Source of the DNA: an uncultured Alphaproteobacteria bacterium | Lineage (GTDB): Bacteria; Electryoneota; RPQS01 | Length of the DNA stretch: 64,000 nt | Assembly (NCBI GenBank): GCA_964587105.1 | Contig: CAZPKG010000001.1 | Span: forward strand, 115,508-179,507 | Reading direction: 5' to 3' | Shown here: one piece after another, positions 1 through 64,000 of the stretch | How the letters are laid out: each line of letters begins with the position of its first letter | How positions within the stretch are numbered: the stretch's first letter is position 1 | Translations under genes and position numbers: made by a program | Notes under the pieces: generated by a model | The model's input: only the letters and a program-made list of their open reading frames with translations | Told to the model about the DNA's origin: nothing | Databases searched by the model: none

Positions 1-150
1 TGCGAACGCCGGAGCGGTCGTGCCAATCGAGTTCGGAGAGGCAAACAGAGTCGGCCCAAAGGCAAGAAATCCTGCACAGAGGATAACGAGGCTGGCGATT
101 ACCCACAGTGGCTGAGTCCGGCGCCGTCCGGAGTTGTTGTTCTTCTTCAT
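1..150 (-). CDS. Partial CDS (N-terminus only) for a membrane-anchored exported protein, possibly TlpA-like thiol:disulfide oxidoreductase
   Basis: This ORF is not in the supplied track because it is under 60 aa. Reverse-strand ATG at 148-150 is preceded by AAGGGTGTCC, which matches the window's recurrent GGAGGTGTCC-ATG start context. Translation is MKKNNNSGRRRTQPLWVIASLVILCAGFLAFGPTLFASPNSIGTTAPAFA: a positive N-terminus, a transmembrane helix, then a G..AP.F motif reminiscent of TlpA/ResA N-termini. It runs off the left edge of the window. Confidence 0.35.
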   Translation of the reverse strand, partial: MKKNNNSGRRRTQPLWVIASLVILCAGFLAFGPTLFASPNSIGTTAPAFA

Positions 151-390
151 GGACACCCTTTTGGGTTGTGAATGACTAACTATTTGAAAAGAAAGAATTA
201 CAAGACCGAAGAGAGGGGGAGGAAGTAAGAACCCCGGAGCGCATATACTACGTTTCGGGGCTTACTTAAGACTGCAAGGGGCAAGCAGTTCGGATGAGTC
301 GGAGTTTGCGAAATCTTACACAAAGATACTCATTTTGATAACTCTTGGCAATGGAAACAGACCAAGAACAATAATTTCCAGCATATGTTC

Positions 391-417
391 GCGGGGCACC
401 CGCTGCGGGTGCCCCGC
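391..417. repeat. Perfect 13-bp-stem palindrome GCGGGGCACCCGC-T-GCGGGTGCCCCGC, 7 nt 3' of the stop of the 424..1488 gene. REP-like or terminator-like hairpin without a U-tract.
   Basis: Read directly from the sequence. The same core GGGGCACCCGC-N-GCGGGTGCC recurs at 18626..18646. Confidence 0.55.
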
Positions 418-423
418 ATCCTC

Positions 424-1488
424 TTAGCGCCCCGGATGACTGTAAGCCGGATTATCCCGTTGTGAGAAATGATAGCGGTACTCTTCATCCGCGAGTTTTG
501 TGTTCCAGACTCCGGCGACTTTGGCTACCAGCACAAAGGTCAGCCAAATCCCCAGCACCACTAGCGCGAACTGCTTGCCGGTCATCTTGGTCTTCGGGGT
601 TGGGGCAATCGTGATGCAATCCTTGATCGGGCACACATTCTCGCACTTTAAGCACCCTGTACATTCCGGCGAGATAATCTGTAATTTCGTCGCAACGGGG
701 AGTCTCGACGGACAGGCTTTTGTGCAGCGGTCGCAGTCAATGCAGGTATGCACATCGCGGCGAATCTTCACCGGACTTGCCCACGACACCAGTCCCAGCA
801 TCGCGCCGTAAGGGCACAAGTATCGGCACCACAATCCCTCGACAAAAATACTTCCGACCAGCAAAATCGCCAGCACGACAATTCCCACAATTCCGATTTC
901 CGTGAAGAACAACAGCATCTTCACATCGGCCAGTTGATTGTACGGACTCCCCATGAACCCCGCAATCCCCGAAACTCCCATCAGAAAGAAAGCCGATACA
1001 AACAGCCCCAGTAGAATATACTTGAGACTCATCAGAGAGTAATCCAACCATCTCGGGAGCAAAAATGTCCGGCCAAAAATCTTCTTCCCCAGCAAAGCCA
1101 ATCCTTCGCTGATCGTGCCAATCGGACACAACCACGAGCAAAAACTCTTGCGCATCAAAAACGCGATCGCCAAGAAACACAACGTCAAAATAGCCGAAGC
1201 CGGATGAATCAGATTGAGTTCCCCTCGCGCGAACCAATCAATCACTCCCATCAATCCTGAAATCGGCAGCCACCCCTCAACTCCGGCAGGGCGGGGGGGA
1301 AGCGGCCCCGTTCCGCCTTCCTGCAATGCCCGCACAAAAAACCAGAATTGTATTCCCAGCAACACATTCAGAGCCGCAAACGAAATCTGCACGATGTGCC
1401 TCGGAGTCCAAAACCCCTTGTACATCTTCCCCTTAGCCGTCCCCGGCACAGGCTTCTTGACCGTCCTTGCTAATTCGACAATATACAT
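424..1488 (-). CDS. Membrane-bound 4Fe-4S polyferredoxin of the NapH/MauN/NosR-like family
   Basis: 354-aa ORF. Two CxxCxxCxxxCP ferredoxin motifs (CIDCDRCTKACP, CTGCLKCENVCP) plus CSWLCP and CRYLCP motifs, embedded in multiple hydrophobic helices typical of the NapH/MauN family. Confidence 0.75.
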   Translation of the reverse strand: MYIVELARTVKKPVPGTAKGKMYKGFWTPRHIVQISFAALNVLLGIQFWFFVRALQEGGTGPLPPRPAGVEGWLPISGLMGVIDWFARGELNLIHPASAILTLCFLAIAFLMRKSFCSWLCPIGTISEGLALLGKKIFGRTFLLPRWLDYSLMSLKYILLGLFVSAFFLMGVSGIAGFMGSPYNQLADVKMLLFFTEIGIVGIVVLAILLVGSIFVEGLWCRYLCPYGAMLGLVSWASPVKIRRDVHTCIDCDRCTKACPSRLPVATKLQIISPECTGCLKCENVCPIKDCITIAPTPKTKMTGKQFALVVLGIWLTFVLVAKVAGVWNTKLADEEYRYHFSQRDNPAYSHPGR

Positions 1489-1642
1489 GGCCTTAGCCTC
1501 TATTGAATCGATATTTTGGACTTATTAGTCCGTTATTTATTAATATAGTCAAATGCTGCCCTTTAAGTGTCATAGAAATGTCATGGCCGCACCATGTGTT
1601 TATTGAGGACTACGTAGCCTTGTTCACAGCACCAATAAACAG

Positions 1643-1668
1643 AAACCCCGCACGAAAATGCGGGGTTT
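1643..1668 (-). terminator. Intrinsic terminator hairpin AAACCCCGC-acgaaaat-GCGGGGTTT, 3' of the 1692..2630 gene
   Basis: 9-bp GC-rich stem read from the sequence. A U-rich run follows on the transcribed minus strand (CUGUUUAUU). Confidence 0.6.
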
Positions 1669-1691
1669 CTGTGCGAAATGCTAACACAATT

Positions 1692-2630
1692 CTATTTTAT
1701 CAGCAGCATTTTCTCTGCAAAGGCAAAACCATTCACTTCGAGTTTATAAAGATACATCCCTGACGGTAGGTCCAGTGCGTCAAATGACTCGAAATGAGTG
1801 CCTGCGCCTCGAACATCATTAACAAGCGTCGCAACAAGTTGACCTGTGATTGCATAAACCGAAAGAGTTGTGAATCCACTCTCTTTTAGGTCGTAGCGGA
1901 TCGTAGTCGTCGGGTTAAATGGGTTGGGGTAGTTCGCGTGAAGCGCGTATTCAACAACCAATCCCGTCTCAGGCTCTGGTGTAGCTAAGGCTGTGGCAAC
2001 CTCTTCGTGGATTCCGTTCATGTCAATTGCCGAGAGTGCGTAAGAATACGTTGTTCCGTTCAAAGCTGACTCGTCCACCCAGCGGTACTCATGACCCGAT
2101 GTGGTGTTCCCTTGTGAGGCGATCTCCGCTAACTTCACTCCGTCTCGCAGAATCTCGAATTTGCTATTCTCAGTTTCGCTCCCCGTTGTCCAGTTAAGAA
2201 TCACGCGATTATCACCTGCTATTGCTTCAAATGATGATAATGAAACACCAAGTATCGCTTCAAAGGTTAAACACAGACAGCCCTCACCAGTGCCATAAAT
2301 GAAGTTATCGAAGCTGCCTTCAATTGAATTGTACGTCCATGCTGTTGCATCATACTGAAAAAAGATTGGACCAGGAGGAAAAGGGCACTCGTAGTCACAC
2401 AAAGTCTCTGGCCACGGATTACAAGTCATCATGGCACCGAATACGGGTGTTTGGTGTGGGCCAAGCGGACCATAAACGTGTATTTGTAGTACAGACCCCG
2501 GACAAACTTCGACGCATGTACTGGATCCTAATGCCGGATTCACATATGTTGATCCGTTACACGGCTGCGCAAATGCCGCATTCCACATTCCCAGCGTGAT
2601 TCCAATAAAAGCAATTACCAATCGTCTCAT
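1692..2630 (-). CDS. Secreted protein with T9SS C-terminal sorting domain, function unknown
   Basis: The track ORF is 1692..2660. I prefer the internal start MRRLVIAF at 2630, which is preceded by GGAGGTCAAG. Signal peptide MRRLVIAFIGITLGMWNAAFA. C-terminus ...YPNPFNPTTTIRYDL...MYLYKLEVNGFAFAEKMLLIK matches the T9SS/Por CTD. Confidence 0.7.
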   Translation of the reverse strand: MRRLVIAFIGITLGMWNAAFAQPCNGSTYVNPALGSSTCVEVCPGSVLQIHVYGPLGPHQTPVFGAMMTCNPWPETLCDYECPFPPGPIFFQYDATAWTYNSIEGSFDNFIYGTGEGCLCLTFEAILGVSLSSFEAIAGDNRVILNWTTGSETENSKFEILRDGVKLAEIASQGNTTSGHEYRWVDESALNGTTYSYALSAIDMNGIHEEVATALATPEPETGLVVEYALHANYPNPFNPTTTIRYDLKESGFTTLSVYAITGQLVATLVNDVRGAGTHFESFDALDLPSGMYLYKLEVNGFAFAEKMLLIK

Positions 2631-3068
2631 CTTGACCTCCATGTCCAGATTAATGTGCACTGTCTTATTAAATGTTCTTCTATTTACATAAACATAACAA
2701 AAGACTAACTAATCCTAATTTACTGCGGACAACGGCCAATTGTCAAGTAGATCTAATTTCTAACAGAAATATCAGGGGTTTTGTGAGTACGCAAAACAAT
2801 AGTCTAACAATAGCGCAACTCACCCCAATTTTCTGGGACAGTCTTAATTATTAAGAAGTTAATGAAAAACACAATGTGCTTGGGTCAACAACACTCTTGA
2901 GACTCCAGCAAAAATGGAGGCACATGCCAATTGATCTGAGAAGTGCGCAAACAAGTTCAATGGCAAACGGACAAAAACCATTGAATGGCTCAAATAGAAC
3001 TAAGTTAAGTGGATACAAAAACTAAAGTGAACGTGCCATTCTTGGGATAATTTGCCCTAGTTTCTGAC

Positions 3069-4613
3069 TTAGCCCAACACCACCCCACACCCCTCGCACA
3101 TCCATTCCCCGGTATCATCCACAAGCTTGTACTGCGATTCGTATTTCTTCCCGTTCTTGCTGATGTGATCCACCGCTTCCAACAAACTCTGAAACTCGTC
3201 TTCACTGACCGTCGGTGATAGACTGATTCTCACCCACCCCGGTTTTTCTCCAATGTGTCCATGATCCAGTCGCTCGCGGATTTCCGCCGAGTGCGATTGC
3301 TCTATGTGCAACAGCAAATGTCCGTACGGCCCCGCACACATGCAGCCGCCGCGCACCTGAATGCCGAATAGGTCATTAAACAGCGCCGCCGCTAAATTGT
3401 GATGCAGGTCTTTGAAGATGACGCTGAACACACCGAGTCGCTTCGCGTCCGTGAGTCCCAAAATGAGAATCTTGTCATTCTTGATCCACTCTTTCAGCGC
3501 GCGCGTCATATAGTCGTGTTCAATCCGTTCAATTCGATCACAGCCGATGGCCGCCTTCATGTCAAAAGCTAATCCCGCCTGAATACTCTGCACAATCGGC
3601 GGAGTGCCTCCCGTTTCACGATGGGCAATCGAAGCCAAATACCGATGATCCCACGGTGAAGTATAAAGCACCGTTCCGCCGCCCGGCTCTGCGGGAACGC
3701 GATTCGTAAACAAATGTTTGTTCGCCACCAAAATCCCCGGTGTGCGCGGCCCGCCTAAAAATTTATGCACGGAGAGAAACACCGCGTCGTAATATCCGAG
3801 CGGATCGTTTTCCGGATGCATGTCAATTTCCACATACGGCCCGGCCGCCGCGAAATCGAAAAATGCGAACGCGCCGTGCTCATGCAGCACACGCGCCAGC
3901 GCATGACAATCATTCAATATTCCTGTCACATTTGACGCCGCGCTGAAGGTGCCGTATTTGACCTTGCGATTCTTGTAAGGCTGCATCTTTTCCGCCAAAT
4001 CGTCAGGGCAAATGCAGCCGTGTTCGTTCAGCTCGACATAGACGGTTTCCGCAATCGTTTCCCGCCAGCAGATATCATTGGAATGATGCTCCATCATCGA
4101 GCGAAACACAACGGGCCGCTCGTTGTCGGGAACATGATCTTTCAAATGATACTTCTCTTCCAACTGATCAGGAAGCCGTAACCCCAAGACATGAATCAAA
4201 CGGTTTATCGTTCCCGTCGAACCTGATCCCACCGGAATCACCACATCCTCGTCATTTGCGTTCATGTAACGGGCGATTCTCTGAAAAGCATTCTCAAACA
4301 ATCTCGTCATGTGACGGCCCGTGAATGAACTTTCCGTGTGCGTGTTGGCCATATAAGGCAACACCCGCTCAGAAATCTCTTCTTCTACGTCGCGATGAAA
4401 TCTGCCCGAAGCGATAAAATCGAAATACTGCAACGGTTTACGGCCAAAAGGAGTTTCAATCTCCGCTCCGCTGCCGTACACTCCGGCGCGAAGCCGCTCT
4501 AAAAATCTCCGTTCATCGGCTTCGTCACGGGTCACCACCGGACCGCGCGGCGAAGCCGTGGTACAGTCGCACAATCTTTGCGAAAACGGAGCGGTTGATG
4601 CTGTTGATGACAT
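3069..4613 (-). CDS. Class V aminotransferase-fold PLP-dependent enzyme (cysteine desulfurase / selenocysteine lyase-like)
   Basis: Track ORF 3069..4712. The likely start is M34 (MSSTASTAPF...), which has an AAGGA Shine-Dalgarno 8 nt upstream and lies 10 nt after the stop of the upstream M14 gene. Length and layout (HK-type PLP region, GGTV...) fit the aminotransferase class V fold. Confidence 0.7.
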   Translation of the reverse strand: MSSTASTAPFSQRLCDCTTASPRGPVVTRDEADERRFLERLRAGVYGSGAEIETPFGRKPLQYFDFIASGRFHRDVEEEISERVLPYMANTHTESSFTGRHMTRLFENAFQRIARYMNANDEDVVIPVGSGSTGTINRLIHVLGLRLPDQLEEKYHLKDHVPDNERPVVFRSMMEHHSNDICWRETIAETVYVELNEHGCICPDDLAEKMQPYKNRKVKYGTFSAASNVTGILNDCHALARVLHEHGAFAFFDFAAAGPYVEIDMHPENDPLGYYDAVFLSVHKFLGGPRTPGILVANKHLFTNRVPAEPGGGTVLYTSPWDHRYLASIAHRETGGTPPIVQSIQAGLAFDMKAAIGCDRIERIEHDYMTRALKEWIKNDKILILGLTDAKRLGVFSVIFKDLHHNLAAALFNDLFGIQVRGGCMCAGPYGHLLLHIEQSHSAEIRERLDHGHIGEKPGWVRISLSPTVSEDEFQSLLEAVDHISKNGKKYESQYKLVDDTGEWMCEGCGVVLG

Positions 4614-4623
4614 GATCAGTTCC

Positions 4624-6417
4624 TTAGAGTTGAATTCCGCAGGCCTTAGCCGCCAAGCGGAAGTGGTCTTTATGAATAATTCTTCCGATCGGATAGAGGT
4701 TTGTCCGCTCATCCCAATACGGAGAATGTTTGTACCAATAGTTTAGTCGCTCGCCGGGAGACTTCGCGAACAAGGAATCTGTTTTCACTTTGTTCCAAAA
4801 TTCCGTCGCTGCCAAAGTATCCGTCTTAATCAATCGCTGAGCCATCGTGTCAATGATGTCTCCATCGCCGCCCTCTTTTTGCTCGAAAATCTGCGGGAAG
4901 AAACCCCACTTGCAAAACGAGTCCGGCCCGTTCGCTTCCAGAAGTTGCATGACGCGAAGAGCTTTTCTGTGATTGAGCGGAACAAAGGCCGAGCCTTTGG
5001 GAATCCGCCATTCCTGCAGAACAGGAGGCAGCGTTTTGTAGTTGATGCGAAATCTCCCTTCGTACGGAGTTTTCGCAAAGGTTACGCTGTCGAGATAATT
5101 TGTCTCAACCATGATGGTCAACGTCGTGTCGAACTCCATCACCGGAATCTGGTGAGCCGCGAGAACACCCTTTACTTTCAGATAGTAGGGAAGCGGAATC
5201 ACATATGCCAAAGGCGGCACCACAGATGATTTGACGCGGTTGTTCCACAGCGCAGGCATCTTTTGCGATTCCGGCTCTTGCGTCCAATAGCGGACACTGT
5301 CTCCGGCGATTTCAGAATATCTGACTTCTGATTTGTGACCCTTGAAATCAACCCAAGTTGTGTCGTTTGCCACGTCAAAATCAAGCGGATAGCTCTTGCC
5401 GTTGGCTCGGAGCGTGTCTGCTAAAGTCTGAATCTGCAAATCCGCCAATGCCGACATCTTGAGCAGATTGCCTTTGTCCTTCGCCAATTGATCGAGCGTC
5501 TCTTCGAGATAGACTCTCGTGGCCTCGACTCGCTCGGCAAACGGTTTGCGGCTGTGAGTCTCGATCAAAACAAACGGACGGCCCAGCACAGTTCCAAATC
5601 CGGTTGAGTAGCGCGGAGGATAAACCTCTCGCGTCCAGCCACTCTTTGGGTTGGTGTAGTTCTTGAAAGTCACGTACGGCACAAAATCGTAACCACGCTT
5701 GGACATGCGCTTAGTGATTTCGGGCAGATATGACTTGGTGGAATAGTCTAAAACTGCCGGAGCTTCATTTGTGTCGGTTCCTAAACCCCACGTGATGACA
5801 TATTCGTATTCCGCTCCGTCGGTGACATGAATGTCAATCAGAAAATCGGGATCAAGTTCGTCAATCAGCTTGATCATCGCTCGCATTTCGGGAGCGTCAG
5901 CTTTTAGCCAGTCGCGATTCAAATCAAGATTTTGAGCCGTTATCCGGCGGCCTTGCTCTTTTGGGCCAAGCTGATTGATACGGCGAAATTCACCTTCGCG
6001 CTCGTGTCCGTCCACATTGAAGATTGGCACAAAAGCAATACGCAGGTTTTCTTTTACCGCGCGATGGTTTTGAGTCTGTACGAGGTCGCGCAGAACCATC
6101 AGCCCCGCTTCCTTTCCGTCAATTTCGCCGGAGTGAATTCCGGCAATCACAAAGACGAGCGGTTTGCTCTCATCATTTCCACCGAAGAGCAGCAAGGGAA
6201 GTTCTCGGCCCTCAGAGCTTGTACCGAATGATCGATATTCAATCAGATCGCTCGATCCGTCAAGTCTGCGGCAATAAGTCAAACACTCGCCATAACCGGA
6301 GGTCTCGAGTCCCTTAGAGAGTTCAAAGCGAGTCTGCCACACAGGCGAAACGGATTGGGCATTCAGGAGTCCTGAAAGCAAGAGGCCAAGAAGATAGCAC
6401 GTAGTTCGGAAGTTCAT
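4624..6417 (-). CDS. Secreted M14-family zinc carboxypeptidase
   Basis: Track ORF 4624..6489. The preferred start is MNFRTTCYLLGLLLSGLLNAQS, which carries a signal peptide. HSGEIDGKE matches the H-x-x-E zinc-binding motif of M14, with a downstream HVTDG-type second zinc ligand region. Confidence 0.7.
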   Translation of the reverse strand: MNFRTTCYLLGLLLSGLLNAQSVSPVWQTRFELSKGLETSGYGECLTYCRRLDGSSDLIEYRSFGTSSEGRELPLLLFGGNDESKPLVFVIAGIHSGEIDGKEAGLMVLRDLVQTQNHRAVKENLRIAFVPIFNVDGHEREGEFRRINQLGPKEQGRRITAQNLDLNRDWLKADAPEMRAMIKLIDELDPDFLIDIHVTDGAEYEYVITWGLGTDTNEAPAVLDYSTKSYLPEITKRMSKRGYDFVPYVTFKNYTNPKSGWTREVYPPRYSTGFGTVLGRPFVLIETHSRKPFAERVEATRVYLEETLDQLAKDKGNLLKMSALADLQIQTLADTLRANGKSYPLDFDVANDTTWVDFKGHKSEVRYSEIAGDSVRYWTQEPESQKMPALWNNRVKSSVVPPLAYVIPLPYYLKVKGVLAAHQIPVMEFDTTLTIMVETNYLDSVTFAKTPYEGRFRINYKTLPPVLQEWRIPKGSAFVPLNHRKALRVMQLLEANGPDSFCKWGFFPQIFEQKEGGDGDIIDTMAQRLIKTDTLAATEFWNKVKTDSLFAKSPGERLNYWYKHSPYWDERTNLYPIGRIIHKDHFRLAAKACGIQL

Positions 6418-6548
6418 ATTCCTAAGATACATATTCTCGCGGGGAGCGGCAAGAGCCGATCTTATATTCCGTAAGCTAAGCCGAGACAAATGGTTAAAAA
6501 AAGCCGCCCGAGTATCTGGGCGGCTTTCATCGTTTTCATAAAGAAATA

Positions 6549-9500
6549 CTACTCGGCGCGAACATTAAAGAACCGCAAATTGTTCGGATCGGCGTCAAAG
6601 TCCCATGTCCAATTGGTGGAAGTTGTAGAACCCAATTCGACGGGCGAAAGCTCAAGCTGTTCGAACGACGTTGCGCCGTAGATCAAATAGTGCGATGCCC
6701 CGTTCACTGGGTACCAATTCAGTTGGATTTCGGTTCCGGCAGTAACGGCAATCGAAAGACCGAGCGGAGGAGTCAAGACGGATTGCAGGACATATTCATC
6801 CGCTCCGATGCAAGGCACGGCCGGACGACTGTCTCCGTCAATGTCGGTCGATACTTGCTGAAGTGCGATGCCCTGTGCAAACATTGTGGAGTCGGTTGGC
6901 TGAATATGCAGGTCGGTCGAGGAGATATAGCTTACATGCAAATTGAGGCTCTGGGCATCCTGTCCAGTTGCCTGCCAACTTGCGAGGCTCGCATAGTTCT
7001 GCGTTCCGAGACCGGCAAACCTGAAGTTTGTCGAATTTCCCCACAGACAATTGTAATCGGAGATGACGTCCGCTCCAACCTCGATATCCAAACCGTAACT
7101 TGGAACATCATTCTCATAGACCATTACGCAGTTGTTGTAGATTTCATGCTGGGTCCCGGTAGAGACGAACACTCCGGAGGTTTCATTGTCCGCAGGTGAG
7201 TCGTCCAACCTAATACTGTTATTGGCGACGACGTGATTACCACTCGACAGATAAATTCCGCGTGAACGAAGGGAAGTCAATTGTGAGTATCCGTAGATGA
7301 AATTATTGACAATCTCAACGGATGAAGTAATACCCGGAGCGGAATAGACTCCGCAAGCGCGATTGGTGCGCGGTCCGTTGCCGTCGAGAAATCCGTGAAT
7401 CTTATTGCCGTCCACGCGAAGCGATCCGTTCTCACCAATCTGGACAATGTAAACTCCATAACAGGCTCCGGCCGGGCCGACATTGGAACCGGGGCGAATG
7501 TCGTTGCCCGAAATCAGCGCTTCATGCTGATGATCCACCCACACTCCGTAGTAAACATCCGAGATATCATTTCCCGAAACGATATTGCCATGCGAAATCT
7601 GTGAATTTGCGCTGGTCAACGAGACGCCGATGTAGCAGGCGGAAACTGTATTGCCTGTGATTGTATTCCCGTGGCAATCGGAACCGGAGACACGAATCCC
7701 GACCGTACCTAAATCTCCTGATCCGCTACCGGTGACGACGCATCTATCAATCACATTGTTGCAGGACGTGTTGTCCAATGAAATCCCAATTGCCGTGCCC
7801 GCTTCAGCAGTGATGCCAAGTTGTCTTAATTCGATAAAGTCGGCGTCATGAAAGAGCACTACTGCTTCCGAATTCGCCGCTGTGATCGTCGTTCCAATTG
7901 GATCAAGCGATTCAATGATAACGTGACGCAAACTGTCAGCGCCGGGGATTGCATTGAGAACCAGCGGACCCTGATGAGCCTGCTGCCCAAGCAACACGTA
8001 CAGTTCACCGGCAATCCCGCGCCAGCGCAAATGCTCGGAAAGCTCTGCCAATGTCCCGAAGCTTGAACGGCTCCCGCCGACAAATACACTATCTGAAAGC
8101 GGCGCCCCGGAGATTACAATAGACTGACTTTTCGAATCATTCGCTGCGACTGCATCGCCGGGCGCGAAGGCCGACACTCTGATTGAACCATAGGCCAACT
8201 CAACCTCTGGTGAACTCCAATTCCAAAGCAGTTCGACTTCAGTCCCGTGTGCAATCGAAAATAGTTGGGAATCCACGGGGTCTTCATTGAAATACAACGT
8301 CGCTTGGGCGCCGGTAATGTCGGACTGTCCAACGTTTCCGACGACTGAGAAGAGTTGTTGTAACGTGTTGGCCGGAGCGGGGATCCACGGAATGCCAACG
8401 GACTGCACCGCAAGATCAATTACCGCCGCCTGATAGACGAACTCATCGACGCCAATATCGGGAGTTGAATCGCGCGGCTCGCCGTCTGCATCGAAAGCGA
8501 CCGCCGGAATATACAAACCGCGATTCGACGGTCCTGCCGCGTCAGGTCGCAAGTGAAAATCGACAGGCGACTGAAAACCTGCCGGAGCGGCTGTACTCGC
8601 GCTGTCCTGTCCGGTTGCTGTTGACCAGGCGGACAACGTTTGATAGTCGCCGTCGAGGTTTGAATGACCAAAGCGGAATTGCGTATTCGTGCCGGGGCCG
8701 TCATACAGATTGTGATTGGCGGCTATCACTCCGCCCGTCCATTCGATGAAGCGAGCGATGGCCTGCGGATCGGTGATCTGAATGATGTTGTTCAGCAAGC
8801 TCGCCGCAGTTTGAGTTCCTGATACAGAAATTCCGGTGATATTCGATGAGAGCAAATCCCCAATGCTAACCGTATTGTGATAGAACAGCGCGGTTCCGCT
8901 CGTTGCCGACAAACCAACTACGGCGCCGCTTGTGAGCGAGTTGAAATCACCAATCCAATTGTTGGCCGCGAATAGCACTCCCGCTCCCGACTCGGCTGAA
9001 ATTGCCGTGATTGTTCCGGCGGCGAGGCATTGCGTGATGCGATTATTAAGCACTCTGACCGTATCCGGCGGAGAGAGATTCAAAACGCGAATCCCATAGC
9101 AGGGCGACGGTGCGTTGGCGAAGCCCGCCGTGATCGAGCAATTTTCAATCAGAAGATTCTGCTGCCAACTCGCTTGAATGGAGGTGCGAACCCCGGAGAT
9201 ATTGCAATCTCGCACGATGTTTCCGGCAGAGCTTTGTCCGCTCGCGCCTTCAAAGCGAAGGCCCGTGTAGGCAGTGTTGATATCGAGTTGCTGAAAGAGA
9301 TTGTCTGAGCAACCCGTTGAGACCAACAGCGTGGTGGCGGAGGATTGATCTTGAGATGCGCACGCCAAATGGCAATTGCGAATCACATTGTGGTGGCTGT
9401 TGTTCGCGATCTTCATCGTCTCAAGCGTCGCGCCGCTGCCTTGAAGTATCAATCCTTCAATGGTTACATACGAGACATTCGACAACAGAACCGACGGTTG

Positions 9501-11435
9501 ACTGCCGGGCGGAGAAATCTGCACAATTCCTTCGGAGAAGGGAGATTGTTGAATTGTAAGTGTCGAGACTGAATTGAGTCCAGAGACGTTTTCAAGAGTG
9601 AGATTTTCCGGATAGAGCCCGGCCTCGAGATTCAAAACAACAGGACCGTCCACACCGCGATGATTGAGTTCATTCAGCGCAGTTGAGAGCGTCGGGAAAT
9701 CCGCACCGAAGCCACCGATCTGATAGGTTCCTGACATCGGAAGGCCCGTGACGGCAAGATTAAAGGCGACGGCGTTGTCGGAGGGATTTGCGTCTGTGCC
9801 GAGAATGGTTTCAACAATTAGCTCGGAGGTCGTATGAGCCGAATCGGTGCTCCACAGAAGCAAAAAGGTGTCGGCTTGCGAGGGGATTAGACTAATGAGC
9901 GCTTCTGCGCGTGCGGTATCGTCGTAAGTTAATCTTAAGGGCAGATCGAGAACAGGCGAAGAACCGCGATTTTGCACGACAACTTCGAGCCGAAGGAGAG
10001 AATACTCGGGAAATGACTGTGGCATTCCGAGCACATTGAGAATTGCAACGTCGGAGGCCGGCGCGTCAAACAAGTATTCATCGGCCCCGATGTCCGGTGG
10101 TTGAAAGCGGAGTTGACCGTCAATATCTGACGTCACGTCCAAAGCAACCGCGCCATTCTGATGAGGAAGGGCGGACGATTGCTGGAGATGCAAATCGGAA
10201 TTTGATACAAACAGCGGATTGCCGGAATAGCTTGACAAATCGAGTCCGGTTGTTTGCCATTCGGCAAGTGTCGTAAACGGATTAATCAACCATCCAACTT
10301 TGTAGGCCGTTCCCGTGCCGTAGAAGAGATTGTTGTTGGACACGATCGGCGCGGCTTGAGTCAGCATGAAGGCGTTGTAGGCGGGGCGGGTGGCTTCCTG
10401 ATTCGCCAAAATATTGTTTAGCAAAGTCAAGCTGGCATCAGGCGCAATCAAACCGTTATAGAGTGAGTAGGCCGTGCCCGTTGCCGCGACGTCATTGACC
10501 AGAATGCTATTGTTGACAAGGCGATTTTGACCGCCGGAAACGAAGATTGCCCGGACTTGTGACGAGCCGGTGTTTTGGAAACCGTAGATGAAATTATTGC
10601 TTGCTTGCAGGAAGGCTTGAGAGGAAAGCGGATTATGGCGAATGGCGACGGCGTAGCCGCTGCCGGTTTTGATTTGCGAGAGACTGTTGCTGATGACCAA
10701 AACGCTGTCGGACGGGTTCTGCGTGCCTATGTTGACTGCCGTCGCGCCGCTGCCAAGACCGAGATTGGGTTTGATATCGCAGCCGGTGATTCTGCAAAGG
10801 GTTTGTCGAGAGACGCTAACGCCTTGCTGGACGCTGTCAATTACACAATTGACAATCGAATTGCCGAAAGCAGATGTGGAGTAGCCATCGAGAAAGACTG
10901 CATCTGACGCGCGGCGAATCGTGCAGCCGATGAGCGTTACGTTCTGGACGTCCGGGCCTAAAATTTCGACGGCACGGCTGGTAGAGCGGGCGGTGATGGA
11001 ACAACCAGTGAAAAGAAGATTAGCTGAGGAGCCCCAAATTCTGACGGCAGGTTGAACAACGGTTGGTGATTGGACATATATGTCCGAGAATTGCAAGTTT
11101 GCGCCATTAAAGACTTGCAAGGTCGGTAATGCGGTGTCCGCTGAAACCAAAGTGACGGGTCCTCCCTCAAACGGAGTGAGGGCAAGGGTGAAGCTCGATG
11201 AACCTGCGTAGTTGCCGATTGTGAACGGGCCGATCTGCTGGCCGGGTGTAATTGTTAGCTCTAAATCACCGTCGAGACCATAGTAGGCAACCGAGTCGAG
11301 GGCTTGGCTCAGAGACGAAAAATCCCCGTCGGTTCCCACGAGCAAACGGCCCGAAAGGAAAGCCCACGAGGAATTTGTGCAAACTACTACAAATATTAGG
11401 GTTATACCCCAAAAACGAGCTAACAAAATGTTCAT
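6549..11435 (-). CDS. Very large (1628 aa) secreted parallel beta-helix repeat protein with C-terminal FN3-like domain. Putative surface adhesin or polysaccharide-binding protein. No T9SS CTD.
   Basis: Signal peptide MNILLARFWGITLIFVVVCTNSSWA. Many tandem PbH1-type beta-helix rungs (recurring ...N(N/C)xI..N... motifs, SGN/NNS repeats). The C-terminus has an FN3-like ...LNWYPVNGASHYLIYG... segment. It ends ...NVRAE, without the YPNPFNP tail. Confidence 0.7.
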   Translation of the reverse strand: MNILLARFWGITLIFVVVCTNSSWAFLSGRLLVGTDGDFSSLSQALDSVAYYGLDGDLELTITPGQQIGPFTIGNYAGSSSFTLALTPFEGGPVTLVSADTALPTLQVFNGANLQFSDIYVQSPTVVQPAVRIWGSSANLLFTGCSITARSTSRAVEILGPDVQNVTLIGCTIRRASDAVFLDGYSTSAFGNSIVNCVIDSVQQGVSVSRQTLCRITGCDIKPNLGLGSGATAVNIGTQNPSDSVLVISNSLSQIKTGSGYAVAIRHNPLSSQAFLQASNNFIYGFQNTGSSQVRAIFVSGGQNRLVNNSILVNDVAATGTAYSLYNGLIAPDASLTLLNNILANQEATRPAYNAFMLTQAAPIVSNNNLFYGTGTAYKVGWLINPFTTLAEWQTTGLDLSSYSGNPLFVSNSDLHLQQSSALPHQNGAVALDVTSDIDGQLRFQPPDIGADEYLFDAPASDVAILNVLGMPQSFPEYSLLRLEVVVQNRGSSPVLDLPLRLTYDDTARAEALISLIPSQADTFLLLWSTDSAHTTSELIVETILGTDANPSDNAVAFNLAVTGLPMSGTYQIGGFGADFPTLSTALNELNHRGVDGPVVLNLEAGLYPENLTLENVSGLNSVSTLTIQQSPFSEGIVQISPPGSQPSVLLSNVSYVTIEGLILQGSGATLETMKIANNSHHNVIRNCHLACASQDQSSATTLLVSTGCSDNLFQQLDINTAYTGLRFEGASGQSSAGNIVRDCNISGVRTSIQASWQQNLLIENCSITAGFANAPSPCYGIRVLNLSPPDTVRVLNNRITQCLAAGTITAISAESGAGVLFAANNWIGDFNSLTSGAVVGLSATSGTALFYHNTVSIGDLLSSNITGISVSGTQTAASLLNNIIQITDPQAIARFIEWTGGVIAANHNLYDGPGTNTQFRFGHSNLDGDYQTLSAWSTATGQDSASTAAPAGFQSPVDFHLRPDAAGPSNRGLYIPAVAFDADGEPRDSTPDIGVDEFVYQAAVIDLAVQSVGIPWIPAPANTLQQLFSVVGNVGQSDITGAQATLYFNEDPVDSQLFSIAHGTEVELLWNWSSPEVELAYGSIRVSAFAPGDAVAANDSKSQSIVISGAPLSDSVFVGGSRSSFGTLAELSEHLRWRGIAGELYVLLGQQAHQGPLVLNAIPGADSLRHVIIESLDPIGTTITAANSEAVVLFHDADFIELRQLGITAEAGTAIGISLDNTSCNNVIDRCVVTGSGSGDLGTVGIRVSGSDCHGNTITGNTVSACYIGVSLTSANSQISHGNIVSGNDISDVYYGVWVDHQHEALISGNDIRPGSNVGPAGACYGVYIVQIGENGSLRVDGNKIHGFLDGNGPRTNRACGVYSAPGITSSVEIVNNFIYGYSQLTSLRSRGIYLSSGNHVVANNSIRLDDSPADNETSGVFVSTGTQHEIYNNCVMVYENDVPSYGLDIEVGADVISDYNCLWGNSTNFRFAGLGTQNYASLASWQATGQDAQSLNLHVSYISSTDLHIQPTDSTMFAQGIALQQVSTDIDGDSRPAVPCIGADEYVLQSVLTPPLGLSIAVTAGTEIQLNWYPVNGASHYLIYGATSFEQLELSPVELGSTTSTNWTWDFDADPNNLRFFNVRAE

Positions 11436-11766
11436 GCGGTCAGGTCATATCTTGCAACGGACATGCGAATCCTATTACACACACTTAAAGTAATACATCG
11501 GATTCGGTCTGACAAGGCCCCAGCAAAAAGTTTCAAAAAAAGTCTGTCCTTCAATCGGTTGCCAATTCACGACAGCCGACCCTACTCCAAGTTGAAATCT
11601 CAGTTGAGAAATTGCCAAAATATTCGTATTTTCGATCGTTAGTTCTGTATTTACAGTTGTTCGTGCGACGAATTGCGTGCGTCGCCACAATGCCGGAAAA
11701 TTAATCATTGCACAGATTGTCCAGCATGTCCAGAAGCGTGCCGGAATTTAGAAAGGAATTAGAGGT

Positions 11767-13278
11767 ATGGCAGTAGATATTAAGAAGACCTATACTGAGC
11801 TTGAAGACGAATTCAAACAGTACTCGACGCTGTCCGGTATTGCCGGTGTGCTTGGTTGGGATATGCAGGTCAACATGCCGCCCAAAGGGGCCGAGAAACG
11901 GGCCAATCAATTGGCGATGATCAGCGGATTGGCCCACGAGCGCCTGACTTCCCCGCGCATCGGTGAGATGTTGGCCGCGCTAAAGGGGGCTAACGGTGAA
12001 CTTGGTGAGGCCGAGAAGGCAAATATTCGGGAGATGTCGCGCGATTATGACCGTGCGACTAAGGTGCCGCAAGAATTGGTTGAAGAGCTTTCCCGTCAGG
12101 AATCTCTGGCCCACGAAGTTTGGGTGCGGGCACGCGAGAAAGCGGATTTCGGAATGTTCGCACCGGAGCTTGAGAAGCTTGTCGCATTGACGAAGAGGCT
12201 GGCCGACGCATACGGCTATCAGGGAACGCCGCTCAACGCGCTGATTGAAGGTTTCGAGCCGGGCGCCACGGTGGATTCATTGACGAAATTGTTCGATGAG
12301 GTCAAGGCTGTTACAGTTCCGCTGACGGAAAAGGTGATTGCTTCTCCGGTGAAGGCGAAATTCGATTTTGAAAAGAACAAGTTCGCCGCTGAAAAGCAAA
12401 AGGCATTTGGCGAAACGTTAATTGAGAAGATCGGCTTTGACAAGCAGGCTGGAAGGCTTGATACATCGGTTCATCCATTCTGCTCCGGCGGATTGGGCGA
12501 CGTGCGCTTGACGACACGGTACAATGAACATGCTCCGCAGCAGGCAATCTTCGGAATCATCCATGAGATGGGTCACGGGCTGTACGAGCAGGGCGTCGCA
12601 CCGGAAACGTATGGCACCCCGCTGTCGGAAGCTTTGAGTTATGGTCTGCATGAATCGCAAAGCAGAATGTGGGAGAATTACATCGGGCGGAGCCTGCCGT
12701 TCTGGAAGCACTTCTATCCCACGCTCAAGGCACAATTCAACAGCGAACTGGACGGCATGTCTGTAGAAGATTGGGTGCTGGCGGTCAACCACGTCGAGCG
12801 GAGTCTGGTGCGCGTCGAGGCAGATGAATTGACCTATGATCTGCACATTATTTTGCGCTTCGAGATTGAGCGCGATCTGTTTGCCGGACTGATTTCGGTT
12901 TCAGATCTGCCCGCCGTATGGAACAAAAAGATTGAAACCTATCTTGGTATCACCCCGCCGAACGACGGCAAAGAGGGCGTGATGCAGGACGTGCATTGGG
13001 CAGGCGGCAGTTTCGGTTACTTCCCGTCTTACAGTGTCGGCAACATCGCCGCCGGACAGTTGTGGAAGAAAATGAATTCTGATATGCCAAATATGAGCAA
13101 GCAGATAGAATCCGGTAATTTCAGTGAGATTCTGTCGTGGCTGCGTGAGCACGTCCATCATTTGGGCCGCCGCTATTCGCGCGATGAATTGCTGATGAAA
13201 GCGACCGGCAAGCCGCTGGGGACGGAGGGTTACCTAACCTACCTGACGGAGAAGTTCGGCACACTTTACAAACTCTAA
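11767..13278 (+). CDS. M32 carboxypeptidase (carboxypeptidase Taq family)
   Basis: HEMGH zinc motif (IIHEMGHGLYEQG), HESQS, DxRxxE, GxxQDxHW and IRxxADExTY signatures, and a length of 503 aa. Confidence 0.85.
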   Translation: MAVDIKKTYTELEDEFKQYSTLSGIAGVLGWDMQVNMPPKGAEKRANQLAMISGLAHERLTSPRIGEMLAALKGANGELGEAEKANIREMSRDYDRATKVPQELVEELSRQESLAHEVWVRAREKADFGMFAPELEKLVALTKRLADAYGYQGTPLNALIEGFEPGATVDSLTKLFDEVKAVTVPLTEKVIASPVKAKFDFEKNKFAAEKQKAFGETLIEKIGFDKQAGRLDTSVHPFCSGGLGDVRLTTRYNEHAPQQAIFGIIHEMGHGLYEQGVAPETYGTPLSEALSYGLHESQSRMWENYIGRSLPFWKHFYPTLKAQFNSELDGMSVEDWVLAVNHVERSLVRVEADELTYDLHIILRFEIERDLFAGLISVSDLPAVWNKKIETYLGITPPNDGKEGVMQDVHWAGGSFGYFPSYSVGNIAAGQLWKKMNSDMPNMSKQIESGNFSEILSWLREHVHHLGRRYSRDELLMKATGKPLGTEGYLTYLTEKFGTLYKL

Positions 13279-13290
13279 ATAGAGTATTTG

Positions 13291-13320
13291 AAGGGCGGCT
13301 TCGCCGCCCTTTGTTTTTCG
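13291..13320 (+). terminator. Rho-independent terminator AAGGGCGGC-ttcg-GCCGCCCTT-TGTTTTT
   Basis: 9-bp GC stem, tetraloop and T-tract immediately after the M32 stop. Confidence 0.75.
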
Positions 13321-13445
13321 CTCATGGATTTCTTACGAGATTTGTTTGATTGAGAGAGCGCTTGAGGGAACTTGGGTCGATTGACGTGACGGCAGTATGC
13401 CTGAGGAAGTCACGTACGGTCGGCTTAAAATATAAACGGAGAGTT

Positions 13446-15698
13446 ATGAAACGTCTCATTGTACTTGCCTTGATATTGACTTTGCCAATTTCAGCGGCGA
13501 TTGCCCGTGCTACTATTTCGGGCAAGATTAAGGACGCGGCCACGGGAGAATCTATTCCTGCGGTGGCGGTCGTTGTCGAAGGCGCTAATCGCGGCGCGGC
13601 GGCGAATGTGGAAGGGTTCTTTTCGATACCAAACCTTCAGCCGGGTGAATACACTCTGGTGTTTAGCTCTTTGGGCTACGAGGTTTTGCGAAAAGATGTG
13701 ACGATTGTGGATGGTCAGAGCCACAACATCGAAGTGAAGATGAAAGACGCGGCCTTGCAGTTCAAAGAGGTCGAGATTCTGGCAAAACGTGACCGCGAAC
13801 CGGAGTATGCACCCAAGGTCGCGCAGATCGAAGTGACGCCGCGTGAATTGCTAAGGCTGCCGCAGCTTGCCGAGCCGGATTTGTTCCGCGCGCTTCAGGC
13901 TACTGCAGGAATTTTGCCGTCGAGCGACTTCTCGGCTGAACTGAATATCTGGGGCGGTTCAGGTGATCAAAACTTGATCCTGTTGAACGGAATCAATGTT
14001 TACAAGCCGACGCACTTAGGTGGGTTGTTCTCCATCTTCAATATGGACGCCGTCAAAGACGTGAAGCTGATCAAGGGCGGTTTTGGTGCGAAGTACGGCG
14101 GCAGGCTTTCGGCTGTTGTGGACGTAGCCGACCGCGAAGGTAACCGCAACAAAGTTGAAGGCAAGGTCGGATTGTCGTTGTTGTCCTCGACCGGAATGTT
14201 AGAAGGGCCGTTGCCGCACGGTTCGTGGTTGGTGGCGGGTCGTAGAACATATATTGATGCCGCGACAAAGTTGTTTAAGAGTATGGACATCATTGAAGAT
14301 GAATTCCCGTATTACTTCTACGATTTCAACATCAAGGGAACGCGTGACTTTGCGAACGGAGACAGAATTTCTCCGTCAGGCTACTGGGGCGATGATATTT
14401 TACAGTTGACAGCAGGCACAGGAGACCGATTGAGGCTGAAGTGGGGTAATCGCACTTTCAGCGTCCCGTTTGTCCACATCTTCTCGCCGAAAATTTACTC
14501 GCATACGACGCTTGCGGGAAGTAAATTTTACGGAAGACAGAGATTCGAGTCGTCCGATTCGTGGTTTGAATGGAATAATGAAATCACGGACGTGACCGGC
14601 GAAACGGACTTCACGTATTACGCCAACGCGCGCAATACGATTGACTTCGGAGTCGAAGCGAAGTTCTTTGACGCATTTCTTGAGGGAATTTCTTCGGACT
14701 ATCTGTTTGGTCACAATGATTACAAGGGAAATATCCTGTCGTTCTACGGGTCGGATGACTACCGGCTTACGGACAAGTGGACGATTAGCCCCGGTCTTCG
14801 ATATGAACATTACAGCATCACCAAGTCGGATGAGGTGCTGCCGCGTTTAGCCGCCCGCCGTGATTTGGCGCCGGGAATGTACGTCAGCGGAGCGTGGGGT
14901 CTATATTCGCAATACTTGCAGCAGATGCGCGTGGGAGATCAAGAGTCGTTGTTTGATTCATATGCGCCTTTAAGCGACCGTTTCGGCATCGCGCGCGGTC
15001 AGCAGTTTGCCTTGTCGTTTGCAGATGACAGTTTGGGACAGTTCAAGGTAACAGGCGGCGCGTATTACAAGAATTTTCAAAACATCGTGCAGCTTGACGT
15101 GTTTGAAGCAAAGGATGACGGCGACACGGATTTGGAAGACTATGTACGGCCCGGCAAAGGGTATGCTTATGGAATGGACGTTACCATCGGCGGTACGTTT
15201 GGGAAGTATGACATGAGCCTCGGATATGGCTGGGGACGGACAAGGAGAATCTTTAAGGCCTTTGACACTTACGAACCAATCGACAATGGTTTGTCGTTCC
15301 CGGCTTTTTATGACCGGCAGAACAATACGAACTTGTTCATCAGCCGCAAAATCAGGAATCGAGGAAGCCTCGAAACCAGACTCAATTATCAGTCAGGTCT
15401 GCCGTTTACAAAGCCGGACGGAAATTATTCACCAGGTATTGATCTGCCTCCGCACTACTTTATGCCGGGAAGAACAAACGGTGAACGATTTGACGCGTAT
15501 GTCCGCGTTGACGTAGCTTACCGCCTACATTACGAATGGAGCTGGTGTACGTTCAAACCGTACATCGAAGTCATCAACATTTTGGGGCGCAAGAATCCGC
15601 TCAATATCTCGCCTGACTTGTCCACAAATCCGGTCAGCTTTGAGACAAACGGACAGTTGCCGTTTTTGCCGACATTTGGCTTCACTGCGGAGTTCTAA
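13446..15698 (+). CDS. TonB-dependent outer-membrane receptor with N-terminal CarbopepD_reg-like domain and plug
   Basis: Track ORF 13350..15698. ATG at 13446 is preceded by GGAGAG and gives the signal peptide MKRLIVLALILTLPISAAIARA. A carboxypeptidase-regulatory-like beta-sandwich (ISGKIKDAATGESIPAVAVVVEG...) is followed by plug motifs (NLILLNGINV..., IKGGFGAKYGGRLSAVVDV). The C-terminus is aromatic (...FTAEF). Confidence 0.7.
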   Translation: MKRLIVLALILTLPISAAIARATISGKIKDAATGESIPAVAVVVEGANRGAAANVEGFFSIPNLQPGEYTLVFSSLGYEVLRKDVTIVDGQSHNIEVKMKDAALQFKEVEILAKRDREPEYAPKVAQIEVTPRELLRLPQLAEPDLFRALQATAGILPSSDFSAELNIWGGSGDQNLILLNGINVYKPTHLGGLFSIFNMDAVKDVKLIKGGFGAKYGGRLSAVVDVADREGNRNKVEGKVGLSLLSSTGMLEGPLPHGSWLVAGRRTYIDAATKLFKSMDIIEDEFPYYFYDFNIKGTRDFANGDRISPSGYWGDDILQLTAGTGDRLRLKWGNRTFSVPFVHIFSPKIYSHTTLAGSKFYGRQRFESSDSWFEWNNEITDVTGETDFTYYANARNTIDFGVEAKFFDAFLEGISSDYLFGHNDYKGNILSFYGSDDYRLTDKWTISPGLRYEHYSITKSDEVLPRLAARRDLAPGMYVSGAWGLYSQYLQQMRVGDQESLFDSYAPLSDRFGIARGQQFALSFADDSLGQFKVTGGAYYKNFQNIVQLDVFEAKDDGDTDLEDYVRPGKGYAYGMDVTIGGTFGKYDMSLGYGWGRTRRIFKAFDTYEPIDNGLSFPAFYDRQNNTNLFISRKIRNRGSLETRLNYQSGLPFTKPDGNYSPGIDLPPHYFMPGRTNGERFDAYVRVDVAYRLHYEWSWCTFKPYIEVINILGRKNPLNISPDLSTNPVSFETNGQLPFLPTFGFTAEF

Positions 15699-15701
15699 AC
15701 C

Positions 15702-16538
15702 ATGAAATACATATCATACATAATGCTGGCATTGTTCAGCACCATTTTGTTTTCGGCCTGTGACGATGAAGCTCCGGTTGAGTATGACGAGCAGATCGTT
15801 GTAGATGGTTTTCTGTGGATTGGGCATCGTTTGGAAATTAGTTTGACGAAGACCGTGCCGTTTGGTACGGCGTATTACGAAGATTCCGTCAAGGTAGGCG
15901 GTGCACAGGTTTTTGTCACGGTTGACGGTGTTACGCATGAATTGACGGAAGCGATATCTGGAATTGAAGGGACTTATGCTGCACCGGATTCAGTGCATAC
16001 TGTTGCAACGGGCAAGCGGTATGACTTGCTGGTAACCAAAGACGGTGACACGCTACGGGCGCACACTACAGCGGTTGCTCCGTTGACAATTACTCAATCA
16101 GTGCTGATGAATACCAACGGCGAAGTCACTGATTCTGCTCCTGATACACTTGAGTATGGTGGAGACGCGTTGCATCTGAAATGGACAACGGATCCTTTGA
16201 ATTTTGGCTATGCAATTTTGATTGAGAGTTTGGAAGAGGGGAAGTACGGCGAATCATGCGACTTCGGTGATGATAACGGCCCCGGAACCTACTTGTTTGT
16301 ATGGAGTACACGGTACATTGAAGAGATGGACCTGCCGTGGATCTCATTGTGCTATTCAGGACCAACACAGGTTCGCGTGTTCTCGTGCGATTCAAGCTGG
16401 TGGAATTTCGTTTCCACGATTTTGACCGGCGAAATCCGGAATGATCCTGTGTCGAACATTGAAGGCGGCAGGGGTGTTTTCTGCGCGGTTGGCGTGGACA
16501 CGTTTCAGGTTGCTGTGACTGACACTCTCGAAGACTAG
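15702..16538 (+). CDS. Lipoprotein of unknown function (possibly DUF4249-like partner of the TonB-dependent receptor)
   Basis: Lipobox LFSAC. It lies 3 nt after the receptor gene. A receptor plus DUF4249 pairing is common in FCB genomes, which I recall but did not verify. Confidence 0.5.
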   Translation: MKYISYIMLALFSTILFSACDDEAPVEYDEQIVVDGFLWIGHRLEISLTKTVPFGTAYYEDSVKVGGAQVFVTVDGVTHELTEAISGIEGTYAAPDSVHTVATGKRYDLLVTKDGDTLRAHTTAVAPLTITQSVLMNTNGEVTDSAPDTLEYGGDALHLKWTTDPLNFGYAILIESLEEGKYGESCDFGDDNGPGTYLFVWSTRYIEEMDLPWISLCYSGPTQVRVFSCDSSWWNFVSTILTGEIRNDPVSNIEGGRGVFCAVGVDTFQVAVTDTLED

Positions 16539-16578
16539 CTACTTGCTGAGCGATACTTCAAATTAGCATTGATGTTTT

Positions 16579-16614
16579 GATACCCCCTTAAAGTATAAGG
16601 GGGTATCTTTTTAC
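16579..16614 (+). terminator. Rho-independent terminator GATACCCCCTT-aaagtata-AGGGGGTATC-TTTTT
   Basis: Perfect 10/11-bp stem followed by a T-run, downstream of the lipoprotein gene. Confidence 0.75.
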
Positions 16615-16643
16615 TTGACTTTTCTGAAGTTTCGCTCTACATT
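16615..16643 (+). promoter_or_regulatory. Sigma70-like promoter TTGACT-N17-TACATT for the first BNR/T9SS paralog
   Basis: -35 at 16615-16620, 17-nt spacer, -10 at 16638-16643. The whole promoter and UTR is duplicated almost base-for-base upstream of the second paralog at 18699..18727. Confidence 0.55.
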
Positions 16644-16692
16644 CAGGAAACTTGGAATTTGGGTCCCATATTTTACTCCGCGGAGGTGTCCC

Positions 16693-18612
16693 ATGGAGCG
16701 GCGCGTTATTTTGGTCTTGATGATTGTTTGTTCAGTATTTACGAGTGCATTTGCGAAAAATGCCAAAGATCGTTTGGTTGGGCCGGCGGCAACGACAGGT
16801 TTTGAATCGGTTTCTGCGGCAAGTGTGCAGAGGTTGCCGGGAAGTCCTCTGGATACAGAGGGCGGTACCGAAAACTCAACTTATGCTGTTGTTGGTACAA
16901 CTTGGTATGACTACCAAACCAACGGCACGAACGGCAAGCAGATTGCAGTTGATCCGACTGGAAAAGTACATGTGGCTTGGACGAATGGAGAGCAAGATGG
17001 CTCGGCCGAACGTCATGTTTATTACAACGTGTGGGATCCTGAGCTTGGAAGCTTCATGTTTAATGGCGGTGTGCGCGTGGATGCCGGATCGCGCGCGGGA
17101 TTTGCCAACATTGCGGCGGCTGCGAACGGATTTGGTTTCCCGGCATTTCACGAGGTAGCGATTTCGCTGCCGCATGCGACGGCATCAATTGACTTCTTGC
17201 CTACCAGCGGTGCGTTTACGGGGTTCGAGGTTCCTTATCCGGCAGGCGAACCGCAGATTATCTGGCCACACATTGATATGGATATCAACGGCAAGATTCA
17301 CATGGTCGCGACGGAGAGTGGCGGGGCTTCAGCAGACTATTATGCGCGCGGAGTGCCGCAGTATGACGGCGGATTTGGTTTGGAAATTGTCTGGGAGCAA
17401 GGTTTTGATACCCCGTTTGTCGATGCGACATTTATCACGATGGATGTGGCGTGCTCACGCTCGAGTGAAAAGGTTGCCGTGGCGTGGATTGCCGATCCGG
17501 TTGGTGACCATGATAGCGAGAACATTTGGATGAAAGTCTCGGACGACGGCGGCGAGTCGTGGGGCGATGACATTCCTGTTACAAACATTCCGCCGATTGA
17601 TACCATGTGCGTGATTAACGGCGGCGATTGGATTACCTGCAATGCGGATACGTTCCGTCCGTGGGTGGATTTGTCGATTATCTTGGATGATCAAGACAAC
17701 GTACACATTGCTTATACGGCGCAGGCGTCGTTCTATTTTGATGAAACGGGTGCTGCGAATCCGGCCGGTTACGTCTATGCGACGTTGTGGCACTGGGGCG
17801 AAGATCGTAGAGAATTTAGCTTGATTAATCAGGCTTATTTTGCTAACGACTCCGTCGCACTCGGCGTGAATAATTTGATGTGTCATCGTCCCAGTTTGGC
17901 GATTGATACGACAACGGACTATCTGTATTGCTCGTTCCAGCAGTTTGACCAGCACGCTTACAGCGACGCGGGCTATCCGATGGGTGAATTTTATATGACG
18001 GTTTCGACGGATAACGGACAGACGTGGGCGGTTGCTACAAATGTGAGCAACACGCCGGGTGAGCCGAATCAGGTCACAGGCGAAGACCCGAGTGAACGCG
18101 ATATTACTACTGCGAAGTATGTGACCGACGGTATCATTCACACGATGTACCAGCACGATTACGCGGCAGGCAGCGCGGTGGCGTCGAGCGGTCCGGAAGG
18201 TCCGACGAGTTTGAACGAGATGATTTACATGCAGATTCCGGTTGGTGATATTCCGACGGAGCCGCGGCAGGAAATCTGGGCGTTCCGTGCGGACTCGACC
18301 GGTTTCCCGCAGATTGAATTGGCCGAAGAGCGTGCTGAATTGCCTGCGGGTTTCATGCTGCATCAGAACTATCCGAATCCGTTTAATCCGACGACGAACA
18401 TTCAGTTTGATTTGGCGAAGGCCGCGAATGTCAGATTGACTGTGTTTGACGTGACGGGTCGTGAAGTTGCGACTTTGATCAATAATGAAACTCTGGGCGC
18501 CGGAGTTCACACGGTGAATTTTGACGGGACAGGATTTTCCAGCGGCGTCTATTTTACGAAGCTTGAGATGGGCGGAACTTCTATGACGCGGAAAGTGGTT
18601 TTGTTGAAATAG
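16693..18612 (+). CDS. BNR/Asp-box repeat (sialidase-fold-like) secreted protein with T9SS CTD
   Basis: Start ATG at 16693 after GGAGGTGTCCC. Signal peptide MERRVILVLMIVCSVFTSAFA. Asp-box motifs SDDGGESW and STDNGQTW. C-terminal YPNPFNPTTNIQFDL...VYFTKLEMGGTSMTRKVVLLK. Confidence 0.7.
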   Translation: MERRVILVLMIVCSVFTSAFAKNAKDRLVGPAATTGFESVSAASVQRLPGSPLDTEGGTENSTYAVVGTTWYDYQTNGTNGKQIAVDPTGKVHVAWTNGEQDGSAERHVYYNVWDPELGSFMFNGGVRVDAGSRAGFANIAAAANGFGFPAFHEVAISLPHATASIDFLPTSGAFTGFEVPYPAGEPQIIWPHIDMDINGKIHMVATESGGASADYYARGVPQYDGGFGLEIVWEQGFDTPFVDATFITMDVACSRSSEKVAVAWIADPVGDHDSENIWMKVSDDGGESWGDDIPVTNIPPIDTMCVINGGDWITCNADTFRPWVDLSIILDDQDNVHIAYTAQASFYFDETGAANPAGYVYATLWHWGEDRREFSLINQAYFANDSVALGVNNLMCHRPSLAIDTTTDYLYCSFQQFDQHAYSDAGYPMGEFYMTVSTDNGQTWAVATNVSNTPGEPNQVTGEDPSERDITTAKYVTDGIIHTMYQHDYAAGSAVASSGPEGPTSLNEMIYMQIPVGDIPTEPRQEIWAFRADSTGFPQIELAEERAELPAGFMLHQNYPNPFNPTTNIQFDLAKAANVRLTVFDVTGREVATLINNETLGAGVHTVNFDGTGFSSGVYFTKLEMGGTSMTRKVVLLK

Positions 18613-18627
18613 TTTTAGGCGGTCAGG

Positions 18628-18646
18628 GGCACCCGCAGCGGGTGCC
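18628..18646. repeat. Palindrome GGCACCCGC-A-GCGGGTGCC (second copy of the 391..417 element), 16 nt 3' of the BNR gene stop
   Basis: Read from the sequence. It shares the core GGGGCACCCGC-N-GCGGGTGCC with 391..417. No U-tract follows. Confidence 0.55.
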
Positions 18647-18673
18647 GCCGCGAAATCTGTAGATTTGTCACAC

Positions 18674-18700
18674 AAGCACCTCCGGATAACGGAGGTGCTT
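18674..18700 (+). terminator. Hairpin AAGCACCTCCG-gataa-CGGAGGTGCTT abutting or overlapping the -35 of the next promoter
   Basis: 11-bp perfect stem. It is positioned to insulate the second paralog's promoter from read-through. Confidence 0.45.
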
Positions 18701-18727
18701 GACTTTTGTGGAGTTTCGGTCTAAATT
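18699..18727 (+). promoter_or_regulatory. Duplicated sigma70-like promoter TTGACT-N17-TAAATT for the second BNR/T9SS paralog
   Basis: It aligns with 16615..16643: TTGACTTTT(C/G)TG(A/G)AGTTTCG(C/G)TCTA(C/A)ATTCAG ... GGGTCCC ... GGAGGTGTCCC(A/G)TG. Confidence 0.55.
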
Positions 18728-18769
18728 CAGAGCATGGGTCCCGCGTTCATTTTTCACTGGAGGTGTCCC

Positions 18770-20575
18770 GTGAAGCGCGTGGTTTTATTCAGTTTAGTTT
18801 TTGGGTTGGTTTCGGTTGTCTTTGCCCAAGAGGGCGGCACGCCGGGTTCGGTGTGGATGTATGTGGGGAGTACGTGGTATGACGCTCAAGCTTCTATAAC
18901 TCCCGCGCGAGCAATCGCAGTGGCTCCTGATGGTGAGGTACACTTTGTTTGGACCAAAGGGAGTCAAGATTTGGCATTTCGACAGGCGTTCTACAATTGT
19001 TGGAATACAGAAGCTGGCACGCTGTTAAGCCCTGAAGGTATTCGGATCAGCGCTGGCCGAACCGGTTTTCCTTCAGTTGCGTCCGGCCAGTTTGGCCACG
19101 CACTCGCGGCTTACCACGACAATGGAGGTTCACAAGTCGAAATCAAGCCAGCGATTGAATTCCTCCCTTGCAGTGGAGCGTTCACTCTGAATCTTGATTT
19201 CCCAGAGCCTCCGGTTAATACATACTTCCCGAAATCGGATGTTGATCGTTTAGGTGCATTTCATGTAGCAGGAACTTTAGAGGACAATACCGCGATCAGC
19301 GTGTTTCACGCCCGTGGAATTCCTGCGTATGAAGACGGCACAGGCTACGGAATTGACTGGGAACACACGACGACTTTACAGTCAGTTGATTACGTATATA
19401 ATACAGTCAATATCGCGTGCTCGCCTGTGTCCGATCGTGTCGCGATAGCATGGATAGTTGATCCGCCCGCAGCAAACGACGCGGAGAACATCTTGTTGTC
19501 TTACTCAGAGGATGGCGGTTGGAATTGGAACCCGCCTATATCGGTTACCGGAATTCCTGCGATTGACACGAACTGTGTTGTTGAAGGCGGCAATTGGCGT
19601 GTGTGCAACGCAGACACGTTCCGACCTTTTCGAGACTTGTCTATGATCTTTGACTACGATGATTTTCTGCATATTGCGTTTACTACAAGAGGATGGTACT
19701 ATTTCGACGAAAATGGCGACCCGAATTCAACGGTTAATACTAACGGCTCTATATGGCACTGGAGTGAAGAGGGCTTCTTCAGCCTGATAGCTTATGCATC
19801 TTCGGAACATGACTCCACGAGATTTTTAGGCGACGATAATTTGATGTGTCAACGTCCGTGTTTGGCACTTGACACCTTGAACTTTGGTCTTCATGATCCT
19901 CAATTAATTTGCTCGTTCCAGCAATTTGACAGCTTGGCTTATAGTAGTGGCGGATACGCAATCGGAGAGTATTTTGTCTCCGGCTCATATGATAGGGGGA
20001 GAAATTGGGCGATTCCTACAAATGTGAGTAATACTCCGGGAGAAATGAATGATCCCGAGGGACAGAATCCAAGCGAGCGGGATATTACGATTGCGAAGCT
20101 TGCTTATGACAATTCTATCCACGCCTTGTATTTGCACGATTATGTTGCGGGTTCGACCGGTTGGGATCAGACGCCTGCTCACTTGTGCTCACTCGTTTAC
20201 ATGCGAACGCCTATTGAAGATATCGATATGTCCCGTCTGCAGGAGAACATCCCGTTTCGAGCGGACTCGACTGGGTTCCCCACTGCCAGTGACCAAATTT
20301 CTCCCCTGAAAATCTCTTTTGAATTGCATCCTAATTACCCCAATCCGTTTAATCCGAGCACAACGATTCAGTTTGATTTGGCGAAGGCGGGGGATGTGAA
20401 ATTGATGGTGTTTGATGTGTTGGGGAAGGAAGTGGCGACGCTTGTAAACGGGAGAATGGGTGCGGGAGCGCGTTCGGCCCAGTTTGACGGTGAGAAGTTT
20501 GCGAGCGGAGTTTATTTTGCGCGGTTGTCGGTGGGGAAATTGGCGATGACGCGGAAGATGGTGCTCTTGAAATAG
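18770..20575 (+). CDS. BNR/Asp-box repeat secreted protein with T9SS CTD, tandem paralog of 16693..18612
   Basis: Track ORF starts at 18734. The conserved GGAGGTGTCCC-GTG context supports a GTG start at 18770, giving VKRVVLFSLVFGLVSVVFAQ. It is colinear with the upstream paralog (VGSTWYDAQ.../VGTTWYDYQ..., VSNTPGE...PSERDIT...). Asp-box-like SEDGGWNW and SYDRGRNW. CTD ...YPNPFNPSTTIQFDL...KMVLLK. Confidence 0.7.
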   Translation: MKRVVLFSLVFGLVSVVFAQEGGTPGSVWMYVGSTWYDAQASITPARAIAVAPDGEVHFVWTKGSQDLAFRQAFYNCWNTEAGTLLSPEGIRISAGRTGFPSVASGQFGHALAAYHDNGGSQVEIKPAIEFLPCSGAFTLNLDFPEPPVNTYFPKSDVDRLGAFHVAGTLEDNTAISVFHARGIPAYEDGTGYGIDWEHTTTLQSVDYVYNTVNIACSPVSDRVAIAWIVDPPAANDAENILLSYSEDGGWNWNPPISVTGIPAIDTNCVVEGGNWRVCNADTFRPFRDLSMIFDYDDFLHIAFTTRGWYYFDENGDPNSTVNTNGSIWHWSEEGFFSLIAYASSEHDSTRFLGDDNLMCQRPCLALDTLNFGLHDPQLICSFQQFDSLAYSSGGYAIGEYFVSGSYDRGRNWAIPTNVSNTPGEMNDPEGQNPSERDITIAKLAYDNSIHALYLHDYVAGSTGWDQTPAHLCSLVYMRTPIEDIDMSRLQENIPFRADSTGFPTASDQISPLKISFELHPNYPNPFNPSTTIQFDLAKAGDVKLMVFDVLGKEVATLVNGRMGAGARSAQFDGEKFASGVYFARLSVGKLAMTRKMVLLK

Positions 20576-20602
20576 GAAATTTGAAAAATAGGAAATAGTC
20601 AG

Positions 20603-20642
20603 ATTCCGGCGGGGAACCGCTTCGCTTAATCCCCGCTCGGCG
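20603..20642 (+). repeat. 40-nt GC-rich hairpin element ATTCCGGCGGGGAACCGCTTCGCTTAATCCCCGCTCGGCG, 27 nt 3' of a T9SS-cargo gene
   Basis: Its near-exact reverse complement occurs at 56127..56166, with 1 mismatch over about 40 nt. That copy is also immediately 3' of a T9SS-cargo gene, 1 nt after its stop. Confidence 0.6.
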
Positions 20643-20716
20643 AGTAGAGTTGTCGAGTTGCTGAACATTTTACCCCCCTTAATCCCCCCAGAAGACTGGG
20701 GGGAAATCATACTAAT

Positions 20717-21811
20717 ATGACACTTGTACCACCTTACATTGAATCATTAATTCCATACAAGCCGGGGAAGTCGGCTGAGCAGATTCGTGAGCAGTATGGG
20801 CTCAGCAAGATTATTAAGCTTGCTTCCAATGAAAATCCGATCGGGTCTTCTCCGAAGGGAATTGAAGCCGCGAAGAACTCGTATCACGATATTCAGCTTT
20901 ATCCTGACGGCGGATTGATGCTGCGAAACAAGCTTGCGAAACTTTATGAAGTCAAGCTTGACAACGTGGTCGTGGGAAACGGATCAGAATCCATTTTGGC
21001 CAACATCGTGCGCACGTTCATGGACGACGATGAAGAGGTCTTGACCGTCGCCGGAACGTTTATCGGCATCTATGTCGCGGCATGGTCGCGCGGTGTAAAA
21101 CTGGTGACGCTGCCGCTGAAGGATTTCGCCTTTGATCTTGAGGCAATTGCCGACGCGATCAACCCGAAGACGAAGATTATCTATCTTTCGAATCCGAATA
21201 ATCCGACGGGGACTTACTTCAAGAAGCATGAGTTTGAAAAATTCATGAAGCGTGTGCCGTCGCGGACTTTGGTGATATTGGACGAAGCCTATTGCGAATA
21301 TGCGGAAGATTTCGACGACTATCCCGATTCGATGACATACCGGCTTGACAATGTGATAACGCTCAGAACGTTTTCCAAGGCCTATGGCTTAGCCGCCGTG
21401 CGAATCGGATACGGATTTGCGCATGAGGATTTGTGCCGCAATGTTTTGAAAGTCAAGCTGCCGTTCGAGCCGTCGAGCATTGCGCAAGCCGCCGGTGCGG
21501 GCGCTCTTGATGACACGGAGTTTTTGAAGCTCACGCAGGACACAAATCGTGCGGGCCGCATGGAAATGCCCAAGCTTTATGACGAACTCGGACTAAAATA
21601 CATTCCGACAGCGGCGAATTTCTTTATGTTACCGTTTGAAACTGAAGAGGAAGCGCTGAAGTTTTCGGAGGAGCTTGAACGGCGCGGAGTTATTGTCAGG
21701 CCTTTGCGCGGGTTCATGCTGCCGCATTGTGTGCGGATAACGATCGGCACGAAAGAGCAGAATGAGATGCTGTCGGGCGCGCTTCGCGAGATTTGTTTGA
21801 AGAAGGTTTGA
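20717..21811 (+). CDS. hisC: Histidinol-phosphate aminotransferase
   Basis: KLASNENPIG, YPD and SKAYGLAAVRIGYG (PLP-lysine region), 364 aa, class II aminotransferase layout. Confidence 0.8.
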   Translation: MTLVPPYIESLIPYKPGKSAEQIREQYGLSKIIKLASNENPIGSSPKGIEAAKNSYHDIQLYPDGGLMLRNKLAKLYEVKLDNVVVGNGSESILANIVRTFMDDDEEVLTVAGTFIGIYVAAWSRGVKLVTLPLKDFAFDLEAIADAINPKTKIIYLSNPNNPTGTYFKKHEFEKFMKRVPSRTLVILDEAYCEYAEDFDDYPDSMTYRLDNVITLRTFSKAYGLAAVRIGYGFAHEDLCRNVLKVKLPFEPSSIAQAAGAGALDDTEFLKLTQDTNRAGRMEMPKLYDELGLKYIPTAANFFMLPFETEEEALKFSEELERRGVIVRPLRGFMLPHCVRITIGTKEQNEMLSGALREICLKKV

Positions 21812-21852
21812 GGGCTTGTAAAGCCCTTCTTGCGCTGACGTGTGAGATCATA

Positions 21853-21880
21853 AAAAAGCCCGCTTGTGCGGGCTTTTTTT
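21853..21880 (+). terminator. Rho-independent terminator AAAAAAGCCCGC-ttgt-GCGGGC-TTTTTTT
   Basis: Classic hairpin plus T7 tract after hisC. Confidence 0.85.
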
Positions 21881-21963
21881 GTGCTGTTGTTTTTTTGAGT
21901 TAGTCAGAGAGTCTTGGGAGTTTGACCCCCCTTTGTTCCTCCGGTGGACCGGGGGAAATGGAA

Positions 21964-22980
21964 TCAGAATCCGACGACTTCGGTGATGTATATTTCGCCT
22001 TCGTGCGTGAAAGCGACTTTGGAGCCGTTGCTGTTCAGGGCGGGTTCGTCCGGCCAGAAGTCGTTGAGGCCGAGGACCGAACGGGACTGGGCGAGGGCGA
22101 TGTCATAGACGAGGAGTTCGGCGAACCTGACCTCCGGTTTGTCGCGGATGATAACCACCCGGTTGCCGTCTCCAGACCAGCCGGGCCAACGGCCTTTGCC
22201 GAGGCTAATTACTGCTCCCGTTGAGATCTGGATGAGCCGAACTTGCCGCTCTGACGCTGTTTTGGCTACCGCCGCAACCCATTGGCCGTTGGGCGAAATC
22301 TCAAATCCTTCGATGATTTCGTCAGCGGGAGAAGCGTACTGCAACGTCTGAGTCGAGTCGGATATGCTCAGCTTGCCGTCAAGCAAATTGACGATTTTCG
22401 ACCACGGCTGTCCATTCACTGAGATCAGCGGTTGGTCAAGAGCTAACCTGTAAAACAGTTTATTTTCAATGCGATAGGGACCGAGGACTTTGGCATCGTT
22501 GGTCGTTAGCATCTTTGGGTCGTGGGAGTAGAACGAGCTTGAGAAGATGCGCTCGGGGTGGGTGCTGATGGCACCCACGATCGTGCGGAAGGCCAGCCTG
22601 TCCTCTCCGGGGACGAAGGCGAATCGGTGGCCGACTCCGTCAAGATTAGAGACCCGGTACAAAGATTGCTTCGCCTTTACTTCGTTAAGCTCAAGGACAT
22701 AGAGTTCGTTCATGTCCACTGTGGTGTAGGCAAGGAAGCGATTGTCCGGGCTCCAGAGGGGGGCGGAGAGGCCGCGACCGACCAAGTCGGCGGCCTTTCG
22801 TGGCTCGGAGTATGTAAGGTTAGTAAAAACAACAATCGCTCCAAGTGCGAGGAGGAGGATGCGCTGCGGATTCGCAACAAAGCTCCGGGTGGCTTGCGCG
22901 AAAACTCGCAAGGCTTGAGCGAGGTTGTCAACAATTGATTTTCGTTGCACTTGCGGGGAGAAAAGGGTTGACTGCTTCAC
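21964..22980 (-). CDS. Membrane-anchored PD40/TolB-like beta-propeller repeat protein
   Basis: N-terminal transmembrane segment (ILLLALGAIVVFTNL). Repeated S(P)DG/N..(L/V)AF-type PD40 motifs (LWSPDNRFLAYTT, ISPNGQWVAAVA, SNGSKVAFTHEG). Confidence 0.55.
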   Translation of the reverse strand: MKQSTLFSPQVQRKSIVDNLAQALRVFAQATRSFVANPQRILLLALGAIVVFTNLTYSEPRKAADLVGRGLSAPLWSPDNRFLAYTTVDMNELYVLELNEVKAKQSLYRVSNLDGVGHRFAFVPGEDRLAFRTIVGAISTHPERIFSSSFYSHDPKMLTTNDAKVLGPYRIENKLFYRLALDQPLISVNGQPWSKIVNLLDGKLSISDSTQTLQYASPADEIIEGFEISPNGQWVAAVAKTASERQVRLIQISTGAVISLGKGRWPGWSGDGNRVVIIRDKPEVRFAELLVYDIALAQSRSVLGLNDFWPDEPALNSNGSKVAFTHEGEIYITEVVGF

Positions 22981-23265
22981 GAGAAATGGTTATCTTTCTA
23001 AGCCCTGCATGGATTCACTTCTGTGCCGGGGGCTTTTGCTTTTGGCTAAATCAATAGAAGATAAACACCTGAACGAGGATTTGCAAGACATGGCGCGGAA
23101 AATAGTTTGCTCCGTCCCGTGGACAGCAAAACTGCCTGTCCTGAGGGCTTTTTGCCTCCCCCATTTTGGACTGCAACACAGTCCCGATTCCTATACCGCT
23201 GGGACTCTGAATGAGTTCCGCGCGTGTCCATCCCGTGATTTGTTACTTGTTGTGGAGGTTATACG

Positions 23266-26200
23266 ATGAAGTTTAAGACATTGCTTTTCGCCGGTTGCAT
23301 TCTGCTCGTCTCGGGGTTGGCAAATGCGCAGTTCAATGCGACACTTTACGATTTCAATGGCGAATTGACCGATGCGTGCACAGGTGGTACACCCTACCCA
23401 GATAATGCCGTCACGATCGAAATCTTCTGGGATGACAATGCGAGCGGCCCGGATCCAACGGACGAACAGCCTGTGGTTGGCGACGGGTTTGCTGAATGCA
23501 ATTTCAATAGCTTCTTGATCAACGGCGAACAGTTCGGATTACCGGGGACTTTCTACACGGACCCGTTGTTCACAATCTCAACTGTAACTCCTCAGCCGTC
23601 GCTGTATTGGCTACGCATATGTGACAATGCGAATGGGATTATGTGGATCAGCGACACCGTACGTATCTTGAACGGCCTGAATGACTACGATTTTGGTGGA
23701 CTGTTCACATGCCATGATTCAACTTGTGGCGGCTGTACGAATCCAACTACAGTATTGGGATTCCAGGCGACGGATGTATCATGCTCACAAGTCTCGATGA
23801 CTTGGAACGCTTATCCTGCAGATCAAGATGTTGATTCGCTTTTCATCTATCGAACCAACGATCAGACATTGGTGACAAGACTGGCTCGGACGGCAACAAG
23901 TTTCAACTACACAAATGCGCCGGATGGGACTTTCAATTACTACATTAAGGCACGCAAGATTTGTGCGGCTCCGGCCGATACGTCTTTCTCAACAGCGGCA
24001 TCCGACTTCGGAACTCGCGTTGCTGCGGCCATTCCACCTGCGGACACATCGTTCACGGCATTTCCGCATCCTACGCAGTGTGGTGCGGTTATTTTGCAAT
24101 GGCGTGTGCCAACAAGTTTGGCAACAATTGATTCATTCAGTGTGTTCTTGAATGGAGTTCTGTACGACAGAACAGGCCCGGGACTTCCGAACCAGCAGCA
24201 GCGTGACACCGTTTTTACGGGGCTATCCGGAGTCCAAAACTACACGGTATCTGGCTGGAGTGAAGAGTGTGGTAATGGTGTTCAGACGATTGCCCGCCAA
24301 GCTACTGCGGCACAACCTCCTGCGCAAGTGACGGGATTGACAGCTTCGACGGGGCTGTGTTCAGTCAACTTAGCGTGGACAGCAGTGCCGGGGGCGACGA
24401 GCTATATTGTGCGCCGTAACGGTTCTCAGATCGGAACTCCTGTGACGAATAGCTTCTCGGATGCGACGGCAACTGTAAATACGGTTTTTGCCTACACCGT
24501 TTCGGCAGTTAACACGTCGTTCCCGGCGGCCTGTCAGGAAGGTGCACAATCAACTTCGGCGAACGGATCGAGAATAGGTACGCCACTCGCGCCAACAAGT
24601 GTGGTGGCCAGTGACTCGACGTTCTGTACGCATGTGGCTATCAGTTGGACGGACAATAGCTCTGATGAATCGGGCTTTGTGGTTCGTCGCGACGGCGCGA
24701 CCATTGTTACAACAGCAGCTGGTGTAACATCGTTCAATGATTCGTTGGCCACTGCAGGGAATCACAACTATGACGTAGCCGCGACCAATACGTGCGGAAC
24801 CAGTACATTCGCAACTGTGAATGTGGGTTCAAAGAAGGCGGTGCCAACAACACCGACTGGACTTCTGGCGACCGACAATCTGCCGACCCATGTTCGCGTC
24901 ACTTGGAATGCGATTATTCGTGAAACCAATATGCGAGTGTTGCGTAACGGCGTTTTACTGGCCACAATTCCTGCAGACTCTGTCGGATACAACGACTTGA
25001 CGGCGGTGGCAGGCCAGGTCTATGCCTACTCAGTTCTGGGTTTCAATGAATGTGGCGACGGTGCTGTGTCTAACGTTGATTCTGGACGCGTGTTGGCTTC
25101 ACTGAACGCCCCAACGAACATTCTTGCTACAGATAACCTTTGTGATCGCGTTACCGTGACCTGGACGGATAACAACTCCGCTCCGCAGGAAACGAGTCAT
25201 TCGATCTTGCGCGACGGAGTGATTGTTGGGAACGTCGGTGCGAACATTACGACATTTGACGACTTCACGGGTACGCCGGGCGTTGTCTATGCTTATAACG
25301 TTCAGGCCGAAGGTACGGGCGGCCCGGCCATTGGAGTTACGCCGGATAACGGAAAGCGCCGGGCGGCGCCTGCGGCTCCGGTGATTGCGGCGGACTCGGT
25401 GGATTGTGAAACCGTCTATGTGAGCTTTACACGCGCCGCGGATTCGGACTCGACGATCTTCTTCCTTGACGGCGTTCAATCGGTACATTCCACTTCGGCA
25501 TCCGGCGCGCTTTCAATTGCCTTGAATGATGACGCTGTGCATGTTCTGACAGCTCAAAGCGCGAATGCCTGTGGTCGTGGAACGGCGACAACTGGAATCA
25601 ATGTGCAACGTGATCAAACACCGACCGGCATTTTGAATCTTGCCGGAACGAGCACAGATTGTAATACGATTCAGGTGACGTGGACTTCGCCAGTTGATGC
25701 TACGAGCTTTGACATGTACATGGATGGCGTTCCACAGGGCAACGTTGCTGCTACTGTACCCCAGCCAGTAACATTGATTTCCGGAAATGGTCCCGCAACG
25801 CGCCAGATCTACTTCATTTCGCGAAATGCTTGTGGAGTTGGTGATACAAGTAACGTGATCAACGTTAGTGTTCAACAAGCTCCGACCGCACCAACAAACG
25901 TCGCTGCGTCTGACACCTCGTGTGCATTGGTTTACGTGACGTGGACAGCGTCCAGCGGCGACGTGGATGGCTATACTGTTCTTGAAGGTGCAAACGTTGT
26001 GGGTTCAACTGGACCGGGAGTGACTACATTCTCTTATGATCCGGGCAACAGCGATGTTCATCAATACACGGTGTTCGCGTTCAGCACGACCTGCGGCAAC
26101 TCTGCGTCTGCCGGACCTGATGCGGGTAACAAGGTTGCGCAGCCGGGCGTTCCGACTAACTTGACGTTTGCGAATAACAGCTGTGACAGCATTCGTATCT

Positions 26201-29200
26201 CGTGGGACGCGGCGAGTGGTTCTCCTGCCAGCTACGTGATTATCGAAAACGGCGACAGTGTCGCCTCGACCACTAACTTGCACTTCGAGTATGTGCCTGC
26301 AGGTGGGCCGGGAACGTATGATATCAGTGTGGCATCGTATTCAGCGTTTTGCGGTACGGGTACACCCTCAGCCCCGGTCGCAATTATTTTGTTCGCGCAA
26401 CCCACGCCGGTAAGCGGGCTGACTGCTTCAAGCAATCGTTGTGACGGCGTGCAGTTGGCGTGGAATACCTACACAGGTATCAATGACGGCTTCATTATTT
26501 ATCGCAACGGCGTACTGGTCACGACGACCGCGGCTGATGCAGTTGGATATTTTGACGCGGCGGCCGGTCTGGGAGCAAATCACTATGCCGTGATCACACT
26601 CTCGAATTTGACGGGCTGTGCCGAGTCTGATTCGGCGACGGCAAACGGTGCGGTTCTTCCGCTCCCCACCGTTCCGACCAACGTTGCGGCGACCGATACG
26701 TCGTGCGCCGATGTGTTTGTGACTTGGACGGCTTCCAGCGGCACTCTCGATGGGTATATTGTCTATCGCGGCGGAGTTCAAATCGCGACTGTGAATGCAC
26801 CGGCTACGAGCTATACTGATACAGGTATTTCTGGTGGCACGACGGCGGCTTATACAGTGGCTGCATTTGATGACATTTGCGGCACCTCAAGCCAATCGAC
26901 CGGCGATAACGGCACGCGCCTGCAAGGGCCGGCGGCGCCGACGGGTGTTGTCGCGTCTGACAATAGCTGTACTCAAGTTGACATAACTTGGAACACGGCT
27001 CCGGGTGACGTGACCGAGTATCGAGTCTATCGTAGCGGCGTGTTCATTGGCTCTGTGACACCTCCGACTACTTCATTTACGGACGCGATTGCGACAGGGA
27101 CGTTTGCTTACACTGTTACGGCGTTCAGCACGAACTGTGGAGAGACGGCTCAATCCGTTGCAGATGACGGAACCCGTCTGCCGCAAATGGGACAGGTGAC
27201 CGGCGTAACGGCGTCTGTTGACAGTTGCCAAGGGATTCTGGTGACGTGGGCGGCGCATTTGGGCGCAGTTAGCTACCGCATTTCTCGTGATGCTTCATTT
27301 ATCGCTGAAGTCAATGCACCGACGCTTCAGTATTTCGACAACACGGTGGCTGAAGGCGTTACGCACAGCTATACCGTGGCAGCGGTTAATCCGTGCAATA
27401 CGGGTGTTGAGTCTGGGGCGGCTGTGGGTTCGCGCGCTTCGACGCCATCGCAAGTGACGGGTTTGACCGCGTCAACTAACTTGGTCAGCCAGGTTTGTTT
27501 GAGCTGGACAGACGTGACAGGTGAACTTAGCTATCATATCTACCGTGACGCCGTTCTGATTGCTACAAACGGCGCGGATGACGTTGACTACTGTGATATT
27601 ACAGCTACACCGGGCACGACATACACTTATACCGTTGCGGCCGCGAATGTTTGTGGCGAAGGCACTCTCTCCGTCGGCGCGCAAGGTTCGGCAGTGTTCA
27701 GCCTCGGTCAAGTGACAGGATTGGCCGCGACCACGACCGATTGTGCGCAGATTTGCCTGACGTGGACGGATATTTCTAATGAGACCGGTTACGAAATTTT
27801 GCGTAACGGCACGACACTGGCAACGGTCGGCGCAGGAGTGGTTACCTATTGCGACTTAACACCCGCTCCGGGTGAGTGTTTCACATATGTGGTCCGAGGC
27901 TTTAACATCGGCGGCAACGGTCCGCTTTCGGCTGAAGTTCAGGGTTGCCGTCGGAGTATCCCGACTCAGGTGACGGGACTTACGACGACGAGTACGAATT
28001 GCAATGCGGTCGTGTTGAACTGGAACGACGCGACAGATGAAGATCGCTATGACGTCTATCGAGACGGCGGATTGTTGGTTCAAAACGTCGGCGCGCTGAC
28101 TTATACTGATAACTCGGCTGTGGCCGGAGTTGTGTATGCATACACGATTTTGGCTGTCAACGCCTGTGGCAATGCGCCGCAGAGCGTTGCCGTAAACGGC
28201 GTTCGTGCAATGACCCCGCCGCCGGTTACCGGCGGAGTCGCCTCGATAGACGTTTGTAACCAGATTGGCTTGAATTGGTCGGATCAACTCTCGGAACTTG
28301 GCTATCGCATTTATCGTGACGGTAACTTCCTGACTCCGATTGCAACGGTCAATGCGAATACGACCATCTATGTTGACGCGAATATTACCGGCTCACATAC
28401 CTATAATATCCGCGCATTCAATGATTGCGGCAACGGCGACCTGAGTGCTGACATTGTCGGCCTCGGTTTGACCACCCCGGGTATTGCTACGAACGTGGCA
28501 GCGGTTGAAAACTGCGGCGACGTTACGGTCACATGGACAGCGCCGAATACGACTCCGATTACAGAGTACCGTATTTTGCGCAACGGCGTTCAGGTCGGCG
28601 TTGTATCGGCTCCGGCGACGACGTATCAAGACTTGAATCTTCCGGCGGGAAGCTACAACTACCGCGTGGTGACAGCGAACCAGTGCGGAGCGGGCACGCA
28701 ATCGGCGCAGAGCAACGGCGTGACGGTTATCCCCACTCTGGTGCAAGTTCCGACCTTTACCGCGACCGCCAGCCCGTGCTTCTGTATCGACGTGACATGG
28801 GGCAACGTGGCCAATGAAGACGGTTACTATCTCTATTGTGACGGCGTGATTGTGGATACGTTGGGTGCGAACGTGACCTCGACAAACTACTGTCCTGCAG
28901 ATACGCAGTCTTGCGTCGTGCAAGTAGCGGCGTTCAATGCGTGCGAAATCGGACCGTTGTCGGTTGGAAATTCGGTTACTCCGAATACATATCCGGCGAT
29001 GGTCAGCGGATTCTCGGCAAGCGAAAATATTTGTGACCGCGTGCGCTTGACTTGGAATGCATATAACCAGCCGGGCGTAACGAGACTGAAGATTCGTCGC
29101 GACGGCGTGGCGATCGCAACTCTGTTGTCGGGCAACACGTCGTTTGAACAGCTTGGTTTGTGGCCGCAGAGCGTTTACAGCATCACAGCCTTGCGCGTGT

Positions 29201-31674
29201 GCGCCGCCGGCGATACGATTGAAGCTCCGCTTGCGATTGACAATGGCCGGACGGCTCCGACGCCTGCTGCTCCAACGCAGATGGCTGCATCGGATGACGG
29301 CTGTGGTATCGTAACGGTGACATTTACGTTCGCAAATGTGGATGGTCAAGACTCGGTGATGGTGAAGCGCAATGGCGTTATCATTGCCCGTCTTGCGGGT
29401 GGCGTGGCAAACGTGCAGCGATCATTTGTTGATACCAGCCCGCTGGGTGTGACGGCGACCTATGAAGTCTGCCCGGTTTCGAATTTGTGCGGTCAGGGCG
29501 GATGTGCCAGCGATCTGGGCCAAGCGGCTCCGACGGCAGGTCTTGTAACCGACGTGACGGCAACAACCGATCGTTGTACTTCGATTATCGTCAGTTGGAC
29601 CGGAACGCAGTTCGCTTTGAACTATCAGGTTCGTCGAAATGGAACGCTGATCGCCACCGTGCCGCAAGGACAGTTTTCCCATACGGACAACGTCTCGACC
29701 GGCGTGGTGAATACCTATACTGTAACGGCTACAAACGCGTGCGGAAGCGGACCGCAGTCACAACCTGCGCAAGGTTCGACGATTCCGTTGCCGCCTGTTC
29801 CGACCGGAGTTTCGGCTTCAGACGGTTTGTGCAACCAGGTTGTTGTGACCTGGAATGAGATCGGCGTTGCGACGGGTTATGAAGTGTGGCGCAACAACGC
29901 GCTCTTGGCCGAAGTGCCGGGCGGTGTTGAAGTGTACACGGACCTTGCCGTGACACCGGGAACGACTTACAACTATCAAGTGCGCGGCGTTAACCAGTGC
30001 GGCAGCGGCAACTTGTCGGCAGCAACGACAGGTTTCTCGGCGCAAGTGATTACAACTGTCACAAACGTCGTAGCGACGACGAATTTGAATGACCGCGTCC
30101 GCATCACGTGGAACAACGTTCCGCAAGAAACGGGCTATCAGATTCTGCGCGGCTTCCCGGCGGAAGTGATTGCAACGGTCGGCATTGACGTGACCAGCTA
30201 CAATGACTTCTCGGCAGCTCCGGGTGAAGAGTATGAATACCGCGTGCGGGCATTTAACGGTTGCGGCGAAGGCGAAATGTCCGTCGTGACATACGGATAC
30301 CGCGTGCCGGTAGATCCCATTCCGTTCGGCGTCATAACCGTTACTGAAGAGTTGTTCGGCTGTTTGTCGGCGGTAGCGCAGGATATGGATAACGACGGCG
30401 ACGCGGACGTTGTGGCCGCCGGTATGTTTGCGGACAAAGTAGTGTGGTACGAGAATACGGGCACGTGGGATTACATTCCTCACGTCGTGGTCGAGAACTG
30501 GGATGGCGCGCGCTCGGTTGCGGTCGGCGATATTGACGACGACGGCGACATAGACATCGCGGCTGTGGCGCAGTTTGCCGATCAGCTGGTGTGGTTCCGC
30601 CACAATGCCAACGGCACATATACGACCTTCGTCATTGCGAATAATTACGACGGCGCGCGTGACGTGTCCATTGTGGACCTTGACCGCGACGGCGACAAGG
30701 ACCTCGTGACGGCAGCCTGCGACGCGAACGATATTTCTTGGTGGCGTAATAACGGTACGGAAACATTTACCCGCGTCGTGGTGGATAATAACTTCATTGG
30801 CGCGCGCACCGTGGAAGTCAAGGATATCGGCGGCGACAACGATTGGGACATTCTGGCGTCGGCCTACGAAGGTGGAATGCTGGCGTGGTACTCAAACAAC
30901 GGTACACAGACGTTTACGCGCAACGTGCTGATGTCTGACGTGTATGGCGCGTCGTATATCAGCGCGGCCCGCTTGAACAGTGATAACGTGCTGGATATCT
31001 ACTTCTGCGTCGCGCAACAGCCGATGATCGGATGGATTGACGGCGCAACGCAAACATTCCATGAAGTGACGACGTTGGTTCCGTTCCCGCGCGAAATGGA
31101 CGCGGTGGACATGGATCAGGATAATCGCGCGGATCTCTTGCTGGCGGCCAACGAGAACCAGGAAATTTCGTGGTGGCGCAATACAGACAACCGTTTCTAT
31201 CGCAATCCGATTACGACTACTCTGACGCAGGCGTCCGTGGTACATGGTGGTGACTTTGACAACGACGGCGACAATGACGTGTTGGGCGCAGGCGAAGGCA
31301 CCATCAAGATTTGGCTGTCGGCACTGTCGGACGATACGCATGAATCCGAACTTATCATTCCGCAGGATGACGGAACCGACAAGCCGACCTATAGCCAGTC
31401 GATCGTTCCGTTGAACTACGAACTGTCGGCGAACTACCCGAACCCGTTCAATCCGATGACGCAAATTCGGTTCGGTTTGCCGGAAGCACAGAATGTCAAG
31501 CTGACGGTGTATGACGTGACCGGTCGTGAAGTCGCCCGATTGGTGGACGGCTCGTTCGGAGCGGGTTACCATACCGTGACGTTTGATGCGACGAATCTGG
31601 CCAGCGGATTGTATCTGTATCGCATCGAAGCGGGTGACTTCGTGTCGAGCCGCAAGATGATCTTGATGAAGTAA
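23266..31674 (+). CDS. Giant (2802 aa) T9SS cargo protein with about 26 tandem FN3-like repeats, a 7-bladed FG-GAP/VCBS beta-propeller and a T9SS CTD. Putative cell-surface adhesin.
   Basis: RBS GGAGGTTATACG-ATG. Signal peptide MKFKTLLFAGCILLVSGLANA. About 26 units of roughly 90 aa, each with the pattern P..PT.(V/L).A(S/T)D..C..V.(V/L)TW...........Y.(V/I).R.G..(I/V)....TS(Y/F)TD......Y.Y.V.A.N.CG. Seven D(M/I/L/F)D.DGD.D FG-GAP calcium-binding blades (DMDNDGDAD ... DFDNDGDND). It ends YPNPFNPMTQIRFGL...VSSRKMILMK. Confidence 0.85.
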   Translation: MKFKTLLFAGCILLVSGLANAQFNATLYDFNGELTDACTGGTPYPDNAVTIEIFWDDNASGPDPTDEQPVVGDGFAECNFNSFLINGEQFGLPGTFYTDPLFTISTVTPQPSLYWLRICDNANGIMWISDTVRILNGLNDYDFGGLFTCHDSTCGGCTNPTTVLGFQATDVSCSQVSMTWNAYPADQDVDSLFIYRTNDQTLVTRLARTATSFNYTNAPDGTFNYYIKARKICAAPADTSFSTAASDFGTRVAAAIPPADTSFTAFPHPTQCGAVILQWRVPTSLATIDSFSVFLNGVLYDRTGPGLPNQQQRDTVFTGLSGVQNYTVSGWSEECGNGVQTIARQATAAQPPAQVTGLTASTGLCSVNLAWTAVPGATSYIVRRNGSQIGTPVTNSFSDATATVNTVFAYTVSAVNTSFPAACQEGAQSTSANGSRIGTPLAPTSVVASDSTFCTHVAISWTDNSSDESGFVVRRDGATIVTTAAGVTSFNDSLATAGNHNYDVAATNTCGTSTFATVNVGSKKAVPTTPTGLLATDNLPTHVRVTWNAIIRETNMRVLRNGVLLATIPADSVGYNDLTAVAGQVYAYSVLGFNECGDGAVSNVDSGRVLASLNAPTNILATDNLCDRVTVTWTDNNSAPQETSHSILRDGVIVGNVGANITTFDDFTGTPGVVYAYNVQAEGTGGPAIGVTPDNGKRRAAPAAPVIAADSVDCETVYVSFTRAADSDSTIFFLDGVQSVHSTSASGALSIALNDDAVHVLTAQSANACGRGTATTGINVQRDQTPTGILNLAGTSTDCNTIQVTWTSPVDATSFDMYMDGVPQGNVAATVPQPVTLISGNGPATRQIYFISRNACGVGDTSNVINVSVQQAPTAPTNVAASDTSCALVYVTWTASSGDVDGYTVLEGANVVGSTGPGVTTFSYDPGNSDVHQYTVFAFSTTCGNSASAGPDAGNKVAQPGVPTNLTFANNSCDSIRISWDAASGSPASYVIIENGDSVASTTNLHFEYVPAGGPGTYDISVASYSAFCGTGTPSAPVAIILFAQPTPVSGLTASSNRCDGVQLAWNTYTGINDGFIIYRNGVLVTTTAADAVGYFDAAAGLGANHYAVITLSNLTGCAESDSATANGAVLPLPTVPTNVAATDTSCADVFVTWTASSGTLDGYIVYRGGVQIATVNAPATSYTDTGISGGTTAAYTVAAFDDICGTSSQSTGDNGTRLQGPAAPTGVVASDNSCTQVDITWNTAPGDVTEYRVYRSGVFIGSVTPPTTSFTDAIATGTFAYTVTAFSTNCGETAQSVADDGTRLPQMGQVTGVTASVDSCQGILVTWAAHLGAVSYRISRDASFIAEVNAPTLQYFDNTVAEGVTHSYTVAAVNPCNTGVESGAAVGSRASTPSQVTGLTASTNLVSQVCLSWTDVTGELSYHIYRDAVLIATNGADDVDYCDITATPGTTYTYTVAAANVCGEGTLSVGAQGSAVFSLGQVTGLAATTTDCAQICLTWTDISNETGYEILRNGTTLATVGAGVVTYCDLTPAPGECFTYVVRGFNIGGNGPLSAEVQGCRRSIPTQVTGLTTTSTNCNAVVLNWNDATDEDRYDVYRDGGLLVQNVGALTYTDNSAVAGVVYAYTILAVNACGNAPQSVAVNGVRAMTPPPVTGGVASIDVCNQIGLNWSDQLSELGYRIYRDGNFLTPIATVNANTTIYVDANITGSHTYNIRAFNDCGNGDLSADIVGLGLTTPGIATNVAAVENCGDVTVTWTAPNTTPITEYRILRNGVQVGVVSAPATTYQDLNLPAGSYNYRVVTANQCGAGTQSAQSNGVTVIPTLVQVPTFTATASPCFCIDVTWGNVANEDGYYLYCDGVIVDTLGANVTSTNYCPADTQSCVVQVAAFNACEIGPLSVGNSVTPNTYPAMVSGFSASENICDRVRLTWNAYNQPGVTRLKIRRDGVAIATLLSGNTSFEQLGLWPQSVYSITALRVCAAGDTIEAPLAIDNGRTAPTPAAPTQMAASDDGCGIVTVTFTFANVDGQDSVMVKRNGVIIARLAGGVANVQRSFVDTSPLGVTATYEVCPVSNLCGQGGCASDLGQAAPTAGLVTDVTATTDRCTSIIVSWTGTQFALNYQVRRNGTLIATVPQGQFSHTDNVSTGVVNTYTVTATNACGSGPQSQPAQGSTIPLPPVPTGVSASDGLCNQVVVTWNEIGVATGYEVWRNNALLAEVPGGVEVYTDLAVTPGTTYNYQVRGVNQCGSGNLSAATTGFSAQVITTVTNVVATTNLNDRVRITWNNVPQETGYQILRGFPAEVIATVGIDVTSYNDFSAAPGEEYEYRVRAFNGCGEGEMSVVTYGYRVPVDPIPFGVITVTEELFGCLSAVAQDMDNDGDADVVAAGMFADKVVWYENTGTWDYIPHVVVENWDGARSVAVGDIDDDGDIDIAAVAQFADQLVWFRHNANGTYTTFVIANNYDGARDVSIVDLDRDGDKDLVTAACDANDISWWRNNGTETFTRVVVDNNFIGARTVEVKDIGGDNDWDILASAYEGGMLAWYSNNGTQTFTRNVLMSDVYGASYISAARLNSDNVLDIYFCVAQQPMIGWIDGATQTFHEVTTLVPFPREMDAVDMDQDNRADLLLAANENQEISWWRNTDNRFYRNPITTTLTQASVVHGGDFDNDGDNDVLGAGEGTIKIWLSALSDDTHESELIIPQDDGTDKPTYSQSIVPLNYELSANYPNPFNPMTQIRFGLPEAQNVKLTVYDVTGREVARLVDGSFGAGYHTVTFDATNLASGLYLYRIEAGDFVSSRKMILMK

Positions 31675-31709
31675 TGCGAACCCGCGCAACGGTTTGCATC
31701 TGAAATACA

Positions 31710-31738
31710 CAAAGCGACGGAGTTACTCCGTCGCTTTG
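31710..31738 (+). terminator. Hairpin CAAAGCGACGGAG-tta-CTCCGTCGCTTTG after the giant gene
   Basis: 13-bp perfect stem with a weak U-tract. Confidence 0.5.
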
Positions 31739-31795
31739 TGCTCGTAATATGTGGTACTGCTACTGTCACTTCAACCGGAATTACCGGAGCACAAT

Positions 31796-33817
31796 ATGTC
31801 TGAAGCGTTAGATCGTCTGAGTATTAACACGGTGCGTGGTTTAGCAATTGACGCGGTTCAAGCGGCGAACTCGGGGCATCCTGGATTGCCGCTTGGAGCC
31901 GCAGTGATGGGCTACACGATTTTTCAGAAGCATCTGCGGCATAATCCGCTTGATCCGGCTTGGGTGAATCGAGATCGATTTGTTCTGTCGGCGGGACATG
32001 GTTGCGCGCTGTTGTATTCGTTGCTGCATTTGACAGGTTACGATTTGCCGATGGAGCAACTTAAGAAATTTCGTCAATGGGACAGCATCACGCCGGGGCA
32101 TCCAGAGTTAGGGATGACGCCGGGCGTGGAAGCGACGACTGGTCCGCTTGGTCAAGGCGTCGGAAATATCGTGGGGATCGCAATAGCGCGCGAAATGCTG
32201 GCAGCGATGTTCAATCGAGAAGGGCACGACGTTATCAATTTCCGCGTGTTTGGAATTTGTTCCGACGGCGATTTGATGGAAGGAGTGGCGGCGGAAGCAG
32301 CTTCGCTTGCGGGCCATCTCGGACTTGGATCGATTGTCATGCTTTATGACGATAATCACATCACGATTGACGGTTCAACTGAGATTGCGTTCACTGAAGA
32401 CGTCGGCGTGCGATTTGAAAGCTACGGCTGGCAAGTTTTAGCGTGCGACGGGATGAACGCAGACGAAGTGGATCAAGCCATTCGCGAGGGGATTGCCGAG
32501 AGCGAGCGACCGACGTTGATTCGCTGCCGAACGCAGATTGGCTATGGTTCTCCGAACCGCGCAGGCACTTCGAAGGTGCATGGCGCGCCGCTGGGTGATG
32601 AAGAGTTGTCTTTGACCAAAAAAGCGCTCAGCTTGCCTGAGAACGAGAAATTCTATGTTGCTTCGGAAGTTTTCAAGTATATGGGCGCGGCGCGGCAATC
32701 GGGCGCGGAACGTCAGGCGGCTTGGCAGAGTTCATTAGAAAAATCGTTTGCGGCGAATGCTGGATTGCAGCATCTGTGGCAGCAATTTTGGTCACGCAGA
32801 CTGCCGGAAAATTGGGCCGACAAGCTTCCGACGTGGAAAACAACGGATAAGCCGATTGCCACGCGCAAGGCCTCGGAGATGTGTTTACATGCGGTGACAG
32901 AATTGCCGTGGATCGTCGGCGGCAGCGCGGACTTGGTGGAATCGAATCTCACTTATCTTGAAGGCAAGGGTGATTTTCAGCGCGATCATCATGCGGGCCG
33001 CAATATTCGATTCGGGATTCGTGAGCACGGCATGGGTGCGATCCTGAACGGACTGGCTGCCAGCGCGCCATTCATCGCGTTTGGCGCTACGTTCATGAAT
33101 TTTCTCGATTACATGAAACCGTCAGTGAGAATCGCGGCATTGTCGCATTTGCCGGTGCTGTATATTTTCACACATGACAGCATTGGCTTGGGCGAAGACG
33201 GCCCGACGCACCAGCCTATTGAGCACTTGACGCACATGCGCGCTACGCCGAACTTGTGGACCATGCGGCCGGCTGATGCGAATGAAACCGCGCAGTGCTA
33301 CCGAGTAGCGCTCGAGCGTACGGATGGGCCGGTGGCGCTGTGTTTGACGCGCCAGGCGTTGCCGATTCTTGAGTACCCAGGCGAACGGTTGCCGGTTGAG
33401 TTGGGCGCCTATGTTCTCGCGGAAGCGAAGAACGAAAAGCCGGAGATAATCCTCATGGCGAGCGGAAGTGAAGTGGAGATTGCGTTGGGCGCCAAGTCGA
33501 TGCTGGAACAGGAAGGGATTGCGACGCGCGTCGTATCCGTGCCGTGCGTAGAACTGTTCGACAAGCAGCCGCAAGCCTATCGCGAGCAGGTGTTGCCGGG
33601 CAATGTGCGCGCGCGCGTTGCAGTTGAGGCGGGCGCTACGTTGGGCTGGTGGAAATATATCGGGCTTGACGGCGACGTGGTGGGACTCGATCGGTTTGGT
33701 GCGTCTGCTCCCGCAAAGACTTTATATGAGAAATTCGGATTGACTGCCGAGAATGTCGCACGCCGCGCGATGTCGGTGCGTGAGCGCGCGCGCTCTGCTG
33801 AGGGAGTCTTGAAATGA
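31796..33817 (+). CDS. tkt: Transketolase
   Basis: Track ORF begins at an in-frame GTG at 31751. ATG at 31796 has a GGAG RBS. GHPG thiamine-diphosphate motif and GEDGPTHQP in the transketolase-family region. Confidence 0.9.
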
Positions 33818-34263
33818 AACTTGCAGTTGGAAGCGATCATGCGGGATTCGAACTCAAGAAAGAATTGGTAGATTGGCTGACTGCGCAAGGACACGTCGTC
33901 GTGGACGTGGGCACGCACTCAACGGAAGCCGCCGACTATCCCGATTTTGCACAGAAAGTCGGTCACGAAGTAACCGAGCGACGCGCTGAACGCGGAATCA
34001 TCGTATGCGGTAGTGGAGTGGGCGCGTGTGTGGCGGCGAACAAAATGAAGGGCATTCGCGCAGGAATGTGCCACGACACGTTTTCAGCCCGGCAGGGAGT
34101 GGAAGACGACGATATGAACACGCTGTGTTTGGGCGCGCGAATCATCGGAGGAGAACTCGCGCGCGAAGTGTTGAAGGCCTTTCTGAATGCGAAATTCTCA
34201 GGTCTCGAACGGCATCAACGTCGATTGAACAAAGTCCTCGCCATTGAGGCTGCCGGAAAGTAA
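33814..34263 (+). CDS. rpiB: Ribose-5-phosphate isomerase B
   Basis: [15 protein letters not shown]...[13 protein letters not shown] are RpiB/LacAB signatures. There is a 4-nt ATGA overlap with tkt. Confidence 0.9.
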
Positions 34264-34289
34264 GCGAACGAACAATTTAGGAGATAAAA

Positions 34290-35390
34290 ATGAGTCATCC
34301 GATTATGAAGGCCACGCTCGACTTAGGGCAGTCGTTGTGGCTTGATTACATCAGTCGGGAGTTGATGGACTCCGGCGGTCTTGAGCGACACGTTGCGGAA
34401 GGGCTGCGGGGTATGACCTCAAATCCGACTATTTTTGAGAAGGCGATTTCCGGAAGCGCGGACTATGATAACGACATTCGCAAAGGGATCGCGAGCGATC
34501 TGTCAGCCGGCGACGTGTTTGAGAATCTGGCCGTTTCTGACGTGGCGCGTGCATGCAACATGCTGTCGGGAGTGTACCACGATTCACAGGGCGTGGACGG
34601 CTATGTCAGTTTAGAAGTTTCGCCGACGCTCGCGCATGACACAAAAGGAACCGTGAAGGAAGCGCTGCGCTTGTGGGAGCGCGTGAACCGTCCGAACTTA
34701 ATGATCAAAGTTCCCGGCACGTCGGCGGGGATTCCTGCCGTTCTGGAACTCCTGACGCGTGGAGTGAATGTAAATATTACGTTACTGTTTACATTGGACC
34801 AGTACAAGCAGGTGCTTGAGACATACATTCAAGCTCTGGAAGCGCGCCATGCCGCTGGACAAAATCTCGCTCAAATGGCGTCAGTTGCGAGTTTCTTCAT
34901 CAGCCGAATTGATTCAGTGGCCGACGCGCAGCTTGAAAAACTGGGACGCAAAGACTTGATGGCTAAGGGTGCGATTGCGAACGCCTGTTTGGCTTACAAG
35001 CACTTTCAAAATGTCACCGCCTCGCCACGCTGGCAAAAGCTTGCACAGGCCGGCGCGCGCGTCCAAAGACCACTCTGGGCATCAACATCAACCAAGAATC
35101 CCGAGTACTCAGATGTACTCTATATCGAAGAACTGATCGCGGATCATACCGTGAATACCGTCCCGCCGCAAACGCTGTCGGCATTTAAGGATCACGGCAA
35201 GCCCGCTCTGAAGCTGCTGAAGAACATGGAAACGGCGGACAAGACTCTGACGGAAATGAAAAGCCTCGGAGTTGACATTGACAAGATTGCCTTCGATTTG
35301 ATTGAAGACGGCGTGGTCAAATTTGCTCAGTCGTTCGACGCGATGCTTGGCGCAATTAGTTCAAAGCTGAAAGCCGGCGCGACGGCATAG
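34290..35390 (+). CDS. tal: Transaldolase
   Basis: SLWLDYISRE...TSNPTIFEKAI...NLMIKVPGT...NITLLF is the transaldolase signature including the Schiff-base lysine region. Confidence 0.9.
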   Translation: MSHPIMKATLDLGQSLWLDYISRELMDSGGLERHVAEGLRGMTSNPTIFEKAISGSADYDNDIRKGIASDLSAGDVFENLAVSDVARACNMLSGVYHDSQGVDGYVSLEVSPTLAHDTKGTVKEALRLWERVNRPNLMIKVPGTSAGIPAVLELLTRGVNVNITLLFTLDQYKQVLETYIQALEARHAAGQNLAQMASVASFFISRIDSVADAQLEKLGRKDLMAKGAIANACLAYKHFQNVTASPRWQKLAQAGARVQRPLWASTSTKNPEYSDVLYIEELIADHTVNTVPPQTLSAFKDHGKPALKLLKNMETADKTLTEMKSLGVDIDKIAFDLIEDGVVKFAQSFDAMLGAISSKLKAGATA

Positions 35391-35411
35391 CAGTATTTCA
35401 AATTGAAAACT

Positions 35412-35449
35412 AAAAAGCGGCAGACCGGAATGGCCTGCCGCTTTATTTT
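35412..35449. terminator. Bidirectional terminator GCGGCAG-loop-CTGCCGC-TTTATTTT between tal (+) and the carbonic anhydrase gene (-)
   Basis: 7-bp GC stem flanked by an A-run on the left and a T-run on the right. Confidence 0.7.
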
Positions 35450-35465
35450 GCGATCTTTAGTGCAC

Positions 35466-36308
35466 TTAGTGTTTGTACTTTGAGCCGCTGGTTTTGCGCG
35501 AGGCTTCTGAATGCTCAGAAGAGGATTTGTCATCCTTCTTTTCAGTTTTGGCTACTGACTTATGCGAATCACCCGCCTTGGTTTCTTCGGCTTTGGGAGC
35601 TTCAGCTACGGGATGAGACTCAGCTTCAGCTTTCTGCATGGCCACTGCACCAAGCTGAGATTGCCACAACACCGCGCCGGATTCGATGTCGTACACTGCC
35701 GAAAGCACGACGCAATTTCCGTCTGAGACGGCCTGTTCAATTTCGCGGGAACCTGAGATTAGAATGGAAGCACCGTTGCGCGCATTTTCTTTGATCACTC
35801 CCGAATAGAGATCGTCGGCGCCGTAGCCTTTTGACTGGCAAGCTTCAACGCTTGGTCTGATTTCATTCACGAGAGTGTTGAGTGGCTCAGGAAAATCGGA
35901 TTCTGACAAGGCCGCTCCGACTGCGCCGCACTTGGTGTGGCCCATGACGAGCACAACTGGACAATGCAAATGACCTACTGCATAATCTGCCGATGCTTGC
36001 ACCTCTTTTGGCGTGACGTTTCCGGCCACGCGGATCACGAACAGCTCGCCGAGACCGGCGTCGAAAATCTGTTCTGGCGGGACACGCGAGTCCGAACATG
36101 TGATGATGCAGGCATAAGGCGTTTGACCGGCCGAGAGATGCTCACGCTTGGTTGCGCCGCTATCCCAGACCTTCGGTTTGCCTTTCACAAAGCGTTCATT
36201 GCCTTTTTGCAGATTGGTCATGGCCTGATCAACCGTCCAAGCCGGGGCGTTGTCGTTCGCAAACGCGACTGCGCAAGAAACGAATATGAGTATGAAGATT
36301 CTAAACAT
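35466..36308 (-). CDS. Secreted beta-class carbonic anhydrase with K/E/S-rich disordered C-terminal tail
   Basis: Signal peptide MFRIFILIFVSCAVAFA. CSDSRVPPE and HxxCGAV zinc-ligand motifs. The roughly 60-aa tail is lysine, glutamate and serine-rich. Confidence 0.85.
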   Translation of the reverse strand: MFRIFILIFVSCAVAFANDNAPAWTVDQAMTNLQKGNERFVKGKPKVWDSGATKREHLSAGQTPYACIITCSDSRVPPEQIFDAGLGELFVIRVAGNVTPKEVQASADYAVGHLHCPVVLVMGHTKCGAVGAALSESDFPEPLNTLVNEIRPSVEACQSKGYGADDLYSGVIKENARNGASILISGSREIEQAVSDGNCVVLSAVYDIESGAVLWQSQLGAVAMQKAEAESHPVAEAPKAEETKAGDSHKSVAKTEKKDDKSSSEHSEASRKTSGSKYKH

Positions 36309-36451
36309 TGTGTTCTCCGTTTTTGGTTAGACGGTTTCCGAAGCGCAAACCTTATTCCAGAGCGATGCAAAATGAAGCTCACCCAAAGGCGCGTTTATTG
36401 CTCGTACACATTCGACTTATCATTCAATTGGATACTCCACGTTAGCTGCAC

Positions 36452-36823
36452 ATGGAACAATCTATAACAACTTCAACGCCGCACGTCAGTCGAGGTCGCT
36501 TGGACGAAATAGGAATGGGCGACCCGGTGTTTACAGCCGAACTGATTGATATCATGCTTGAAGACGGCGCGACGCGGATTCAGAAGATTCGTGCCGCCTG
36601 TCAAGCCGGATTTCAGGATGAAGTCGGAAAGCTTGCGCATTCATTGAAGGGCGCGGCCCTAAATGTCGGCGCGCTTTCGCTTGCCAATATGTGCGCGGCA
36701 ATTGATGAGGCAGTGCGCAAGCATGGAACTCCGTGTACGGGTGACCAAGTTGCGACTTTAGCGCAAGAATTTGCGGACGTTTCACATGAACTCACGTTAA
36801 TCAAGAGTGAACTAAGTGCATGA
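36452..36823 (+). CDS. Histidine phosphotransfer (Hpt) domain protein
   Basis: HSLKGAALNVGA is the Hpt H-x-x-K-G phospho-histidine motif. 123-aa four-helix-bundle size. Confidence 0.75.
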   Translation: MEQSITTSTPHVSRGRLDEIGMGDPVFTAELIDIMLEDGATRIQKIRAACQAGFQDEVGKLAHSLKGAALNVGALSLANMCAAIDEAVRKHGTPCTGDQVATLAQEFADVSHELTLIKSELSA

Positions 36824-37464
36824 AAGTGCTTGCCGTTGATGATGATCGCGTTACGCTCTTAACGCTGCGCCGGTTGCTGGAGAAATTCGGTTACGAGGCT
36901 TTAACTGCGGCAAACGGCACGGAAGCGCTCCAACTCTTTCTTGATCACCGCCCGAAGATGCTCGTCACGGATTGGATGATGCCCGAGATGGAAGGTCCGA
37001 CCGTCGTGAAGACGATTCGAGCATTTGCCGAGTCTGAGTACACGTATATTATCATGTTGACGTCGCGCCAGGATAAAGACGACATGATGGCGGGAATGCT
37101 TGCCGGAGTGGACGAGTTTCTGACTAAACCGATTGATCCGGATCAACTGCGGGCGAGACTGCGCGTGGGTAAGCGCATCATGTTGCTGCAAGAGAGCCTC
37201 GGCAGACGTGTTCGCGAGCTTGAGGAAGAACGTGAACACGTCAAGATGTTGCAAGGGTTCTTGCCGATCTGTTCTTACTGCAAAAAGATTCGCAACGATG
37301 AAAATTTGTGGTCGCAAATTGAAGAGTACATTTCCGACCATCAAGCGAACATACAGTTCTCGCATTCGATTTGTCCGGAGTGCTACGATTCCAAAGTGAA
37401 GCCGATGGAAGAGGCATTTTGGGCGAAGAAGAAAGCCGAGCAGGAGTGCTTGCACGAGCATTAG
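36820..37464 (+). CDS. Response regulator: receiver domain plus C-terminal Cys4 (CxxC...CPxC) putative zinc-binding output domain
   Basis: REC signatures (VDDD, TDWMMP, LTS...K). C-terminus LPICSYCKKIRNDENLWSQIEEYISDHQANIQFSHSICPECY. There is a 4-nt ATGA overlap with the Hpt gene. No DNA-binding domain is present. Confidence 0.8.
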   Translation: MKVLAVDDDRVTLLTLRRLLEKFGYEALTAANGTEALQLFLDHRPKMLVTDWMMPEMEGPTVVKTIRAFAESEYTYIIMLTSRQDKDDMMAGMLAGVDEFLTKPIDPDQLRARLRVGKRIMLLQESLGRRVRELEEEREHVKMLQGFLPICSYCKKIRNDENLWSQIEEYISDHQANIQFSHSICPECYDSKVKPMEEAFWAKKKAEQECLHEH

Positions 37465-37482
37465 ACGATATTTCATTGCACT

Positions 37483-37518
37483 AAGCGGCTCAGACTCACG
37501 TTGGGCCGCTTTTTTGTG
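37483..37518 (+). terminator. Probable terminator AGCGGC-15-nt loop-GCCGCT-TTTTTTGTG after the response regulator
   Basis: Weak: long loop, but a T6 tract follows. Confidence 0.45.
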
Positions 37519-37574
37519 CTTGCGATATTCACGGGCATGTCGTATATTTACGGTCAACAACCTTGTGAGGTACC

Positions 37575-38252
37575 ATGACGGCAGAACAGCTTGCGGCCTA
37601 TATTGATCATACAATTCTTAAGCCCGAGGCTACTTTGGAGCAGGTCGAAAAATTGTGTGCTGAAGCGCGAGAATTTCGATTCAAAACGGTGTGCGTGAAT
37701 CCGCGATTCGTCAATCGATGCGCTGTGTTGCTTGAGGGTAGCGGCGTCGCGGTTTGTACGGTCATTGGATTTCCGTTAGGTGCGACGTGCACCGAGTCCA
37801 AGGTTGCAGAGTGTTTGCAGGCTGTTGCGGATGGAGCTACCGAGATTGACATGGTTTTGTGGATCGGCGGATTGATTGGAGGACGAAACGCAGATGTCGA
37901 GTTCGATATTCACGCCGTAGCTGACGCATGCCGACGGAGCGGCGCTTCTCTGAAAGTGATTTTTGAAACGGCGATGTTAACCGAAGATCAGATTATCACT
38001 GCGTGTGGGTTGTGCGTCAGAGCGGGAGCGAAATGGGTAAAGACGTCCACTGGATTTGGACCTGGCGGCGCAACGGTTGAGGCTGTCAAGATTATGCATC
38101 GTGAGGTTTCTGCTCACGGCCTAAAGGTGAAGGCGTCAGGCGGGATTCGCACGCTCGCAGATTTTAACAAAATGATCGAAGCGGGGGCCGAGCGGATTGG
38201 GACTTCGAGCGGAGTGGGGATTGTGAATGAGTTACTGAGTCAGTACTCGTAG
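37575..38252 (+). CDS. deoC: Deoxyribose-phosphate aldolase
   Basis: IDHTILKPEAT, VCVNP, GFPLG and KASGGIR (Schiff-base lysine) signatures. 225 aa. Confidence 0.85.
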   Translation: MTAEQLAAYIDHTILKPEATLEQVEKLCAEAREFRFKTVCVNPRFVNRCAVLLEGSGVAVCTVIGFPLGATCTESKVAECLQAVADGATEIDMVLWIGGLIGGRNADVEFDIHAVADACRRSGASLKVIFETAMLTEDQIITACGLCVRAGAKWVKTSTGFGPGGATVEAVKIMHREVSAHGLKVKASGGIRTLADFNKMIEAGAERIGTSSGVGIVNELLSQYS

Positions 38253-38288
38253 ATTTAGTTCGACCACAACATAATGATAACCAACAAA

Positions 38289-38328
38289 AGCGGGCGACCT
38301 ACTGGGCCGCCCGCTCTTGTTTTGGTTT
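38289..38328. terminator. Bidirectional terminator AGCGGGCG-loop-CGCCCGCT-CTTGTTTTGGTTT between deoC (+) and the Trx-NHL gene (-)
   Basis: 8-bp GC stem plus T-rich tail. Confidence 0.65.
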
Positions 38329-38336
38329 ATGAGAAT

Positions 38337-40397
38337 CTATTGAGGAATTGACTCGATCTTTGCGCTTAGCTCAGTGACACCTACGGCAGATTGGCCTTCC
38401 TGCAAATGGATATTCCAAGCAATTGAAACGGGAACACATAGGCCGGAGTTCTTGTCCGTGCAATAAGCGAAAAAGAGCATCGCTTTCAATGTGCCGCCGC
38501 TGTTCAAGGCTGACGCTGGAATGATTGCGCGAGCAGGCAACACGCCTTTGGTGGCCAAGCCTTCAATGGATTTGCCGCTCGCAGGCTGAATCACATAGCC
38601 GATGGGGGCTTCCTTGTTCAGGTGGACTCCTGCGGGCAGCATCGCCGTCAAATCCAAATGCAGATCCATTCCGGCACGGAATGCGACGGTCGTATCACTG
38701 ACAGCATCGTGATCCATGCCGGTACTCTCCATCGAGCGCAGTCCATGAATCTCAAAAACTCTCCATGAATTCTCTTTAAGGGATACGCGGACGATGCGAT
38801 CGTGATTGGTATCGGCGATATAGAGCCAATCTCCACTTATCGAGATTCCACCCGGTTCATAAAGCGAAAGCTTGTCGGGAGAATCCGAGGTTACATCCGG
38901 ATTGCCCGATCCGATTTGATCGCTTGATTGTTTGGTGGCGAGCGTGAGTCGCTTAATTTTGTGGTTATAGGTGTCGGCTACCAGCACGTCACCGTTGTAG
39001 TAGGCCACACCGAGCGGGTGCTGCAAGAGCGTGCGGTCGAACTTACCGGTTTGATCGCCGAAGTCAAACAGACCGCTACCGACTAACGTCTGCACTTCTG
39101 TGGTTTTGATATTTGCACGACGCACGGCGCTGACTTCGCTGTCGGCAAAATAGAGCCAGTCTCCGTCGAGCGAGAGTCCCGATGGTTGTGCCAATGACGC
39201 GGAGCGGGTCCCCGTACCGTCAATAATATCTTCGCGCCCGTTTCCAGCCCAGGCTCGCGCGACGCCGGTAGGCAAATCGAGCGTCCATAACTGATGCGGG
39301 CCTGCCATTGCGATGTACAACGTGTTTCCGTTCAGCGCCACGTCCCAGGGGCTGTTCAAACCTTGCGCCGTACCTTGTCCTCCGCCGAGCCGATCATATA
39401 CTTGAATACCTGTGCCACAAATCGTTGTAACGGTTTGTGCGGTCAGGTCGAGTTTGCGAATCAGATGATTATCCGTATCGGCAACGTAGAGTAGGTTCTT
39501 AGCCTCATCGTATGCCATACCTTGCGGATTGTCAAATTCCGCTTCTTTGAAATCGCCGTCAGAATTACCATTTGTACCTGAACCTGCTATGGAAACCACG
39601 TTGCCGTCACTATCAGTAATGACGATGCGATCGTGATTGGAGTCGGCAATGAAGACTCGATCCTTCACTGCGAGAACTTTGCCGGGGAAGGCAAGGCCCG
39701 AGGCAGATGGCACACGAGAATTGCGATTAAAATCCGGTGGGCCGGAGGCGAGCACGCCTTTTTCACGGCCTTCGTCGAGTAAAGCTTGAATCACGCCGTC
39801 GAGAATTTCGCGATTGCCTTCGCCGGAGAGTTGACCAACGACGCGGCCTTCTGCATCAAAGACCGCAAGGGTCGGCCAGCTTTGCACACCGTACTCTGAC
39901 CAGATGCGGTGATTCTCATCAACGATGACAGGATGGGCAATGTTGTATCTATGGCATGCGGTCAGGATATTCTCTTTGTCGCCCTCGTTGTCGAACTTCG
40001 CGGAATGTACGCCTACAAATACGACGGGCTGGCTGGCGTACTTGTGTTCGAGATATTCCAAGTCTGGGAGAATATGCATACAATTAATGCAGCAGTAAGT
40101 CCAAAAATCGAGCACGACGACGCGGCCTTTAAGTTCATTCTGAACGTACAGAGGGCGATCCGTATTCACCCACGCGAAGTTACGCGGGAATTCGGGAGCG
40201 CGAACACGCGAGGTCGGAAGTTGCGGGCGTGACATTGATGGTGACTCCGGAGTGGTTTCGCCTGCGACCGTTTGGGCCGCAGTTTTGAACGGGAATGGCA
40301 ACCGTGCCGCAGGAGCTGGTCCTGAACAAGACGCGACAGCCAAGACGGCCAAGACAGGCAGTATTCCTGCCCATAGCCGCTTAATCGTGACAATCAT
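38337..40397 (-). CDS. Exported thioredoxin-like (TlpA/ResA-type CxxC) domain fused to a multi-blade NHL-repeat beta-propeller
   Basis: Signal/lipobox MIVTIKRLWAGILPVLAVLAVASCSG. VVVLDFWTYCCINCMHILP is a thioredoxin-fold CxxC motif. About six NHL-like repeats follow (DRIVITDSDGNVV, NHLIRKLDL, HKIKRLTL, DRIVRVSL...). Confidence 0.75.
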   Translation of the reverse strand: MIVTIKRLWAGILPVLAVLAVASCSGPAPAARLPFPFKTAAQTVAGETTPESPSMSRPQLPTSRVRAPEFPRNFAWVNTDRPLYVQNELKGRVVVLDFWTYCCINCMHILPDLEYLEHKYASQPVVFVGVHSAKFDNEGDKENILTACHRYNIAHPVIVDENHRIWSEYGVQSWPTLAVFDAEGRVVGQLSGEGNREILDGVIQALLDEGREKGVLASGPPDFNRNSRVPSASGLAFPGKVLAVKDRVFIADSNHDRIVITDSDGNVVSIAGSGTNGNSDGDFKEAEFDNPQGMAYDEAKNLLYVADTDNHLIRKLDLTAQTVTTICGTGIQVYDRLGGGQGTAQGLNSPWDVALNGNTLYIAMAGPHQLWTLDLPTGVARAWAGNGREDIIDGTGTRSASLAQPSGLSLDGDWLYFADSEVSAVRRANIKTTEVQTLVGSGLFDFGDQTGKFDRTLLQHPLGVAYYNGDVLVADTYNHKIKRLTLATKQSSDQIGSGNPDVTSDSPDKLSLYEPGGISISGDWLYIADTNHDRIVRVSLKENSWRVFEIHGLRSMESTGMDHDAVSDTTVAFRAGMDLHLDLTAMLPAGVHLNKEAPIGYVIQPASGKSIEGLATKGVLPARAIIPASALNSGGTLKAMLFFAYCTDKNSGLCVPVSIAWNIHLQEGQSAVGVTELSAKIESIPQ

Positions 40398-40625
40398 GAA
40401 GGGGTGGGGTGGTTCCGGAAGGGAGGGCGCGTGACATATCCCAAAGACTACTTCGCGCGGAAAAAGTTCCGAAGAGTAAGTGAACGCACATTTAAGTTTT
40501 ATTTAATTAATTATTTATATAAAAAAATTCCGGGAACTCGGAGATGGGGAAATTGTTTATTCCTTGAATGAGAAGCCGATTTTCCGTATTATTAGCAGCA
40601 ATTTACGAATCCAGAACCCTGACCC

Positions 40626-41555
40626 ATGTCCCATTCCCCAAAGAACCGCCTGACCGAGTCGCTAACTGACTTGCATAATCAATTCGGCGGCGCCCAGCAC
40701 TACAATTCGTCTCCAGAAAGCTCGCTTGCTTATCACCGGGTATTGCGGCGAGCACATACTGCTGACACAGTAGTTGGTGTGCGCGGCGTGGCGGTTGGCG
40801 GGCAGGAATTGACCGTTATCGCGGGGCCGTGCGCTGTTGAATCCGCACATCAGTTGATGACTGCGGCTGAGCAGGCGGCGACCAGTGGGGCGCATCTGTT
40901 GCGAGGAGGCGCGTTCAAATTGCGAACGTCGCCGTATGCGTTCGCAGGTCTTGGCGAACCTGCGTTAAAGATGCTGAGTGAAGCACGGCGTGTGTCCGGA
41001 TTGCCGGTCGTAACTGAAGTTGTGGACGAAGAGAGCGTTCTGCTCGCGGCGGCTCATGCAGACATGCTGCAAATCGGTACGCGGAATATGCACAACTACG
41101 TGTTACTGAAACAAGCGGCGGCGACGGGAAAGCCAATTCTCTTGAAGCGCGGCATGTCGGCGACACTGGATGAGTTTCTGCACGCGGCGGAGTATATTCT
41201 TGCGGCGGGGAATTCGCAAGTTGTTTTGTGCGAACGCGGTATTCGCACGTTTTCCGATTTTACGCGCAATACGCTTGATCTGAATATTGTTCCTGCGCTG
41301 AAACAGATTTCACATCTTCCAGTCATTACCGATCCATCGCATGGCACGGGCCGCAGCGATCTGGTTCCCCCGATGGCGCGCGCGTCCGTTGCAGCGGGAG
41401 CGGATGGTGTGCTGATTGAAATGCATCCTGACCCTGCGAAAGCTCTGTCAGATGGTTATCAATCGCTGGATCCTGCGGAGTTTGGTGAACTCGTCTCGGA
41501 TCTTGCCCGCATAGCGCCGATTGTCGGACGCACATTAACGCTCCGTGGCCGTTAA
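40626..41555 (+). CDS. aroF: 3-deoxy-7-phosphoheptulonate (DAHP) synthase, class I-beta (KDO8PS-like) type
   Basis: LTVIAGPCAVES...GAFKLRTSPYAFAGLGE...LLKRGM...HGTGR are class I-beta signatures. It leads the shikimate operon. The N-terminal roughly 55 aa is poorly conserved, so the start is uncertain. Confidence 0.75.
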   Translation: MSHSPKNRLTESLTDLHNQFGGAQHYNSSPESSLAYHRVLRRAHTADTVVGVRGVAVGGQELTVIAGPCAVESAHQLMTAAEQAATSGAHLLRGGAFKLRTSPYAFAGLGEPALKMLSEARRVSGLPVVTEVVDEESVLLAAAHADMLQIGTRNMHNYVLLKQAAATGKPILLKRGMSATLDEFLHAAEYILAAGNSQVVLCERGIRTFSDFTRNTLDLNIVPALKQISHLPVITDPSHGTGRSDLVPPMARASVAAGADGVLIEMHPDPAKALSDGYQSLDPAEFGELVSDLARIAPIVGRTLTLRGR

Positions 41556-42849
41556 TTTTCACTCGGCGCATGTGACTGCGGCAAATTCGCCGTTGTTTGC
41601 GCAGCTTACACTTTCCGGCGACAAATCCGTTTCGATTCGGCGCGCGCTCTTTTCGTTGTTCACGACGGACACGATTCGGTTGACGAATTACGGTTCAGGT
41701 GAAGATTGTCAGACTGCCCTTTTTTGTCTTGGTGAGCTTGGTAAGCGGATTGAGCGCGAAGAGAATCGAGTGACAATTTCTCATCGCGAGACGCCTAAAC
41801 AGGCGACCCTCGATTGTCGCAATTCGGGAACGACGGCCAGACTGCTCATGGGATTGCTGGCAGGCCGTGAAGGAGAGTGGACTCTCGTTGGCGATGATTC
41901 ACTATCACGACGACCAATGGAGCGGGTGGCGACTCCATTGCGAGCGATGGGGGCGAAAATTGAGCTTGCATCAGGCGGATGTTTACCGGCAAATATTGTC
42001 GGTCGGACGCTTAAGGGGACGGATCACGATTTGAAGATTTCAAGCGCGCAAGTCAAAAGCGCGCTTTTGTTAGCTGGACTTTTTGCCGACGGAGTAACGC
42101 GTGTTCGCGAACCGGTTGCCTCGCGGGATCACACGGAACGGTTACTTGGTTTGACTCAAGCGCCGGACGGATATTGGGGTGTTGATCGCTCGCTGCAACT
42201 GAGTGCAGGTTTGAGTTTGCGCGGCGCGATACCTGGAGATGTTTCAAGCGCGGCATTTTGGGCTGTGGCGGGATTGCTCGTGCCGGGTTCGGATATTTCA
42301 ATTGATAATGTGGTGTTGAATCCAACGCGCACTGGATGGCTAACATGTTTGAGGAACGGGGGCGCGAACGTGAGCGCGCGTTTCGAGCGCGAAACTGCCG
42401 GAGAGCCGGTCGGATCTTTGCAGATTCGGTATGGAAAGTTCTCCCCTCTGCATGTTCATGCTTCGGAAGTTCCCGGTCTGATTGATGAAATCCCTGCGTT
42501 GGCCGTATTGGCTGCGACGATCGACGGCGTTTCTACATTCGAACAGGTTGGCGAGTTGCGCGTCAAAGAGAGCGACCGATTGCAGTCGGTTGTCAGCGGA
42601 CTCACCGCAATGGGCGCAAAGGCGGAAGTTAAGGGCGACGATCTGATCGTACACGGTGGCGCGAAACTGCGAGGCGCGAAAATTGACTCGCAGAAAGACC
42701 ACAGAATTGCCATGTCGTTCGCGCTGGCGGGGCTTGCCGCATCGGGCAATACCGTTATTCAAGACGCCGATTGCGCCGCCGTATCATATCCTGAGTTTTT
42801 TGCCGAACTCTCTAAACTTGTTCCGGACTCCGTGAATCTAATTGAATAA
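41545..42849 (+). CDS. aroA: 3-phosphoshikimate 1-carboxyvinyltransferase (EPSP synthase)
   Basis: LSGDKSVSIRRALF, NSGTTARLLMG, LRVKESDRL and KDHRIAMSFALAGL signatures. Start is GTG at 41545 or 41572. Confidence 0.88.
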   Translation: MAVNFHSAHVTAANSPLFAQLTLSGDKSVSIRRALFSLFTTDTIRLTNYGSGEDCQTALFCLGELGKRIEREENRVTISHRETPKQATLDCRNSGTTARLLMGLLAGREGEWTLVGDDSLSRRPMERVATPLRAMGAKIELASGGCLPANIVGRTLKGTDHDLKISSAQVKSALLLAGLFADGVTRVREPVASRDHTERLLGLTQAPDGYWGVDRSLQLSAGLSLRGAIPGDVSSAAFWAVAGLLVPGSDISIDNVVLNPTRTGWLTCLRNGGANVSARFERETAGEPVGSLQIRYGKFSPLHVHASEVPGLIDEIPALAVLAATIDGVSTFEQVGELRVKESDRLQSVVSGLTAMGAKAEVKGDDLIVHGGAKLRGAKIDSQKDHRIAMSFALAGLAASGNTVIQDADCAAVSYPEFFAELSKLVPDSVNLIE

Positions 42850-43689
42850 ATGGCTTATCGCTTCGGCCTGATTGGCGAACATATCGCGACAAGTTTGTCA
42901 CCTGTGTTGTTCTCGTGGGCATTTCAGCAGACGGGAACCTCAGGTTCGTACACGCTGTTTGATTTTCCACGTCGATTGGCGCGATCGTTTCTGCTGCGCG
43001 CGCGCGTGGACTGGGACGGCCTGAATGTGACCGCACCGCATAAAGATCTGGCGTACACGTTGTGCGATGAGTTGACGGACGCCGCGATGAAAGTGCGTGC
43101 GGTGAACACTCTGGTGAGAAAACAAAGCAAGCTTGTCGGATACAACACGGACGTGGCCGGATTTCGCTACGCGTTGGAACAGAAACTCGAACTTGCGTCG
43201 AAAGCGGATCGCGTGCTGATTATCGGCACAGGCGGCGCGGCGCGCGCGGCCTTGGTTGCCGTTAGTCAGGTCTTGTCTCCGCTCGAAATCGCTGTGACTT
43301 CGCGCAAACCTGCCGAGGCTTTGGACAGAATCGCACCCGTGCTGCCTGCGCCGTTTGCGCCCGTGTTGTTGACGCACACAAAGGCGCGCAAGCGACTACA
43401 TGAGTTTGACGTTGTCGTGCAGGCCACGCCGATCGGGCATTTGGCAAATCCGGGTTTTCCGCTTGATCCGCCGTTTACATTTAAGCCCGGCGCGCTTGTG
43501 TTTGATTTGATATATTCGCCACGCAAAACGCTGTTTCTTGAGGCCGCGCAATCTTTTAACGCAGTCACGGAAAACGGACTGGTGATGCTGCTTGCGCAGG
43601 CGGCAGAGAGCTATCAAATTTGGACCGGCAAGCCGTTTCCGCTCGAGCTTGCCGTGCGCGAGCTCTTGCCTGAATTGCGCAACACATGA
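42850..43689 (+). CDS. aroE: Shikimate 5-dehydrogenase
   Basis: GLIGEHI.TSLSP, GLNVTAPHK, NTDVAGF and IIGTGGAARA (Rossmann GxGGA) signatures. Confidence 0.85.
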   Translation: MAYRFGLIGEHIATSLSPVLFSWAFQQTGTSGSYTLFDFPRRLARSFLLRARVDWDGLNVTAPHKDLAYTLCDELTDAAMKVRAVNTLVRKQSKLVGYNTDVAGFRYALEQKLELASKADRVLIIGTGGAARAALVAVSQVLSPLEIAVTSRKPAEALDRIAPVLPAPFAPVLLTHTKARKRLHEFDVVVQATPIGHLANPGFPLDPPFTFKPGALVFDLIYSPRKTLFLEAAQSFNAVTENGLVMLLAQAAESYQIWTGKPFPLELAVRELLPELRNT

Positions 43690-44849
43690 TCAGATTCTTA
43701 ACTGCAGGTGAGAGCCACGGACCGGGACTGACGGGGATTCTTGAGGGAATGCCCGCCGGATTAACATTGTCTGAAGCGGAGATCGCCTTTGATCTGGCGC
43801 GTCGTCAACGCGGTCATGGACGCGGTGGACGAATGAAAATTGAAATGGATTACGCGCGCATCACGAGTGGCGTCCGCTATGGTTTGACGCTCGGTTCGCC
43901 AATTGCTCTATTTATTGAGAATCGAGATTGGGAGAATTGGCGCGATAAGATGTCCGTTGCCGATCCGGGTGCAGAGAAACGAATTGACAGACTCGCGAGT
44001 CCACGTCCCGGTCATGCGGACTATGCAGGTTCAATCAAATACCACCAGGATGACATTCGCAACGTCATCGAGCGCTCATCGGCGCGTGAAACCACGATGC
44101 GAGTGGCGCTTGCGGCAATCTGCCGCAAGTTCCTGAGCGAATTTGGCGTGAGAGTTTATAGTCACGTCGTCAAAATCGGCGGCGTCGAAGCGGCGCAGCT
44201 TGCGCATGACGCGAACCTCGCTGAGCATTTCGCTAAAGTGGAAGAGAGTCCGGTGCGGTGCGGCGATTCAATTGCGGAACGAAAGATGATCGAGATTATT
44301 GACCGTGCGACGGAAGCTAAAGATACGGTCGGCGGAGAGTTTGAGGTCATTGTGGAAGGATTGCCCGTCGGATTGGGGAGCTATGTTCATTACGATCGCA
44401 GGATTGACGGCATTCTCGCGCAAGCGATGCTGTCGATTCATGCAATGAAGGGCGTCGAATTTGGGATGGGTTTTGAAGTGGCGAACGTATTCGGAAGTCA
44501 AGTTCACGACCGAATCTTTCCATTTGAAAAAGATATTGTGCGCACGACTAATAACGCGGGCGGCACAGAAGGCGGCATGACCAATGGGGAGCGCTTGGTG
44601 CTGCGCGTGGCGATGAAACCGCTGTCGTCGCTGATGCAGCCGCTGGAATCTGTGAACCTCAAAACGAATGAACCGATTGAAGCGTTGCGCGAGAGGAGCG
44701 ACGTGTGTGCCGTTCCCGCCGGAGGAATCGTCGGCGAAGCGATGGCGTTGCTCGCGTTGATGAATCCGTTTATGGAGAAATTCGGCGGAGATTCAATGAC
44801 TGAAATTCGTGCGCACATTCAGGCAACACCGGGGTCGCCATGGCGATAG
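43686..44849 (+). CDS. aroC: Chorismate synthase
   Basis: FLTAGESHGPGL...RRQRGHGRGGRM...RPGHADY...GGTEGGMTNGE are chorismate synthase signatures. Confidence 0.9.
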   Translation: MIRFLTAGESHGPGLTGILEGMPAGLTLSEAEIAFDLARRQRGHGRGGRMKIEMDYARITSGVRYGLTLGSPIALFIENRDWENWRDKMSVADPGAEKRIDRLASPRPGHADYAGSIKYHQDDIRNVIERSSARETTMRVALAAICRKFLSEFGVRVYSHVVKIGGVEAAQLAHDANLAEHFAKVEESPVRCGDSIAERKMIEIIDRATEAKDTVGGEFEVIVEGLPVGLGSYVHYDRRIDGILAQAMLSIHAMKGVEFGMGFEVANVFGSQVHDRIFPFEKDIVRTTNNAGGTEGGMTNGERLVLRVAMKPLSSLMQPLESVNLKTNEPIEALRERSDVCAVPAGGIVGEAMALLALMNPFMEKFGGDSMTEIRAHIQATPGSPWR

Positions 44850-45361
44850 TTTACTTGTGCGGCCTGCCGGGATCAGGGAAGAGTACCATTGGCCCGCTGC
44901 TTGCAAAATTGCGCGGTCAGCCGTTCATAGATTTGGATACGATGATTGCTGAGCGCGCCGGGATGGATATTCCGGCGATTTTTCGTTCATTGGGCGAGCC
45001 GAAATTTCGCGACTTTGAAAATCTTGCTCTTGTGCAGGCAGCGAGTCGCGGCGACAGTGTGATTGCGCTGGGCGGCGGCGCATTGGGCCGTGAAGACAAC
45101 CGTGATATTGTGCTCGCGAGCGGAATGCTGATTCACCTCGAAGCGCCGTTGGCATTGTTGGCTGCACGGACCATGAATCAACTCAACCGGCCGCTGCTTG
45201 ACAGCAATGATTCGCTGACTGAGCGGTTGGCGGCGCTGAAGAGTTTGAACGAGCGGCGCAAAGACCAGTACGAGCTTGCACCGCTAAGTTTTCCGACGAC
45301 GGATGAGGATCCGATGCAGACTGCGCTGATGATTTTTGAGGCAATTGATGGACTCGTTTGA
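44840..45361 (+). CDS. aroK: Shikimate kinase
   Basis: VYLCGLPGSGKSTIG P-loop, FIDLDT, and a size of 173 aa. Confidence 0.85.
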   Translation: MAIVYLCGLPGSGKSTIGPLLAKLRGQPFIDLDTMIAERAGMDIPAIFRSLGEPKFRDFENLALVQAASRGDSVIALGGGALGREDNRDIVLASGMLIHLEAPLALLAARTMNQLNRPLLDSNDSLTERLAALKSLNERRKDQYELAPLSFPTTDEDPMQTALMIFEAIDGLV

Positions 45362-46913
45362 CCTGAAAACACAGAGCGGCATTGTGCCTATCCGTTATGC
45401 TTTTTCAAACGCGACGTGGGTGGCGAATGAGATCGCTCGCATGTTGGGAGTGCGCAGACCGCGTTTGTTCGTCGTGACAGATGAAAACGTGGCGCTGCAC
45501 CATCTTGAAAACCTGAAGTCTGCGCTCATTTCGGACGGATTCAGCCTTGACGTGTGCATCTTGCCGCCGGGTGAGGAGCAGAAGACGATTGCCCGCACGA
45601 AGTTCCTGCTTGACATTTTGGCGCAGAAGAGATTCGCCCGTGATGATATTGTACTTGCTTTGGGCGGTGGAGTGATTACGGACTTGGCTGGATTTTCGGC
45701 GAGCGTGTACCAGCGTGGGATTCAATGGATTGCAATTCCGACGACGCTGTTGGGAATGGTGGACGCTGCGATTGGCGGAAAGACGGGCGTCAATCACGAA
45801 CTGGGCAAAAACTTGATCGGCTCGTTTCATCAACCCAGGATGGTGCTGGCTGAGTTGTCGATGTTGAGCACGTTGGCGCCGCGCGGGATTCGTTCAGGCG
45901 CCGCTGAGATTGTCAAGGGCGCGCTGCTCGCGGGTGGAGATTTTTGGAGTGAAATTGAGTCTGCGAGTGCAGACGCGATGCAGTGGAGTCCACGGCAATT
46001 GGAGCGTTTTGTCGCACGCGGAGCGGCAGTGAAGATTGATATCGTAGCACGCGATGAACGCGAAAGTGGCGACAGAATGCTGCTCAATTTGGGGCACACA
46101 TTCGGGCATGCGCTTGAACAGGTTAGCGGTTACGGCTCACTTGCCCATGGTGAAGCGGTGTTCTACGGCATTCGCGCGGCGATCAGGCTCTCTGAGAAAT
46201 GCGGCATGATGCCGCAGCCGAAAGCACGCTCTCTCGACAAATGGATCGCAACGCTTGAGTTGCCAGGAGCGAAATGCACGGCGGATGAACTCATGTCTGC
46301 GATTCAATCCGACAAGAAGACGGCATCTGGGAAACTCCGATGGATTCTCTTGCGCGAGCCGGGAAAGCCTGTGATCAGTCACGATGTACCGGAACAGGTC
46401 GTGCGCGAGTGCGCTGAATGGCTTGCCGAGGTCACAAGTAGTGGGGCGGAGGCAATTTCGATTCCGCGTCGGCGGCGCGTCGTCGTATTAAATGGTCCGA
46501 ATTTGAATTTGTTGGGGTCGCGTGAACCTTCGGTGTATGGCTCCATGACGTATGAAGAATTGAGCAAACAATGTTTTGAGTGGGCTGAAGACCTCAATTT
46601 TGATCTGTTGATTCGGCAAAGCAATCACGAAGGTGAGTTTGCCGAGTTGATTCAGTGGGCGCGCCGCTGGGCAGACGGATTGATTCTAAATCCCGGCGCG
46701 TTTACACATACATCTGTTGCTGTCCGCGATGCGCTTGCCGCCGCAAAATTACCTGCGGTTGAGGTTCATCTTTCGGACCCGTCCGCGCGTGAAGAGTTTC
46801 GCCACACCTCCCTCATTTCGGATTTGTGCCGCCGGACCATCAAAGGGCTCGGCCCTGATGGCTACCGGGAGGCCCTGACCGAACTTGCCTTCTCCCTGCC
46901 GGAAACCGCCTAA
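45348..46913 (+). CDS. aroB-aroQ: Bifunctional fusion: 3-dehydroquinate synthase (N-terminal, about 370 aa) plus type II 3-dehydroquinate dehydratase (C-terminal, about 150 aa)
   Basis: Track ORF starts at TTG 45336; ATG at 45348 gives MDSFDLK. The N-terminal half has GGGVITDLAGF...GGKTGVNH...GHTFGHALE DHQ-synthase motifs. The C-terminal half has VLNGPNLNLLG..EP.VYG, QSNHEGE, NPGAFTHTS and EVHLSD...REEFRH type II dehydroquinase motifs. Confidence 0.85.
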   Translation: MDSFDLKTQSGIVPIRYAFSNATWVANEIARMLGVRRPRLFVVTDENVALHHLENLKSALISDGFSLDVCILPPGEEQKTIARTKFLLDILAQKRFARDDIVLALGGGVITDLAGFSASVYQRGIQWIAIPTTLLGMVDAAIGGKTGVNHELGKNLIGSFHQPRMVLAELSMLSTLAPRGIRSGAAEIVKGALLAGGDFWSEIESASADAMQWSPRQLERFVARGAAVKIDIVARDERESGDRMLLNLGHTFGHALEQVSGYGSLAHGEAVFYGIRAAIRLSEKCGMMPQPKARSLDKWIATLELPGAKCTADELMSAIQSDKKTASGKLRWILLREPGKPVISHDVPEQVVRECAEWLAEVTSSGAEAISIPRRRRVVVLNGPNLNLLGSREPSVYGSMTYEELSKQCFEWAEDLNFDLLIRQSNHEGEFAELIQWARRWADGLILNPGAFTHTSVAVRDALAAAKLPAVEVHLSDPSAREEFRHTSLISDLCRRTIKGLGPDGYREALTELAFSLPETA

Positions 46914-47094
46914 CCCCTCCTCCCGTACAATGGTTACTTTCAGGCGACAGGTTGTGCTTGAAATTCCGCCCGATATTCCGTAAGTTGAGTATTCACCGGA
47001 ATCTAATCAGACTTCATGTGAAGCTCGTCACAATCTCCGGCTGAGCGATCACCTCAATTGGTTAAGATAATTATTTACAGGACTTTTCGTTGAC

Positions 47095-48084
47095 ATGAGC
47101 CGCGAAATTCACAATGTTATTATCATCGGCTCCGGCCCGGCCGGACTGACCGCCGCGATTTATGCCGGACGCGCTAACTTGAATCCCGTCGTGATTGACG
47201 GCATCCAGCCCGGAGGCCAACTCATGATCACGAGCGACGTCGAGAACTATCCGGGCTTTCCAGATGGCATCGAAGGCCCCGCCTTGATGGACCTCATGCG
47301 CCGTCAGGCCGAGCGATTCGGGACCAAGTATGTCGAAGACGAGGTGACCTCCCTTGACGTGACACAGCGGCCATTTAAGGTAAACCTCGGCTACTTGCCG
47401 TCTATGTATGCGCATACAGTGATTCTGGCGTCCGGGGCTTCTGCCAAGTGGCTTGGACTCGAGAGCGAAAAGCGATTGCAGGGTAAAGGTGTTTCCGCCT
47501 GCGCAACGTGCGACGGATTCTTCTTCCGTGGTAAAGTTGTGGCCGTCGTGGGTGGCGGTGACACAGCCATGGAAGAGGCGTCCTACTTGACACGTCATGC
47601 TTCAAAAGTTTATTTGATTCACCGTCGTGATTCGTTCCGCGCATCGAAGATTATGCAAGATCGCGTGCTGGAAAATCCCAAGATCGAAGTTATCTATAAC
47701 TCGGGAATTACTGAAGTTCTTGCAGAAGCAGGTGATACTCACGTCAACGGGTTGCGGATTAAGAACCTTGTTACGGGCGCAGAGACCACATTGCCGGTGG
47801 ATGGGTTCTTTGTTGCTATCGGCCATGAACCGAATACAAGAATCATTCGCGATATATTGAAAACCGACGAAAATGGTTACGTTCTGCATCATCCTGATTC
47901 GAGCTACACCGATATCGAAGGATTGTTTGTAGCCGGCGACGTGCATGATCATCACTACCGTCAGGCCATCACTGCCGCCGGCGCTGGCTGCATGGCGGCG
48001 ATTGACGCCGAACGCTGGCTCGAAATTGAAGCTCATGAAGGCCGCTTGAAAGCCGCCGAAGAGAAACTGTTCGCAACTGCATAA
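47095..48084 (+). CDS. trxB: Thioredoxin-disulfide reductase
   Basis: GSGPAG FAD motif, CATCDG redox-active disulfide, GGGD NADPH motif, 329 aa. Confidence 0.9.
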   Translation: MSREIHNVIIIGSGPAGLTAAIYAGRANLNPVVIDGIQPGGQLMITSDVENYPGFPDGIEGPALMDLMRRQAERFGTKYVEDEVTSLDVTQRPFKVNLGYLPSMYAHTVILASGASAKWLGLESEKRLQGKGVSACATCDGFFFRGKVVAVVGGGDTAMEEASYLTRHASKVYLIHRRDSFRASKIMQDRVLENPKIEVIYNSGITEVLAEAGDTHVNGLRIKNLVTGAETTLPVDGFFVAIGHEPNTRIIRDILKTDENGYVLHHPDSSYTDIEGLFVAGDVHDHHYRQAITAAGAGCMAAIDAERWLEIEAHEGRLKAAEEKLFATA

Positions 48085-48089
48085 ATAAA

Positions 48090-49493
48090 ATGGCCGCATC
48101 TGAATTTGATATCGTCGTCTTGGGCGGCGGACCCGGAGGATATGTCGCCGCAATTCGCGCCGCACAGCTTGGACTCAAGACATGCGTTGTTGATGAGCAA
48201 CCGCTCGGCGGAGTGTGCGTTAATTGGGGCTGTATTCCGTCGAAGGCGTTGCTGAAAGCTGCTGAACTCTACCAAGATATTCAGCACGTCGCGCCGCAAA
48301 TGGGCATTCACGCCAAGACCGAAGGCTTTGACTGGTCGAGGATTATTCAGCGCTCGCGCGAAGTTTCCGAAAAGAACTCGTCCGGCGTCGAGTTTCTTGT
48401 GCGAAAAAGCAAGATTCACCGGCCCGTCGGCCGATTTACGATTGTCGGCGACCACGAAATCGAAGTGCGCGATTCTAAGGACAAATCCAAGGTCATTGAC
48501 AATATCCGCGGCAAGCACATGATTATTGCCACGGGCAGCGTCAATCGTACTTTGCCCGGCGTGACAATGGATCGCAAGCGCATCATCACCTACATGGAAG
48601 CGATGTCGCTGGAAAAACAGCCGAAATCCTTGGTGATTGTTGGCGCGGGCGCAATTGGCTGTGAGTTTGCATATTTCTACCGCGCCTTGGGAACCGAAGT
48701 CACACTCGTTGAAGTTCAGCCGCGTATTCTGCCGCTTGAAGACAGCGAATCGAGTAAGTTCGTCGAAACTGCATTCAAGAAAATGGGCATGAACGTGTTG
48801 ACCAACACACGCGTTAGCTCAATTGTTGCCACAAATAGCGGCGTTTCCGTTCAGCTTGAAGGGCAGGACAAACCGATGAATGCCGACCATTGCTTAGTGG
48901 CTATAGGGTTTGCGGCAAACGTTGAGGGCTGGGGCTTTGACAAAACTGGCGTCGCGCTTGAACGCGGTTTTATCAAAGTTGATAGTTATTTCAAGACAAA
49001 TAAACCCGGCTACTATGCCATCGGCGACGTGATCGGCGCACCGCAGCTTGCTCACACCGCTTCGCACGAAGGTATCGTGTGCGTTGACGCGATTGCGGGA
49101 AAACATCCGCATCCAATAGACTATTCGAATAATCCGGCGTGCACATACTGCCAGCCGCAAGTTGCGAGCGTCGGTTATACCGAAGAGAAGTGTAAAGAGC
49201 TTGGACTCGAATACAAAGTCGGCAGATTTCCGTTCAGCGCATCAGGTAAGGCGCGCGCGATCGGTCATACCGACGGCCACGTGAAGCTTTTATTCGACAA
49301 GAAATATGGACAGCTGCTTGGCGCGCATATCGTCGGCTCGGAAGCGACGGAGATGATAGCACAACTCGCGCTGGCGCGTGTGTTGGAAGCGACCGCCGAA
49401 ACAATCTACAATACTGTTCACGCACATCCGACGTTGACTGAAGCGGTTATGGAAGCCGCCCTTGCTGCTGATGGTCGCGCCGTTCACATGTAA
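48090..49493 (+). CDS. lpdA: Dihydrolipoyl dehydrogenase
   Basis: GGGPGGY, GGVCVNWGCIPSK disulfide-active-site motif, HAHPTL.E C-terminal interface motif. Confidence 0.9.
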   Translation: MAASEFDIVVLGGGPGGYVAAIRAAQLGLKTCVVDEQPLGGVCVNWGCIPSKALLKAAELYQDIQHVAPQMGIHAKTEGFDWSRIIQRSREVSEKNSSGVEFLVRKSKIHRPVGRFTIVGDHEIEVRDSKDKSKVIDNIRGKHMIIATGSVNRTLPGVTMDRKRIITYMEAMSLEKQPKSLVIVGAGAIGCEFAYFYRALGTEVTLVEVQPRILPLEDSESSKFVETAFKKMGMNVLTNTRVSSIVATNSGVSVQLEGQDKPMNADHCLVAIGFAANVEGWGFDKTGVALERGFIKVDSYFKTNKPGYYAIGDVIGAPQLAHTASHEGIVCVDAIAGKHPHPIDYSNNPACTYCQPQVASVGYTEEKCKELGLEYKVGRFPFSASGKARAIGHTDGHVKLLFDKKYGQLLGAHIVGSEATEMIAQLALARVLEATAETIYNTVHAHPTLTEAVMEAALAADGRAVHM

Positions 49494-49547
49494 GACCATA
49501 ATTGCCGAACGTGAGCGCCTTCGCCCCGCCGGAATTGGAGCTTTATC

Positions 49548-49967
49548 ATGAAGTCAATTATTCTTGTTTCCTTGTTGTTTGCTGTGTCAATTGCTTTTGC
49601 TGAAGAGCATAGCGCCGGACCGCTGCTTGCACAAGCCACGCAATTTGATTCCAAGAATGCCGCCACGCGCGTCATGCCGCTTTACGAACAAGGCTGGAAT
49701 GAGGGCGCGCCTGTAGGAGATGCGCACTCTGGTAAACTCGGCTGGTTCGGATTGGGGTTGGTCGGAAATATTCCGTTCATTTGGCTGCCGTGGGTGGTTG
49801 AACCGCGCCGCCCCGCCAAGCCCCCCGTGCAAGCCGAAGAAGAATTTAAAAGCGGTTTCAAGAACGGACATCGAGCCGGATGGAAGAACGCGCACAAAGG
49901 GTTCTATATCGCGGGCGCAATAGTGTCCACTGCAGCGGCAGTAACCGTCGTCGCAACTCAGGAGTAG
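49548..49967 (+). CDS. Small exported or membrane protein of unknown function
   Basis: Signal peptide MKSIILVSLLFAVSIAFA. Two hydrophobic segments. No recognisable motif. Confidence 0.45.
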   Translation: MKSIILVSLLFAVSIAFAEEHSAGPLLAQATQFDSKNAATRVMPLYEQGWNEGAPVGDAHSGKLGWFGLGLVGNIPFIWLPWVVEPRRPAKPPVQAEEEFKSGFKNGHRAGWKNAHKGFYIAGAIVSTAAAVTVVATQE

Positions 49968-49968
49968 C

Positions 49969-50355
49969 ATGTTTCGTTTTGTCCCGCTCGTTTTCATGTT
50001 GGTAATTTTGATCGGCTGCAGCAAAGAAGAGGTCAAGAAAACACAGACCGCAACTCCACCGCAGGAGATGCAAAAGCGCGATCCAGCCTCCTTTGTTGAT
50101 GCAAATTTCTTGGGCAAACAATCGGTAAAGCGCGATGAAGTGAGACACGAGCTTGATTCGCTGCGCAGTGCTTCCGTAATTGACCGGAAACGCATCGCCG
50201 TGTTGATCAACCATCGCAAAGGCGAGTTGATGGCGCTGAAGAAAAATCTACGAGGAAGCACGCAGCTGACTCCGGCAGAGCGCGATTCACTGATTGCGCC
50301 GCTTGACGAAGAGTCTCTTGAATTGACGAACGACCTGATTGCGGTCGCGAAATAG
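49969..50355 (+). CDS. Small lipoprotein of unknown function
   Basis: MFRFVPLVFMLVILIGCSKEE lipobox. The remainder is predicted helical and charged. It starts 1 nt after the previous gene. Confidence 0.45.
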   Translation: MFRFVPLVFMLVILIGCSKEEVKKTQTATPPQEMQKRDPASFVDANFLGKQSVKRDEVRHELDSLRSASVIDRKRIAVLINHRKGELMALKKNLRGSTQLTPAERDSLIAPLDEESLELTNDLIAVAK

Positions 50356-50390
50356 CTACAGTTTTCGATAACAAACTTACTTCTTGATAC

Positions 50391-51857
50391 ATGGCTAAGA
50401 ACATCACCCCTCGCGAAAAGGACTATTCCGAGTGGTATCTCGATTTGGTTCGCGAAGCTAAACTTGCCGATTACTCGCCCGTCAAAGGCTGCATGGTAAT
50501 TCGTCCCAACGGTTATGCCATTTGGGAGGGAATCCAGAGGCAGCTTGACAAGATGTTCAAGGACACAGGACACGTCAACGCCTACTTTCCGATGCTAATT
50601 CCGCAGAGCTTTCTCGAAAAGGAAGCTGACCACGTGGAAGGGTTTGCAATGGAGTGTGCGGTGGTGACGCATTCGGGTCTTGAACCGGACGGCGCAGGGA
50701 AACTGAAACCGAAAGGCAAGCTCGAAGAGAACTATGTGCTTCGCCCGACTTCCGAGACGATTATCTGGTCAAAGTATAAAGATTGGATTCAAAGTTATCG
50801 CGATCTGCCGATTCTAATCAATCAGTGGGCGAACGTCTATCGCTGGGAAATGCGTACGCGTTTGTTCTTGCGCACGGCAGAGTTTCTTTGGCAAGAAGGT
50901 CACACGGCTCATGCGACCGCTGAAGAAGCAGTTGATGAGACGATCAAAATGCTGAACGTCTATCGGGACTTTGCCGAAAATTACATGGCGATGCCGGTCA
51001 TTTGCGGTCTGAAGAGCGAAGGCCAGAAGTTTCCCGGCGCGGTGAATACGTATTGCATCGAGGCTATGATGCAGGACAAGAAAGCTCTGCAAGCCGGTAC
51101 ATCGCACTTTCTGGGACAGAATTTTGCGAAAGCCTTCGATGTGCAATTCCAGACGGATCACAACACGTTGGATTACGTGTGGGCCACGTCGTGGGGAGTT
51201 TCAACGCGCTTGATTGGCGCAATTATCATGTGTCACGCCGATGACGACGGCGTCATTATTCCGCCAAAACTCGCGCAATGGCCGGTGATTTTTGTCCCGA
51301 TTGCCCGCAAAGAAGACGAACGTGCATCAGTTGGAGCCGCGATTGACAAACTGCGCGCCGATCTTAATTCCAAGAATATTGGTTCTCGAGTGGACGATCG
51401 CGACAACGTGACGCCCGGTTTCAAATTCGCTGAAGCGGAGATGTTCGGATATCCGCTGCGCGTCGAGCTTGGACCGCGCGATTTGGCGGCGGGCAATTGC
51501 ATCATCACGCTGCGACATAACCGTGAGAAGATCACGCTGCCGTTGGATACGGTTGCAAATGAAATCCCGAAACTGCTCGAGCGCGTGCAAAACGAACTGT
51601 TCGAGCAAGCCAAAGCGCGTATGATGGCCAGCATGAAGAAGATAGATTCCTACGAGGAATTCAAAGAATTCATTGCCGCTGATCAAGGATTCGCGCTCGT
51701 GCATTGGGCCGGCGATACTGCCGACGAAAAACGCATTCAGGAAGAGACGAAAGCAACTTTGCGCGTCATTCCAATGGACTGGGAGAAAGAATCCGGCACC
51801 TGTATGCTGACGGGCAAACCTTCTCCACAGCGCGTTGTTTTTGCAAAAGCATATTAA
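50391..51857 (+). CDS. proS: Proline--tRNA ligase (archaeal/eukaryotic-like type found in the FCB group)
   Basis: N-terminus [20 protein letters not shown]...GCMVIRP.GYAIWE...GHVNAYFP matches the Bacteroides-type ProRS. Class II motifs are present. Confidence 0.9.
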
Positions 51858-51907
51858 CATCTGGTCTTGGGTCCCGGGTAGATAAACCCGCATTGCGGAG
51901 GTGCTTC

Positions 51908-52573
51908 ATGTTTAGAGCTTCTCGTTCCGCACAATTAGTTTTTGGACTTTTGGTATTTGCAGCAATTGCGAATGCCCAAAATGTATCCAACGGCCTCTCG
52001 TGGGGCTTCACGCGCACGTACTGGGACGGCACATGGTATGAAGACGGTTATGCAGGTGCTGGAACAGGCGGCAACATGATTAGCTTCAGACGCGAAATGC
52101 CGATGAACAATCAGACGCGCATCAACGTCATGGGTAGCTACAGTTGGCTGCGGCACACGACGACGACGTTGCTTGAGCCGGTGATTATCGACCCGTTGAC
52201 CGATGAAGTGATTTCCGGCGGCATGATGGCCACGCGCACAGATCACACCTACTTCCGTGAAATTGAGTTGGCCGCGCACATTCACCAGTATCTCGACAGC
52301 GAAGGCCATTCAACATTCTACATCGGTGGCGGCCCGTCCGCCCGTTGGGGTTCAGCAGGTATTCGTGAGGAACATTCACGCAAATCAGATTTTCACACCA
52401 AGGCCGCGTGGTTCGGATTGTCTGCGCTTGTGGGAATGCGCCAGCAGTGGGCCGACGATGGGCTGGTAACTTTTTTCGAGCCGCGATTGCTGTGGAGTCC
52501 CGATCCTTCCGATCGTTTTCAAGAAACTTTCCCGCCCGTCAACTTGATTGTCGCGATGGGCGTACTCTGGTAA
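51908..52573 (+). CDS. Secreted hypothetical protein, possibly a small outer-membrane beta-barrel
   Basis: Track ORF 51704..52573 overlaps proS. An internal ATG at 51908 has a GGAGGTG RBS and gives the signal peptide MFRASRSAQLVFGLLVFAAIANA. The C-terminal residue is aromatic (W). Confidence 0.5.
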   Translation: MFRASRSAQLVFGLLVFAAIANAQNVSNGLSWGFTRTYWDGTWYEDGYAGAGTGGNMISFRREMPMNNQTRINVMGSYSWLRHTTTTLLEPVIIDPLTDEVISGGMMATRTDHTYFREIELAAHIHQYLDSEGHSTFYIGGGPSARWGSAGIREEHSRKSDFHTKAAWFGLSALVGMRQQWADDGLVTFFEPRLLWSPDPSDRFQETFPPVNLIVAMGVLW

Positions 52574-53147
52574 TCTTACATTGACTGACACAGAAACACA
52601 AGCTGCCGAGCGCGAACAGCCCGATGGGCTCGTGCTGATCAACACGGGGGACGGCAAGGGGAAAACCACGGCGGCGCTCGGAACGGTTCTGCGCGCCGTA
52701 GGCTATGGCCATCACGTGCTAATTGTCCAGTTTATCAAAGGCAGTTGGACATATGGCGAGATGAAGTCCATCAAGCGGCTTGAACCGGAAGTGGAATTTC
52801 ATCGCATGGGCAAAGGCTTTGTCGGCATTATTGACGACAACTTGCCGCGCGAGGCGCATGAACAAGCCGCCAAAGATGCGCTTGAGTTTGCGATTGAGAG
52901 AATGAAATCCGGCGACTACCAGCTTGTTCTTCTGGATGAGATTTTTGTCGCCGTGATGCTGAATCTGTTGACCGTTGCGGACCTGCATCGCGTGCTCGAT
53001 GAACGTCCGAAACATACTACTCTGATCTTGACGGGGCGCGGGGCTCCGACAGAAATACTCGAACGCGGGGACACCGTGACCGAGATGAAAGAAATCAAAC
53101 ACGCCTACCAGCGCGGGATTCTTGCCCAACGCGGGGTGGATTACTGA
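52548..53147 (+). CDS. cobO: Cob(I)yrinic acid a,c-diamide / cob(I)alamin adenosyltransferase (CobO/BtuR family)
   Basis: GDGKGKTTAALG P-loop-like motif, VQFIKG and LDEI signatures. Start is TTG at 52548 or 52581. Confidence 0.8.
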   Translation: MSRWAYSGNLTLTDTETQAAEREQPDGLVLINTGDGKGKTTAALGTVLRAVGYGHHVLIVQFIKGSWTYGEMKSIKRLEPEVEFHRMGKGFVGIIDDNLPREAHEQAAKDALEFAIERMKSGDYQLVLLDEIFVAVMLNLLTVADLHRVLDERPKHTTLILTGRGAPTEILERGDTVTEMKEIKHAYQRGILAQRGVDY

Positions 53148-53149
53148 CC

Positions 53150-55144
53150 TTGAGCGAAATAAAAGAAAAAAATAATTCACCGAAAAAACCGCAGCCGGCC
53201 GGAGTCAAGAAATTCAATTTTTCACTCTGGTATCTCGTTGCGGTCTTGCTTGCTCTATTCATCGCGCAGGCCTACATGGGCGGCCAGCACTTTGAAAAGC
53301 TGTCATATTCGCGCTTCAAAGAGCTGTTGAACGATGACAAGATCAAGAACGTCGTCATTACGCAGGAGAATATTCGCGGCGATGCGATGATGGACTCCGC
53401 CGGAGTTCAAGTGCAGACTCCGTTTGAAGTCGTGCGCGTCGAAGACCCTGATTTGGTTAAGCAGCTTGAAGAGAAGAAAATCAGTTTCGAGGGCCGTTTT
53501 GACTCGGATTGGTTGAAAGGCTTCTTCTTTGCATGGATATTGCCACTTGGAATTATCATTCTGCTGTGGAGCTTCCTAATTCGCCGCATGGGCGGAGGGG
53601 GCGGCGCGGGCGGATTGATGTCATTTGGCAAGTCACGCGCGAAAGTTTATGTCGAGAGTTCAACCAAAATCAACTTCAGCGATGTTGCCGGAATTGACGA
53701 GGCCGTCGAAGAACTGAAAGAGGTCGTGGACTTTTTGAAACACCCTGCGAAGTTCCGCGCGCTTGGCGCGCAGATTCCCAAAGGTGTGATGTTAGTCGGC
53801 CCTCCGGGGACGGGCAAGACGCTGCTTGCGAAAGCTGTCGCAGGTGAAGCGAATGTACCGTTCTTCTCGATCTCCGGTTCCGACTTCGTGGAAATGTTTG
53901 TCGGTGTCGGCGCGGCGCGTGTGCGCGACCTATTTGCACAAGCGCAGGCAAAAGCCCCGTGCATCGTGTTTATTGATGAGCTTGACGCATTGGGTAAAGC
54001 GCGCGGAGCAAATCCGTGGGCCAGCCATGACGAGCGTGAACAGACGTTGAATGCGTTGTTGGTCGAGATGGACGGCTTTGAAAGTTCAAAGGGCGTCATC
54101 ATCATGGCGGCCACGAACCGTCCGGAAATACTCGATATGGCCTTGATGCGTCCGGGCCGCTTCGACCGTCAAGTCGTGGTTGATCCACCGAACATTGATG
54201 GCCGCGAAGCGATTCTCCGTGTGCACTCAAAAGGTAAGAAGTTCGCCAAAGACGTCAACCTGCGCGTCATCGCGGCGCGTACACCGGGATTTGCCGGAGC
54301 GGATTTAGCCAACTCGATCAATGAAGCCGCGCTGCTCGCTGCACGTCGCGGGAAGAAAGAAGTCGGGATGCGCGAACTCGAAGAGGCCATCGATCGCGAA
54401 ATGACCGGACTTGAGCGCCGCAGCCGTGTGATGACTCCCAAAGTCAAAGAGAAAATTGCCTATCACGAATGCGGGCACGCCTTAGTCGGAGCGAAGCTTC
54501 CCAATACCGATCCGATCCACCGTGTTTCGATTATTCCACGCGGCACCTCGACGCTTGGTCATACGCTCTATCTGCCCTCTGAAGAACAGATTCTTATCAC
54601 CAAGCAAGAGATTGTCGATAAAATCAAAGTAGCGTTAGGCGGACGAGCGGCCGAAGAGTTAATCTACGGTGAAGTCTCGTCGGGAGCCTACAGCGATCTG
54701 CAACAGGTCACCGGCATGGCGCGCGCGATGGTGATGGATTACGGCATGTCTGATAAACTCGGCCAGGTTGTCTATCGCAAACGCGGCGGCGGTCGTGATA
54801 ATCCCTTCCAAGCACAGGACGATTACTACGGCGAGAAAACCGCTGAGACAATCGATCATGAAGTCCGTCAAATAATCGATACCTGCTACGACGAAGCCAA
54901 ACGGTTGCTGTCGGAAAATCTCGACGTGTTGAAGAATATGACCACCGAATTGCTCAAGGTCGAAATCCTTGAGGGAGATGCGTTGGCGGAATTCCTCGGC
55001 AAAGACCGCATCACCGATTTCGCTGCGCACATGAAGGACGGCAAAGGCCCCATCGTCGAAGAGGCTGCAAAGTCCGAAGACGACACACCTTCCGTCGAAG
55101 AAGAAGACCCTAACGTCGGACACAAACTCGACCGCGAAGGTTGA
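53150..55144 (+). CDS. ftsH: ATP-dependent zinc metalloprotease FtsH
   Basis: N-terminal transmembrane region, AAA Walker A GPPGTGKT, Walker [12 protein letters not shown], and HEAGHAL-type zinc motif (HECGHAL). TTG start. Confidence 0.9.
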
Positions 55145-55155
55145 TATCAACCAAT

Positions 55156-55172
55156 TTCGCAAATTGCGAAAC
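55156..55172. promoter_or_regulatory. Perfect 17-bp palindrome TTTCGCAAATTGCGAAA followed by four TTTGCG direct repeats in the promoter region of the 55318 gene
   Basis: Read from the sequence. TTTGCG recurs at roughly 13-20-nt spacing through about 55250. Confidence 0.35.
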
Positions 55173-55317
55173 CCGATTTGCGACTGGCGTGCAGTTTGCG
55201 TGGTTGATTTGCACCAGAGCGTTCAAATTTATTTAGTTTGCGCTCCGCAACACCCTTAAAACCGTGGGCACAACCCTTGCCCAAAGTATGAACACACAAG
55301 CCGAAGGATGACGAACA

Positions 55318-55875
55318 ATGTTGCCGCTGATTCTGTTGACTCTACTCTGCACCGCCGCATTTGCCGATGACAAAACGCCCGTGCAAATCAATTTCAATCT
55401 CGTGCAGGTCAACAAATATGATGCTCAGGATGCTGTATTAGAGGATATACAGACTCCCGGGCAGCGCATCGTGATTGACGTGGCTAATGGCGAGACGATG
55501 CTGCAATACCTTGCAGCCGCCGCCAAGGTGCCCGTCAAGGTGCGGCAGTACACCGTCTCAGGACCCGGAAGCTCAACCGAGTTCTGTATCGTGGATTGGG
55601 AGACGCATCAAGTCATCTATGCGCCCAGCGGCGCGGATTCGTTCAAAGTGAGTGCTTCCCGTACGGGCTGTCCCGGCACGGAAGTAGGTCCTTCGGTGGC
55701 GGTATCGTTCGCGTCAAAGGGCGGCTGGAGCGACCCGATTCGCTTCGGTCCTTTGACCTCGAACACCACATGCCCCCTCGGCCACGGCTTCACGCTCGAA
55801 GTCGCCGGACAGGGCACACAACCGCCGCGTATCAAACTTGTGGAAGCAGGTTCGTCCATGTTGGGTAAACGATAG
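55318..55875 (+). CDS. Secreted hypothetical protein
   Basis: AAGGA RBS. Signal peptide MLPLILLTLLCTAAFA. No recognisable motif. Confidence 0.5.
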   Translation: MLPLILLTLLCTAAFADDKTPVQINFNLVQVNKYDAQDAVLEDIQTPGQRIVIDVANGETMLQYLAAAAKVPVKVRQYTVSGPGSSTEFCIVDWETHQVIYAPSGADSFKVSASRTGCPGTEVGPSVAVSFASKGGWSDPIRFGPLTSNTTCPLGHGFTLEVAGQGTQPPRIKLVEAGSSMLGKR

Positions 55876-55903
55876 GGTGCTGAAGCTGACACTTGGAAAA
55901 GAA

Positions 55904-55943
55904 GAAGCGGGCGATGAGAAATCATCGCCCGCTTCGTTTGTCT
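55904..55943 (+). terminator. Rho-independent terminator GAAGCGGGCGATGA-gaaa-TCATCGCCCGCTTC-GTTTGTCTG
   Basis: 14-bp perfect stem plus T-rich tail. Confidence 0.75.
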
Positions 55944-56067
55944 GATTATGTAGGGGCGGATGGCAATCCGCCCGCGCCAAGCCACATCGAAATTCGTCGG
56001 CACTTTGTCATCCTGAACGAAGTGAAGGATCTCGCCAAGCAACCCAACAAATAAAGGTGTCACCACA

Positions 56068-56169
56068 AACGAATGACCGCCGAGCCGGGTTAAGGTCCTC
56101 CGCAACCCGGCCGGAATCTGCCTGTTCGCCGAGCGGGGATTAAGCGTAGCGGTTCCCCGCCGGAATCTC
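56068..56169 (-). repeat. Two tandem units of a structured REP-like element (56126..56169 and 56068..56119), positioned 3' of the PD40/T9SS gene
   Basis: Each unit is CGCCGAG-C-stem-TTAAG-loop-stem'-(G/C)CCGGAATCT. The stems differ but remain complementary: GGGGA/TCCCC versus CCGGGTT/AACCCGG. Confidence 0.55.
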
Positions 56170-57331
56170 ATTTCAGCAAGACCACCTTCCGCATCTCCGC
56201 CCGACCTCCCGCTTCCGCCCGCACAAAATAGATCCCACTGGCCAGCCCCGCAGGCGCACGATACGAAATCGTAGAGTTCGTAAGCCGCCCCCGATTGATC
56301 ACATCCACCTCGCGCCCCAATAAATCATAGAGAGCAACCGTCGTCTCCTGATGAGGCGGAATTGTGAGCGAGATGGATAACGTTGAGTTGAAAGGGTTTG
56401 GGTAAGCGGAAAGAGAAAATGAAGATGAAATTAGTGATCGCTCATGTGCCGAAGATACAATTCTCCTCGCCTGATACAAGCGAGCAGCACCCGTCGGATT
56501 AATGCGCCTGCTGTCAAAAACCAAGTATCTTCCATCTGAAGGACAGCTCGGGCTGTTGTCCCACGGTGGAGTGTTGATTGTCGAGTCACATCGAATCGCT
56601 GGCCCAAACCCTGTGTCGTTTCGCACCGCATAGAAGATATCAAAGTGTTCTCCGCCATACATACCGAAAACCAATGTATTTCCAAAATCAGTTAGACACG
56701 GGTGGTAAGAAGGGTTCAACGCATTTAGGTGCGCGGCGAGCGGGAGCGTTTCAGACCAACTATTATCCAGTTGTAGACGACTAGTGAACATCGCTTCCTC
56801 AAAATGTCCTGGCTGGCCTGTTGAAGTGAATACCAATGTCGAGTCATCAAATGATATCTGTCCTGTGAATTCACGCCCCCTGTTAATTGGATCAGGCAAG
56901 GCCTCTCCAACCGTCCAGTCATCCCAATCCGGCCCAGTCCGATAGGAGACGAAGAAATCGTAGGAGACACCTGTCCATTTCACATAATAGAGGCGTTGCC
57001 GATCAGAAGTAATTGAAGGACTCAAATTGCGCGCTTCATTGTTTACATTCGGCCCAGCATTTACCGGACGAGTCCAAGTTGAATCATCAATTCGCTCGGA
57101 AATATACACGTCGTCGTCACCGTATTGACCGGGGAAAATGGTCATACACAATACTTGACCGTCCGCAGAAATTGTTGAATAATAGTAACTTCCCGGTGGA
57201 TCAACGTTGATCGGAGGCCTCAAAAGCACCGGTTCCGTCCACTGCCCCTGCGTTATTTGATTCGCACCCAAAAACAAAAAAGCGAATCCCACCCACCCGA
57301 GACTTCGGAATATGAATGAGATTCGCTTCAT
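56168..57331 (-). CDS. PD40/TolB-like beta-propeller protein with T9SS CTD
   Basis: Signal peptide. PD40 motifs (SPSITSDRQRLYY, SCPSDGRYLVFDSRR). C-terminus ...AYPNPFNSTLSISL...GIYFVRAEAGGRAEMRKVVLLK. Confidence 0.7.
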   Translation of the reverse strand: MKRISFIFRSLGWVGFAFLFLGANQITQGQWTEPVLLRPPINVDPPGSYYYSTISADGQVLCMTIFPGQYGDDDVYISERIDDSTWTRPVNAGPNVNNEARNLSPSITSDRQRLYYVKWTGVSYDFFVSYRTGPDWDDWTVGEALPDPINRGREFTGQISFDDSTLVFTSTGQPGHFEEAMFTSRLQLDNSWSETLPLAAHLNALNPSYHPCLTDFGNTLVFGMYGGEHFDIFYAVRNDTGFGPAIRCDSTINTPPWDNSPSCPSDGRYLVFDSRRINPTGAARLYQARRIVSSAHERSLISSSFSLSAYPNPFNSTLSISLTIPPHQETTVALYDLLGREVDVINRGRLTNSTISYRAPAGLASGIYFVRAEAGGRAEMRKVVLLK

Positions 57332-57354
57332 AATCGTGCGAAATTGAAAGGTTG

Positions 57355-58155
57355 CTATAGGTTCAAACGTATTCTTCTTAACTCCGCTTTCGAGCCTGCC
57401 CCAATCTCAAACTTTGCGCCGTCGAGTGTGTACCATTCACTCACACCTTGCACAGGCGAAAACGGACGCGGCAGATAGAGCGTCGTGCTCGGTGTCCCGC
57501 ACATCCCCAACAGCAACAGCCGCTCACCTTTTTGATTGCGGCACAGATCCATCACCATCCCCACCCAACTCTCCTTTTCGTTGCGCAGCGCGACAATCAA
57601 ATCGCCAATCGCAATCGAATCGTCGGTAATTGCCTGCGTCTCGCGTCGTAGAGCAATCGCACCCATCTCTTCGGCAACAAAACTCAAATAGCGTTCGTAG
57701 TTGTCTGCGCTTCCGTCGGGCGTCGTTTGCTGGACGAATGTGTAACGTCCGCCGCTTTTCTTGGGCCGCAATCCGTCGAACCAATCACTCCAGCGCGCCG
57801 CCTGTCCATTATCAAGCGGAAAGGCAATGTCCCCGCGTCGCGCGTGTTCCCACAGATAGCTCCCCCACAACCGCACAATCCCGTCCACACCAACGTCGCG
57901 CAAATTGCTGAACGGCTGAATCGGCGTTTTGCCGATTACATTCTCATCACAGAGCAGCGTTTTGCCGTCGCCGGCGAGCATATCTCCCACAGGAGAAAGC
58001 CGCGTGTCGCGCAAGGTCTTCGCAAAATCACCCGCGACTTTGCCCACACGATCGTAACCCGGCGGAGTCTGAATATCGCCGATGGTCTGTGCAAAGCTTG
58101 ATGCGAACCCGATACTCAGAAGCAATGCCGCGATGAGAAGTTTCATGATGTTCAC
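57355..58155 (-). CDS. Secreted hypothetical protein
   Basis: Signal peptide MNIMKLLIAALLLSIGFASSFAQ. It overlaps the upstream TauE gene by 4 nt (operonic). Confidence 0.55.
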   Translation of the reverse strand: MNIMKLLIAALLLSIGFASSFAQTIGDIQTPPGYDRVGKVAGDFAKTLRDTRLSPVGDMLAGDGKTLLCDENVIGKTPIQPFSNLRDVGVDGIVRLWGSYLWEHARRGDIAFPLDNGQAARWSDWFDGLRPKKSGGRYTFVQQTTPDGSADNYERYLSFVAEEMGAIALRRETQAITDDSIAIGDLIVALRNEKESWVGMVMDLCRNQKGERLLLLGMCGTPSTTLYLPRPFSPVQGVSEWYTLDGAKFEIGAGSKAELRRIRLNL

Positions 58156-58880
58156 TCAAAGAAAAATAGAAAACGAATACCGACGCCTGCCAACACTGCG
58201 AGCATGATCCCCTTAAAGACACGTGCCCGCATCCGCGATACCAGCACCTTCCCGAAATAAGAACCCGCAACCATCAGAACCATCAGAGGCAAAAGTAGCA
58301 AATAATCATTCAGCGTAAATAGCGAAGCGCCGCTCCACACAATCAATTTCGCGATGTGCGTTCCCGCCGTTGAAAGCGCTTCGGTAGCAAGAAAACTCTC
58401 TTTCATCAATCCGTAGCGCAGGAAATACGGAGCGAGAATGAGTCCTGATCCGCCGACCACTGCGCTTGAAATGCCCGCCGGAACGCCAATCACCGAGATT
58501 GAATGAATATTCGCACTCTTGGGCCACTGCACGCGCATGAAATTTAGCCCGACATAGATCAGTAAGTACGCACCGAGTATTTTCGCAATCCAGAACGCCG
58601 GAAGATACGCATACGCCAGCGCTCCGAGAGCCGCTGCGGGCATTCCTGTAATCAAGAACGCGCGCACGACCTTCCAATCCACGAAGTCTCGTGCAAACCA
58701 CGCGCGCGAGAAATTGCCGGCCAGCAACAGCAGGGAAAGATAAGGCACGGCGAGCTTCATGCCGACAATCTCAGCGAGAATCGGCAAGTAAATCATGCCG
58801 CCGCCGACGCCTGCAATCCCCGATACAGTCGAGGCCAACAGCGCGCCGGCGGCCAATATGACGTAATCTGTTACCGGCAA
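58152..58880 (-). CDS. TauE/SafE family sulfite/anion exporter (membrane protein)
   Basis: Duplicated 4-TM halves with G.GGG..(Y/I)LP(I/A)L motifs, 242 aa. Confidence 0.8.
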   Translation of the reverse strand: MPVTDYVILAAGALLASTVSGIAGVGGGMIYLPILAEIVGMKLAVPYLSLLLLAGNFSRAWFARDFVDWKVVRAFLITGMPAAALGALAYAYLPAFWIAKILGAYLLIYVGLNFMRVQWPKSANIHSISVIGVPAGISSAVVGGSGLILAPYFLRYGLMKESFLATEALSTAGTHIAKLIVWSGASLFTLNDYLLLLPLMVLMVAGSYFGKVLVSRMRARVFKGIMLAVLAGVGIRFLFFFE

Positions 58881-58884
58881 AAGA

Positions 58885-60303
58885 TCAACCGCCGCCCGCT
58901 CCCGCCGACTGCATATCCGGATCGGTCAAACGGCGCGGATCAAGAATTTCTTTCAATTGCTCTTCGGTCAGAAGTTTGTGCTCACGAATCAGATCAACAA
59001 TCGAGCGGCCTGTTTTCACGGACTCTTTGGCCAAATCCGCGGCCTTCGCATAACCAATGTAAGGATTCATAATCGTAGCCATACCGACCGACGATTCAAA
59101 ATACATCCGGCAGCGCTCACGATCAACCGTGATGCCTTCGATGCAGCGCTTGCTGAACACTTCCATTGACGTGCTCAAGATATGCAAGGCCTGCTGCAAA
59201 TTGTAATTCACAACCGGCATCATCACATTCAAATCCATCTGACCGGCTTGCGCGCAATAGGCGACAGTCTGATCAAACCCAACAACCTGATAGCAAACTT
59301 GATTCATCATTTCAGCCATTGAAGGATTCACCTTACCCGGCATGATCGAAGAACCCGGCTGCACGGCGGGCAGATAGATTTCCTGCAATCCTGTGCGCGG
59401 CCCACTACTCAGATAGCGAATATCCGAAACAATCTTGCCAAGTTCAAGCGCAAGTAATCTCAAAGCTGACGAGAAATGCAGGAAGTCACCCAAACTTTGT
59501 GTCACTTCAAACAAATTCTCAGCAGGCTTAAAGGCGATACCTGTACGCGCCGAAATTTCTTTTGCCACCCGCACGCGATATTCAGGATGAGCATTCATTC
59601 CCGTCCCGGCAGCTGTTCCGCCGAGATTCAGTTGGCGCAAACCTGCTTCAGCTTCAATCAGTCGCTCGCGGCAACGGCGCATGATCGAGGCATAACCGCC
59701 AAACTCTTGACCCAAGCGTATTGGCACGGCGTCTTGTAAATGCGTGCGCGCGCTCTTAATTACGTCGTCAAACTCAGCGGCCTTTTTGTCAAGCGCGGCG
59801 ATAACCATGTCAACCGATTTCAACAAGTCGGGAAACTTCAAACTCAACCCGATGCGAATCGCGGCGGGGTAGGTGTCGTTCGTTGACTGCGCCATGTTGA
59901 CATGGTCGTTCGGATTTACTTTGCTGTAATCTCCGCGCTTCAAACCCATCAGTTCTGCCGCGCGATTGGCAATCACCTCGTTGACGTTCATGTTCGTCGA
60001 GGTGCCCGCGCCGGCCTGATAAACATCAACTGCAATCTCATTCGCGAGTTTACCCGCAAGCATTTCATCTGACGCAGATATAATCGCGTTTGCCTGTTCG
60101 TCCGTCAGCAAGTGCAAGTCACGGTGGACGACGGCTGCCGAGCGTTTGATTGTCACATATGCTCTTATAAATACCGGATGCGGCCGCAATCCCGAAATTG
60201 GATAGTTGGCCACAGCGCGCGCCGTTTGCACGCCGTAGTAGGCATTCGCCGGAACCTGCAGTTCACCGAGCGAGTCCTTTTCAATTCTAAATTCGCTGCT
60301 CAT
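58885..60303 (-). CDS. aspA: Aspartate ammonia-lyase (aspartase/fumarase superfamily)
   Basis: GSSIMPGKVNP signature. It is closer to aspartase than to fumarase C: QAGAGTSTNMN, NPNDHVN..QSTNDTYP, and KVNPSMAEMMNQVCYQVVGFD aligned against aspartase VNQVCFKVIGND. Confidence 0.75.
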   Translation of the reverse strand: MSSEFRIEKDSLGELQVPANAYYGVQTARAVANYPISGLRPHPVFIRAYVTIKRSAAVVHRDLHLLTDEQANAIISASDEMLAGKLANEIAVDVYQAGAGTSTNMNVNEVIANRAAELMGLKRGDYSKVNPNDHVNMAQSTNDTYPAAIRIGLSLKFPDLLKSVDMVIAALDKKAAEFDDVIKSARTHLQDAVPIRLGQEFGGYASIMRRCRERLIEAEAGLRQLNLGGTAAGTGMNAHPEYRVRVAKEISARTGIAFKPAENLFEVTQSLGDFLHFSSALRLLALELGKIVSDIRYLSSGPRTGLQEIYLPAVQPGSSIMPGKVNPSMAEMMNQVCYQVVGFDQTVAYCAQAGQMDLNVMMPVVNYNLQQALHILSTSMEVFSKRCIEGITVDRERCRMYFESSVGMATIMNPYIGYAKAADLAKESVKTGRSIVDLIREHKLLTEEQLKEILDPRRLTDPDMQSAGAGGG

Positions 60304-60324
60304 GATCTTTTTGTTTCTGATATG

Positions 60325-61356
60325 TTATTCGTTGGCAACGCTGTATGGAAGGGTTAGGTTGTCACGAGTTTCTCCGGTTAACTCAAACATGCGGTTTAGC
60401 GCCATGCGTGCCCGCGACCGCACGGGTTCATCAACTTCAATCTGGAATCTATTTTGAAGCAACGATTGCTCGACGTCGTCAAGCGAAATCGCCTTCATAA
60501 AACGGCAGATTTTACAAGCTCGGTAAAAATGTTTGTCCGGCACATTAATTTGCAATAAGTCGGACAATCCGCATTCTGTTACAGCAAGAAAATTCGTAGC
60601 GTCACTCGCCTGCGCATATTCAACCATCCCCGAAGTCGAGAGCGCAGCGTCGGCGAGCGCGACCACGTCGTCGCGGCACTCGGGGTGAACAAGAATCTTG
60701 ATTCCCGGAATCTCTCTGCGCATCGTCATCACCGTTTCAGGAGTGATTTGATGATGCACATAACAATACCCGTCCCAAGCGATGATTGTCTTATCCGGGA
60801 CATGTAACGCGACGTGCCGGGCAAGATTCTGGTCGGGAATAAAAAGAATGTGCTGGCTTTCGAGAGCGCGCACGACTGAAACCGCATTGGAACTTGTGCA
60901 ACAAGCGTCGGACTGCGCTTTGACTTCCGCCGTTGTGTTGACATAGGTCACCACTTGCAAATCAGGATAGGTCTTGCGCAATTCAGCAACGCGCTTGGCG
61001 ACATCCGGACCTGTGGCCATATCCGCGAGCGAACAGCCAGCAGCGAGATTGGGAAGAAGCACAACTTTTTCAGGATTGACAATCTTAGCCGTTTCGGCCA
61101 TGAAGTGCACGCCGCAGAAAACGATCACGTCGGCGTTCTTTACTTCAGCGGCTTTCAGCGACAAGCCAAGAGAATCGCCGAGAAAATCCGCAACTTCAAA
61201 TATTTCGGGACGCTGGTAGTTATGAGCAAGCACAACGGCGTTGCGCTCTTGCTTGAGCCGCTTAATGCGCTCAATTGCCGCAAGCATGGGTGTAACGCGA
61301 TCCTCCGAGTAGAATTCGGGATCGAGGCCGTGAAGTTTTTCGTAAAGCGTGTTCAT
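60325..61356 (-). CDS. nadA: Quinolinate synthase A
   Basis: VVLAHNYQ, FCGVHFMAE, HPEC and conserved Cys ligands, 343 aa. Confidence 0.9.
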   Translation of the reverse strand: MNTLYEKLHGLDPEFYSEDRVTPMLAAIERIKRLKQERNAVVLAHNYQRPEIFEVADFLGDSLGLSLKAAEVKNADVIVFCGVHFMAETAKIVNPEKVVLLPNLAAGCSLADMATGPDVAKRVAELRKTYPDLQVVTYVNTTAEVKAQSDACCTSSNAVSVVRALESQHILFIPDQNLARHVALHVPDKTIIAWDGYCYVHHQITPETVMTMRREIPGIKILVHPECRDDVVALADAALSTSGMVEYAQASDATNFLAVTECGLSDLLQINVPDKHFYRACKICRFMKAISLDDVEQSLLQNRFQIEVDEPVRSRARMALNRMFELTGETRDNLTLPYSVANE

Positions 61357-61365
61357 CGTAGCTGG

Positions 61366-63552
61366 CTATCCATTCAGGAATCGACGGAGATTCTTGCCCG
61401 TCAGATTAAACATATCGTCGCGCGAAAAGCCGGCTTCATAGAGCTTTCTGATTGCCGCCTTCTGATCGCTTTCGCGCATGTCATCGAATGATTCACCGAA
61501 GTTCAGGTGGACATAACGCTGACGACTGGCGCGGATGGATTCAATTTGTTCGAGCGTGGGTTCGCTGTCCACGTCAATCAAAAGCAGCGCAGAGCTAACT
61601 AAAAGCGAATCTCGAATTTCTTTGGGCGCTTCGGCAAATTTCGCGAGCGATGACGTGACAATGGATTGCGAACCCCATCGCTGCACGCGGGGAGACGTAT
61701 TGTAATCAATCGGAATCAGCGCGTAAACTCCGGCGGCCTTCAAAGTCTTAAACGTCTCCTCTGACATCGCGAGTTTAGTTGCTTCGGCACCGGGGGTCAA
61801 ATGAACGAGCGAGAGCCCCATTTTTGTTAGAGTCACAATGTCCTGCAGCGGGCGTTTTTGCAATCCTACTTCAGGAATTGCGATCATTACGCCTTGTTTC
61901 AGTTCATTCAGCTTGTTTACGGCATCTTTTAGTCCCGTGCTCGTAATCTCTTTACCGGAGCAGTATGTGTGCAGATGCGCCGCGCTGCTAATGAGTTCAG
62001 TAATCGGCGTGGAAGAGTTATGCGGCAACCAGGCTGCTTCGATTGAAGGCGAAGATTTGACGGTGCCCGTTTTGTCAACGAAAAAGCCGTCGATGTCAAG
62101 AGTTGTAGCGTACCGCGTGATCACACGAATCGAATCTGAGCGCGCGGCGAGTGACTGCTGTTGTGTTCCGAGATGGCGAATGAGCGCCTCGGCTTGTGTG
62201 CCAACAGTTTTGAATGACTCGACATTCAACCAGCCGCCATCGTCGCAGAAGTGATGATAGAACGGATGGCTGCCGCTTGACCAAAAGGCAATTCCCGGCG
62301 CGCCAAACTCCGCGAATGGCGCATAATCACTCGCACCTTCGCCGTCGTACATCGAGAGCTTTGAAGGTTTCGCCGCGTGTGATATCGAATCCGCCCACGC
62401 ACGGCCAATCGATCCGAGTTGCTCGAGACCGGTTATTGCCGAACCGCCATCGCCTTGACCAACCATGTCAAAATTGAGCATGGCGACAATGTTACCAAAC
62501 GGGACGGTCGGTTGTTCAACGAAATGCTTGCTGCCGAGCAAGCCGTCTTCTTCGCCCGTAAACCAGATAAACATGACCGAGCGCTTAAGCGCCGGGCCTT
62601 CTGCAATCGCGCGCGCAAGTTCGGCGATCAATCCGCTGCCGGATGCATTATCACCTGCGCCGTTGTAGATAATCTTGTTGGCGTTTATTCCGCAATGATC
62701 AAGGTGCGCGCCGACGACGATAATCTCATTTTTCAAGACGGCGTCTGTGCCAAACTTCATTGCGCAGACATTCCGACCGGTTTTGCCTTTGATCTGCTTG
62801 TTGCCAATGGTCAGCGAAACTTGTTTGCCCGTGTTCAGCGGAGCGACGTCCTTTTGAATTTTGTCCTGATAACTCTTGATCGAATAGCCTGTGTTTTCGA
62901 GCAGGACTTGCAAGACTCGATCTCCAATGTAAATCATTGGGAAAGAGGGGTCGTAACTCTTTTCAGGAATCGCCGCACCGTTAACCGGCATTGAGCGATC
63001 GTGCCACATGACACCGACTGCGCCGCGCTGCTTGGCCCATTCCATCATACGCGAACGGCGGTTCTCCTCGGCGAAACTGTAGGGACTCTTCGGTTCGCCG
63101 CGCAGGATCACGACGATTTTGCCATCAACGTCAACATCGCCATAGTCGTTGTGGCCTTTTTCTTCCGAAAACAAACCGTGTCCGACAATTACCGCTTCCG
63201 TGTTGACATATTTTGAACCCGTGTGAGTAACGAGATTGAAATCGAGTCCCTGTACGAACGTGATTTTGCCGAGTTCGCTGCCCGTGATGGACATGGACGC
63301 GTTCTGCTCTTCTGTGACGAGCATCGGAACAGGTTGAAAGAAACCGTCCGTGCCCATGGGATCAAGCCCAAGTACTTTGCAATAATTTGCAATATACTCT
63401 TCAGCTTTTTGTCCGCCCGGATGACCGGAGCGGCGACCCTCGTATTTGTCACTCGCGAGTTCATTGGCGAAGTCAAACGCTTTTTTCCCGTCAAAGGACT
63501 GTGCAAATAGCGTTGATGCTGAAACGAGCGTGAGCAGAAATAGTTTAATCAT
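61366..63552 (-). CDS. Secreted M28-family zinc aminopeptidase with an additional roughly 330-aa C-terminal domain of uncertain identity
   Basis: Signal peptide [20 protein letters not shown]28 motifs [25 protein letters not shown]. The C-terminal half (...IDYNTSP...[10 protein letters not shown]...) has no motif I can place confidently. It overlaps the uvrA stop by 4 nt. Confidence 0.7.
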
Positions 63553-64000
63553 GCACCCGCCTCGACGATTCGGCGCTTGCCGTTGGATTGAGGAACGATA
63601 TTGCGCCGGGCTTCGAGTTCGAGTTTCAAATAGCGTCCAGTGTGACTTAACTTGTGTTTAGCGACGTCTTCGGGAGTACCGGCCACAAGAATTTCGCCGC
63701 CACGCTCACCGCCTTCGGGACCAAGGTCGATGATCCAATCGGCTGTCTTAATCACGTCCAAGTTATGCTCAATGACGAGAACTGTGTTGCCACGATCCAC
63801 GAGGGTGTGCAATACTTTCAACAGCAGCTTGATGTCGTGAAAATGCAGGCCGGTGGTTGGTTCATCGAGAATATAAATTGTGCGGCCAGTGGCGATGCGC
63901 GAGAGTTCCGTAGCGAGTTTGACGCGTTGCGCTTCGCCGCCGGAGAGCGTCGTGGCCTGTTGACCGAGGTGAATGTAGCCCAAACCGACTTCTTCGAGAG
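63549..64000 (-). CDS. uvrA: Excinuclease ABC subunit A, C-terminal portion (gene continues beyond the right edge)
   Basis: [15 protein letters not shown] signature, [10 protein letters not shown] Walker B, and [10 protein letters not shown] are UvrA C-terminal motifs. The start lies outside the window. Confidence 0.9.

Follow-up and report, generated by a model that had tools for sequence, protein, structure and literature searches.

The flagellin gene fliC is a surface-protein gene whose conserved ends enclose a hypervariable centre maintained by recombination. Type A T9SS cargo of the FCB superphylum is recognised by its sorting domain (TIGR04183/PF18962), and folds of the propeller type are known from sialidase-like (BNR/Asp-box), GH145, PL42, PL24 and PL25 enzymes. 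In PUL-like loci a surface enzyme is found by a TonB-dependent transporter and a lid lipoprotein, and Price and Arkin (bioRxiv 10.1101/2023.03.17.533168) describe DUF4249 proteins as the lids of such transporters. The two adjacent genes considered here, g1 and g2, lie in a window of 64 kb (the whole stretch of DNA that was analysed), and their features are as follows:

16579..16612, + strand: intrinsic-terminator-like hairpin with T-run, between the DUF4249 gene and the g1 promoter and close to the latter (terminator scan: 12 pairs, loop of 5, TTTTT tail)
16615..16643, + strand: predicted g1 promoter, sigma-70-type (-35 TTGACT at 16615-16620, 17-nt spacer, -10 TACATT at 16638-16643)
16661..16667, + strand: g1 leader motif GGGTCCC, conserved
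16682..16692, + strand: g1 extended Shine-Dalgarno and spacer GGAGGTGTCCC, directly before the ATG
16693..18612, + strand: g1, 639 aa, ATG start; predicted secreted beta-propeller with type A T9SS C-terminal sorting domain; conserved paralog
18628..18646, + strand: GC-rich hairpin, the first one past the g1 stop (GGCACCC-GCAGC-GGGTGCC, no T-run; read from sequence)
18668..18873, + strand: g2 5' block of ~200 nt (hairpin, promoter, leader, signal peptide and first ~35 codons)
18673..18701, + strand: conserved hairpin CAAGCACCTCCG-GATAA-CGGAGGTGCTTG, likely g1 terminator (terminator scan)
18699..18727, + strand: predicted g2 promoter (-35 TTGACT at 18699-18704, 17-nt spacer, -10 TAAATT at 18722-18727)
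18736..18742, + strand: g2 leader motif GGGTCCC, conserved, 8 nt after the -10
18759..18769, + strand: g2 extended Shine-Dalgarno and spacer GGAGGTGTCCC, before the GTG
18770..20575, + strand: g2, 601 aa, GTG start; type A T9SS sorting domain; paralog of g1
18874..20194, + strand: g2 variable core (41–48% protein identity to the g2 of the closest relatives; synonymous sites saturated)

The coordinates of both genes in an earlier sequence-only reading were found to be right, and its description of them as colinear paralogs was borne out by a highly significant BLASTP alignment (47% protein identity over 591 residues, E 2e-180). The same alignment contains the features on which that description had drawn, namely an NVSNTPGE...PSERDIT block common to both proteins and two S-x-D-x-G-x-x-W motifs (Asp-boxes) in each. 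A signal-peptide-like segment is present at both N-termini. The proposed T9SS C-terminal domain was also recovered, with PF18962 (Por_Secre_tail, cutoff 27 bits) passed by g1 at 41.5 bits and by g2 at 35.9 bits and TIGR04183 passed by both; four other genes or gene ends of the window carry the same sorting domain. Orthologs of g1 are 66–93% identical and lie within a conserved neighbourhood, and the g2 protein is identical to one database protein (P0041).

The relationship between the two genes probably goes back to an ancient tandem duplication, in a Calditrichota/KSB1-like lineage, by which an entire transcription unit was doubled (terminator hairpin, strong sigma-70-type promoter, short leader and coding sequence), and the cis elements have probably been kept by selection since. 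Between the coding sequences of g1 and g2, DNA identity is 55%; at 4-fold sites in conserved residues it is 29%, a level that corresponds to saturation. The g1 and g2 clades are sisters, each extending across several species, and the duplication is therefore old; a recent duplication is ruled out by the same tree. It had been claimed that promoter, leader and RBS context were carried along in the duplication, and this is supported; the unit stands before every ortholog of either gene that was recovered (13 regions). Judged from sequence comparison, it was the whole transcription unit that was copied, upstream terminator hairpin included.

The upstream regions of g1 and g2 are alike under proper statistics, as had been supposed (29/33 identities in local alignment, z = 14.3 against 1000 dinucleotide shuffles). 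The -35 elements and 17-nt spacing are shared as described, but the -10 elements are one base apart (TACATT vs TAAATT) and are not identical. Fourteen upstream regions were tabulated, comprising 13 g1/g2 regions and one from an outgroup, L157, a single-copy gene with a protein 52% identical which is likewise preceded by the hairpin, the promoter and GGGTCCC. Across the 13 related regions the hexamers and the 17-nt spacing are invariant and the spacer sequence varies, the layout common to g1/g2 orthologs being GC-TTGACT, 17 nt, TAnATT, 8–18 nt, GGGTCCC, 12–17 nt, GGAGGTGTCCC and the start codon. Exact matches to GGAGGTGTCCCRTG occur in the window only at 16682 and 18759.

The conserved block is real, but it begins further upstream than had been reported; in most relatives it takes in a GC-rich hairpin lying against the -35 or overlapping it. 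This hairpin was located before g1 and g2 only, in about 190 kb of related DNA, and, over 11 sequences, its consensus structure (18673..18701) comprises 11 pairs, with compensatory changes in 4. The g2 -35 begins within the 3' arm of this hairpin, and the ACTTTT that follows the arm forms a T-tract. At the corresponding place before g1, the ancestral AAGCACCTCC...GGAGGTGCTT hairpin is found in L002, L003, L006, L010 and L011, different hairpins are found in L001 and L008, and that at 16579..16612 is an unrelated replacement in this sublineage. The hairpin at 18628..18646 is not kept in relatives, the spacer at 18600-18650 being unalignable with L001 and L160. In L003 and L006, which have lost g2 with no coding remnant, the conserved hairpin is retained and the promoter boxes and GGGTCCC have decayed.

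We infer transcription start, promoter activity, termination and expression level from these sequence features. The hairpin would end the upstream gene (the DUF4249 gene before g1, and g1 before g2), and the overlap of its 3' arm and T-tract with the -35 region would insulate each copy as its own transcription unit. High and independent expression of both secreted proteins is suggested by the near-consensus promoter, the 7-nt GGAGGTG Shine-Dalgarno and a leader that is no more structured than shuffled sequences. GGGTCCC would lie at or near the mRNA 5' end and is probably a recognition site for a putative trans-acting factor; we favour a motif that works at the level of RNA or is recognised asymmetrically, because it occurs in the T-strand form only and with flexible spacing on both sides.

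The GTG start that had been assigned to g2 is upheld by the g2 genes of L002 and L010, which have ATG at the exact position behind the same GGAGGTGTCCC. An in-frame ATG at 18734 was rejected as the g2 start, as it lies inside the conserved non-coding element and is without counterpart in g1, L002 g2 and L010 g2. Within the leader, GGGTCCC is exact in 11 of the 14 tabulated regions, the outgroup included, with one to three changes in the others (GGGTCCA, GGGTCCT and GGGTTTC). All five copies in the window are on the + strand. A third leader-like site, at 51869, is situated 11 nt past the proS stop codon and 21 nt upstream of a GGAGGTG Shine-Dalgarno, before a gene for a 221-aa signal-peptide protein (gene at 51908); it is partly kept (GGTCCC) in an ortholog 66% identical. 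It was the only extra candidate in the window for the leader profile and is not significant (E = 0.57).

A tentative alternative for the motif is that GGGUCCC acts in the mRNA, where it would be bound by an RNA-binding protein or an sRNA, or would influence stability or translation from the 5' end. Such a role would suit its strictly strand-specific orientation, its fairly constant distance to the Shine-Dalgarno as against a variable distance to the promoter, and the position of the third site inside an operon-internal leader that has no recognisable promoter. A second GUCCC lies directly before the start codon, behind the Shine-Dalgarno, in nearly all g1/g2 genes, and may take part, in which case dual-site binding would occlude the ribosome site; however, in the outgroup GGGTCCC is present but the second GUCCC and the short spacing are both missing. 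A conserved leader fold was not found among eight leaders folded against shuffles, most being less stable (z > 0 in six; negative only for the window g2, at -2.2), no Rfam family matched, and no candidate binding factor was identified.

It is unlikely that GGGTCCC is instead a DNA operator, as the earlier reading had suggested it could be, situated just downstream of the transcription start, at which a repressor would co-regulate g1, g2 and a small number of further genes for secreted proteins. The motif is a GGG-N-CCC inverted repeat with the conservation given above, it follows the -10 by 8 nt in the g2 type, in L011 g1 and in the outgroup, and the site at 51869 stands near the Shine-Dalgarno of another signal-peptide gene. 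However, 7 bp is very short for an operator, and GGGACCC, which a symmetric dimer should tolerate, is seen in none of the copies; together with a -10 distance spanning 8 to 18 nt, the exclusive T-strand form does not favour a symmetric DNA site. The weak profile score and missing promoter at 51869 also count against it, as does a scan for the exact pattern in 185,579 species genomes, where the sole recovery was the g1 site of one related genome.

That the promoter and leader likeness stems from recurrent gene conversion (concerted evolution) and not from purifying selection on function is quite improbable, although conversion is active in the family. The sorting-domain 3' ends of g1 and g2 are 84–85% identical within L002 and L010 and 65–70% between genomes, which clearly indicates conversion there, and a derived -10, TAGATT, is common to L002 g1 and g2. 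The promoter blocks of the window agree at 25/29 positions, above the 17–23/29 between g1 and its more distant orthologs, and some past conversion of the promoter is thus possible. Against this, diagnostic promoter positions 10, 21 and 26 track orthology (g1 type vs g2 type) in the window, L006 and L010, as do spacer position 4 (C/G) and GCTCTAC vs GGTCTAA, which are paralog-specific and inherited orthologously. The signal-peptide codons adjoining the shared block diverge between g1 and g2, the module is kept in the single-copy outgroup, and it decays after g2 loss although g1 persists as a possible donor. Purifying selection on the non-coding block, proposed earlier from the two copies, is supported by its retention in 13 orthologous regions with saturated synonymous sites and its decay upon gene loss, but the g2 5' block in close relatives has a partly recombination-like character.

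Chance, or a generic promoter and RBS style of the genome unrelated to g1 and g2 as such, is effectively refuted: although TTGACT, 17 nt, TAnATT and GGAGG are signals that bacteria use in general, and strong Shine-Dalgarno sequences may be usual for the secreted proteins of this genome (5/5 GGAGGT genes in the window encode signal-peptide proteins), the 32-nt promoter pattern, with a chance expectation of 0 matches, occurs in the window at 16615 and 18699 only, is absent from all other gene starts (among about 43), where GGGTCCC recurs only at gene 51908, and is missing together with GGGTCCC from 430 kb of other T9SS-cargo loci.

A shared terminator-promoter-leader unit in old duplicates is real but fairly ordinary, and the less ordinary part of the finding is the variable middle of g2 between nearly invariant ends. 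The g2 5' block is 98–100% identical to L001 and L160 up to about 18800, declining towards 18873, and all 16 of the 4-fold sites in codons 1–40 are identical to L160; g1 DNA is 87% and 73% identical to L001 and L160, respectively. This extreme conservation looks like the partial result of recombination, and not of promoter selection alone. The 3' sorting-domain end is also conserved among close relatives. Between these ends, the differences between close relatives are as large as those between old paralogs, residues 61–210 being the most variable, and the nearest database relative of g2 is 56–57% identical overall. This suggests that the core has been swapped, likely by homologous recombination between paralogs or lineages via the conserved ends, and g2 would then act as a slot in which the 5' block and sorting-domain end flank a divergent propeller core. 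Part of the pattern could also stem from differential loss out of an ancestral array with more copies, or from a metagenome assembly that is strain-chimeric at the identical 5' block.

Compared with known systems, g1 and g2 resemble type A T9SS cargo in their N-termini and in sorting domains above curated cutoffs, but their secretion is predicted from that domain and their passenger is an uncharacterised propeller family, so far seen in Calditrichota/KSB1-like metagenome genomes only. The predicted fold (pLDDT 85.6) and the two Asp-boxes per protein recall carbohydrate-active propellers, with Foldseek matches (E 1e-10 to 1e-7) to PL42 FoRham1 (7esn), a Micromonospora sialidase (2ber, 1eut), GH145 (4irt, 5mvh, 5muk) and ulvan lyases, PL24/25 propellers being among the fold matches; this likeness is one of fold prediction, at only about 10–12% sequence identity. 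The BNR/Asp-box class proposed earlier stands as regards the motifs, but both proteins score under threshold with the Pfam BNR models (HMM search), and the modelled fold would be a generic sialidase/GH145/PL42-like propeller with weak BNR membership.

As in PUL-like loci, g1 always comes after a CarboxypepD_reg-Plug-TonB receptor gene and a DUF4249 gene, within a conserved order of M32 peptidase, TonB-dependent receptor, DUF4249, g1, g2 and aminotransferase. Both proteins are probably active at the cell surface, beside this pair of transporter and lid, and may have a glycan as substrate. The transporter differs in not being of the SusC/SusD type, and co-regulation with it is not implied, since g1 and g2 have their own predicted promoters behind a terminator. 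The near-identical 5' end and conserved 3' end of g2 around a divergent core are reminiscent of fliC-type genes, but here the 5' arm also holds terminator, promoter and leader and the variable part is an enzyme-like propeller, for whose mosaic pattern paralog reassortment, inter-lineage exchange and differential loss are the candidate mechanisms.

The two adjacent genes of the window, g1 and g2, encode neighbouring paralogs and lie with their promoters as follows:

16615..16643, forward strand: promoter of g1
16693..18612, forward strand: g1, ATG start, 639 aa
18673..18701, forward strand: conserved hairpin before g2
18699..18727, forward strand: promoter of g2
18770..20575, forward strand: g2, GTG start, 601 aa

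The g1 and g2 proteins share 47% identity over 591 residues (BLASTP, E 2e-180), and the protein alignment places in both an NVSNTPGE...PSERDIT block and two S-x-D-x-G-x-x-W motifs each. The pairwise alignment is thus highly significant and bears out the proposal, made from the sequence alone, of a tandem duplication of colinear paralogs. The same is found in a neighbour-joining tree of 76 full-length homologs, in which g1-type and g2-type proteins form two sister clades, with longer branches for g2; the genes are adjacent, colinear, on the same strand and each other's closest clade. On the basis of this tree the duplication is older than the split of all these genomes and younger than the split from outgroup proteins such as P0011 and P0016. 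The coding DNA of g1 and g2 is 55% identical, falling to 29% at 4-fold degenerate sites of conserved residues, which corresponds to saturation. The duplication is old, not recent, and the whole transcription unit was copied.

Loci were compared for proteins ranging from 93% to 50% identity with g1, whose homologs came solely from metagenome-assembled genomes labelled Calditrichaeota, KSB1 or "bacterium". Gene order is kept as M32 carboxypeptidase, CarboxypepD_reg-Plug-TonB-dependent receptor, DUF4249 protein, g1 and (where present) g2, followed by a histidinol-phosphate-type aminotransferase, a PD40/Tricorn-like protein and a giant fn3/FG-GAP T9SS protein. A role for DUF4249 lipoproteins as lids of non-SusC TonB-dependent transporters has been proposed, with cofitness data in its support (bioRxiv 10.1101/2023.03.17.533168). 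The g1-g2 pair is seen in the window and in four related loci (L001, L002, L010 and L160). The related locus L011 lacks g2, and in two others (L003 and L006) a different lipoprotein gene lies 3' of g1 and no g2 coding remnant is left. A third paralog (g3, L001:9916-11280) lies directly 3' of g2 in L001, its ATG overlapping the g2 stop codon; it has no promoter cassette, its N-terminal linker is long and g1-like, and the contig stops inside the gene. The g3 N-terminus recurs on other cores in the database proteins P0027, P0031 and P0035. The contig CAZHAK010000023.1 (L068 / L006), labelled "uncultured Alphaproteobacteria", bears the same Calditrichota-like locus of TonB receptor, DUF4249 and g1, and its bin label is therefore probably wrong. 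A hairpin, CCCCCC-AGAAGACT-GGGGGG, was also noted at 20684-20703, in the gap that separates g2 from the aminotransferase gene, and L006, which is without g2, has one almost identical to it directly 3' of g1 (L006:~7998-8017). Loss of g2 by deletion, or its replacement, between flanks that stayed conserved would fit this arrangement.

Both proteins carry a C-terminal type A T9SS sorting domain, as the sequence-only reading had it, with scores for g1 and g2 of 41.5 and 35.9 bits against PF18962 (cutoff 27) and of 43.4 and 35.2 bits against TIGR04183 (cutoff 23). Their N-termini, MERRVILVLMIVCSVFTSAFA and VKRVVLFSLVFGLVSVVFA, are signal-peptide-like as judged by eye. The description of these genes as BNR/Asp-box proteins stood in part. 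The Asp-box motifs are there, on a predicted beta-propeller (AlphaFold2 with a 38-sequence alignment: pLDDT 85.6, all-beta, about 28 strands), but membership of the BNR/sialidase profile families was not obtained: g1 gave only matches far under the gathering scores (PF02012, E 0.063; PF13088, E 0.1; PF15892, E 0.019), and g2 had no match to the Pfam BNR, BNR_2 or sialidase models. Foldseek comparison with the PDB returned PL42 rhamnose-glucuronate lyase, a Micromonospora sialidase, GH145, PL25 and PL24 ulvan lyases and other propellers, at E 1e-10 to 1e-7 and an identity of only about 10–12%, with probability 1.00 for the sialidase, GH145, PL42 and PL25 matches. The name "sialidase" was dropped, with the BNR models below threshold and the fold matches spread over several propeller families; a predicted sialidase-like propeller with Asp-boxes is the safe statement. 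A literature search on Calditrichaeota and type IX secretion found no papers.

The upstream regions of g1 and g2 share a local alignment with 29/33 identities (z = 14.3 against 1000 dinucleotide-preserving shuffles), so the similarity noticed by eye persists under proper statistics, and this non-coding block is much better preserved than the neutral coding sites (29% at 4-fold positions). The 32-nt promoter pattern has just two occurrences in the 64-kb window, at 16615 and 18699, against a chance expectation of zero, and GGAGGTGTCCCRTG likewise has just two exact copies, at 16682 and 18759. The two promoters had been described as identical; the -35 (TTGACT) and the 17-nt spacing are indeed the same in both, but the -10 elements are one base apart (TACATT and TAAATT).

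Fourteen upstream regions were compared (eight of g1, five of g2 and one from the outgroup locus L157), and all have GC-TTGACT (TTGATT in one), exactly 17 nt and a TAnATT-like -10. This is followed by 8–18 nt, GGGTCCC, 12–17 nt, GGAGGTGTCCC (GTCAC in two) and the start codon. Column counts over 13 sequences show promoter positions 1–9 and the -10 bases T24, A25, A27, T28 and T29 to be invariant or nearly so, with a spacer of fixed length and variable sequence (almost wholly different in L002). Near-consensus hexamers at a fixed 17-nt spacing, within the 16–18 nt of sigma-70-type promoters, are thus kept in orthologs, and a genuine -35/-10 promoter held by selection would be expected to show just such a column pattern. 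The hairpin, promoter and GGGTCCC are all present in L157, whose protein is 52% identical, but its leader is longer and the context of its Shine-Dalgarno differs; L158, more distant still, shows nothing beyond TTGACA, 17 nt and TACATT. The GTG start proposed for g2 is supported by the ATG at the same position in g2 of both L002 and L010, and the in-frame ATG at 18734, taken by gene callers for the database protein P0034, falls within the conserved GGGTCCC element. A GGAGGT Shine-Dalgarno at proper spacing precedes five window genes (starts 2630, 16693, 18770, 23266 and 51908), all encoding proteins with signal-peptide-like N-termini and four of them with a T9SS sorting domain. A family-alignment search gave 430 kb of metagenome contigs that contained no copy of the promoter block or of the leader motif; this set was swamped by generic T9SS sorting-domain matches and yielded no new orthologous upstream regions.

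Directly 5' of the -35, and overlapping it, most relatives have a hairpin of the form AAGC(A/G)CCTCC-loop-GGAGG(T/C)GCTT. The copies before g1 (L010 and L011) differ little from those before g2 (window, L001, L010 and L160), which indicates that the duplicated unit began at the hairpin. The consensus has 11 pairs, four with compensatory changes (RNAalifold), and with its GC-rich stem-loop and T-tract it resembles an intrinsic (Rho-independent) terminator by sequence; a terminator scan called both this hairpin and the unrelated one 5' of g1 in the window. Overlap with the promoter goes with a short T-tract (ACTTTT), and decay of the promoter with a longer one. The hairpin is confined to the positions before g1 and g2 across about 190 kb of related DNA, and a dispersed repeat or mobile element was rejected on this distribution. 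Before g1 it has been replaced by three unrelated hairpins with long T-runs (window 16579-16612, L001:5880-5925 and L008:5890-5925), behind which the promoter is unchanged; in these three close relatives the putative terminator has turned over rapidly beside a frozen promoter. The reverse is seen in L003 and L006, where the hairpin is intact with a better T-run, the -35 has decayed to TTGTTT and TTGCTT, the -10 to TAACAA and TAGCGG, and GGGTCCC to GGGCGGG or is missing. This suggests that the two functions are separable, the hairpin being the putative terminator of the upstream gene and the promoter and leader belonging to g2.

The suggestion that the promoter and UTR are under selection is upheld, since the unit was held while synonymous sites became saturated and the promoter and GGGTCCC decayed where g2 was lost. 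Gene conversion between the tandem copies has to be weighed against it, as the 3' ends coding for the sorting domain are 84–85% identical between g1 and g2 within L002 and within L010, compared with 65–70% between genomes. The regions with this within-genome identity excess, which looks like the signature of such conversion, are:

L002:7667-7917 (g1) and L002:9593-9835 (g2): 3' conversion regions
L010:7682-7848 (g1) and L010:9604-9849 (g2): 3' conversion regions

At the promoter, three paralog-specific positions follow orthology in the window, L006 and L010, the differences being C or G at spacer position 4 and GCTCTAC or GGTCTAA, and g1 and g2 are unlike in the signal-peptide codons that adjoin the block they share. 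From this orthologous inheritance and the divergent adjoining codons we conclude that purifying selection is probably the main cause of promoter conservation. Some old conversion of the promoter has room, given that identity is 25/29 between g1 and g2 in the window and 17–23/29 to distant orthologs.

GGGTCCC occurs five times on the forward strand of the window and not at all on the reverse, and is exact in 11/14 upstream regions (variants GGGTCCA, GGGTCCT and GGGTTTC). The reading as a palindromic operator fits somewhat less well than recognition at the RNA level or in an asymmetric form, which is suggested by the variable distance to the -10 (8–18 nt, of which 8 nt looks ancestral), the 12–17 nt to the Shine-Dalgarno and the occurrence of the T-strand form only. 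An Rfam scan of 16400-20800 (E <= 1) gave no match, and folding of eight leaders revealed no shared or unusually stable structure, with positive z (less stable than shuffles) in six of the eight. Neither an Rfam model nor a conserved stable fold thus marks the leader as a known cis-regulatory RNA, and a riboswitch or thermometer was dropped after the folding.

Three of the five window copies lie 21–28 nt 5' of a GGAGGTG Shine-Dalgarno, namely those of g1, g2 and a site at ~51869. This third copy (leader 51869-51907) stands 11 nt past the proS stop codon and 21 nt 5' of the Shine-Dalgarno of a gene (51908..52573) for a 221-aa protein with a signal-peptide-like N-terminus and no Pfam or NCBIfam match; a 66% identical ortholog (L161:2960-3005) retains GGTCCCGGG...GCGGAGGTGCT. 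Searching about 190 kb of related DNA with a leader profile (nhmmer) picked up every g1 and g2 leader at E 1e-5 to 1e-8 and the third site only at E = 0.57, for which reason no regulon is claimed and the site is a lead, not a finding. Scanning genome contigs with GGGTCCN{10,20}GGAGGTGTCCCRTG, in a collection evidently without the genome of the window and its closest relatives, gave 65 matches, all but one by chance in high-GC genomes; the sole real match was the g1 site of the L006 contig.

The most interesting aspect of the locus is a hypervariable g2 core between invariant ends. The segments concerned are:

18668-18873, forward strand of the window: g2 5' block
18874-20194, forward strand of the window: g2 core
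L001:8000-9919: corresponding g2 mosaic
L160:4935-6815: corresponding g2 mosaic

The central region of g1 is 96% identical between the window and L001 and 80% between the window and L160, whereas that of g2 is only 48% and 41% identical, making these g2 cores as distant as g1 is from g2, with saturated 4-fold sites. The first part of the g2 5' block, which starts with the hairpin at about 18668 and reaches about 18800, is 98–100% identical among all three; identity then declines until about 18873, and in codons 1–40 all 16/16 4-fold sites are identical between the window and L160. The spacer just 5' of it (18600-18650) could not be aligned with L001 or L160, and the g1 genes of the genomes compared are 73–87% identical. 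Similarity resumes at about 20195 (L001, 82%) or about 20327 (L160, 87%). Among 5.8 billion proteins the closest relative of the window g2 is only 56–57% identical, and public data hold at least nine deep g2 types with near-same N-termini (MKRVVLFSLV.GLVS.VFAQEGGTP) and the same C-terminal ~80 residues. Residues 61–210 are the most variable, with a mean pairwise identity of 24–37% compared with 58–82% in g1, and in P0035 and P0027 other cores stand between a g3-like N-terminus and a g2-like C-terminus.

Promoter selection alone cannot explain the 5' block, as its identity exceeds the genomic background. The pattern points to recombination in which the conserved ends act as arms. The same mosaic could instead have arisen by differential loss within a larger array or by strain-chimeric assembly across the identical 5' block; a diversity-generating retroelement is unlikely, by reasoning only, given divergence saturated over about 1.3 kb, synonymous sites included, and not confined to a short adenine-targeted repeat. 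In a Logan contig (L008:8020-8336) the g2 5' cassette is followed by about 90 nt and then by a match to the last 73 nt of g2 with its downstream flank (window 20503-20628, 90% identical), after which the contig ends; a deletion allele would account for this, as would a collapse of the assembly over the variable core.

Returning to recombination, a wider proposal may be put forward, speculatively and as one we think rather improbable. The ~200-nt 5' block (terminator hairpin, promoter, GGGUCCC leader and signal peptide) and the sorting-domain end would be fixed expression and secretion arms, between which propeller cores are exchanged within and between Calditrichota lineages. The g2 gene would then be a locus at which a T9SS surface protein is diversified at the population level (in response to phages or predators, for example, or for substrate switching), and GGGUCCC the site of a lineage-specific regulator common to a few other secreted-protein genes such as that at 51908. 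If confirmed, the core variability would point to exchange that diversifies a surface protein of the T9SS, which would be moderately interesting for the ecology of these sediment and soil bacteria.

The original observation is real and the core of its reading is right. As judged from sequence comparison, a full transcription unit was duplicated in tandem long ago; in this unit a putative terminator and the promoter overlap compactly, and the promoter and Shine-Dalgarno are predicted to be strong. It offers a clean natural example, from an uncultured FCB-group lineage, of a terminator-promoter-leader that was copied along with its gene and has hardly altered since, during which time synonymous sites became saturated, with a built-in control in the promoter-leader decay where g2 was lost. 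It also gives usable information on promoter, Shine-Dalgarno and terminator design in Calditrichota-like bacteria, for which we know of no promoter data. No general concept is altered by these findings: the features of the unit are of known kinds, found here in a little-studied lineage, and to them is added GGGTCCC, flagged as a short conserved leader motif.

Follow-up and report, generated by a model that had tools for sequence, protein, structure and literature searches.

REPs linked to RAYT transposases have been described with a 5' GT[AG]G foot. Di Nocera et al. (2013; PMC3733652) distinguished GTAG- and CGTC-tagged REP superfamilies, of which the GTAG superfamily alone is linked to RAYTs; the CGTC-tagged elements have an unpaired CGTC at one end and an 8-9-bp stem that starts with A/T pairs (PMC3733652). 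REPs without GT[AG]G are documented for some tnpA_REP subclasses (PMC6006769), and the genes of subclass 2.6 and class 3 are flanked by what has been termed "atypical secondary structures" (PMC6006769). Here we describe, in uncultured FCB bacteria, a REP-RAYT system whose foot is non-canonical, starting from a hairpin that is repeated in a 64-kb stretch of DNA (the window).

The first-pass annotation of the window reported a 40-mer that recurs as its reverse complement, and this is indeed the case. The sequence ATTCCGGCGGGGAACCGCTTCGCTTAATCCCCGCTCGGCG is found at 20603-20642 on the + strand and its reverse complement at 56127-56166, with one T/A change that lies in the loop. A 40-mer match of this kind is not expected by chance (0.00 in dinucleotide-preserving shuffles), and the repeat shared by these two copies reaches 43 nt, with 98% identity. 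The distances given to the preceding stop codons are also right (27 nt for ORF 18734-20575 on the + strand and 1 nt for ORF 56168-57331 on the - strand), as is the reading that both upstream genes encode proteins with a type IX secretion (T9SS) C-terminal domain (CTD), since Por_Secre_tail is found in both products. Two elements come on top of the original count. One is a third full copy, with its core at 56078-56117 on the - strand (ATTCCGGCCGGGTTGCGGAGGACCTTAACCCGGCTCGGCG), and the other a marginal, probably decayed copy at 49497-49541. A 12-mer that had been listed on its own at 49524-49535 is present, and turns out to be the head of this decayed copy on the - strand. The features that matter for what follows are these:

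1692-2660, - strand: ORF with a T9SS CTD.
16615-18612, + strand: ORF with a T9SS CTD.
18734-20575, + strand: ORF with a T9SS C-terminal sorting domain, 613 aa, upstream neighbour of copy 1.
20600-20643, + strand: REP copy 1, type A, CAG-ATTCCGG-CGGGGA..TCCCCG-C(T)CGGCG-A, 60.4 bits.
23266-31674, + strand: ORF with a T9SS CTD.
~49497-49541, - strand: probable decayed REP copy, ATTCCGGCGGGGCGAAGGCGCTCACGTTCGGCA, marginal at 13.4 bits (E ~0.06).
55904-55935: bidirectional intrinsic terminator serving the convergent pair 55318-55875 (+ strand) and 56168-57331 (- strand).
56077-56120, - strand: REP copy 3, type B, CCGGGTT..AACCCGG, 65.7 bits.
56126-56169, - strand: REP copy 2, type A, one loop difference from copy 1, 50.8 bits.
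56168-57331, - strand: ORF with PD40 and a T9SS CTD (Por_Secre_tail), 387 aa, upstream neighbour of copies 2 and 3.

When the whole window was searched with a covariance model without filters, just these three full copies and one marginal copy were accepted, all of them intergenic. Copy 1 starts 24-27 nt past the stop of the Por_Secre_tail gene 18734-20575 and is in sense orientation. Copy 2 is also sense, and the GAG that flanks it on the 5' side shares bases with the TGA stop codon of the PD40/Por_Secre_tail gene. Copy 3 adjoins copy 2 head-to-tail; the two are of equal length and have identical feet, and their stems differ by compensatory changes (G-C to C-G and A-T to T-A). Because the terminator at 55904-55935 lies past copies 2 and 3, both copies are inside the 3' UTR of the PD40 gene. 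The probable decayed copy lies between an lpdA-like gene (48090-49493, + strand) and an ORF at 49548-49967 (+ strand), antisense to both. Two further weak model matches, at 46455-46480 and 30313-30337, are inside ORFs and, with E ~0.02-0.2 under a rough calibration, are probably due to chance. These two sites resemble empty sites, the two feet meeting with hardly any hairpin in between (GATTCCG-NN-TCGGCGG).

The unit reads CAG-ATTCCGG-[hairpin]-C(T)CGGCG-R and is ~44 nt long in the window. At its edges, position -3 is C in 72% of cases, position -1 is G in 92% and position +1 is a purine in 90%, and the sequence farther out is random. The fold put forward by the first-pass annotation, GGGGA/TCCCC with an outer stem, agrees with the predicted one. 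The hairpin is predicted at -18.4 kcal/mol as RNA and -10.6 kcal/mol as DNA, its z-scores being modest (-0.8 to -1.5), and copy 3 has a fold z-score of -3.1. Every variable pair of the upper stem (7/7) changes on both sides, with 91% of cells paired. In an alignment of 66 distinct stems, whose loops were swapped for GAAA, the covariation score was 0.349, compared with 0.108 in shuffles; none of 500 shuffles reached 0.349, and the signal was lost when the stem partners were slid. Among the copies found, the feet, including the bulged base, are almost invariant and the 7-bp upper stem varies while staying paired, an invariance that is partly forced because the genome scan and the regex collection demanded exact feet. 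In unconstrained model matches the feet carry occasional single-base changes. Copies beside metagenome RAYT genes, which were found without the original pattern, keep the feet and the bulged T and have wholly different upper stems, such as CAGGGAC/GTCCCTG, GAGGGTC/GACCCTC, GCACGCG/CGCGTGC and GCAGGTT/AACCTGC. Neither GTAG nor GTGG occurs at either end of the unit, whose foot consists of (C)AGATT followed by a CCGG basal stem. Considering the REPs without GT[AG]G documented in PMC6006769, the missing tag rules out the canonical GTAG superfamily but not a system of the REP/RAYT kind.

The family is not confined to the window. When one genome per species was scanned with the pattern ATTCCGGCNGGGN{12,20}CCCNGCTCGGCG, the matches listed included at least 89 true member loci (8-kb blocks) in ~10 MAGs. 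The host MAGs among these listed matches are labelled KSB1, Calditrichaeota, plain "bacterium" and, in three cases, "uncultured Alphaproteobacteria". Eleven pattern matches in unrelated GC-rich genomes (loci L024, L028, L031, L032, L035, L037, L047, L066, L074, L083 and L086) were discarded, their interiors being unrelated and non-palindromic. A covariance model built from 60 distinct copies (R1) found at least 139 copies in 627 kb of related-MAG blocks, and one MAG holds at least 38. In these relatives, too, most copies lie outside genes. Stem types recur, both type A (copies 1 and 2) and type B (copy 3), and some MAGs hold both, like the window. Two family-carrying MAGs have genes that share 54-67% identity with window genes, in partial synteny, and the element is the sole match when the window is compared by blastn with the fetched loci. 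The earlier suggestion of a REP/BIME-like family is thus borne out by the many more copies that the model search gave, by strong covariation and by a cognate RAYT (see below). A full-text literature search for REP or RAYT with KSB1 or Calditrich- returned no paper describing such repeats.

The three TPA MAGs labelled "uncultured Alphaproteobacteria" are CAZHAK01 (L005, L007, L029, L048, L058, L060, L067 and L076), CAYORN01 (L012, L062, L073 and L097) and CAYUIF01 (L059), and in these the RAYT is found alongside the REP family. Their label is probably wrong. It is doubtful because one of these MAGs encodes, at L005:4698-4931, a T9SS C-terminal domain 68% identical to that of the window.

Orthologous junctions differ in whether they hold a copy. 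The PD40 orthologue in MAG JADKHW01 (L030), which is 67% identical, has no REP at its 3' side. Part of the DeMMO2_36 MAG (L051) is syntenic with window positions 31751-38252, and there a REP is found at the 3' end of the orthologue of 34290-35390, a junction that holds an ordinary terminator alone in the window. The absence in JADKHW01 and the presence in L051 mean that copies come and go at orthologous junctions, which we read as a signature of mobility.

A candidate for the enzyme responsible is encoded between copies of the element itself. In two blocks, inverted copies ~500 nt apart enclose an ORF of ~160 aa. Both of these ORFs (L058:6513-7013 and L020:438-920) have a Pfam Y1_Tnp match, and with 90.7 and 93.1 bits, respectively, they pass the cutoff of 80 for NCBIfam NF047646 REP_Tyr_transpos. 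When four RAYTs of this kind were combined into a profile, its best structure was E. coli TnpA_REP (4ER8; E=1.5e-9), to which the HUH and Tyr motifs align, and there was a weak likeness to ISDra2 TnpA. Judging from their motifs (DHLH, LW[RKQ], Y[MV]HxNP and WSS), the proteins resemble subclasses 2.2 and 2.6. By tblastn, RAYT genes are present in four blocks and none is present in the 64-kb window, so we infer the cognate RAYT of the source organism from those observed in its relatives. Two RAYTs of one MAG are 44% identical.

Inverted REP copies bracket the RAYT gene in L058, where they lie 7-8 nt from both of its ends, likewise in L020 and L034, and in at least eight metagenome loci. The layout is constant, with an opposite-strand copy abutting the start codon (0-7 nt away), a same-strand copy just past the stop, and both heads facing the gene. 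A RAYT lies inside every one of the seven head-to-head pairs with a spacing of 485-543 nt. At each locus, the stems on the two sides of the gene agree with one another and with the dispersed copies of the same genome. A metagenome scan with the RAYT alignment yielded 80 loci, in which R1 has matches at 19 of the 40 whose RAYT shares 45% identity or more with the query, and at 0 of the 40 where this identity is 40% or less. With a looser test, a head-inward hairpin ending in C-N-CGG[CT]G, 25 of 32 close loci were positive, 18 of them on both sides, compared with 0 of 28 distant loci. These hairpins place the window family, as one branch, in a broader group whose feet are related (NCCGG/NGCGG ... 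C(N)CGGCG).

Together, these findings make it highly probable that the element is a REP, a non-autonomous DNA hairpin of ~44 nt that is spread and maintained by a cognate RAYT (TnpA_REP, an HUH-Y1 single-stranded DNA endonuclease). It is a small mobile-DNA relic and not a signal of secreted-protein genes. By analogy with E. coli TnpA_REP and IS200/IS605, the RAYT would bind the hairpin folded on single-stranded DNA, reading the invariant foot and the bulge and not the upper stem, and would cleave and rejoin DNA at the hairpin, thereby seeding new copies and tandem or inverted arrays. By the same analogy, insertions would be tolerated chiefly just past stop codons, and the copy beside the RAYT start codon may also hold RAYT translation down. 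The window copies possibly affect the mRNA 3' ends of the T9SS genes, which would be a secondary by-product of transcription through the 3' UTR.

Among other readings, the one that fares best, although we regard it as improbable, is that the element primarily acts in cis as a 3'-UTR RNA element (an mRNA stabiliser or a modulator of translation or decay) and that its link with RAYT is incidental. Many copies lie within ~0-10 nt of stop codons, the window copies stand between a stop codon and the real terminator, and E. coli REPs are reported as local 3'-UTR regulators (bioRxiv 10.64898/2026.03.23.713779; PMC3733652). However, the two orientations give different RNAs and yet both are common. By simple longest-ORF gene calls, on which these context statistics rest, 25 of the copies located no more than 80 nt downstream of a gene stop are antisense and 15 are sense (25 and 9, respectively, without the window and RAYT-adjacent copies). 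Other copies are found between convergent genes (18) or between divergent genes (eight, i.e. in promoter regions), and copies stand on both sides of RAYT genes. The same distribution contradicts the fixed sense orientation 3' of genes that had been proposed from the window alone. In addition, positions are not conserved between orthologous genes, and stem mismatches are G.T in 14 cases and A.C in 13, so that, with no excess of G.U, nothing points to selection on an RNA fold in particular.

Some ORFs end inside the element, the loop region of which carries TAA or TAG on both strands. Copies inside long ORFs, or forming their last codons, are seen at L082:4377-4417, L080:49-85, L071:459-495, L006:7568-7604 and L097:6157-6194; with a TAA stop in the loop these are possible intragenic or stop-replacing insertions, under ORF calls that are crude. 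Among close pairs of copies (no more than 150 nt apart), 15 are head-to-tail, six head-to-head and none tail-to-tail.

That the element is a Rho-independent transcription terminator, another role that had been suggested for it, is very unlikely. A GC-rich hairpin just downstream of genes is what such a reading calls for, but no U-tract follows and none of the three copies is terminator-like. The sequences after the copies are AGTAGAG, AACAGGC and GTCATTC, none of which is a T-run, whereas window genes otherwise end in standard terminators made of a hairpin and a T-run, including the separate bidirectional one at 55904-55935.

The first-pass annotation also raised the possibility of a 3'-UTR signal specific to genes of T9SS-secreted cargo, and both independent window sites do follow Por_Secre_tail genes in sense orientation. 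We give this almost no credence. With a local HMM whose seed was the three window sorting domains verified by Pfam, we detected a CTD in 2 of 37 element-adjacent genes outside the window and in 29 of 430 others (Fisher p=1.0), and both of these CTD-adjacent cases are antisense. The proposed clustering with cargo genes therefore does not hold in the relatives. Within the window, the hairpin after CTD gene 16615-18612 is of another kind, the probable fourth copy lies antisense downstream of lpdA, and the PD40 gene has the orthologue without the element described above. Since 5 of the ~42 window ORFs have a CTD, the two T9SS neighbours are best read, and most simply, as coincidence; there is no functional tie between gene 18734-20575 and copy 1. 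Two further observations concern the CTD genes themselves. The five ORFs include one for a 2802-aa protein, and CTD-coding DNA is itself a detectable repeat (family D1).

Searches for other classes of element gave no candidates. No Rfam family matched at gathering score anywhere in the window, a tRNA scan of the window found nothing, and on inspection the attC and CRISPR readings were set aside, there being no GTTRRRY core sites and no regular spacing. The copies have only a negligible chance of being ends of an IS200/IS605-type insertion sequence or a derived MITE instead of REPs, because, even though the associated protein has a Y1_Tnp match in Pfam and a weak likeness to ISDra2 TnpA, the hairpins flanking the gene are inverted and not direct, the protein passes the cutoff of the RAYT equivalog and has E. 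coli TnpA_REP as its best match, the 44% identity between RAYTs of one MAG means that they are not IS copies, and 44-nt units are dispersed alone, without the gene.

Other small repeats are found nearby. A canonical GTAG-tagged palindrome, GTAGGGGCGGATGGCAATCCGCCC, is located at 55948-55971 on the + strand of the window, within the intergenic mosaic that holds copies 2 and 3, and also at L063:2503-2526, L072:1794-1817 and L076:7108-7131, in two related MAGs. In L072 it lies ~35 nt from a copy of the REP studied here. Mixed clusters of the studied REP and a GTAG-type REP are thus present in the window and in L072, and this proximity means that two REP families live side by side in BIME-like clusters. 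At 56008-56034 of the window, with the GTAG-type REP on one side and the studied copies on the other, there is a motif with an ATCCT/AGGAT stem, GTCATCCTGAACGAAGTGAAGGATCTC, which has no match in the 180 fetched loci. The neighbouring motif GTCATCCTGAACGAAGTGAAGGATC was looked for in the loci and not found. A perfect 21-nt palindrome, GGCACCCGC(T/A)GCGGGTGCC, occurs at 395-415 and 18626-18646 of the window and at L098:1468-1486 in a Calditrichaeota MAG; its window sites are beside ORF 424-1488 (- strand) and just 3' of CTD gene 16615-18612, and it may be a third small repeat family. Two similar C-rich/G-rich hairpins, ACCCCCCTT..CCCCCCAGAAGACTGGGGGGAAAT (20671-20706) and GACCCCCCTTTGTTCCTCCGGTGGACCGGGGGAAAT (21917-21955), flank an aminotransferase gene at 20717-21811. 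Some copies in the DeMMO2_36 MAG (L056:1133-1224, L087:1615-1706 and L096:589-776) are nested in a larger inverted repeat, CGAAAACAATCCGACAAAAG [REP] TACATGTCGGAAGGATTTCG, which suggests a composite repeat unit.

These results do away with a tempting but mistaken association of T9SS cargo genes with a 3' hairpin, and provide a clean REP-RAYT pairing outside the Proteobacteria, the home of almost all REP work. The near-invariant feet and the covarying stem amount to a natural mutational series for what a RAYT reads on its hairpin. In practical terms, the covariance model flags repeats in KSB1/Calditrichota-type MAGs that can break assemblies, shift stops and mislead ORF callers. A bolder proposal, which we make tentatively and consider rather doubtful, is that the family represents a distinct, phylum-spanning REP superfamily, possibly with this family as its type example, of KSB1, Calditrichota and related uncultured FCB lineages, defined by an invariant CCGG / C(N)CGGCG foot with one bulged base in place of a GT[AG]G tag, with its own RAYT clade and with unusual arrays and orientation. 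If this were true, foot recognition by the transposase would work differently. The population behaviour of the family is also unusual, with mainly head-to-tail arrays, an antisense bias right after stops and copies that sometimes supply the stop codon itself.

Compared with known systems, the element resembles the E. coli REP/BIME-TnpA_REP pair (4ER8) and Pseudomonas REPINs in that it is a short, imperfect palindrome containing a bulge, with feet that are single-stranded and conserved. As in proteobacterial REP/REPIN-RAYT systems generally, it is multi-copy and extragenic, is often located just 3' of genes, and is associated with a ~160-aa HUH-Y1 gene bracketed by inverted copies (a REPtron), the genome-specific REP variants matching the copies at the RAYT. 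It differs from these systems in its foot, which is CAGATT + CCGG and not GT[AG]G, in having the 3' tail C(N)CGGCG as its most conserved part, and in its hosts, which are uncultured KSB1/Calditrichaeota-like FCB bacteria. The RAYT itself has only a distant similarity to its E. coli counterpart (E=1.5e-9). Clusters and inverted doublets do occur, but the doublets (6) are fewer than the head-to-tail tandems (15), unlike in most described REP families. CGTC-tagged REPs (PMC3733652) are likewise short palindromes without a GTAG tag, with Chlorobi and Bacteroidetes among their hosts and with head-to-head dimers. In contrast to them, the present family has neither a CGTC tag nor A/T pairs at the base of its GC-rich stem, and it has a RAYT, whereas CGTC-tagged REPs were reported without a dedicated transposase (PMC3733652). 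On the other hand, there are several points in common with the tnpA_REP genes of subclass 2.6 (Bacteroidetes) and class 3 of Quentin et al. (2018; PMC6006769). Those genes too are flanked by hairpins without GT[AG]G that recur elsewhere in the genome, their hosts are FCB bacteria, and they share a YxH[QN]NP-like Y motif and a C-terminal SS motif with the RAYT described here. The HUH motif here is DHLH, whereas NH[LIV]H is listed for subclass 2.6, and the hairpin here is strong and sharply defined, unlike the structures of that study, which are called weak there.

Follow-up and report, generated by a model that had tools for sequence, protein, structure and literature searches.

What kind of protein is encoded by the giant open reading frame (ORF) at positions 23266..31674 of the window, the 64,000-nt stretch of DNA analysed here, and how are its many repeats held together? 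All coordinates below refer to the + strand. An earlier note had described a single 8.4-kb ORF with a signal peptide, encoding a giant T9SS cargo protein that combines FN3-like repeats, an FG-GAP propeller and a T9SS-type C-terminal domain (CTD). The ORF is indeed intact, with an ATG start, a product of 2802 aa and zero internal stops, and the signal peptide can be read from its translation. The elements follow in the order signal peptide, N-terminal domain, 25 Fn3 repeats, FG-GAP propeller, acidic linker, and T9SS CTD. The FN3, FG-GAP, and Por_Secre_tail families, on which the earlier note had staked its reading, all matched above their curated cut-offs, and these HMM matches support the overall layout. 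The domain architecture thus stands; the disulfide-stabilised modules and the collapse hotspot of the same interpretation are not supported, and its seven calcium-binding blades are overstated.

An exact-sequence database lookup of the 2802-aa protein returned no record. Five orthologues were found, which share 55-79% identity, have 24-25 repeats each and lie in the same gene neighbourhood; a tkt-based scan of the GTDB genomes gave one close relative only. The gene is a stable chromosomal one, since its neighbourhood is conserved in two other genomes. Its product is a real protein, predicted to be secreted to the cell surface, of an uncultured bacterium, called Calditrichota-like here because the genome of one orthologue carries the submitter label 'Calditrichaeota bacterium'. 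Three other family matches were rejected. The exoglucanase CbhB model (NF041611) reached 168 bits against a cut-off of 1950; the T9SS-dependent M6-like metalloprotease model (NF052323) reached 52 bits against 600, and its match was confined to the CTD region; the score of the RGI lyase beta-sheet domain (PF18370) was scattered across the Fn3 repeats, with no single stretch above the cut-off. These are cross-matches of the Fn3 repeats or the CTD and do not indicate membership.

The stalk matched Pfam fn3 (PF00041) with E=1.9e-39 and 134.2 bits (cut-off 25). A repeat HMM built from the protein itself identified exactly 25 repeats (R1 to R25, aa 163-2352), each with E <=1.4e-8, where about 26 FN3-like repeats had been counted before; a 26th match was noise (E=0.34, -2.5 bits). 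The repeats are 85-98 aa long, mostly 85-88 aa. Structure prediction, which the earlier note had called for, was run on R12-R14. The AF2 model (pLDDT 96.5, pTM 0.78) showed seven strands per repeat, the A-B-C-C'-E-F-G sandwich of the Fn3 fold, and the top PDB matches in a Foldseek search were all tandem Fn3 arrays (E down to 4e-13). Protein identity between repeats averages 28% (maximum 48%), and codon-aligned DNA identity averages 41% (range 29-52%). Between-repeat identity rises slightly at offsets of 10 and 20 repeats (0.31 and 0.36, compared with about 0.275). A super-repeat of 10 repeats was considered, and no claim is made on this weak rise.

The array is a repeat at the protein level only. 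A DNA-level self-comparison showed no long shared words, as the longest exact word common to two repeats is 15 nt, and a TRF search over 23000-32000 found no tandem repeat except one unrelated 19-nt repeat. The repeats are therefore too diverged to support the worry, raised earlier, that the region is a hotspot of mis-assembly or collapse. One observation might favour an artefact in the array or its copy number: the contig of one relative MAG begins inside the gene, at R8. Against this, the five independently assembled orthologues agree in repeat number (24-25) and in the Cys pattern at each repeat position, and that relative's contig (L001) is collinear with window positions 25626-43808 in one alignment of 80% nucleotide identity, which spans R8 to R25 and beyond with no repeat-sized indel. 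An assembly artefact is thus hardly credible, and assemblies can be relied on across the repeat region.

The protein begins with what reads as a Sec signal peptide (aa 1-21, 23266..23328), MKFKTLLFAGCILLVSGLANA followed by Q. As read from the translation, it has typical n-, h-, and c-regions and a cleavage site between ANA and Q. The first mature residue, Gln, is invariant in 11/11 homologues. This agrees with the 'Q-rule' reported for SPI substrates in Bacteroidetes (PMC5837995).

A Cys-rich beta-sandwich domain of 141 aa follows (aa 22-162, 23329..23751). It is conserved, and it was absent from the earlier description. The domain contains five invariant Cys, an odd number, and an acidic loop, D-x-[DN]-x-[DNS]-G-P-D, and it closes with C-x4-C-x2-C directly ahead of R1. 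No family in Pfam or NCBIfam matched aa 22-162, and a structural search with the domain gave no informative match (Z <=7.0). A single-sequence word-indexed search, whose index cannot pick up so divergent a domain, also found nothing. With an HMM of 11 homologues, the domain was detected in 23/59 arrays, query included. It is also the fastest-evolving part of the protein.

The Cys residues of the stalk occupy two positions. In the AF2 strand map of R12-R14, Cys1 falls in the loop that joins strands A and B and Cys2 in the one that joins F and G; when the repeats are aligned to Fn3 domains of known structure, Cys1 is in the turn that precedes strand B. Of the 25 repeats, 22 have Cys1 (R5, R15, and R25 lack it) and 23 have Cys2 (R6 and R16 lack it), so that two conserved Cys per repeat, as stated earlier, is true of most repeats and not of all. 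The AB and FG loops are at opposite poles of the Fn3 sandwich, and Cys1 and Cys2 of one repeat should therefore not pair with each other. Covariation was analysed in 59 Cys-type arrays with 809 junctions. Cys1 of repeat n and Cys2 of repeat n+1 were both present at 780 junctions, both absent at 23, and discordant at 6 (Fisher p=1e-38, a value inflated by the shared ancestry of the arrays). Within the same repeat, 3 co-losses were found versus 81 single losses (p=0.42), and Cys2(n) and Cys1(n+1) showed 0 co-losses among 74 losses. By eye, separate co-loss events can be distinguished at junctions 5/6 and 15/16 in the query family, 20/21 in the P0007 family, 1/2 in P0129, 3/4 in P0229, and 6/7 in P0245; given the slightly higher identity of repeats 10 or 20 positions apart, those at 5/6 and 15/16 may be one duplicated event. 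The six discordant junctions indicate that the coupling has exceptions. Cys2(n+1) is kept despite a lost Cys1(n) at five of them (P0257 twice, P0185, P0237, and P0148, in which Cys1 was scored from a repeat match that is truncated), and the reverse occurs once, at the truncated first repeat of P0122. Apparent losses of Cys1 in P0125, P0130, P0133, and P0136 were discarded as truncated HMM alignments, which vanish when the alignment is anchored on the strand-B Trp. The array ends are staggered, as pairing between successive repeats would predict: Cys1 is missing from the last repeat of the query and of many other arrays, and Cys2 is often missing from first repeats. R1 of the query retains its FG-loop Cys.

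Which Cys residues, then, are bonded to each other? Because Cys losses covary between repeats n and n+1 and not within a repeat, the disulfides are most likely formed between modules, from Cys1(n) to Cys2(n+1). The disulfide-stabilised modules of the earlier note imply a different picture, in which each Fn3 domain is held by its own Cys1-Cys2 bond and the stalk is otherwise a flexible chain of beads. The two conserved Cys per repeat would agree with such bonds, and the extra invariant Cys pairs in R15, R16, R20, and R22 sit where intradomain bonds fit. These comprise C1411 (strand B) and C1443 (strand E) in R15, four further Cys each in R16 and R20, and two in R22. However, Cys1 and Cys2 are about one domain length apart, their losses within a repeat are uncorrelated while those of n and n+1 covary almost perfectly, and one invariant Cys would have no partner in each of R5, R6, R15, R16, and R25; pairing within the repeat is accordingly very improbable. 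The same Cys1(n)-Cys2(n+1) bonds might instead connect two parallel molecules that are one repeat out of step, giving bundles or a surface mesh. Covariation alone fits neighbours in one chain and a one-repeat stagger between chains equally, and a matrix role is conceivable in the flocs, mats, and sediments from which relatives originate, one of them an activated-sludge MAG. Yet in tandem Fn3 domains the AB loop of n and the FG loop of n+1 already face each other, with a short linker in between, AF2 gives the three repeats one confident monomer arrangement (pTM 0.78), and neither the staggered ends nor the N-domain Cys that seem paired with R1 need a partner chain. Bonds between chains are thus also a quite unlikely explanation, of roughly the same small weight.

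The preferred reading is the one with staples between modules of a single chain. Taken together, Fn3 topology and covariation, on which the geometry of the staples is based, suggest that each Fn3 domain is disulfide-bonded to the next. In this model, Cys1 in the AB loop (the C-terminal pole) of repeat n would be bonded to Cys2 in the FG loop (the N-terminal pole) of repeat n+1, which would give 22 consecutive Fn3-to-Fn3 staples and a further one between the N-terminal domain and R1. In P0144, both the C-x-x-C motif and the R1 Cys2 are missing. According to the repeat HMM and the Cys map, the stalk can be divided into three segments. In the first, R1-R5 (aa 163-615, 23752..25110), staples are predicted at N-domain-R1, R1-R2, R2-R3, R3-R4, and R4-R5. 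R6-R15 (aa 616-1482, 25111..27711) would be stapled in series, and so would R16-R25 (aa 1483-2352, 27712..30321), which is the best conserved of the three (62-89% identity in orthologues). Junction R5/R6 would be unstapled, with R5 lacking Cys1 and R6 lacking Cys2, and likewise R15/R16; no orthologue has a Cys pair at either. These two junctions may serve as hinges between rod segments of the N-domain plus 5, 10, and 10 repeats. The pairing model could account for every conserved Cys of the N-domain and the stalk, 62 Cys in 31 predicted disulfides. All 62 are invariant in the five orthologues, except the R1 Cys2, which is displaced by a few residues in two. Since successive disulfide loops would overlap in sequence, they would form a covalent ladder, which should render the rod stiff, protease-tolerant, and nearly inextensible even with unfolded domains.

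Behind the stalk lies a predicted seven-bladed propeller of the FG-GAP/VCBS type (aa 2353-2700, 30322..31365). Pfam FG-GAP_3 (PF13517) matched in 5 stretches with E=7.4e-25 and 87.8 bits (cut-off 26.9). Seven units are in register, about 49 aa apart, and an HMM built from the same blades gave seven matches; the Asp loops appear in the DNA as a 147-nt periodicity (family D1). Seven calcium-binding blades had been proposed. The seven blades are retained, but the full DxDxDGxxD loop occurs in blades 1, 2, 3, and 7 only. The loops of blades 4 (DIGGDNDWD) and 6 (DMDQDNRAD) are partial and that of blade 5 (RLNSDNVLD) is degenerate, in the same pattern in all orthologues. The propeller is followed by an acidic linker, read from the translation (aa 2701-2723, 31366..31434), of low conservation (48-91% in orthologues).

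The T9SS type A C-terminal sorting domain (aa 2724-2802; with the stop codon, 31435..31674) contains NYPNPFNP and ends in GLYLYRIEAGDFVSSRKMILMK. Por_Secre_tail (PF18962) matched aa 2724-2799 of 2802 with E=2.8e-9 and 37.6 bits (cut-off 27), and NCBIfam TIGR04183 gave 43.4 bits (cut-off 23). The CTD that the earlier note had recognised is thus confirmed at the extreme C-terminus, and it is 76-100% identical in the orthologues. Four further proteins in the 64-kb window match Por_Secre_tail, making five CTD proteins with the query. In MAGs of Zixibacteria, KSB1, and Eisenbacteria, relatives with the same repeat type bear the name 'T9SS type A sorting domain-containing protein'. Both observations lend indirect support to a T9SS in the query's genome. 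No T9SS machinery genes (SprA/Sov, PorV, PorU, PorK/L/M/N) were detected among the proteins scanned in the 64-kb window, and no paper linking T9SS to Calditrichota, KSB1, Zixibacteria, or Eisenbacteria was found in the literature searched. From the CTD we infer that the 2802-aa protein is exported by T9SS and anchored at the surface, with anchoring and orientation extrapolated from Porphyromonas and Flavobacterium.

These features point to a cell-surface fibre that would be about 85-90 nm long. If the protein is processed in the manner of characterised type A cargo, it would lose the CTD and become attached to the outer membrane by its new C-terminus. The seven-bladed Ca2+-type propeller would then be at the base, and the 25 Fn3 domains would form the shaft, which would be no plain string of beads. 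Given C-terminal anchoring, the N-terminal domain, and not the propeller, would be the distal tip or cap; this small, fast-evolving beta-sandwich may contact the target of a putative adhesin. Its binding role is a guess. Identity to the closest orthologue is 44% in the N-domain, 78% in R1-5, 89% in R16-25, 84% in the propeller, and 100% in the CTD, a gradient that in sequence runs from the predicted tip to the predicted base.

The propeller could also be the working head, for ligand or carbohydrate binding, of a protein that is released or loosely attached, with the Fn3 repeats and the N-domain as spacer and cap and the staples optional. Some T9SS type A cargo is released from the cell in other bacteria. 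The propeller and CTD are the most conserved regions (72-100%), as would be expected of a functionally constrained head, and the propeller is confined to the query's orthologue group (8/59 arrays). This restriction has another side: the core of N-domain, stapled stalk, and CTD recurs without a propeller in the sister family P0007-P0011 and others, and the propeller is therefore an accessory to the conserved N-domain and stalk design. Moreover, conservation near the CTD also fits a cell-proximal base shielded from the selection that acts on an exposed tip. A propeller head is unlikely on this evidence, although it deserves more weight than either of the alternative Cys pairings. The proposal as a whole, a C-terminally anchored fibre with a disulfide-stapled Fn3 shaft, two hinges, and an N-terminal tip, seems to us rather probable.

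More tentatively, and with somewhat greater doubt than belief, we suggest that the fibre has a previously undescribed design: an AB(n)-FG(n+1) disulfide ladder through about 25 Fn3 domains, forming a nearly inextensible rod of about 90 nm with two fixed hinges (5/10/10) and a hypervariable, stapled N-cap tip, as a module common to T9SS cargo of several FCB-related candidate phyla (Calditrichota-like, KSB1, Zixibacteria, and Eisenbacteria). The hinges might be what allows the rod to be oxidised in the periplasm before export. The literature search returned nothing relevant on inter-domain disulfides in Fn3 arrays or adhesins, and no solved structure in the alignments examined shares the Cys pattern. 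Giant T9SS cargo rich in Fn3 domains is widespread and unremarkable in itself; what makes this protein interesting is the stapling. If the stapling is true, protein engineers would have a simple rule, based on two cysteines, by which tandem Fn3 scaffolds can be locked. In addition, the conserved, unannotated N-terminal domain can be flagged as the probable functional end of a family of proteins found in several uncultured phyla.

Among known systems, SprB/RemA of Flavobacterium johnsoniae and the CTD cargo of Porphyromonas gingivalis have a Sec signal peptide, a huge repetitive beta-rich body, and an extreme C-terminal sorting domain, and form surface filaments. The likeness to these Bacteroidota T9SS adhesins is in the overall layout, with the query's CTD match tested by HMM. 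However, SprB has a type B CTD and the query a type A CTD, the query comes from a non-Bacteroidota, Calditrichota-like lineage, and its stalk consists of Cys-bearing Fn3 domains with predicted inter-domain disulfides and a conserved N-terminal cap. No evidence ties it to gliding. The best structural and sequence matches of the repeats are eukaryotic tandem Fn3 arrays (fibronectin FN7-10 and FN10-12, titin A-band, RPTP delta/sigma/LAR, and contactins), which share the seven-strand fold and the head-to-tail packing. In the alignments examined, no matched PDB chain has Cys at the query's two positions. Three-domain superposition on these arrays was poor (TM 0.3-0.58), which points to another junction geometry. 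The eukaryotic arrays are elastic or flexible, whereas the query array is predicted to be covalently locked. The propeller resembles those of integrin alpha and other VCBS/FG-GAP proteins, with seven blades of about 49-60 aa and DxDxDGxxD Ca2+ loops; in the query only four loops are canonical, and the propeller is predicted to adjoin the membrane-anchoring end and not the distal end.

Two ways are known in which nature keeps a one-molecule-thick extracellular fibre stiff and intact: in Gram-negative RTX adhesins the junctions are rigidified by Ca2+, and in Gram-positive pilins the domains have internal isopeptide or ester bonds. The ladder, if true, would be a third. The Ca2+-rigidified adhesins (Marinomonas MpIBP, SiiE, and LapA-type BIg arrays; also cadherins) are long rods of beta-sandwich repeats of about 90 aa, whose rigid junctions project a distal binding domain. 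The query would share such a rod with rigidified junctions. The Gram-negative examples, however, have Ca2+ at the junctions and T1SS export, and the query has S-S staples with two gaps and T9SS export, both predicted. In the Gram-positive pilins and adhesins (CnaA/CnaB and Ig-like domains with isopeptide, ester, or thioester bonds), the cross-links are intradomain, Lys-Asn/Asp or Thr-Gln, which fits cells without an oxidising periplasm; those predicted for the query are disulfides between adjacent domains.

The giant protein is encoded by an uninterrupted open reading frame of 2802 codons with an ATG start (window 23266..31674, + strand). The N-terminal sequence, MKFKTLLFAGCILLVSGLANA|QF, can be read as a Sec signal peptide. 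Matches above the Pfam gathering score were found for fn3 (E=1.9e-39), FG-GAP_3 (E=7.4e-25), and Por_Secre_tail (aa 2724-2799, E=2.8e-9); the NCBIfam model of the T9SS type A sorting domain, TIGR04183, scored 43.4 bits against a cut-off of 23. Since all four models exceeded their cut-offs, the presence of Fn3, FG-GAP, and a type A C-terminal domain (CTD) is confirmed at the sequence level, and the basic description in the earlier note, a giant secreted protein with these three parts, holds. This domain architecture is certain. Matches to the exoglucanase CbhB, an M6-like T9SS protease, and an RGI lyase scored well short of their cut-offs or were scattered over the Fn3 repeats and the CTD, and were rejected as cross-matches.

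With an HMM trained on the repeats of the protein itself, exactly 25 Fn3 repeats (R1-R25) were delimited, which together fill aa 163-2352 without a break. The Fn3 array proposed earlier was thus recovered, with a count of 25 instead of about 26; a 26th match lies inside the propeller and is noise. Between repeats, the protein identity is 28% on average (maximum 48%), the codon-aligned DNA identity is 41% (maximum 52%), and the longest exact word common to any two repeats is 15 nt. Judged by their sequences, the copies are old. Tandem Repeats Finder detected no array within the gene, and a direct-repeat search returned only 21-35-nt motif echoes. The repeat counts of five independently assembled orthologues are 25, 25, 25, 25, and 24, and these orthologues keep the position-specific features. 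Moreover, the GTDB genome set contains one close relative (contig L001, JADKHW010000036.1; tkt 92% identical), which covers window 25626-43808 in a single alignment at 80% nucleotide identity. The low repetitiveness of the DNA, the orthologue counts, and this alignment leave the suspected collapse or mis-assembly hotspot at 23.7-30.3 kb unsupported. The sole hint in its favour is that L001 opens inside the giant gene, at R8 (position 1). L001 derives from an activated-sludge MAG, the closest relative found, which is labelled only 'bacterium'.

Two cysteines are conserved in the repeats. Cys1 (consensus ..sC..V.vtW) is found in 22 of the 25 repeats and absent from R5, R15, and R25, the final repeat, which has no successor; Cys2 (..n.CG.G..S) is present in 23 and absent from R6 and R16. 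When aligned to solved Fn3 domains, Cys1 falls within the turn preceding strand B. Cys2 presumably corresponds to the RGD arginine in the FG loop of the tenth Fn3 domain of fibronectin, according to a hand alignment (not a tool result). The AF2 model of R12-R14, which used 27 aligned sequences, has seven strands per repeat (pLDDT 96.5, pTM 0.78), with Cys1 in the loop that joins strands A and B, and Cys2 in the one that joins F and G. In an up-down sandwich, the loops after odd-numbered strands (AB, CC', EF) form the C-terminal pole, and those after even-numbered strands (BC, C'E, FG) form the N-terminal pole. Cys1 and Cys2 of a given repeat thus lie at opposite poles, about a domain length apart, and a bond within the same repeat is impossible. 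In the modelled topology, the AB loop of repeat n is opposite the FG loop of repeat n+1 over a short linker. The cysteine losses in the giant protein fit this n-to-n+1 geometry.

Independent cysteine-loss events were sought by a repeat-profile search of 1.84 billion representative proteins, and both positions were mapped in every protein retrieved. Cys-type arrays were found in 59 proteins, with 809 junctions scored. Cys1(n) and Cys2(n+1) were both present in 780 cases, both absent in 23, and discordant in 6 (Fisher p 1e-38, which is inflated because the counts share ancestry). The corresponding numbers were 919, 3, and 81 for Cys1 and Cys2 of the same repeat (p 0.42), and 739, 0, and 74 for Cys2(n) and Cys1(n+1) (p 0.40). 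The earlier note had suggested modules that are each stabilised by a disulfide between the two cysteines; the opposite poles and the uncoupled losses within repeats argue against this. In view of the shared ancestry, separate co-loss events were checked by eye. These were found at junctions 5|6 and 15|16 in the giant protein's family, at 20|21 in the family of the retrieved proteins P0007/P0008/P0126, at 1|2 in P0129, at 3|4 in P0229, and at 6|7 in P0245. As about 5% of repeats lack Cys1, the probability that six such coincidences arose by chance is ~1.5e-8. Replacement of a DNA segment as the source of the pattern is ruled out, because the span from Cys1(n) to Cys2(n+1) also holds Cys2(n) and Cys1(n+1), which are both retained. 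Among the discordant cases, Cys1 is lost and the next Cys2 kept in P0257 (twice), P0185, P0237, and P0148, in which Cys1 was called from a truncated repeat match; the reverse occurs in P0122, whose first repeat is truncated. The coupling in these sequences is strong but not absolute. Covariation and topology lend good support to the predicted Cys1(n)-Cys2(n+1) staple.

The staple model predicts staggered array ends; in agreement, many Cys-type arrays lack Cys2 in the first repeat and Cys1 in the last. R1 of the giant protein's family keeps its FG-loop cysteine, which some members have at a position a few residues away. The N-domain (aa 22-162) has five invariant cysteines, an odd number, three of them in a C-x4-C-x2-C motif directly before R1; P0144 lacks both the motif and the R1 cysteine. 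From these patterns, we infer one more staple between the N-domain and R1. If it is assumed, all 62 conserved cysteines of the N-domain and stalk are paired, giving 31 predicted disulfides. Of these, 23 would be inter-domain, and the remainder would be extra pairs within the N-domain, R15, R16, R20, and R22. The cysteine positions are invariant in the five orthologues (55-79% identity), except for Cys2 of R1, which is shifted in two. Extra cysteines, also invariant in all orthologues, occur in R15 (window 27496-27498 and 27592-27594, + strand), in R16 (27754-27756, 27850-27852, 27877-27879, and 27946-27948, + strand), and in R20 and R22. Those in the repeats on either side of the unstapled R15|R16 junction occupy strand B and strand E positions. 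The extra cysteines probably form additional intradomain disulfides. Junctions 5|6 and 15|16 lack the staple pair in all orthologues and might serve as hinges. The repeats without Cys1 are spaced exactly 10 apart and are mutually 38-43% alike. Across the array (window 23752-30321), identity is slightly higher at offsets of 10 and 20 repeats (mean 0.31 and 0.36 vs ~0.275 elsewhere). These sequence similarities hint that a block of 10 repeats in the stalk was duplicated long ago.

The propeller (aa 2353-2700) has seven blades in a ~49-aa register, as proposed earlier; calcium binding by all seven is not borne out, as the full DxDxDGxxD loop is found in blades 1, 2, 3, and 7 only. The propeller occurs in 8 of the 59 arrays, those of the orthologue group. 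In 23 of the 59, the N-domain, which has no Pfam or NCBIfam match, directly follows the signal peptide; these 23 include the sister family P0007-P0011 (31-34% identical overall), where the propeller is absent. Since the N-domain recurs without the propeller, the conserved core consists of the N-domain, the stapled stalk, and the CTD; the propeller is an accessory of the orthologue group. There is a steep N- to C-terminal increase in conservation. Compared with the closest orthologue (79% overall), identity is 44% in the N-domain, 78% in R1-5, 73% in R6-15, 89% in R16-25, 84% in the propeller, and 100% in the CTD. This gradient suggests that the N-domain sequence may be under diversifying selection or replaced.

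The giant gene lies between an aminotransferase gene, a PD40-like gene (- strand), and tkt-rpiB-tal, a gene order that recurs in GCA_964269295.1 and in GCA_020637445.1 (labelled 'Calditrichaeota bacterium'). It is a stable chromosomal gene outside any mobile element. Por_Secre_tail or T9SS type A tails like ..GVYFARLSVGKLAMTRKMVLLK are also present in the proteins at window 1692-2660 (-), 16615-18612 (+), 18734-20575 (+), and 56168-57331 (-), which brings the predicted T9SS cargo of the 64 kb to five proteins. The members of 665 and 613 aa adjoin each other and have otherwise no Pfam match. No T9SS machinery genes were found among the window proteins scanned. In MAGs of KSB1, Zixibacteria, and Eisenbacteria, proteins that carry the same Cys-type repeats bear the annotation of T9SS type A sorting-domain proteins. 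Another secreted protein of very large size (6549-11435, -; 1628 aa) matches NosD-like beta-helix and CARDB, and no CTD is recognisable at its C-terminal end. A TonB-dependent receptor (13350-15698, +), which has a CarboxypepD_reg domain at its N-terminus, is followed by a DUF4249 protein (15702-16538, +); this SusC-like outer-membrane pair, typical of FCB-group bacteria, is kept upstream in the Calditrichaeota-labelled relative. In relatives, the counterpart of window 36452-37614 encodes an Hpt protein and then a response regulator on the + strand; the longest window ORF at 36901-37614 (- strand) is probably spurious. About 7 kb downstream of the giant gene, a 686-aa predicted lipoprotein (38337-40397, -) has a thioredoxin-like/redoxin domain and NHL repeats, and its syntenic position is kept in two other genomes. 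Its domains suggest that it may be a periplasmic thiol-disulfide oxidoreductase.

In the proposed mechanism, Sec export and signal-peptide cleavage would expose Gln22 (window 23329-23331), the first mature residue, which is invariant in 11/11 homologues. The protein would then fold and be oxidised in the periplasm, and be exported by a T9SS through its type A CTD. Characterised type A cargo loses its CTD and becomes attached to the surface by the new C-terminus; by analogy, the same might occur here. The propeller would be at the base, and the variable N-domain would be the exposed tip. The fast evolution of the tip and the conservation of the base are consistent with this orientation, without proving it. 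As each Fn3 domain is roughly 3.5 nm long, the stalk might reach ~85-90 nm. Because each disulfide loop (~144 residues) overlaps the next, the staples would form a continuous covalent ladder, and full unfolding would lengthen the rod only modestly.

Glutamine also follows the predicted cleavage site directly in at least two further secreted window proteins (..SSFA|QT.., ..TLFA|QS..; for example, those at 57355-58155 and 61366-63552, both - strand). The invariant glutamine of the giant protein matches the Bacteroidetes 'Q-rule' of pyroglutamate N-termini, which is reported as not general across the FCB group (PMC5837995). Serial inter-domain stapling had no counterpart among the solved structures matched, and no description was found in literature searches of limited reach. 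The giant protein would act in the manner of the large Bacteroidota T9SS adhesins (SprB, RemA) and of rigidified repeat adhesins; its distinctive feature would be the serial inter-domain disulfide stapling with fixed hinges.

Follow-up and report, generated by a model that had tools for sequence, protein, structure and literature searches.

The locus described here comprises two genes in the same orientation, the first encoding a stand-alone Hpt protein and the second a response regulator in which a receiver (REC) domain is followed by a coiled-coil linker and a C-terminal Cys4 tail (Table 1). Both ORFs, the ATGA in which they overlap and the sequence of the tail agree, in coordinates and letters, with the initial annotation of this DNA. 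The genes are translationally coupled, as the overlap implies, and an intrinsic-terminator-like hairpin, as read from its sequence, probably closes the two-gene operon. The flanking genes likewise have the identities given to them earlier, namely a beta-carbonic anhydrase, which has an N-terminal signal-like sequence, and a DeoC-family aldolase. A Pfam scan of all ORFs of at least 180 aa in the window (the whole 64-kb stretch of DNA that was analysed) recovered no histidine kinase, in keeping with the original observation that a cognate kinase is missing from it, and matches to the REC, Hpt and tail profiles in the window are confined to this pair. In public data the identical regulator protein is P0121, and orthologues of the regulator with 71-96% identity occur in the same synteny.

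Table 1. Features of the Hpt/regulator locus and its flanks; residue numbers refer to the regulator
Feature	Position	Strand	Details
Beta-carbonic anhydrase	35466-36308	-	N-terminal signal-like sequence; Pro_CA E=2.5e-35
Hpt gene, stand-alone	36452..36823	+	123 aa; ORF list and sequence, Pfam Hpt
ATGA overlap	36820..36823	+	Regulator ATG over Hpt TGA stop; read from sequence
Response regulator gene	36820..37464	+	214 aa; REC, coiled-coil linker, Cys4 tail
REC domain, residues 3-114	36826..37161	+	Pfam Response_reg E=7.7e-26
Signalling-helix/coiled-coil linker, residues 115-147	37162..37260	+	AF2 helix, conserved heptad
Cys4(+His) tail core, residues 148-188	37261..37383	+	LPICSYCKKIRNDENLWSQIEEYISDHQANIQFSHSICPEC; alignments, position frequencies
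C-terminal helix after CPEC knuckle, residues 189-214	37384..37461	+	AF2 helix, residues 186-213
Intrinsic-terminator-like hairpin and T-run	37483..37521	+	11-bp stem with 6 G-C pairs, then TTTTGTGCTT
DeoC-family aldolase	37575-38252	+	Neighbour of the pair

The Hpt protein matches the Pfam Hpt model over residues 30-111 (E=6e-13; 82 of 84 profile positions). Its phospho-His motif AHSLKGAALNVGA points to His63 (codon at nt 36638-36640), which lies in the context AHSLKGAA, i.e. the HxxKG motif of the Hpt family, and weak NCBIfam matches are to LuxU and to the Hpt regions of TorS and BarA. The start of the protein is ambiguous: M1 yields 123 aa and M22 at 36515, preferred in one external gene call, yields 102 aa. 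An Hpt domain with an HxxKG motif and a REC acceptor directly downstream is the arrangement also seen in the relay from LuxU to LuxO and in those of ArcB, BarA and TorS. The present acceptor differs from these classic phosphorelays in that its output is neither a sigma54-AAA+/HTH module nor a winged helix and in that no kinase lies within the 64 kb.

The REC domain retains the complete phospho-acceptor set of its superfamily (D8/D9, D51 at nt 36970-36972, T81 and K103); among 52 homologues D51 is invariant and D8, T81 and K103 are conserved in at least 90%. In the AF2 model the domain shows an alternating beta/alpha pattern with pLDDT >90, and its helix alpha5 is prolonged by the linker into one helix spanning residues 107-140. 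The linker has a heptad repeat with L, L, V and L at positions 127, 134, 141 and 148; L127 and L144 never vary in the 52-homologue alignment, and L123, R130, L134 and L148 hardly do. Its length is phased: the KP of REC and the PIC of the tail lie 45 residues apart in 258 of 277 proteins (93%), and all but 3 of the others have spacings of 31, 38, 52 or 66 residues, which differ from 45 by multiples of seven. The linker is hence an S-helix, a continuous coiled coil with a length in heptad register. Together with the alpha5-linker helix, the REC domain matches the N-terminal 127-133 residues of the models for DgcR and PleD (REC-GGDEF), and many proteins with the tail are labelled 'RsbU' by JGI, after the REC-PP2C regulators of that type. 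The tail family shares its heptad-quantised linker length with these coiled-coil-driven regulators; in contrast to DgcR, PleD and RsbU, however, the linker leads into a Cys4 module of about 40 residues and there is no GGDEF, PP2C or HD-GYP domain.

This module is the most conserved region of the regulator, with a pairwise identity of 69% as opposed to 49% for REC. Across 357 domain copies the positions P, C, C, W, F, H, C and C are occupied at 100% and an R at 99%, exactly four cysteines are present in 93% of the copies and the two Cys pairs are separated by 29-30 residues. The conservation of the Cys pattern is far beyond chance, and the two Cys pairs and the Trp picked out by the initial annotation prove to be invariant. 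In the present regulator, which has a 41-residue variant of the core with one residue inserted relative to the usual 40, the cysteines are C151, C154, C185 and C188; to the earlier description of four cysteines we add the invariant H182, and a fifth cysteine, C210, is not conserved. The tail would most likely bind one metal ion, probably Zn, via the four conserved cysteines. The non-ligand surface residues K155, K156, R158, D160, W164, E168 and Y170 are conserved as strongly as the ligands. In the helix that follows the second knuckle, at least 90% of homologues keep P195, whereas the rest is variable (42% pairwise identity).

The tail was first noted as having no assigned function, and it indeed has neither a model nor a match in Pfam, NCBIfam or PDB. 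Residues 141-214 retrieved zero NCBIfam families at E<=1, the whole regulator yielded REC matches only against Pfam and the precomputed Pfam annotation of tail-only homologues reads '-'. Only REC, PAS or GAF reached significance when the regulator, its tail alone and several homologues were scanned against Pfam and NCBIfam, and matches of the Zn-ribbon type were limited to E-values of 0.08-0.7. Single-sequence and profile searches of PDB sequences with the tail recovered nothing significant, the best match being a knuckle of bL36 (E=0.5). A literature search by sequence motif and keywords found nothing on the module, and proteins with it are publicly named merely 'response regulator' or similar. 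Of the two outcomes that the initial annotation named as refuting it, neither was seen: the tail matched no characterised domain in these searches, and its Cys pattern holds among homologues.

Two monomeric AF2 models, one full-length and one of the tail only, gave the tail a pLDDT of 53-71 in the former and of 61-77 over the core in the latter (mean 75). In the predicted layout, the CxxC knuckle lies in a hairpin, a helix follows and the CPxC is at the N-terminus of a further helix; this looks more like a treble clef than the zinc ribbon originally suggested. This assignment of the fold is weak because the model, of medium confidence, resembles no solved structure in our comparison. Among individual zinc-binding proteins, the first knuckle PICSYCKKIRND resembles PICEYCKVIRRN of bL36, at the non-significant E-value given above, and the coiled coil ending in a CxxC recalls the zinc hook of Rad50 (E about 1.2-1.8). 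We found no significant sequence, fold or Pfam match of the tail to bL36, the Rad50 hook, rubredoxin or DksA/TraR. Membership in the DksA/TraR C4 zinc fingers was set aside, given the lack of a Pfam or NCBIfam match and the Cys-pair spacing of 29-30 residues. That same spacing is close to the one in rubredoxins and, along with a second knuckle that reads CPxC, is consistent with a rubredoxin-like Fe or Fe-S centre with electron transfer or iron-/O2-sensing as its output. We hold this to be extremely unlikely: there is no rubredoxin or Fer4 match even at E<=1, the Gly after each rubredoxin knuckle is replaced by a K and a variable residue, AF2 predicts a helix between the knuckles and the module is abundant in aerobes. 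Membership in the rubredoxin family was rejected on the first two of these grounds.

The profile search proposed for the tail at the outset recovered 24,256 protein cluster representatives (clusters counted at 50% identity) from more than ten phyla, among them Acidobacteriota, Planctomycetota, Verrucomicrobiota, Desulfobacterota, Nitrospirota, Gemmatimonadota, Chloroflexota and Cloacimonadota. Members occur, for instance, in Geomonas/Geobacter (WP_183344857.1) and Desulfacinum infernum (WP_073036310.1). Similar tails occur on both response regulators and sensors, as the initial annotation had it; the restriction to anaerobic lineages given there is too narrow, the tail being common in Acidobacteriota, Gemmataceae, Verrucomicrobiota and Gemmatimonadota and present in aerobic and anaerobic lineages alike. 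Viruses all but lack it, with only 2 loci in the viral collection. Almost without exception the tail comes last among the domains, 5-57 residues before the C-terminus and directly behind a coiled coil, and is preceded by REC, PAS, GAF, HAMP, MASE6, PocR, CHASE3, HisKA_7TM, DUF3365 or Reg_prop/Y_Y_Y domains. As it follows so many sensor modules, it occupies the place usually taken by kinase, cyclase and HTH outputs. Many of its carriers are membrane or PAS/GAF sensors without REC, in which the tail is the only cytoplasmic domain and therefore must carry the output. Natural fusions of the forms (REC-tail)x2, (MASE6-tail)x2 and REC-tail-tail suggest that the tail works in pairs. C-terminal extensions past the tail (PilZ, Hpt, HisKA, REC) were not used as Rosetta-stone fusions, because a number of them resemble products of read-through or of frameshifts that join adjacent genes, or are single cases.

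These architectures bear on the possibility that the four invariant Cys and the invariant His form a thiol/metal redox switch in a cytoplasmic domain, in which oxidants or the availability of Zn or Fe would gate the output, with oxidation or metal loss unfolding the tail, and would be combined with the phosphorelay signal. Hsp33, RsrA and DksA are precedents for such switches, and zinc-thiolate switches typically show a CxxC...CPxC pattern. We nevertheless consider this unlikely: a position downstream of many dedicated sensor domains is that of an output rather than an input, the module occurs in aerobes and anaerobes alike and a pure switch would need none of the non-ligand surface residues that are conserved like the ligands.

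Genome neighbourhoods were surveyed for the 80 loci most similar to the present tail, 76 genomes being counted; as the sample is drawn from its nearest relatives, the linkage to Hpt may be weaker family-wide. A Hpt-bearing gene, either stand-alone or a hybrid kinase ending in Hpt, adjoins the tail gene in 26 of the 76 genomes, in 21 cases on its upstream side and in the same direction, frequently overlapping it by 4 bp, and in 5 on its downstream side; nine further loci among the 76 have one within 6 kb. This co-occurrence analysis, suggested when the pair was first noted, reinforces its reading as the terminal node of a phosphorelay. In other genomes the gene upstream of the tail regulator codes for a HisKA-HATPase-REC-Hpt hybrid kinase, as in classic phosphorelays. 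Overall, the upstream neighbours (n=75) include REC in 34 cases, HATPase_c in 26, HisKA in 23 and Hpt in 21, and further REC proteins are encoded downstream in 23 of 74. A recurrent non-signalling neighbour was not found on either side of the 76 loci, among ten neighbours of members without REC or beside two small membrane-anchored members; the survey returned two-component and unrelated genes only and no candidate output partner.

Given the frequency of downstream REC genes, the main output could lie elsewhere and the family could modulate the relay or serve as a phosphate sink. In this form of explanation, the tail would be a structural dimerisation cap that does no more than clamp the coiled coil at its end, possibly with metal sites shared between subunits as in the zinc hook of Rad50. 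The regulator would be a phosphate sink or modulator that drains or buffers the phosphoryl groups of Hpt, or a kinase binder, with no separate target. The lack of a conserved non-signalling neighbour in the surveyed loci, the weak profile matches to the Rad50 hook region, none of them significant, and the nearly always terminal position of the module accord with such a role. It is rendered rather improbable by the many members that are membrane or PAS/GAF sensors without REC or another cytoplasmic domain, which therefore cannot be phosphate sinks, and by the conservation of the tail, which across phyla exceeds that of REC and extends to exposed charged residues, an excess for a mere clamp.

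A further alternative is that the tail is a minimal DNA- or RNA-binding zinc finger and the regulator a transcription factor. NCBI calls some orthologues 'response regulator transcription factor', and the module has a conserved K-K-I-R motif. In archaea, the C-terminal domains HalOD2 and TackOD1 are linked to REC, contain paired CXXC motifs and are predicted to bind Zn, and the former, as a predicted Zn-finger output, has been proposed to bind DNA or RNA (Galperin et al., 2018; PMC5847659). The CXXC motifs of HalOD2, which is found in only a few halobacteria, are separated by 20-25 residues, and TackOD1 has 11 conserved Cys (PMC5847659); the present tail differs from these in its spacing of 29-30 residues, its four Cys and one His and its widespread bacterial distribution. 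The NCBI name most likely reflects the similarity of the REC domain to those of OmpR/PhoB-type regulators, because no DNA-binding domain is detectable. Indeed, membership in the OmpR/PhoB type was rejected, as there is no Trans_reg_C or HTH match at E<=1 and the coverage of NCBIfam OmpR/PhoB models ends by about residue 148. In agreement with the initial view that the tail stands in place of a DNA-binding domain, Pfam and NCBIfam give no match to Trans_reg_C, GerE, LytTR, another DNA-binding family or any other output domain. The module is moreover acidic (mean net charge -1.6; -4 in the present regulator), which favours the non-transcriptional output envisaged from the start, and is frequent on integral membrane sensors. 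With its acidity and its presence on membrane sensors, DNA binding was dropped as the leading idea, and we judge nucleic-acid binding to be very unlikely.

We conclude that the tail is an output-domain variant new to Pfam, NCBIfam and PDB within a known kind of signalling. As for its action, we tentatively favour, with a confidence that falls just short of even, a reading in which the regulator is the terminal acceptor of a phosphorelay with a probable metal-binding, dimeric tail, switched through the coiled coil and acting on an unlinked partner. A hybrid histidine kinase encoded outside the window would phosphorylate His63 of the stand-alone Hpt, and Hpt~P would in turn phosphorylate the regulator at Asp51. 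Helix alpha5 of REC would run into the heptad-phased coiled coil, which would end at a helix-breaking Pro in the module of about 40 residues, itself holding a single metal ion, probably Zn, between its two Cys pairs. The coiled coil and the tandem fusions suggest a dimer, and since such a coiled coil would be a parallel one, two tails would lie side by side. Phosphorylation would then make the coiled coil rotate or shift its register, and the altered presentation of the tails would expose or hide the invariant K-K-x-R / D-D / Y-W / F-S-H surface. As its output, the regulator would bind or let go of a conserved partner whose gene lies elsewhere in the genome. The same module is the terminal output of many other sensors, with PAS, GAF, HAMP, MASE6, DUF3365 and Reg_prop/Y_Y_Y domains.

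More broadly, the tail could represent a major unrecognised class of bacterial outputs, a metal-centred dimeric module, switched by its coiled coil, through which thousands of different sensors (REC, PAS, GAF, HAMP, MASE6, DUF3365, Reg_prop/Y_Y_Y) would converge on one conserved cellular target or hub; we regard this as possible, though somewhat doubtful. If true, it would define a signalling route apart from the transcription-factor, kinase and cyclic-nucleotide outputs. Censuses of two-component systems sort regulators by their output domain, and a module of about 24,000 clusters is at present unnamed or mislabelled 'transcription factor'. Its invariant motif, fixed terminal position and heptad-phased linker make the family ready for a Pfam-type model and for biochemistry. 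The identity of the ligand or partner would give a function to a large block of signalling proteins of environmental bacteria and would also explain how sensors that have neither a kinase nor an HTH domain signal.

The two co-directional ORFs of the pair overlap by ATGA, with the start codon of the regulator inside the stop codon of the Hpt gene, and their products are genuine members of the Hpt and receiver (REC) families. The Hpt protein carries the phospho-accepting His63 within AHSLKGAALNVGA, and the REC domain retains the complete set D8/D9, D51, T81 and K103; across 52 full-length homologues D51 never varies, and conservation of D8, T81 and K103 is 90% or higher. A Pfam scan of all ORFs from 180 aa upwards recovered no histidine kinase in the window, where profiles for REC, Hpt and the regulator's C-terminal Cys4 tail match this pair alone. 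The initial annotation had reported such an overlapping pair, lacking a cognate kinase and lying between a secreted beta-carbonic anhydrase and deoC; the ORF coordinates, the Pfam assignments and the signal-like N-terminus of the anhydrase show its observation to be correct in all checkable details.

Features of the window around the Hpt-regulator pair and elsewhere
Feature	Position	Strand	Remarks
Hpt gene	36452-36823	+	123 aa; Pfam Hpt E=6e-13, 82/84 profile positions
Response regulator gene	36820-37464	+	214 aa; Pfam Response_reg E=7.7e-26, residues 3-114
Terminator-like hairpin	37483-37511		3' of the pair
Beta-carbonic anhydrase	35466-36308	-	Divergent neighbour; signal-like N-terminus; ~60-residue Lys/Ser/Glu-rich C-terminal extension past the Pro_CA domain
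DeoC-family aldolase	37575-38252	+	Neighbour on the other side of the pair
Antisense ORF	36901-37614	-	237 aa; overlaps the regulator gene and the first part of deoC; most likely spurious
Pentose-phosphate genes tkt, rpiB, tal, deoC	31751-38252		Pair set among them
fn3/FG-GAP/RGI-lyase protein	23266-31674	+	2802 aa; ends in T9SS sorting domain Por_Secre_tail
Further Por_Secre_tail-ended protein	1692-2660	-
Further Por_Secre_tail-ended protein	16615-18612	+
Further Por_Secre_tail-ended protein	18734-20575	+
Further Por_Secre_tail-ended protein	56168-57331	-
3-Dehydroquinate synthase (N- and C-terminal domains) fused to type II dehydroquinase	45336-46913	+	525 aa, single ORF; fusion also in relatives

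The Por_Secre_tail proteins place the organism in the FCB group, in agreement with the Calditrichota-like names of orthologues.

No Pfam or NCBIfam model matches the tail (residues 148-188, LPICSYCKKIRNDENLWSQIEEYISDHQANIQFSHSICPEC), even with the threshold relaxed to E<=1, and it belongs to none of the zinc-finger families catalogued there; single-sequence and profile searches of PDB sequences both gave nothing significant. Membership in the rubredoxin and DksA/TraR families was also considered, and the tail fits neither. The suspicion that no characterised domain stands behind this module thus holds, and profile searches delineate a large family spanning many phyla. With the last 96 residues as query, a word-indexed search yielded 352 proteins. 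A tail profile built from 50 sequences and run by hmmsearch against all 1.84 billion cluster representatives picked out 24,256 proteins at E<=1e-3, and 19,904 at the stricter E<=1e-10. Genomes sampled once per species contain at least 600 sites, of which the best 80, chosen as most similar to the window tail, come from Acidobacteriota, Planctomycetota (Gemmataceae, Scalindua), Verrucomicrobiota, Armatimonadota, Rokubacteria, Nitrospirota, Desulfobacterota (Desulfobotulus, Desulfacinum, Geomonas, Smithella), Gemmatimonadota, Cloacimonadota, Chloroflexota, Bacteroidota and Deferribacteres. Given these phyla, the tail is not confined to anaerobes: similar tails do occur on regulators and sensors elsewhere, as first noted, but the restriction to anaerobic lineages falls away. 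Viral contigs are nearly devoid of it, with only two loci (L091 and L092, on IMG/VR contigs).

Public names give little hint of the module. Examples from cultured organisms (WP_144685540.1, WP_073036310.1, WP_183344857.1) are called just 'response regulator' or 'DUF3365 domain-containing protein'. Among orthologues of the window regulator (P0125, P0133, P0141, P0145), some bear the NCBI name 'response regulator transcription factor', and JGI names them RsbU, OmpR or CheY-like. No detectable DNA-binding domain lies behind the 'transcription factor' name, and the window regulator, lacking a winged helix, falls outside the OmpR/PhoB class; the naming seems to be a systematic mis-annotation that stems from the REC domain. 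Full-text searches, in literature mostly outside the subscription journals, turned up nothing on the module. Its closest precedents are HalOD2 and TackOD1, archaeal output domains with CXXC motifs (PMC5847659), which we count as unrelated from their description.

In the 357 copies compared, the core of the tail is 40 residues long, with 41 in 29 copies, including that of the window. Its consensus is L-P-I-C-S-Y-C-K-K-I-R-D-D-x-N-Y-W-Q-Q-V-E-x-Y-I-x-x-H-S-x-A-x-F-S-H-G-I-C-P-E-C; across 357 copies P, C, C, W, F, H, C and C are each at 100%, R is at 99%, and K, D, Y, E and Y exceed 90%. All four cysteines are therefore conserved in homologues, in keeping with the pattern first noticed, and 93% of these copies have exactly four. 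A nearly invariant proline follows seven residues past the last cysteine. Conservation within the regulator peaks in the tail, with a pairwise identity of 69% versus 53% for the linker and 49% for REC. This invariant cysteine pattern argues strongly for metal binding. That the Cys4/His site might itself serve as a redox or metal switch we consider improbable; a rubredoxin-like Fe centre is the least likely reading of all, having no profile match and sitting poorly with the abundance of the tail in aerobes. AlphaFold2 monomer models of the full regulator (52 sequences; mean pLDDT 85, tail 53-71) and of the tail alone (150 sequences; pLDDT 75) are of only medium confidence for the tail, and fold searches are insensitive for 40-residue metal domains. 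Both models predict the same order of elements: the first CxxC sits in a beta-hairpin knuckle and is followed by a helix from W164 to H174, a short strand at F-S-H, and a last helix with CPEC at its N-terminus. This arrangement recalls a treble clef, and no solved structure matched it; kinship with the zinc-ribbon/treble-clef fingers is a mere possibility.

Counted from 'KP' in REC to 'PIC', 258 of 277 proteins have a spacing of 45 residues; the others have 31, 38, 52 or 66 (45 +/- 7n), with three exceptions. Together with a predicted single long helix (residues 107-140) and conserved a/d-type leucines (L127, L134, L144, L148), this heptad-quantised spacing is the signature of a signalling helix, an element that passes rotation or register changes on to an output. 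The linker helix stops at the invariant proline of LPIC, so the tail would be rigidly attached.

The dominant architecture is REC-tail (~200-215 aa). Others are REC-PAS-tail, GAF-tail, PAS-tail, TM-HAMP-tail and MASE6-tail (19 of the 67 long members), PocR-, CHASE3- and HisKA_7TM-tail, Reg_prop/Y_Y_Y-TM-tail, and DUF3365(CxxCH)-TM-HAMP-tail. A coiled coil always precedes the tail, which is the last domain in nearly all carriers and ends 5-57 residues before the C-terminus. One Geomonas paludis sensor (WP_183344857.1; 5014-6249 of locus L083) joins a DUF3365-type periplasmic domain with a CxxCH haem-c motif to a TM segment, a coiled coil and the tail. In the architectures other than REC-tail, the tail holds the position usual for a kinase, cyclase or HTH output; as it is the sole cytoplasmic domain in many such proteins, it counts as an independent output module. 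Were it a mere dimerisation clamp on a regulator acting as phosphate sink or modulator, the REC-less sensors and the conserved tail surface would go unexplained, and we hold this unlikely. More doubtful still is a nucleic-acid-binding finger, against which speak the membrane-bound members and the acidic charge of the tail (mean net charge -1.6; -4 in the window regulator). Natural tandem fusions of the output module, (REC-tail)x2, (MASE6-tail)x2 and REC-tail-tail (proteins P0240, P0244, P0246, P0249 and P0276), some with a partly degenerate second copy, suggest that a pair of tails may be the working unit.

Genomic context tells more when compared across phyla than within the lineage. Among 76 loci, from those most similar to the window tail, the immediately upstream co-directional gene encodes an Hpt domain in 21. 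Of these 21, six encode small Hpt proteins (113-264 aa), and the rest encode proteins (512-1871 aa) that have a C-terminal Hpt and are mostly of hybrid-kinase size; many share a 4-bp overlap with the tail gene. An Hpt-bearing gene lies directly downstream in 5 further loci, and within 6 kb in nine. Upstream neighbours carry REC (34/75), HATPase_c (26/75), HisKA (23/75) and Hpt (21/75) domains, and 23 of 74 downstream neighbours carry REC. No non-signalling family recurs at the 76 loci or beside non-REC and small membrane-anchored members. By these Hpt and kinase neighbours across phyla, the REC-tail protein recurs as the terminal acceptor in HK-REC-Hpt phosphorelays, lending support to the terminal-node role proposed in the initial annotation; in the present case the Hpt stands alone as its own protein, with the kinase encoded outside the window. 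The lineage's gene order, tkt-rpiB-tal, carbonic anhydrase (-), Hpt-regulator, deoC, NHL-thioredoxin (-), aro genes, is unchanged in relatives (L087, L089, L090) down to 71% protein identity, which shows stable inheritance but provides no functional link.

The best-supported model, to which we give somewhat less than an even chance as a whole chain, is that an unlinked hybrid kinase would phosphorylate Hpt His63, the phosphoryl group would move to REC Asp51, and the coiled coil would re-register, steps based on family knowledge and the data on the pair, linker and context; the dimer's two metal-stabilised tails might then be re-presented, and a conserved partner encoded elsewhere bound or released. 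In this way the pair would act as the final leg does in phosphorelays of the LuxU or ArcB/BarA type, with a REC-signalling-helix-output wiring like that of DgcR, PleD and RsbU-type regulators. We rate the signalling logic as known, and the output module as undescribed and very widespread. The window locus is one ordinary member of a large, sharply defined and unannotated family that is open to experiment, with Geomonas paludis as a cultured and potentially tractable carrier.
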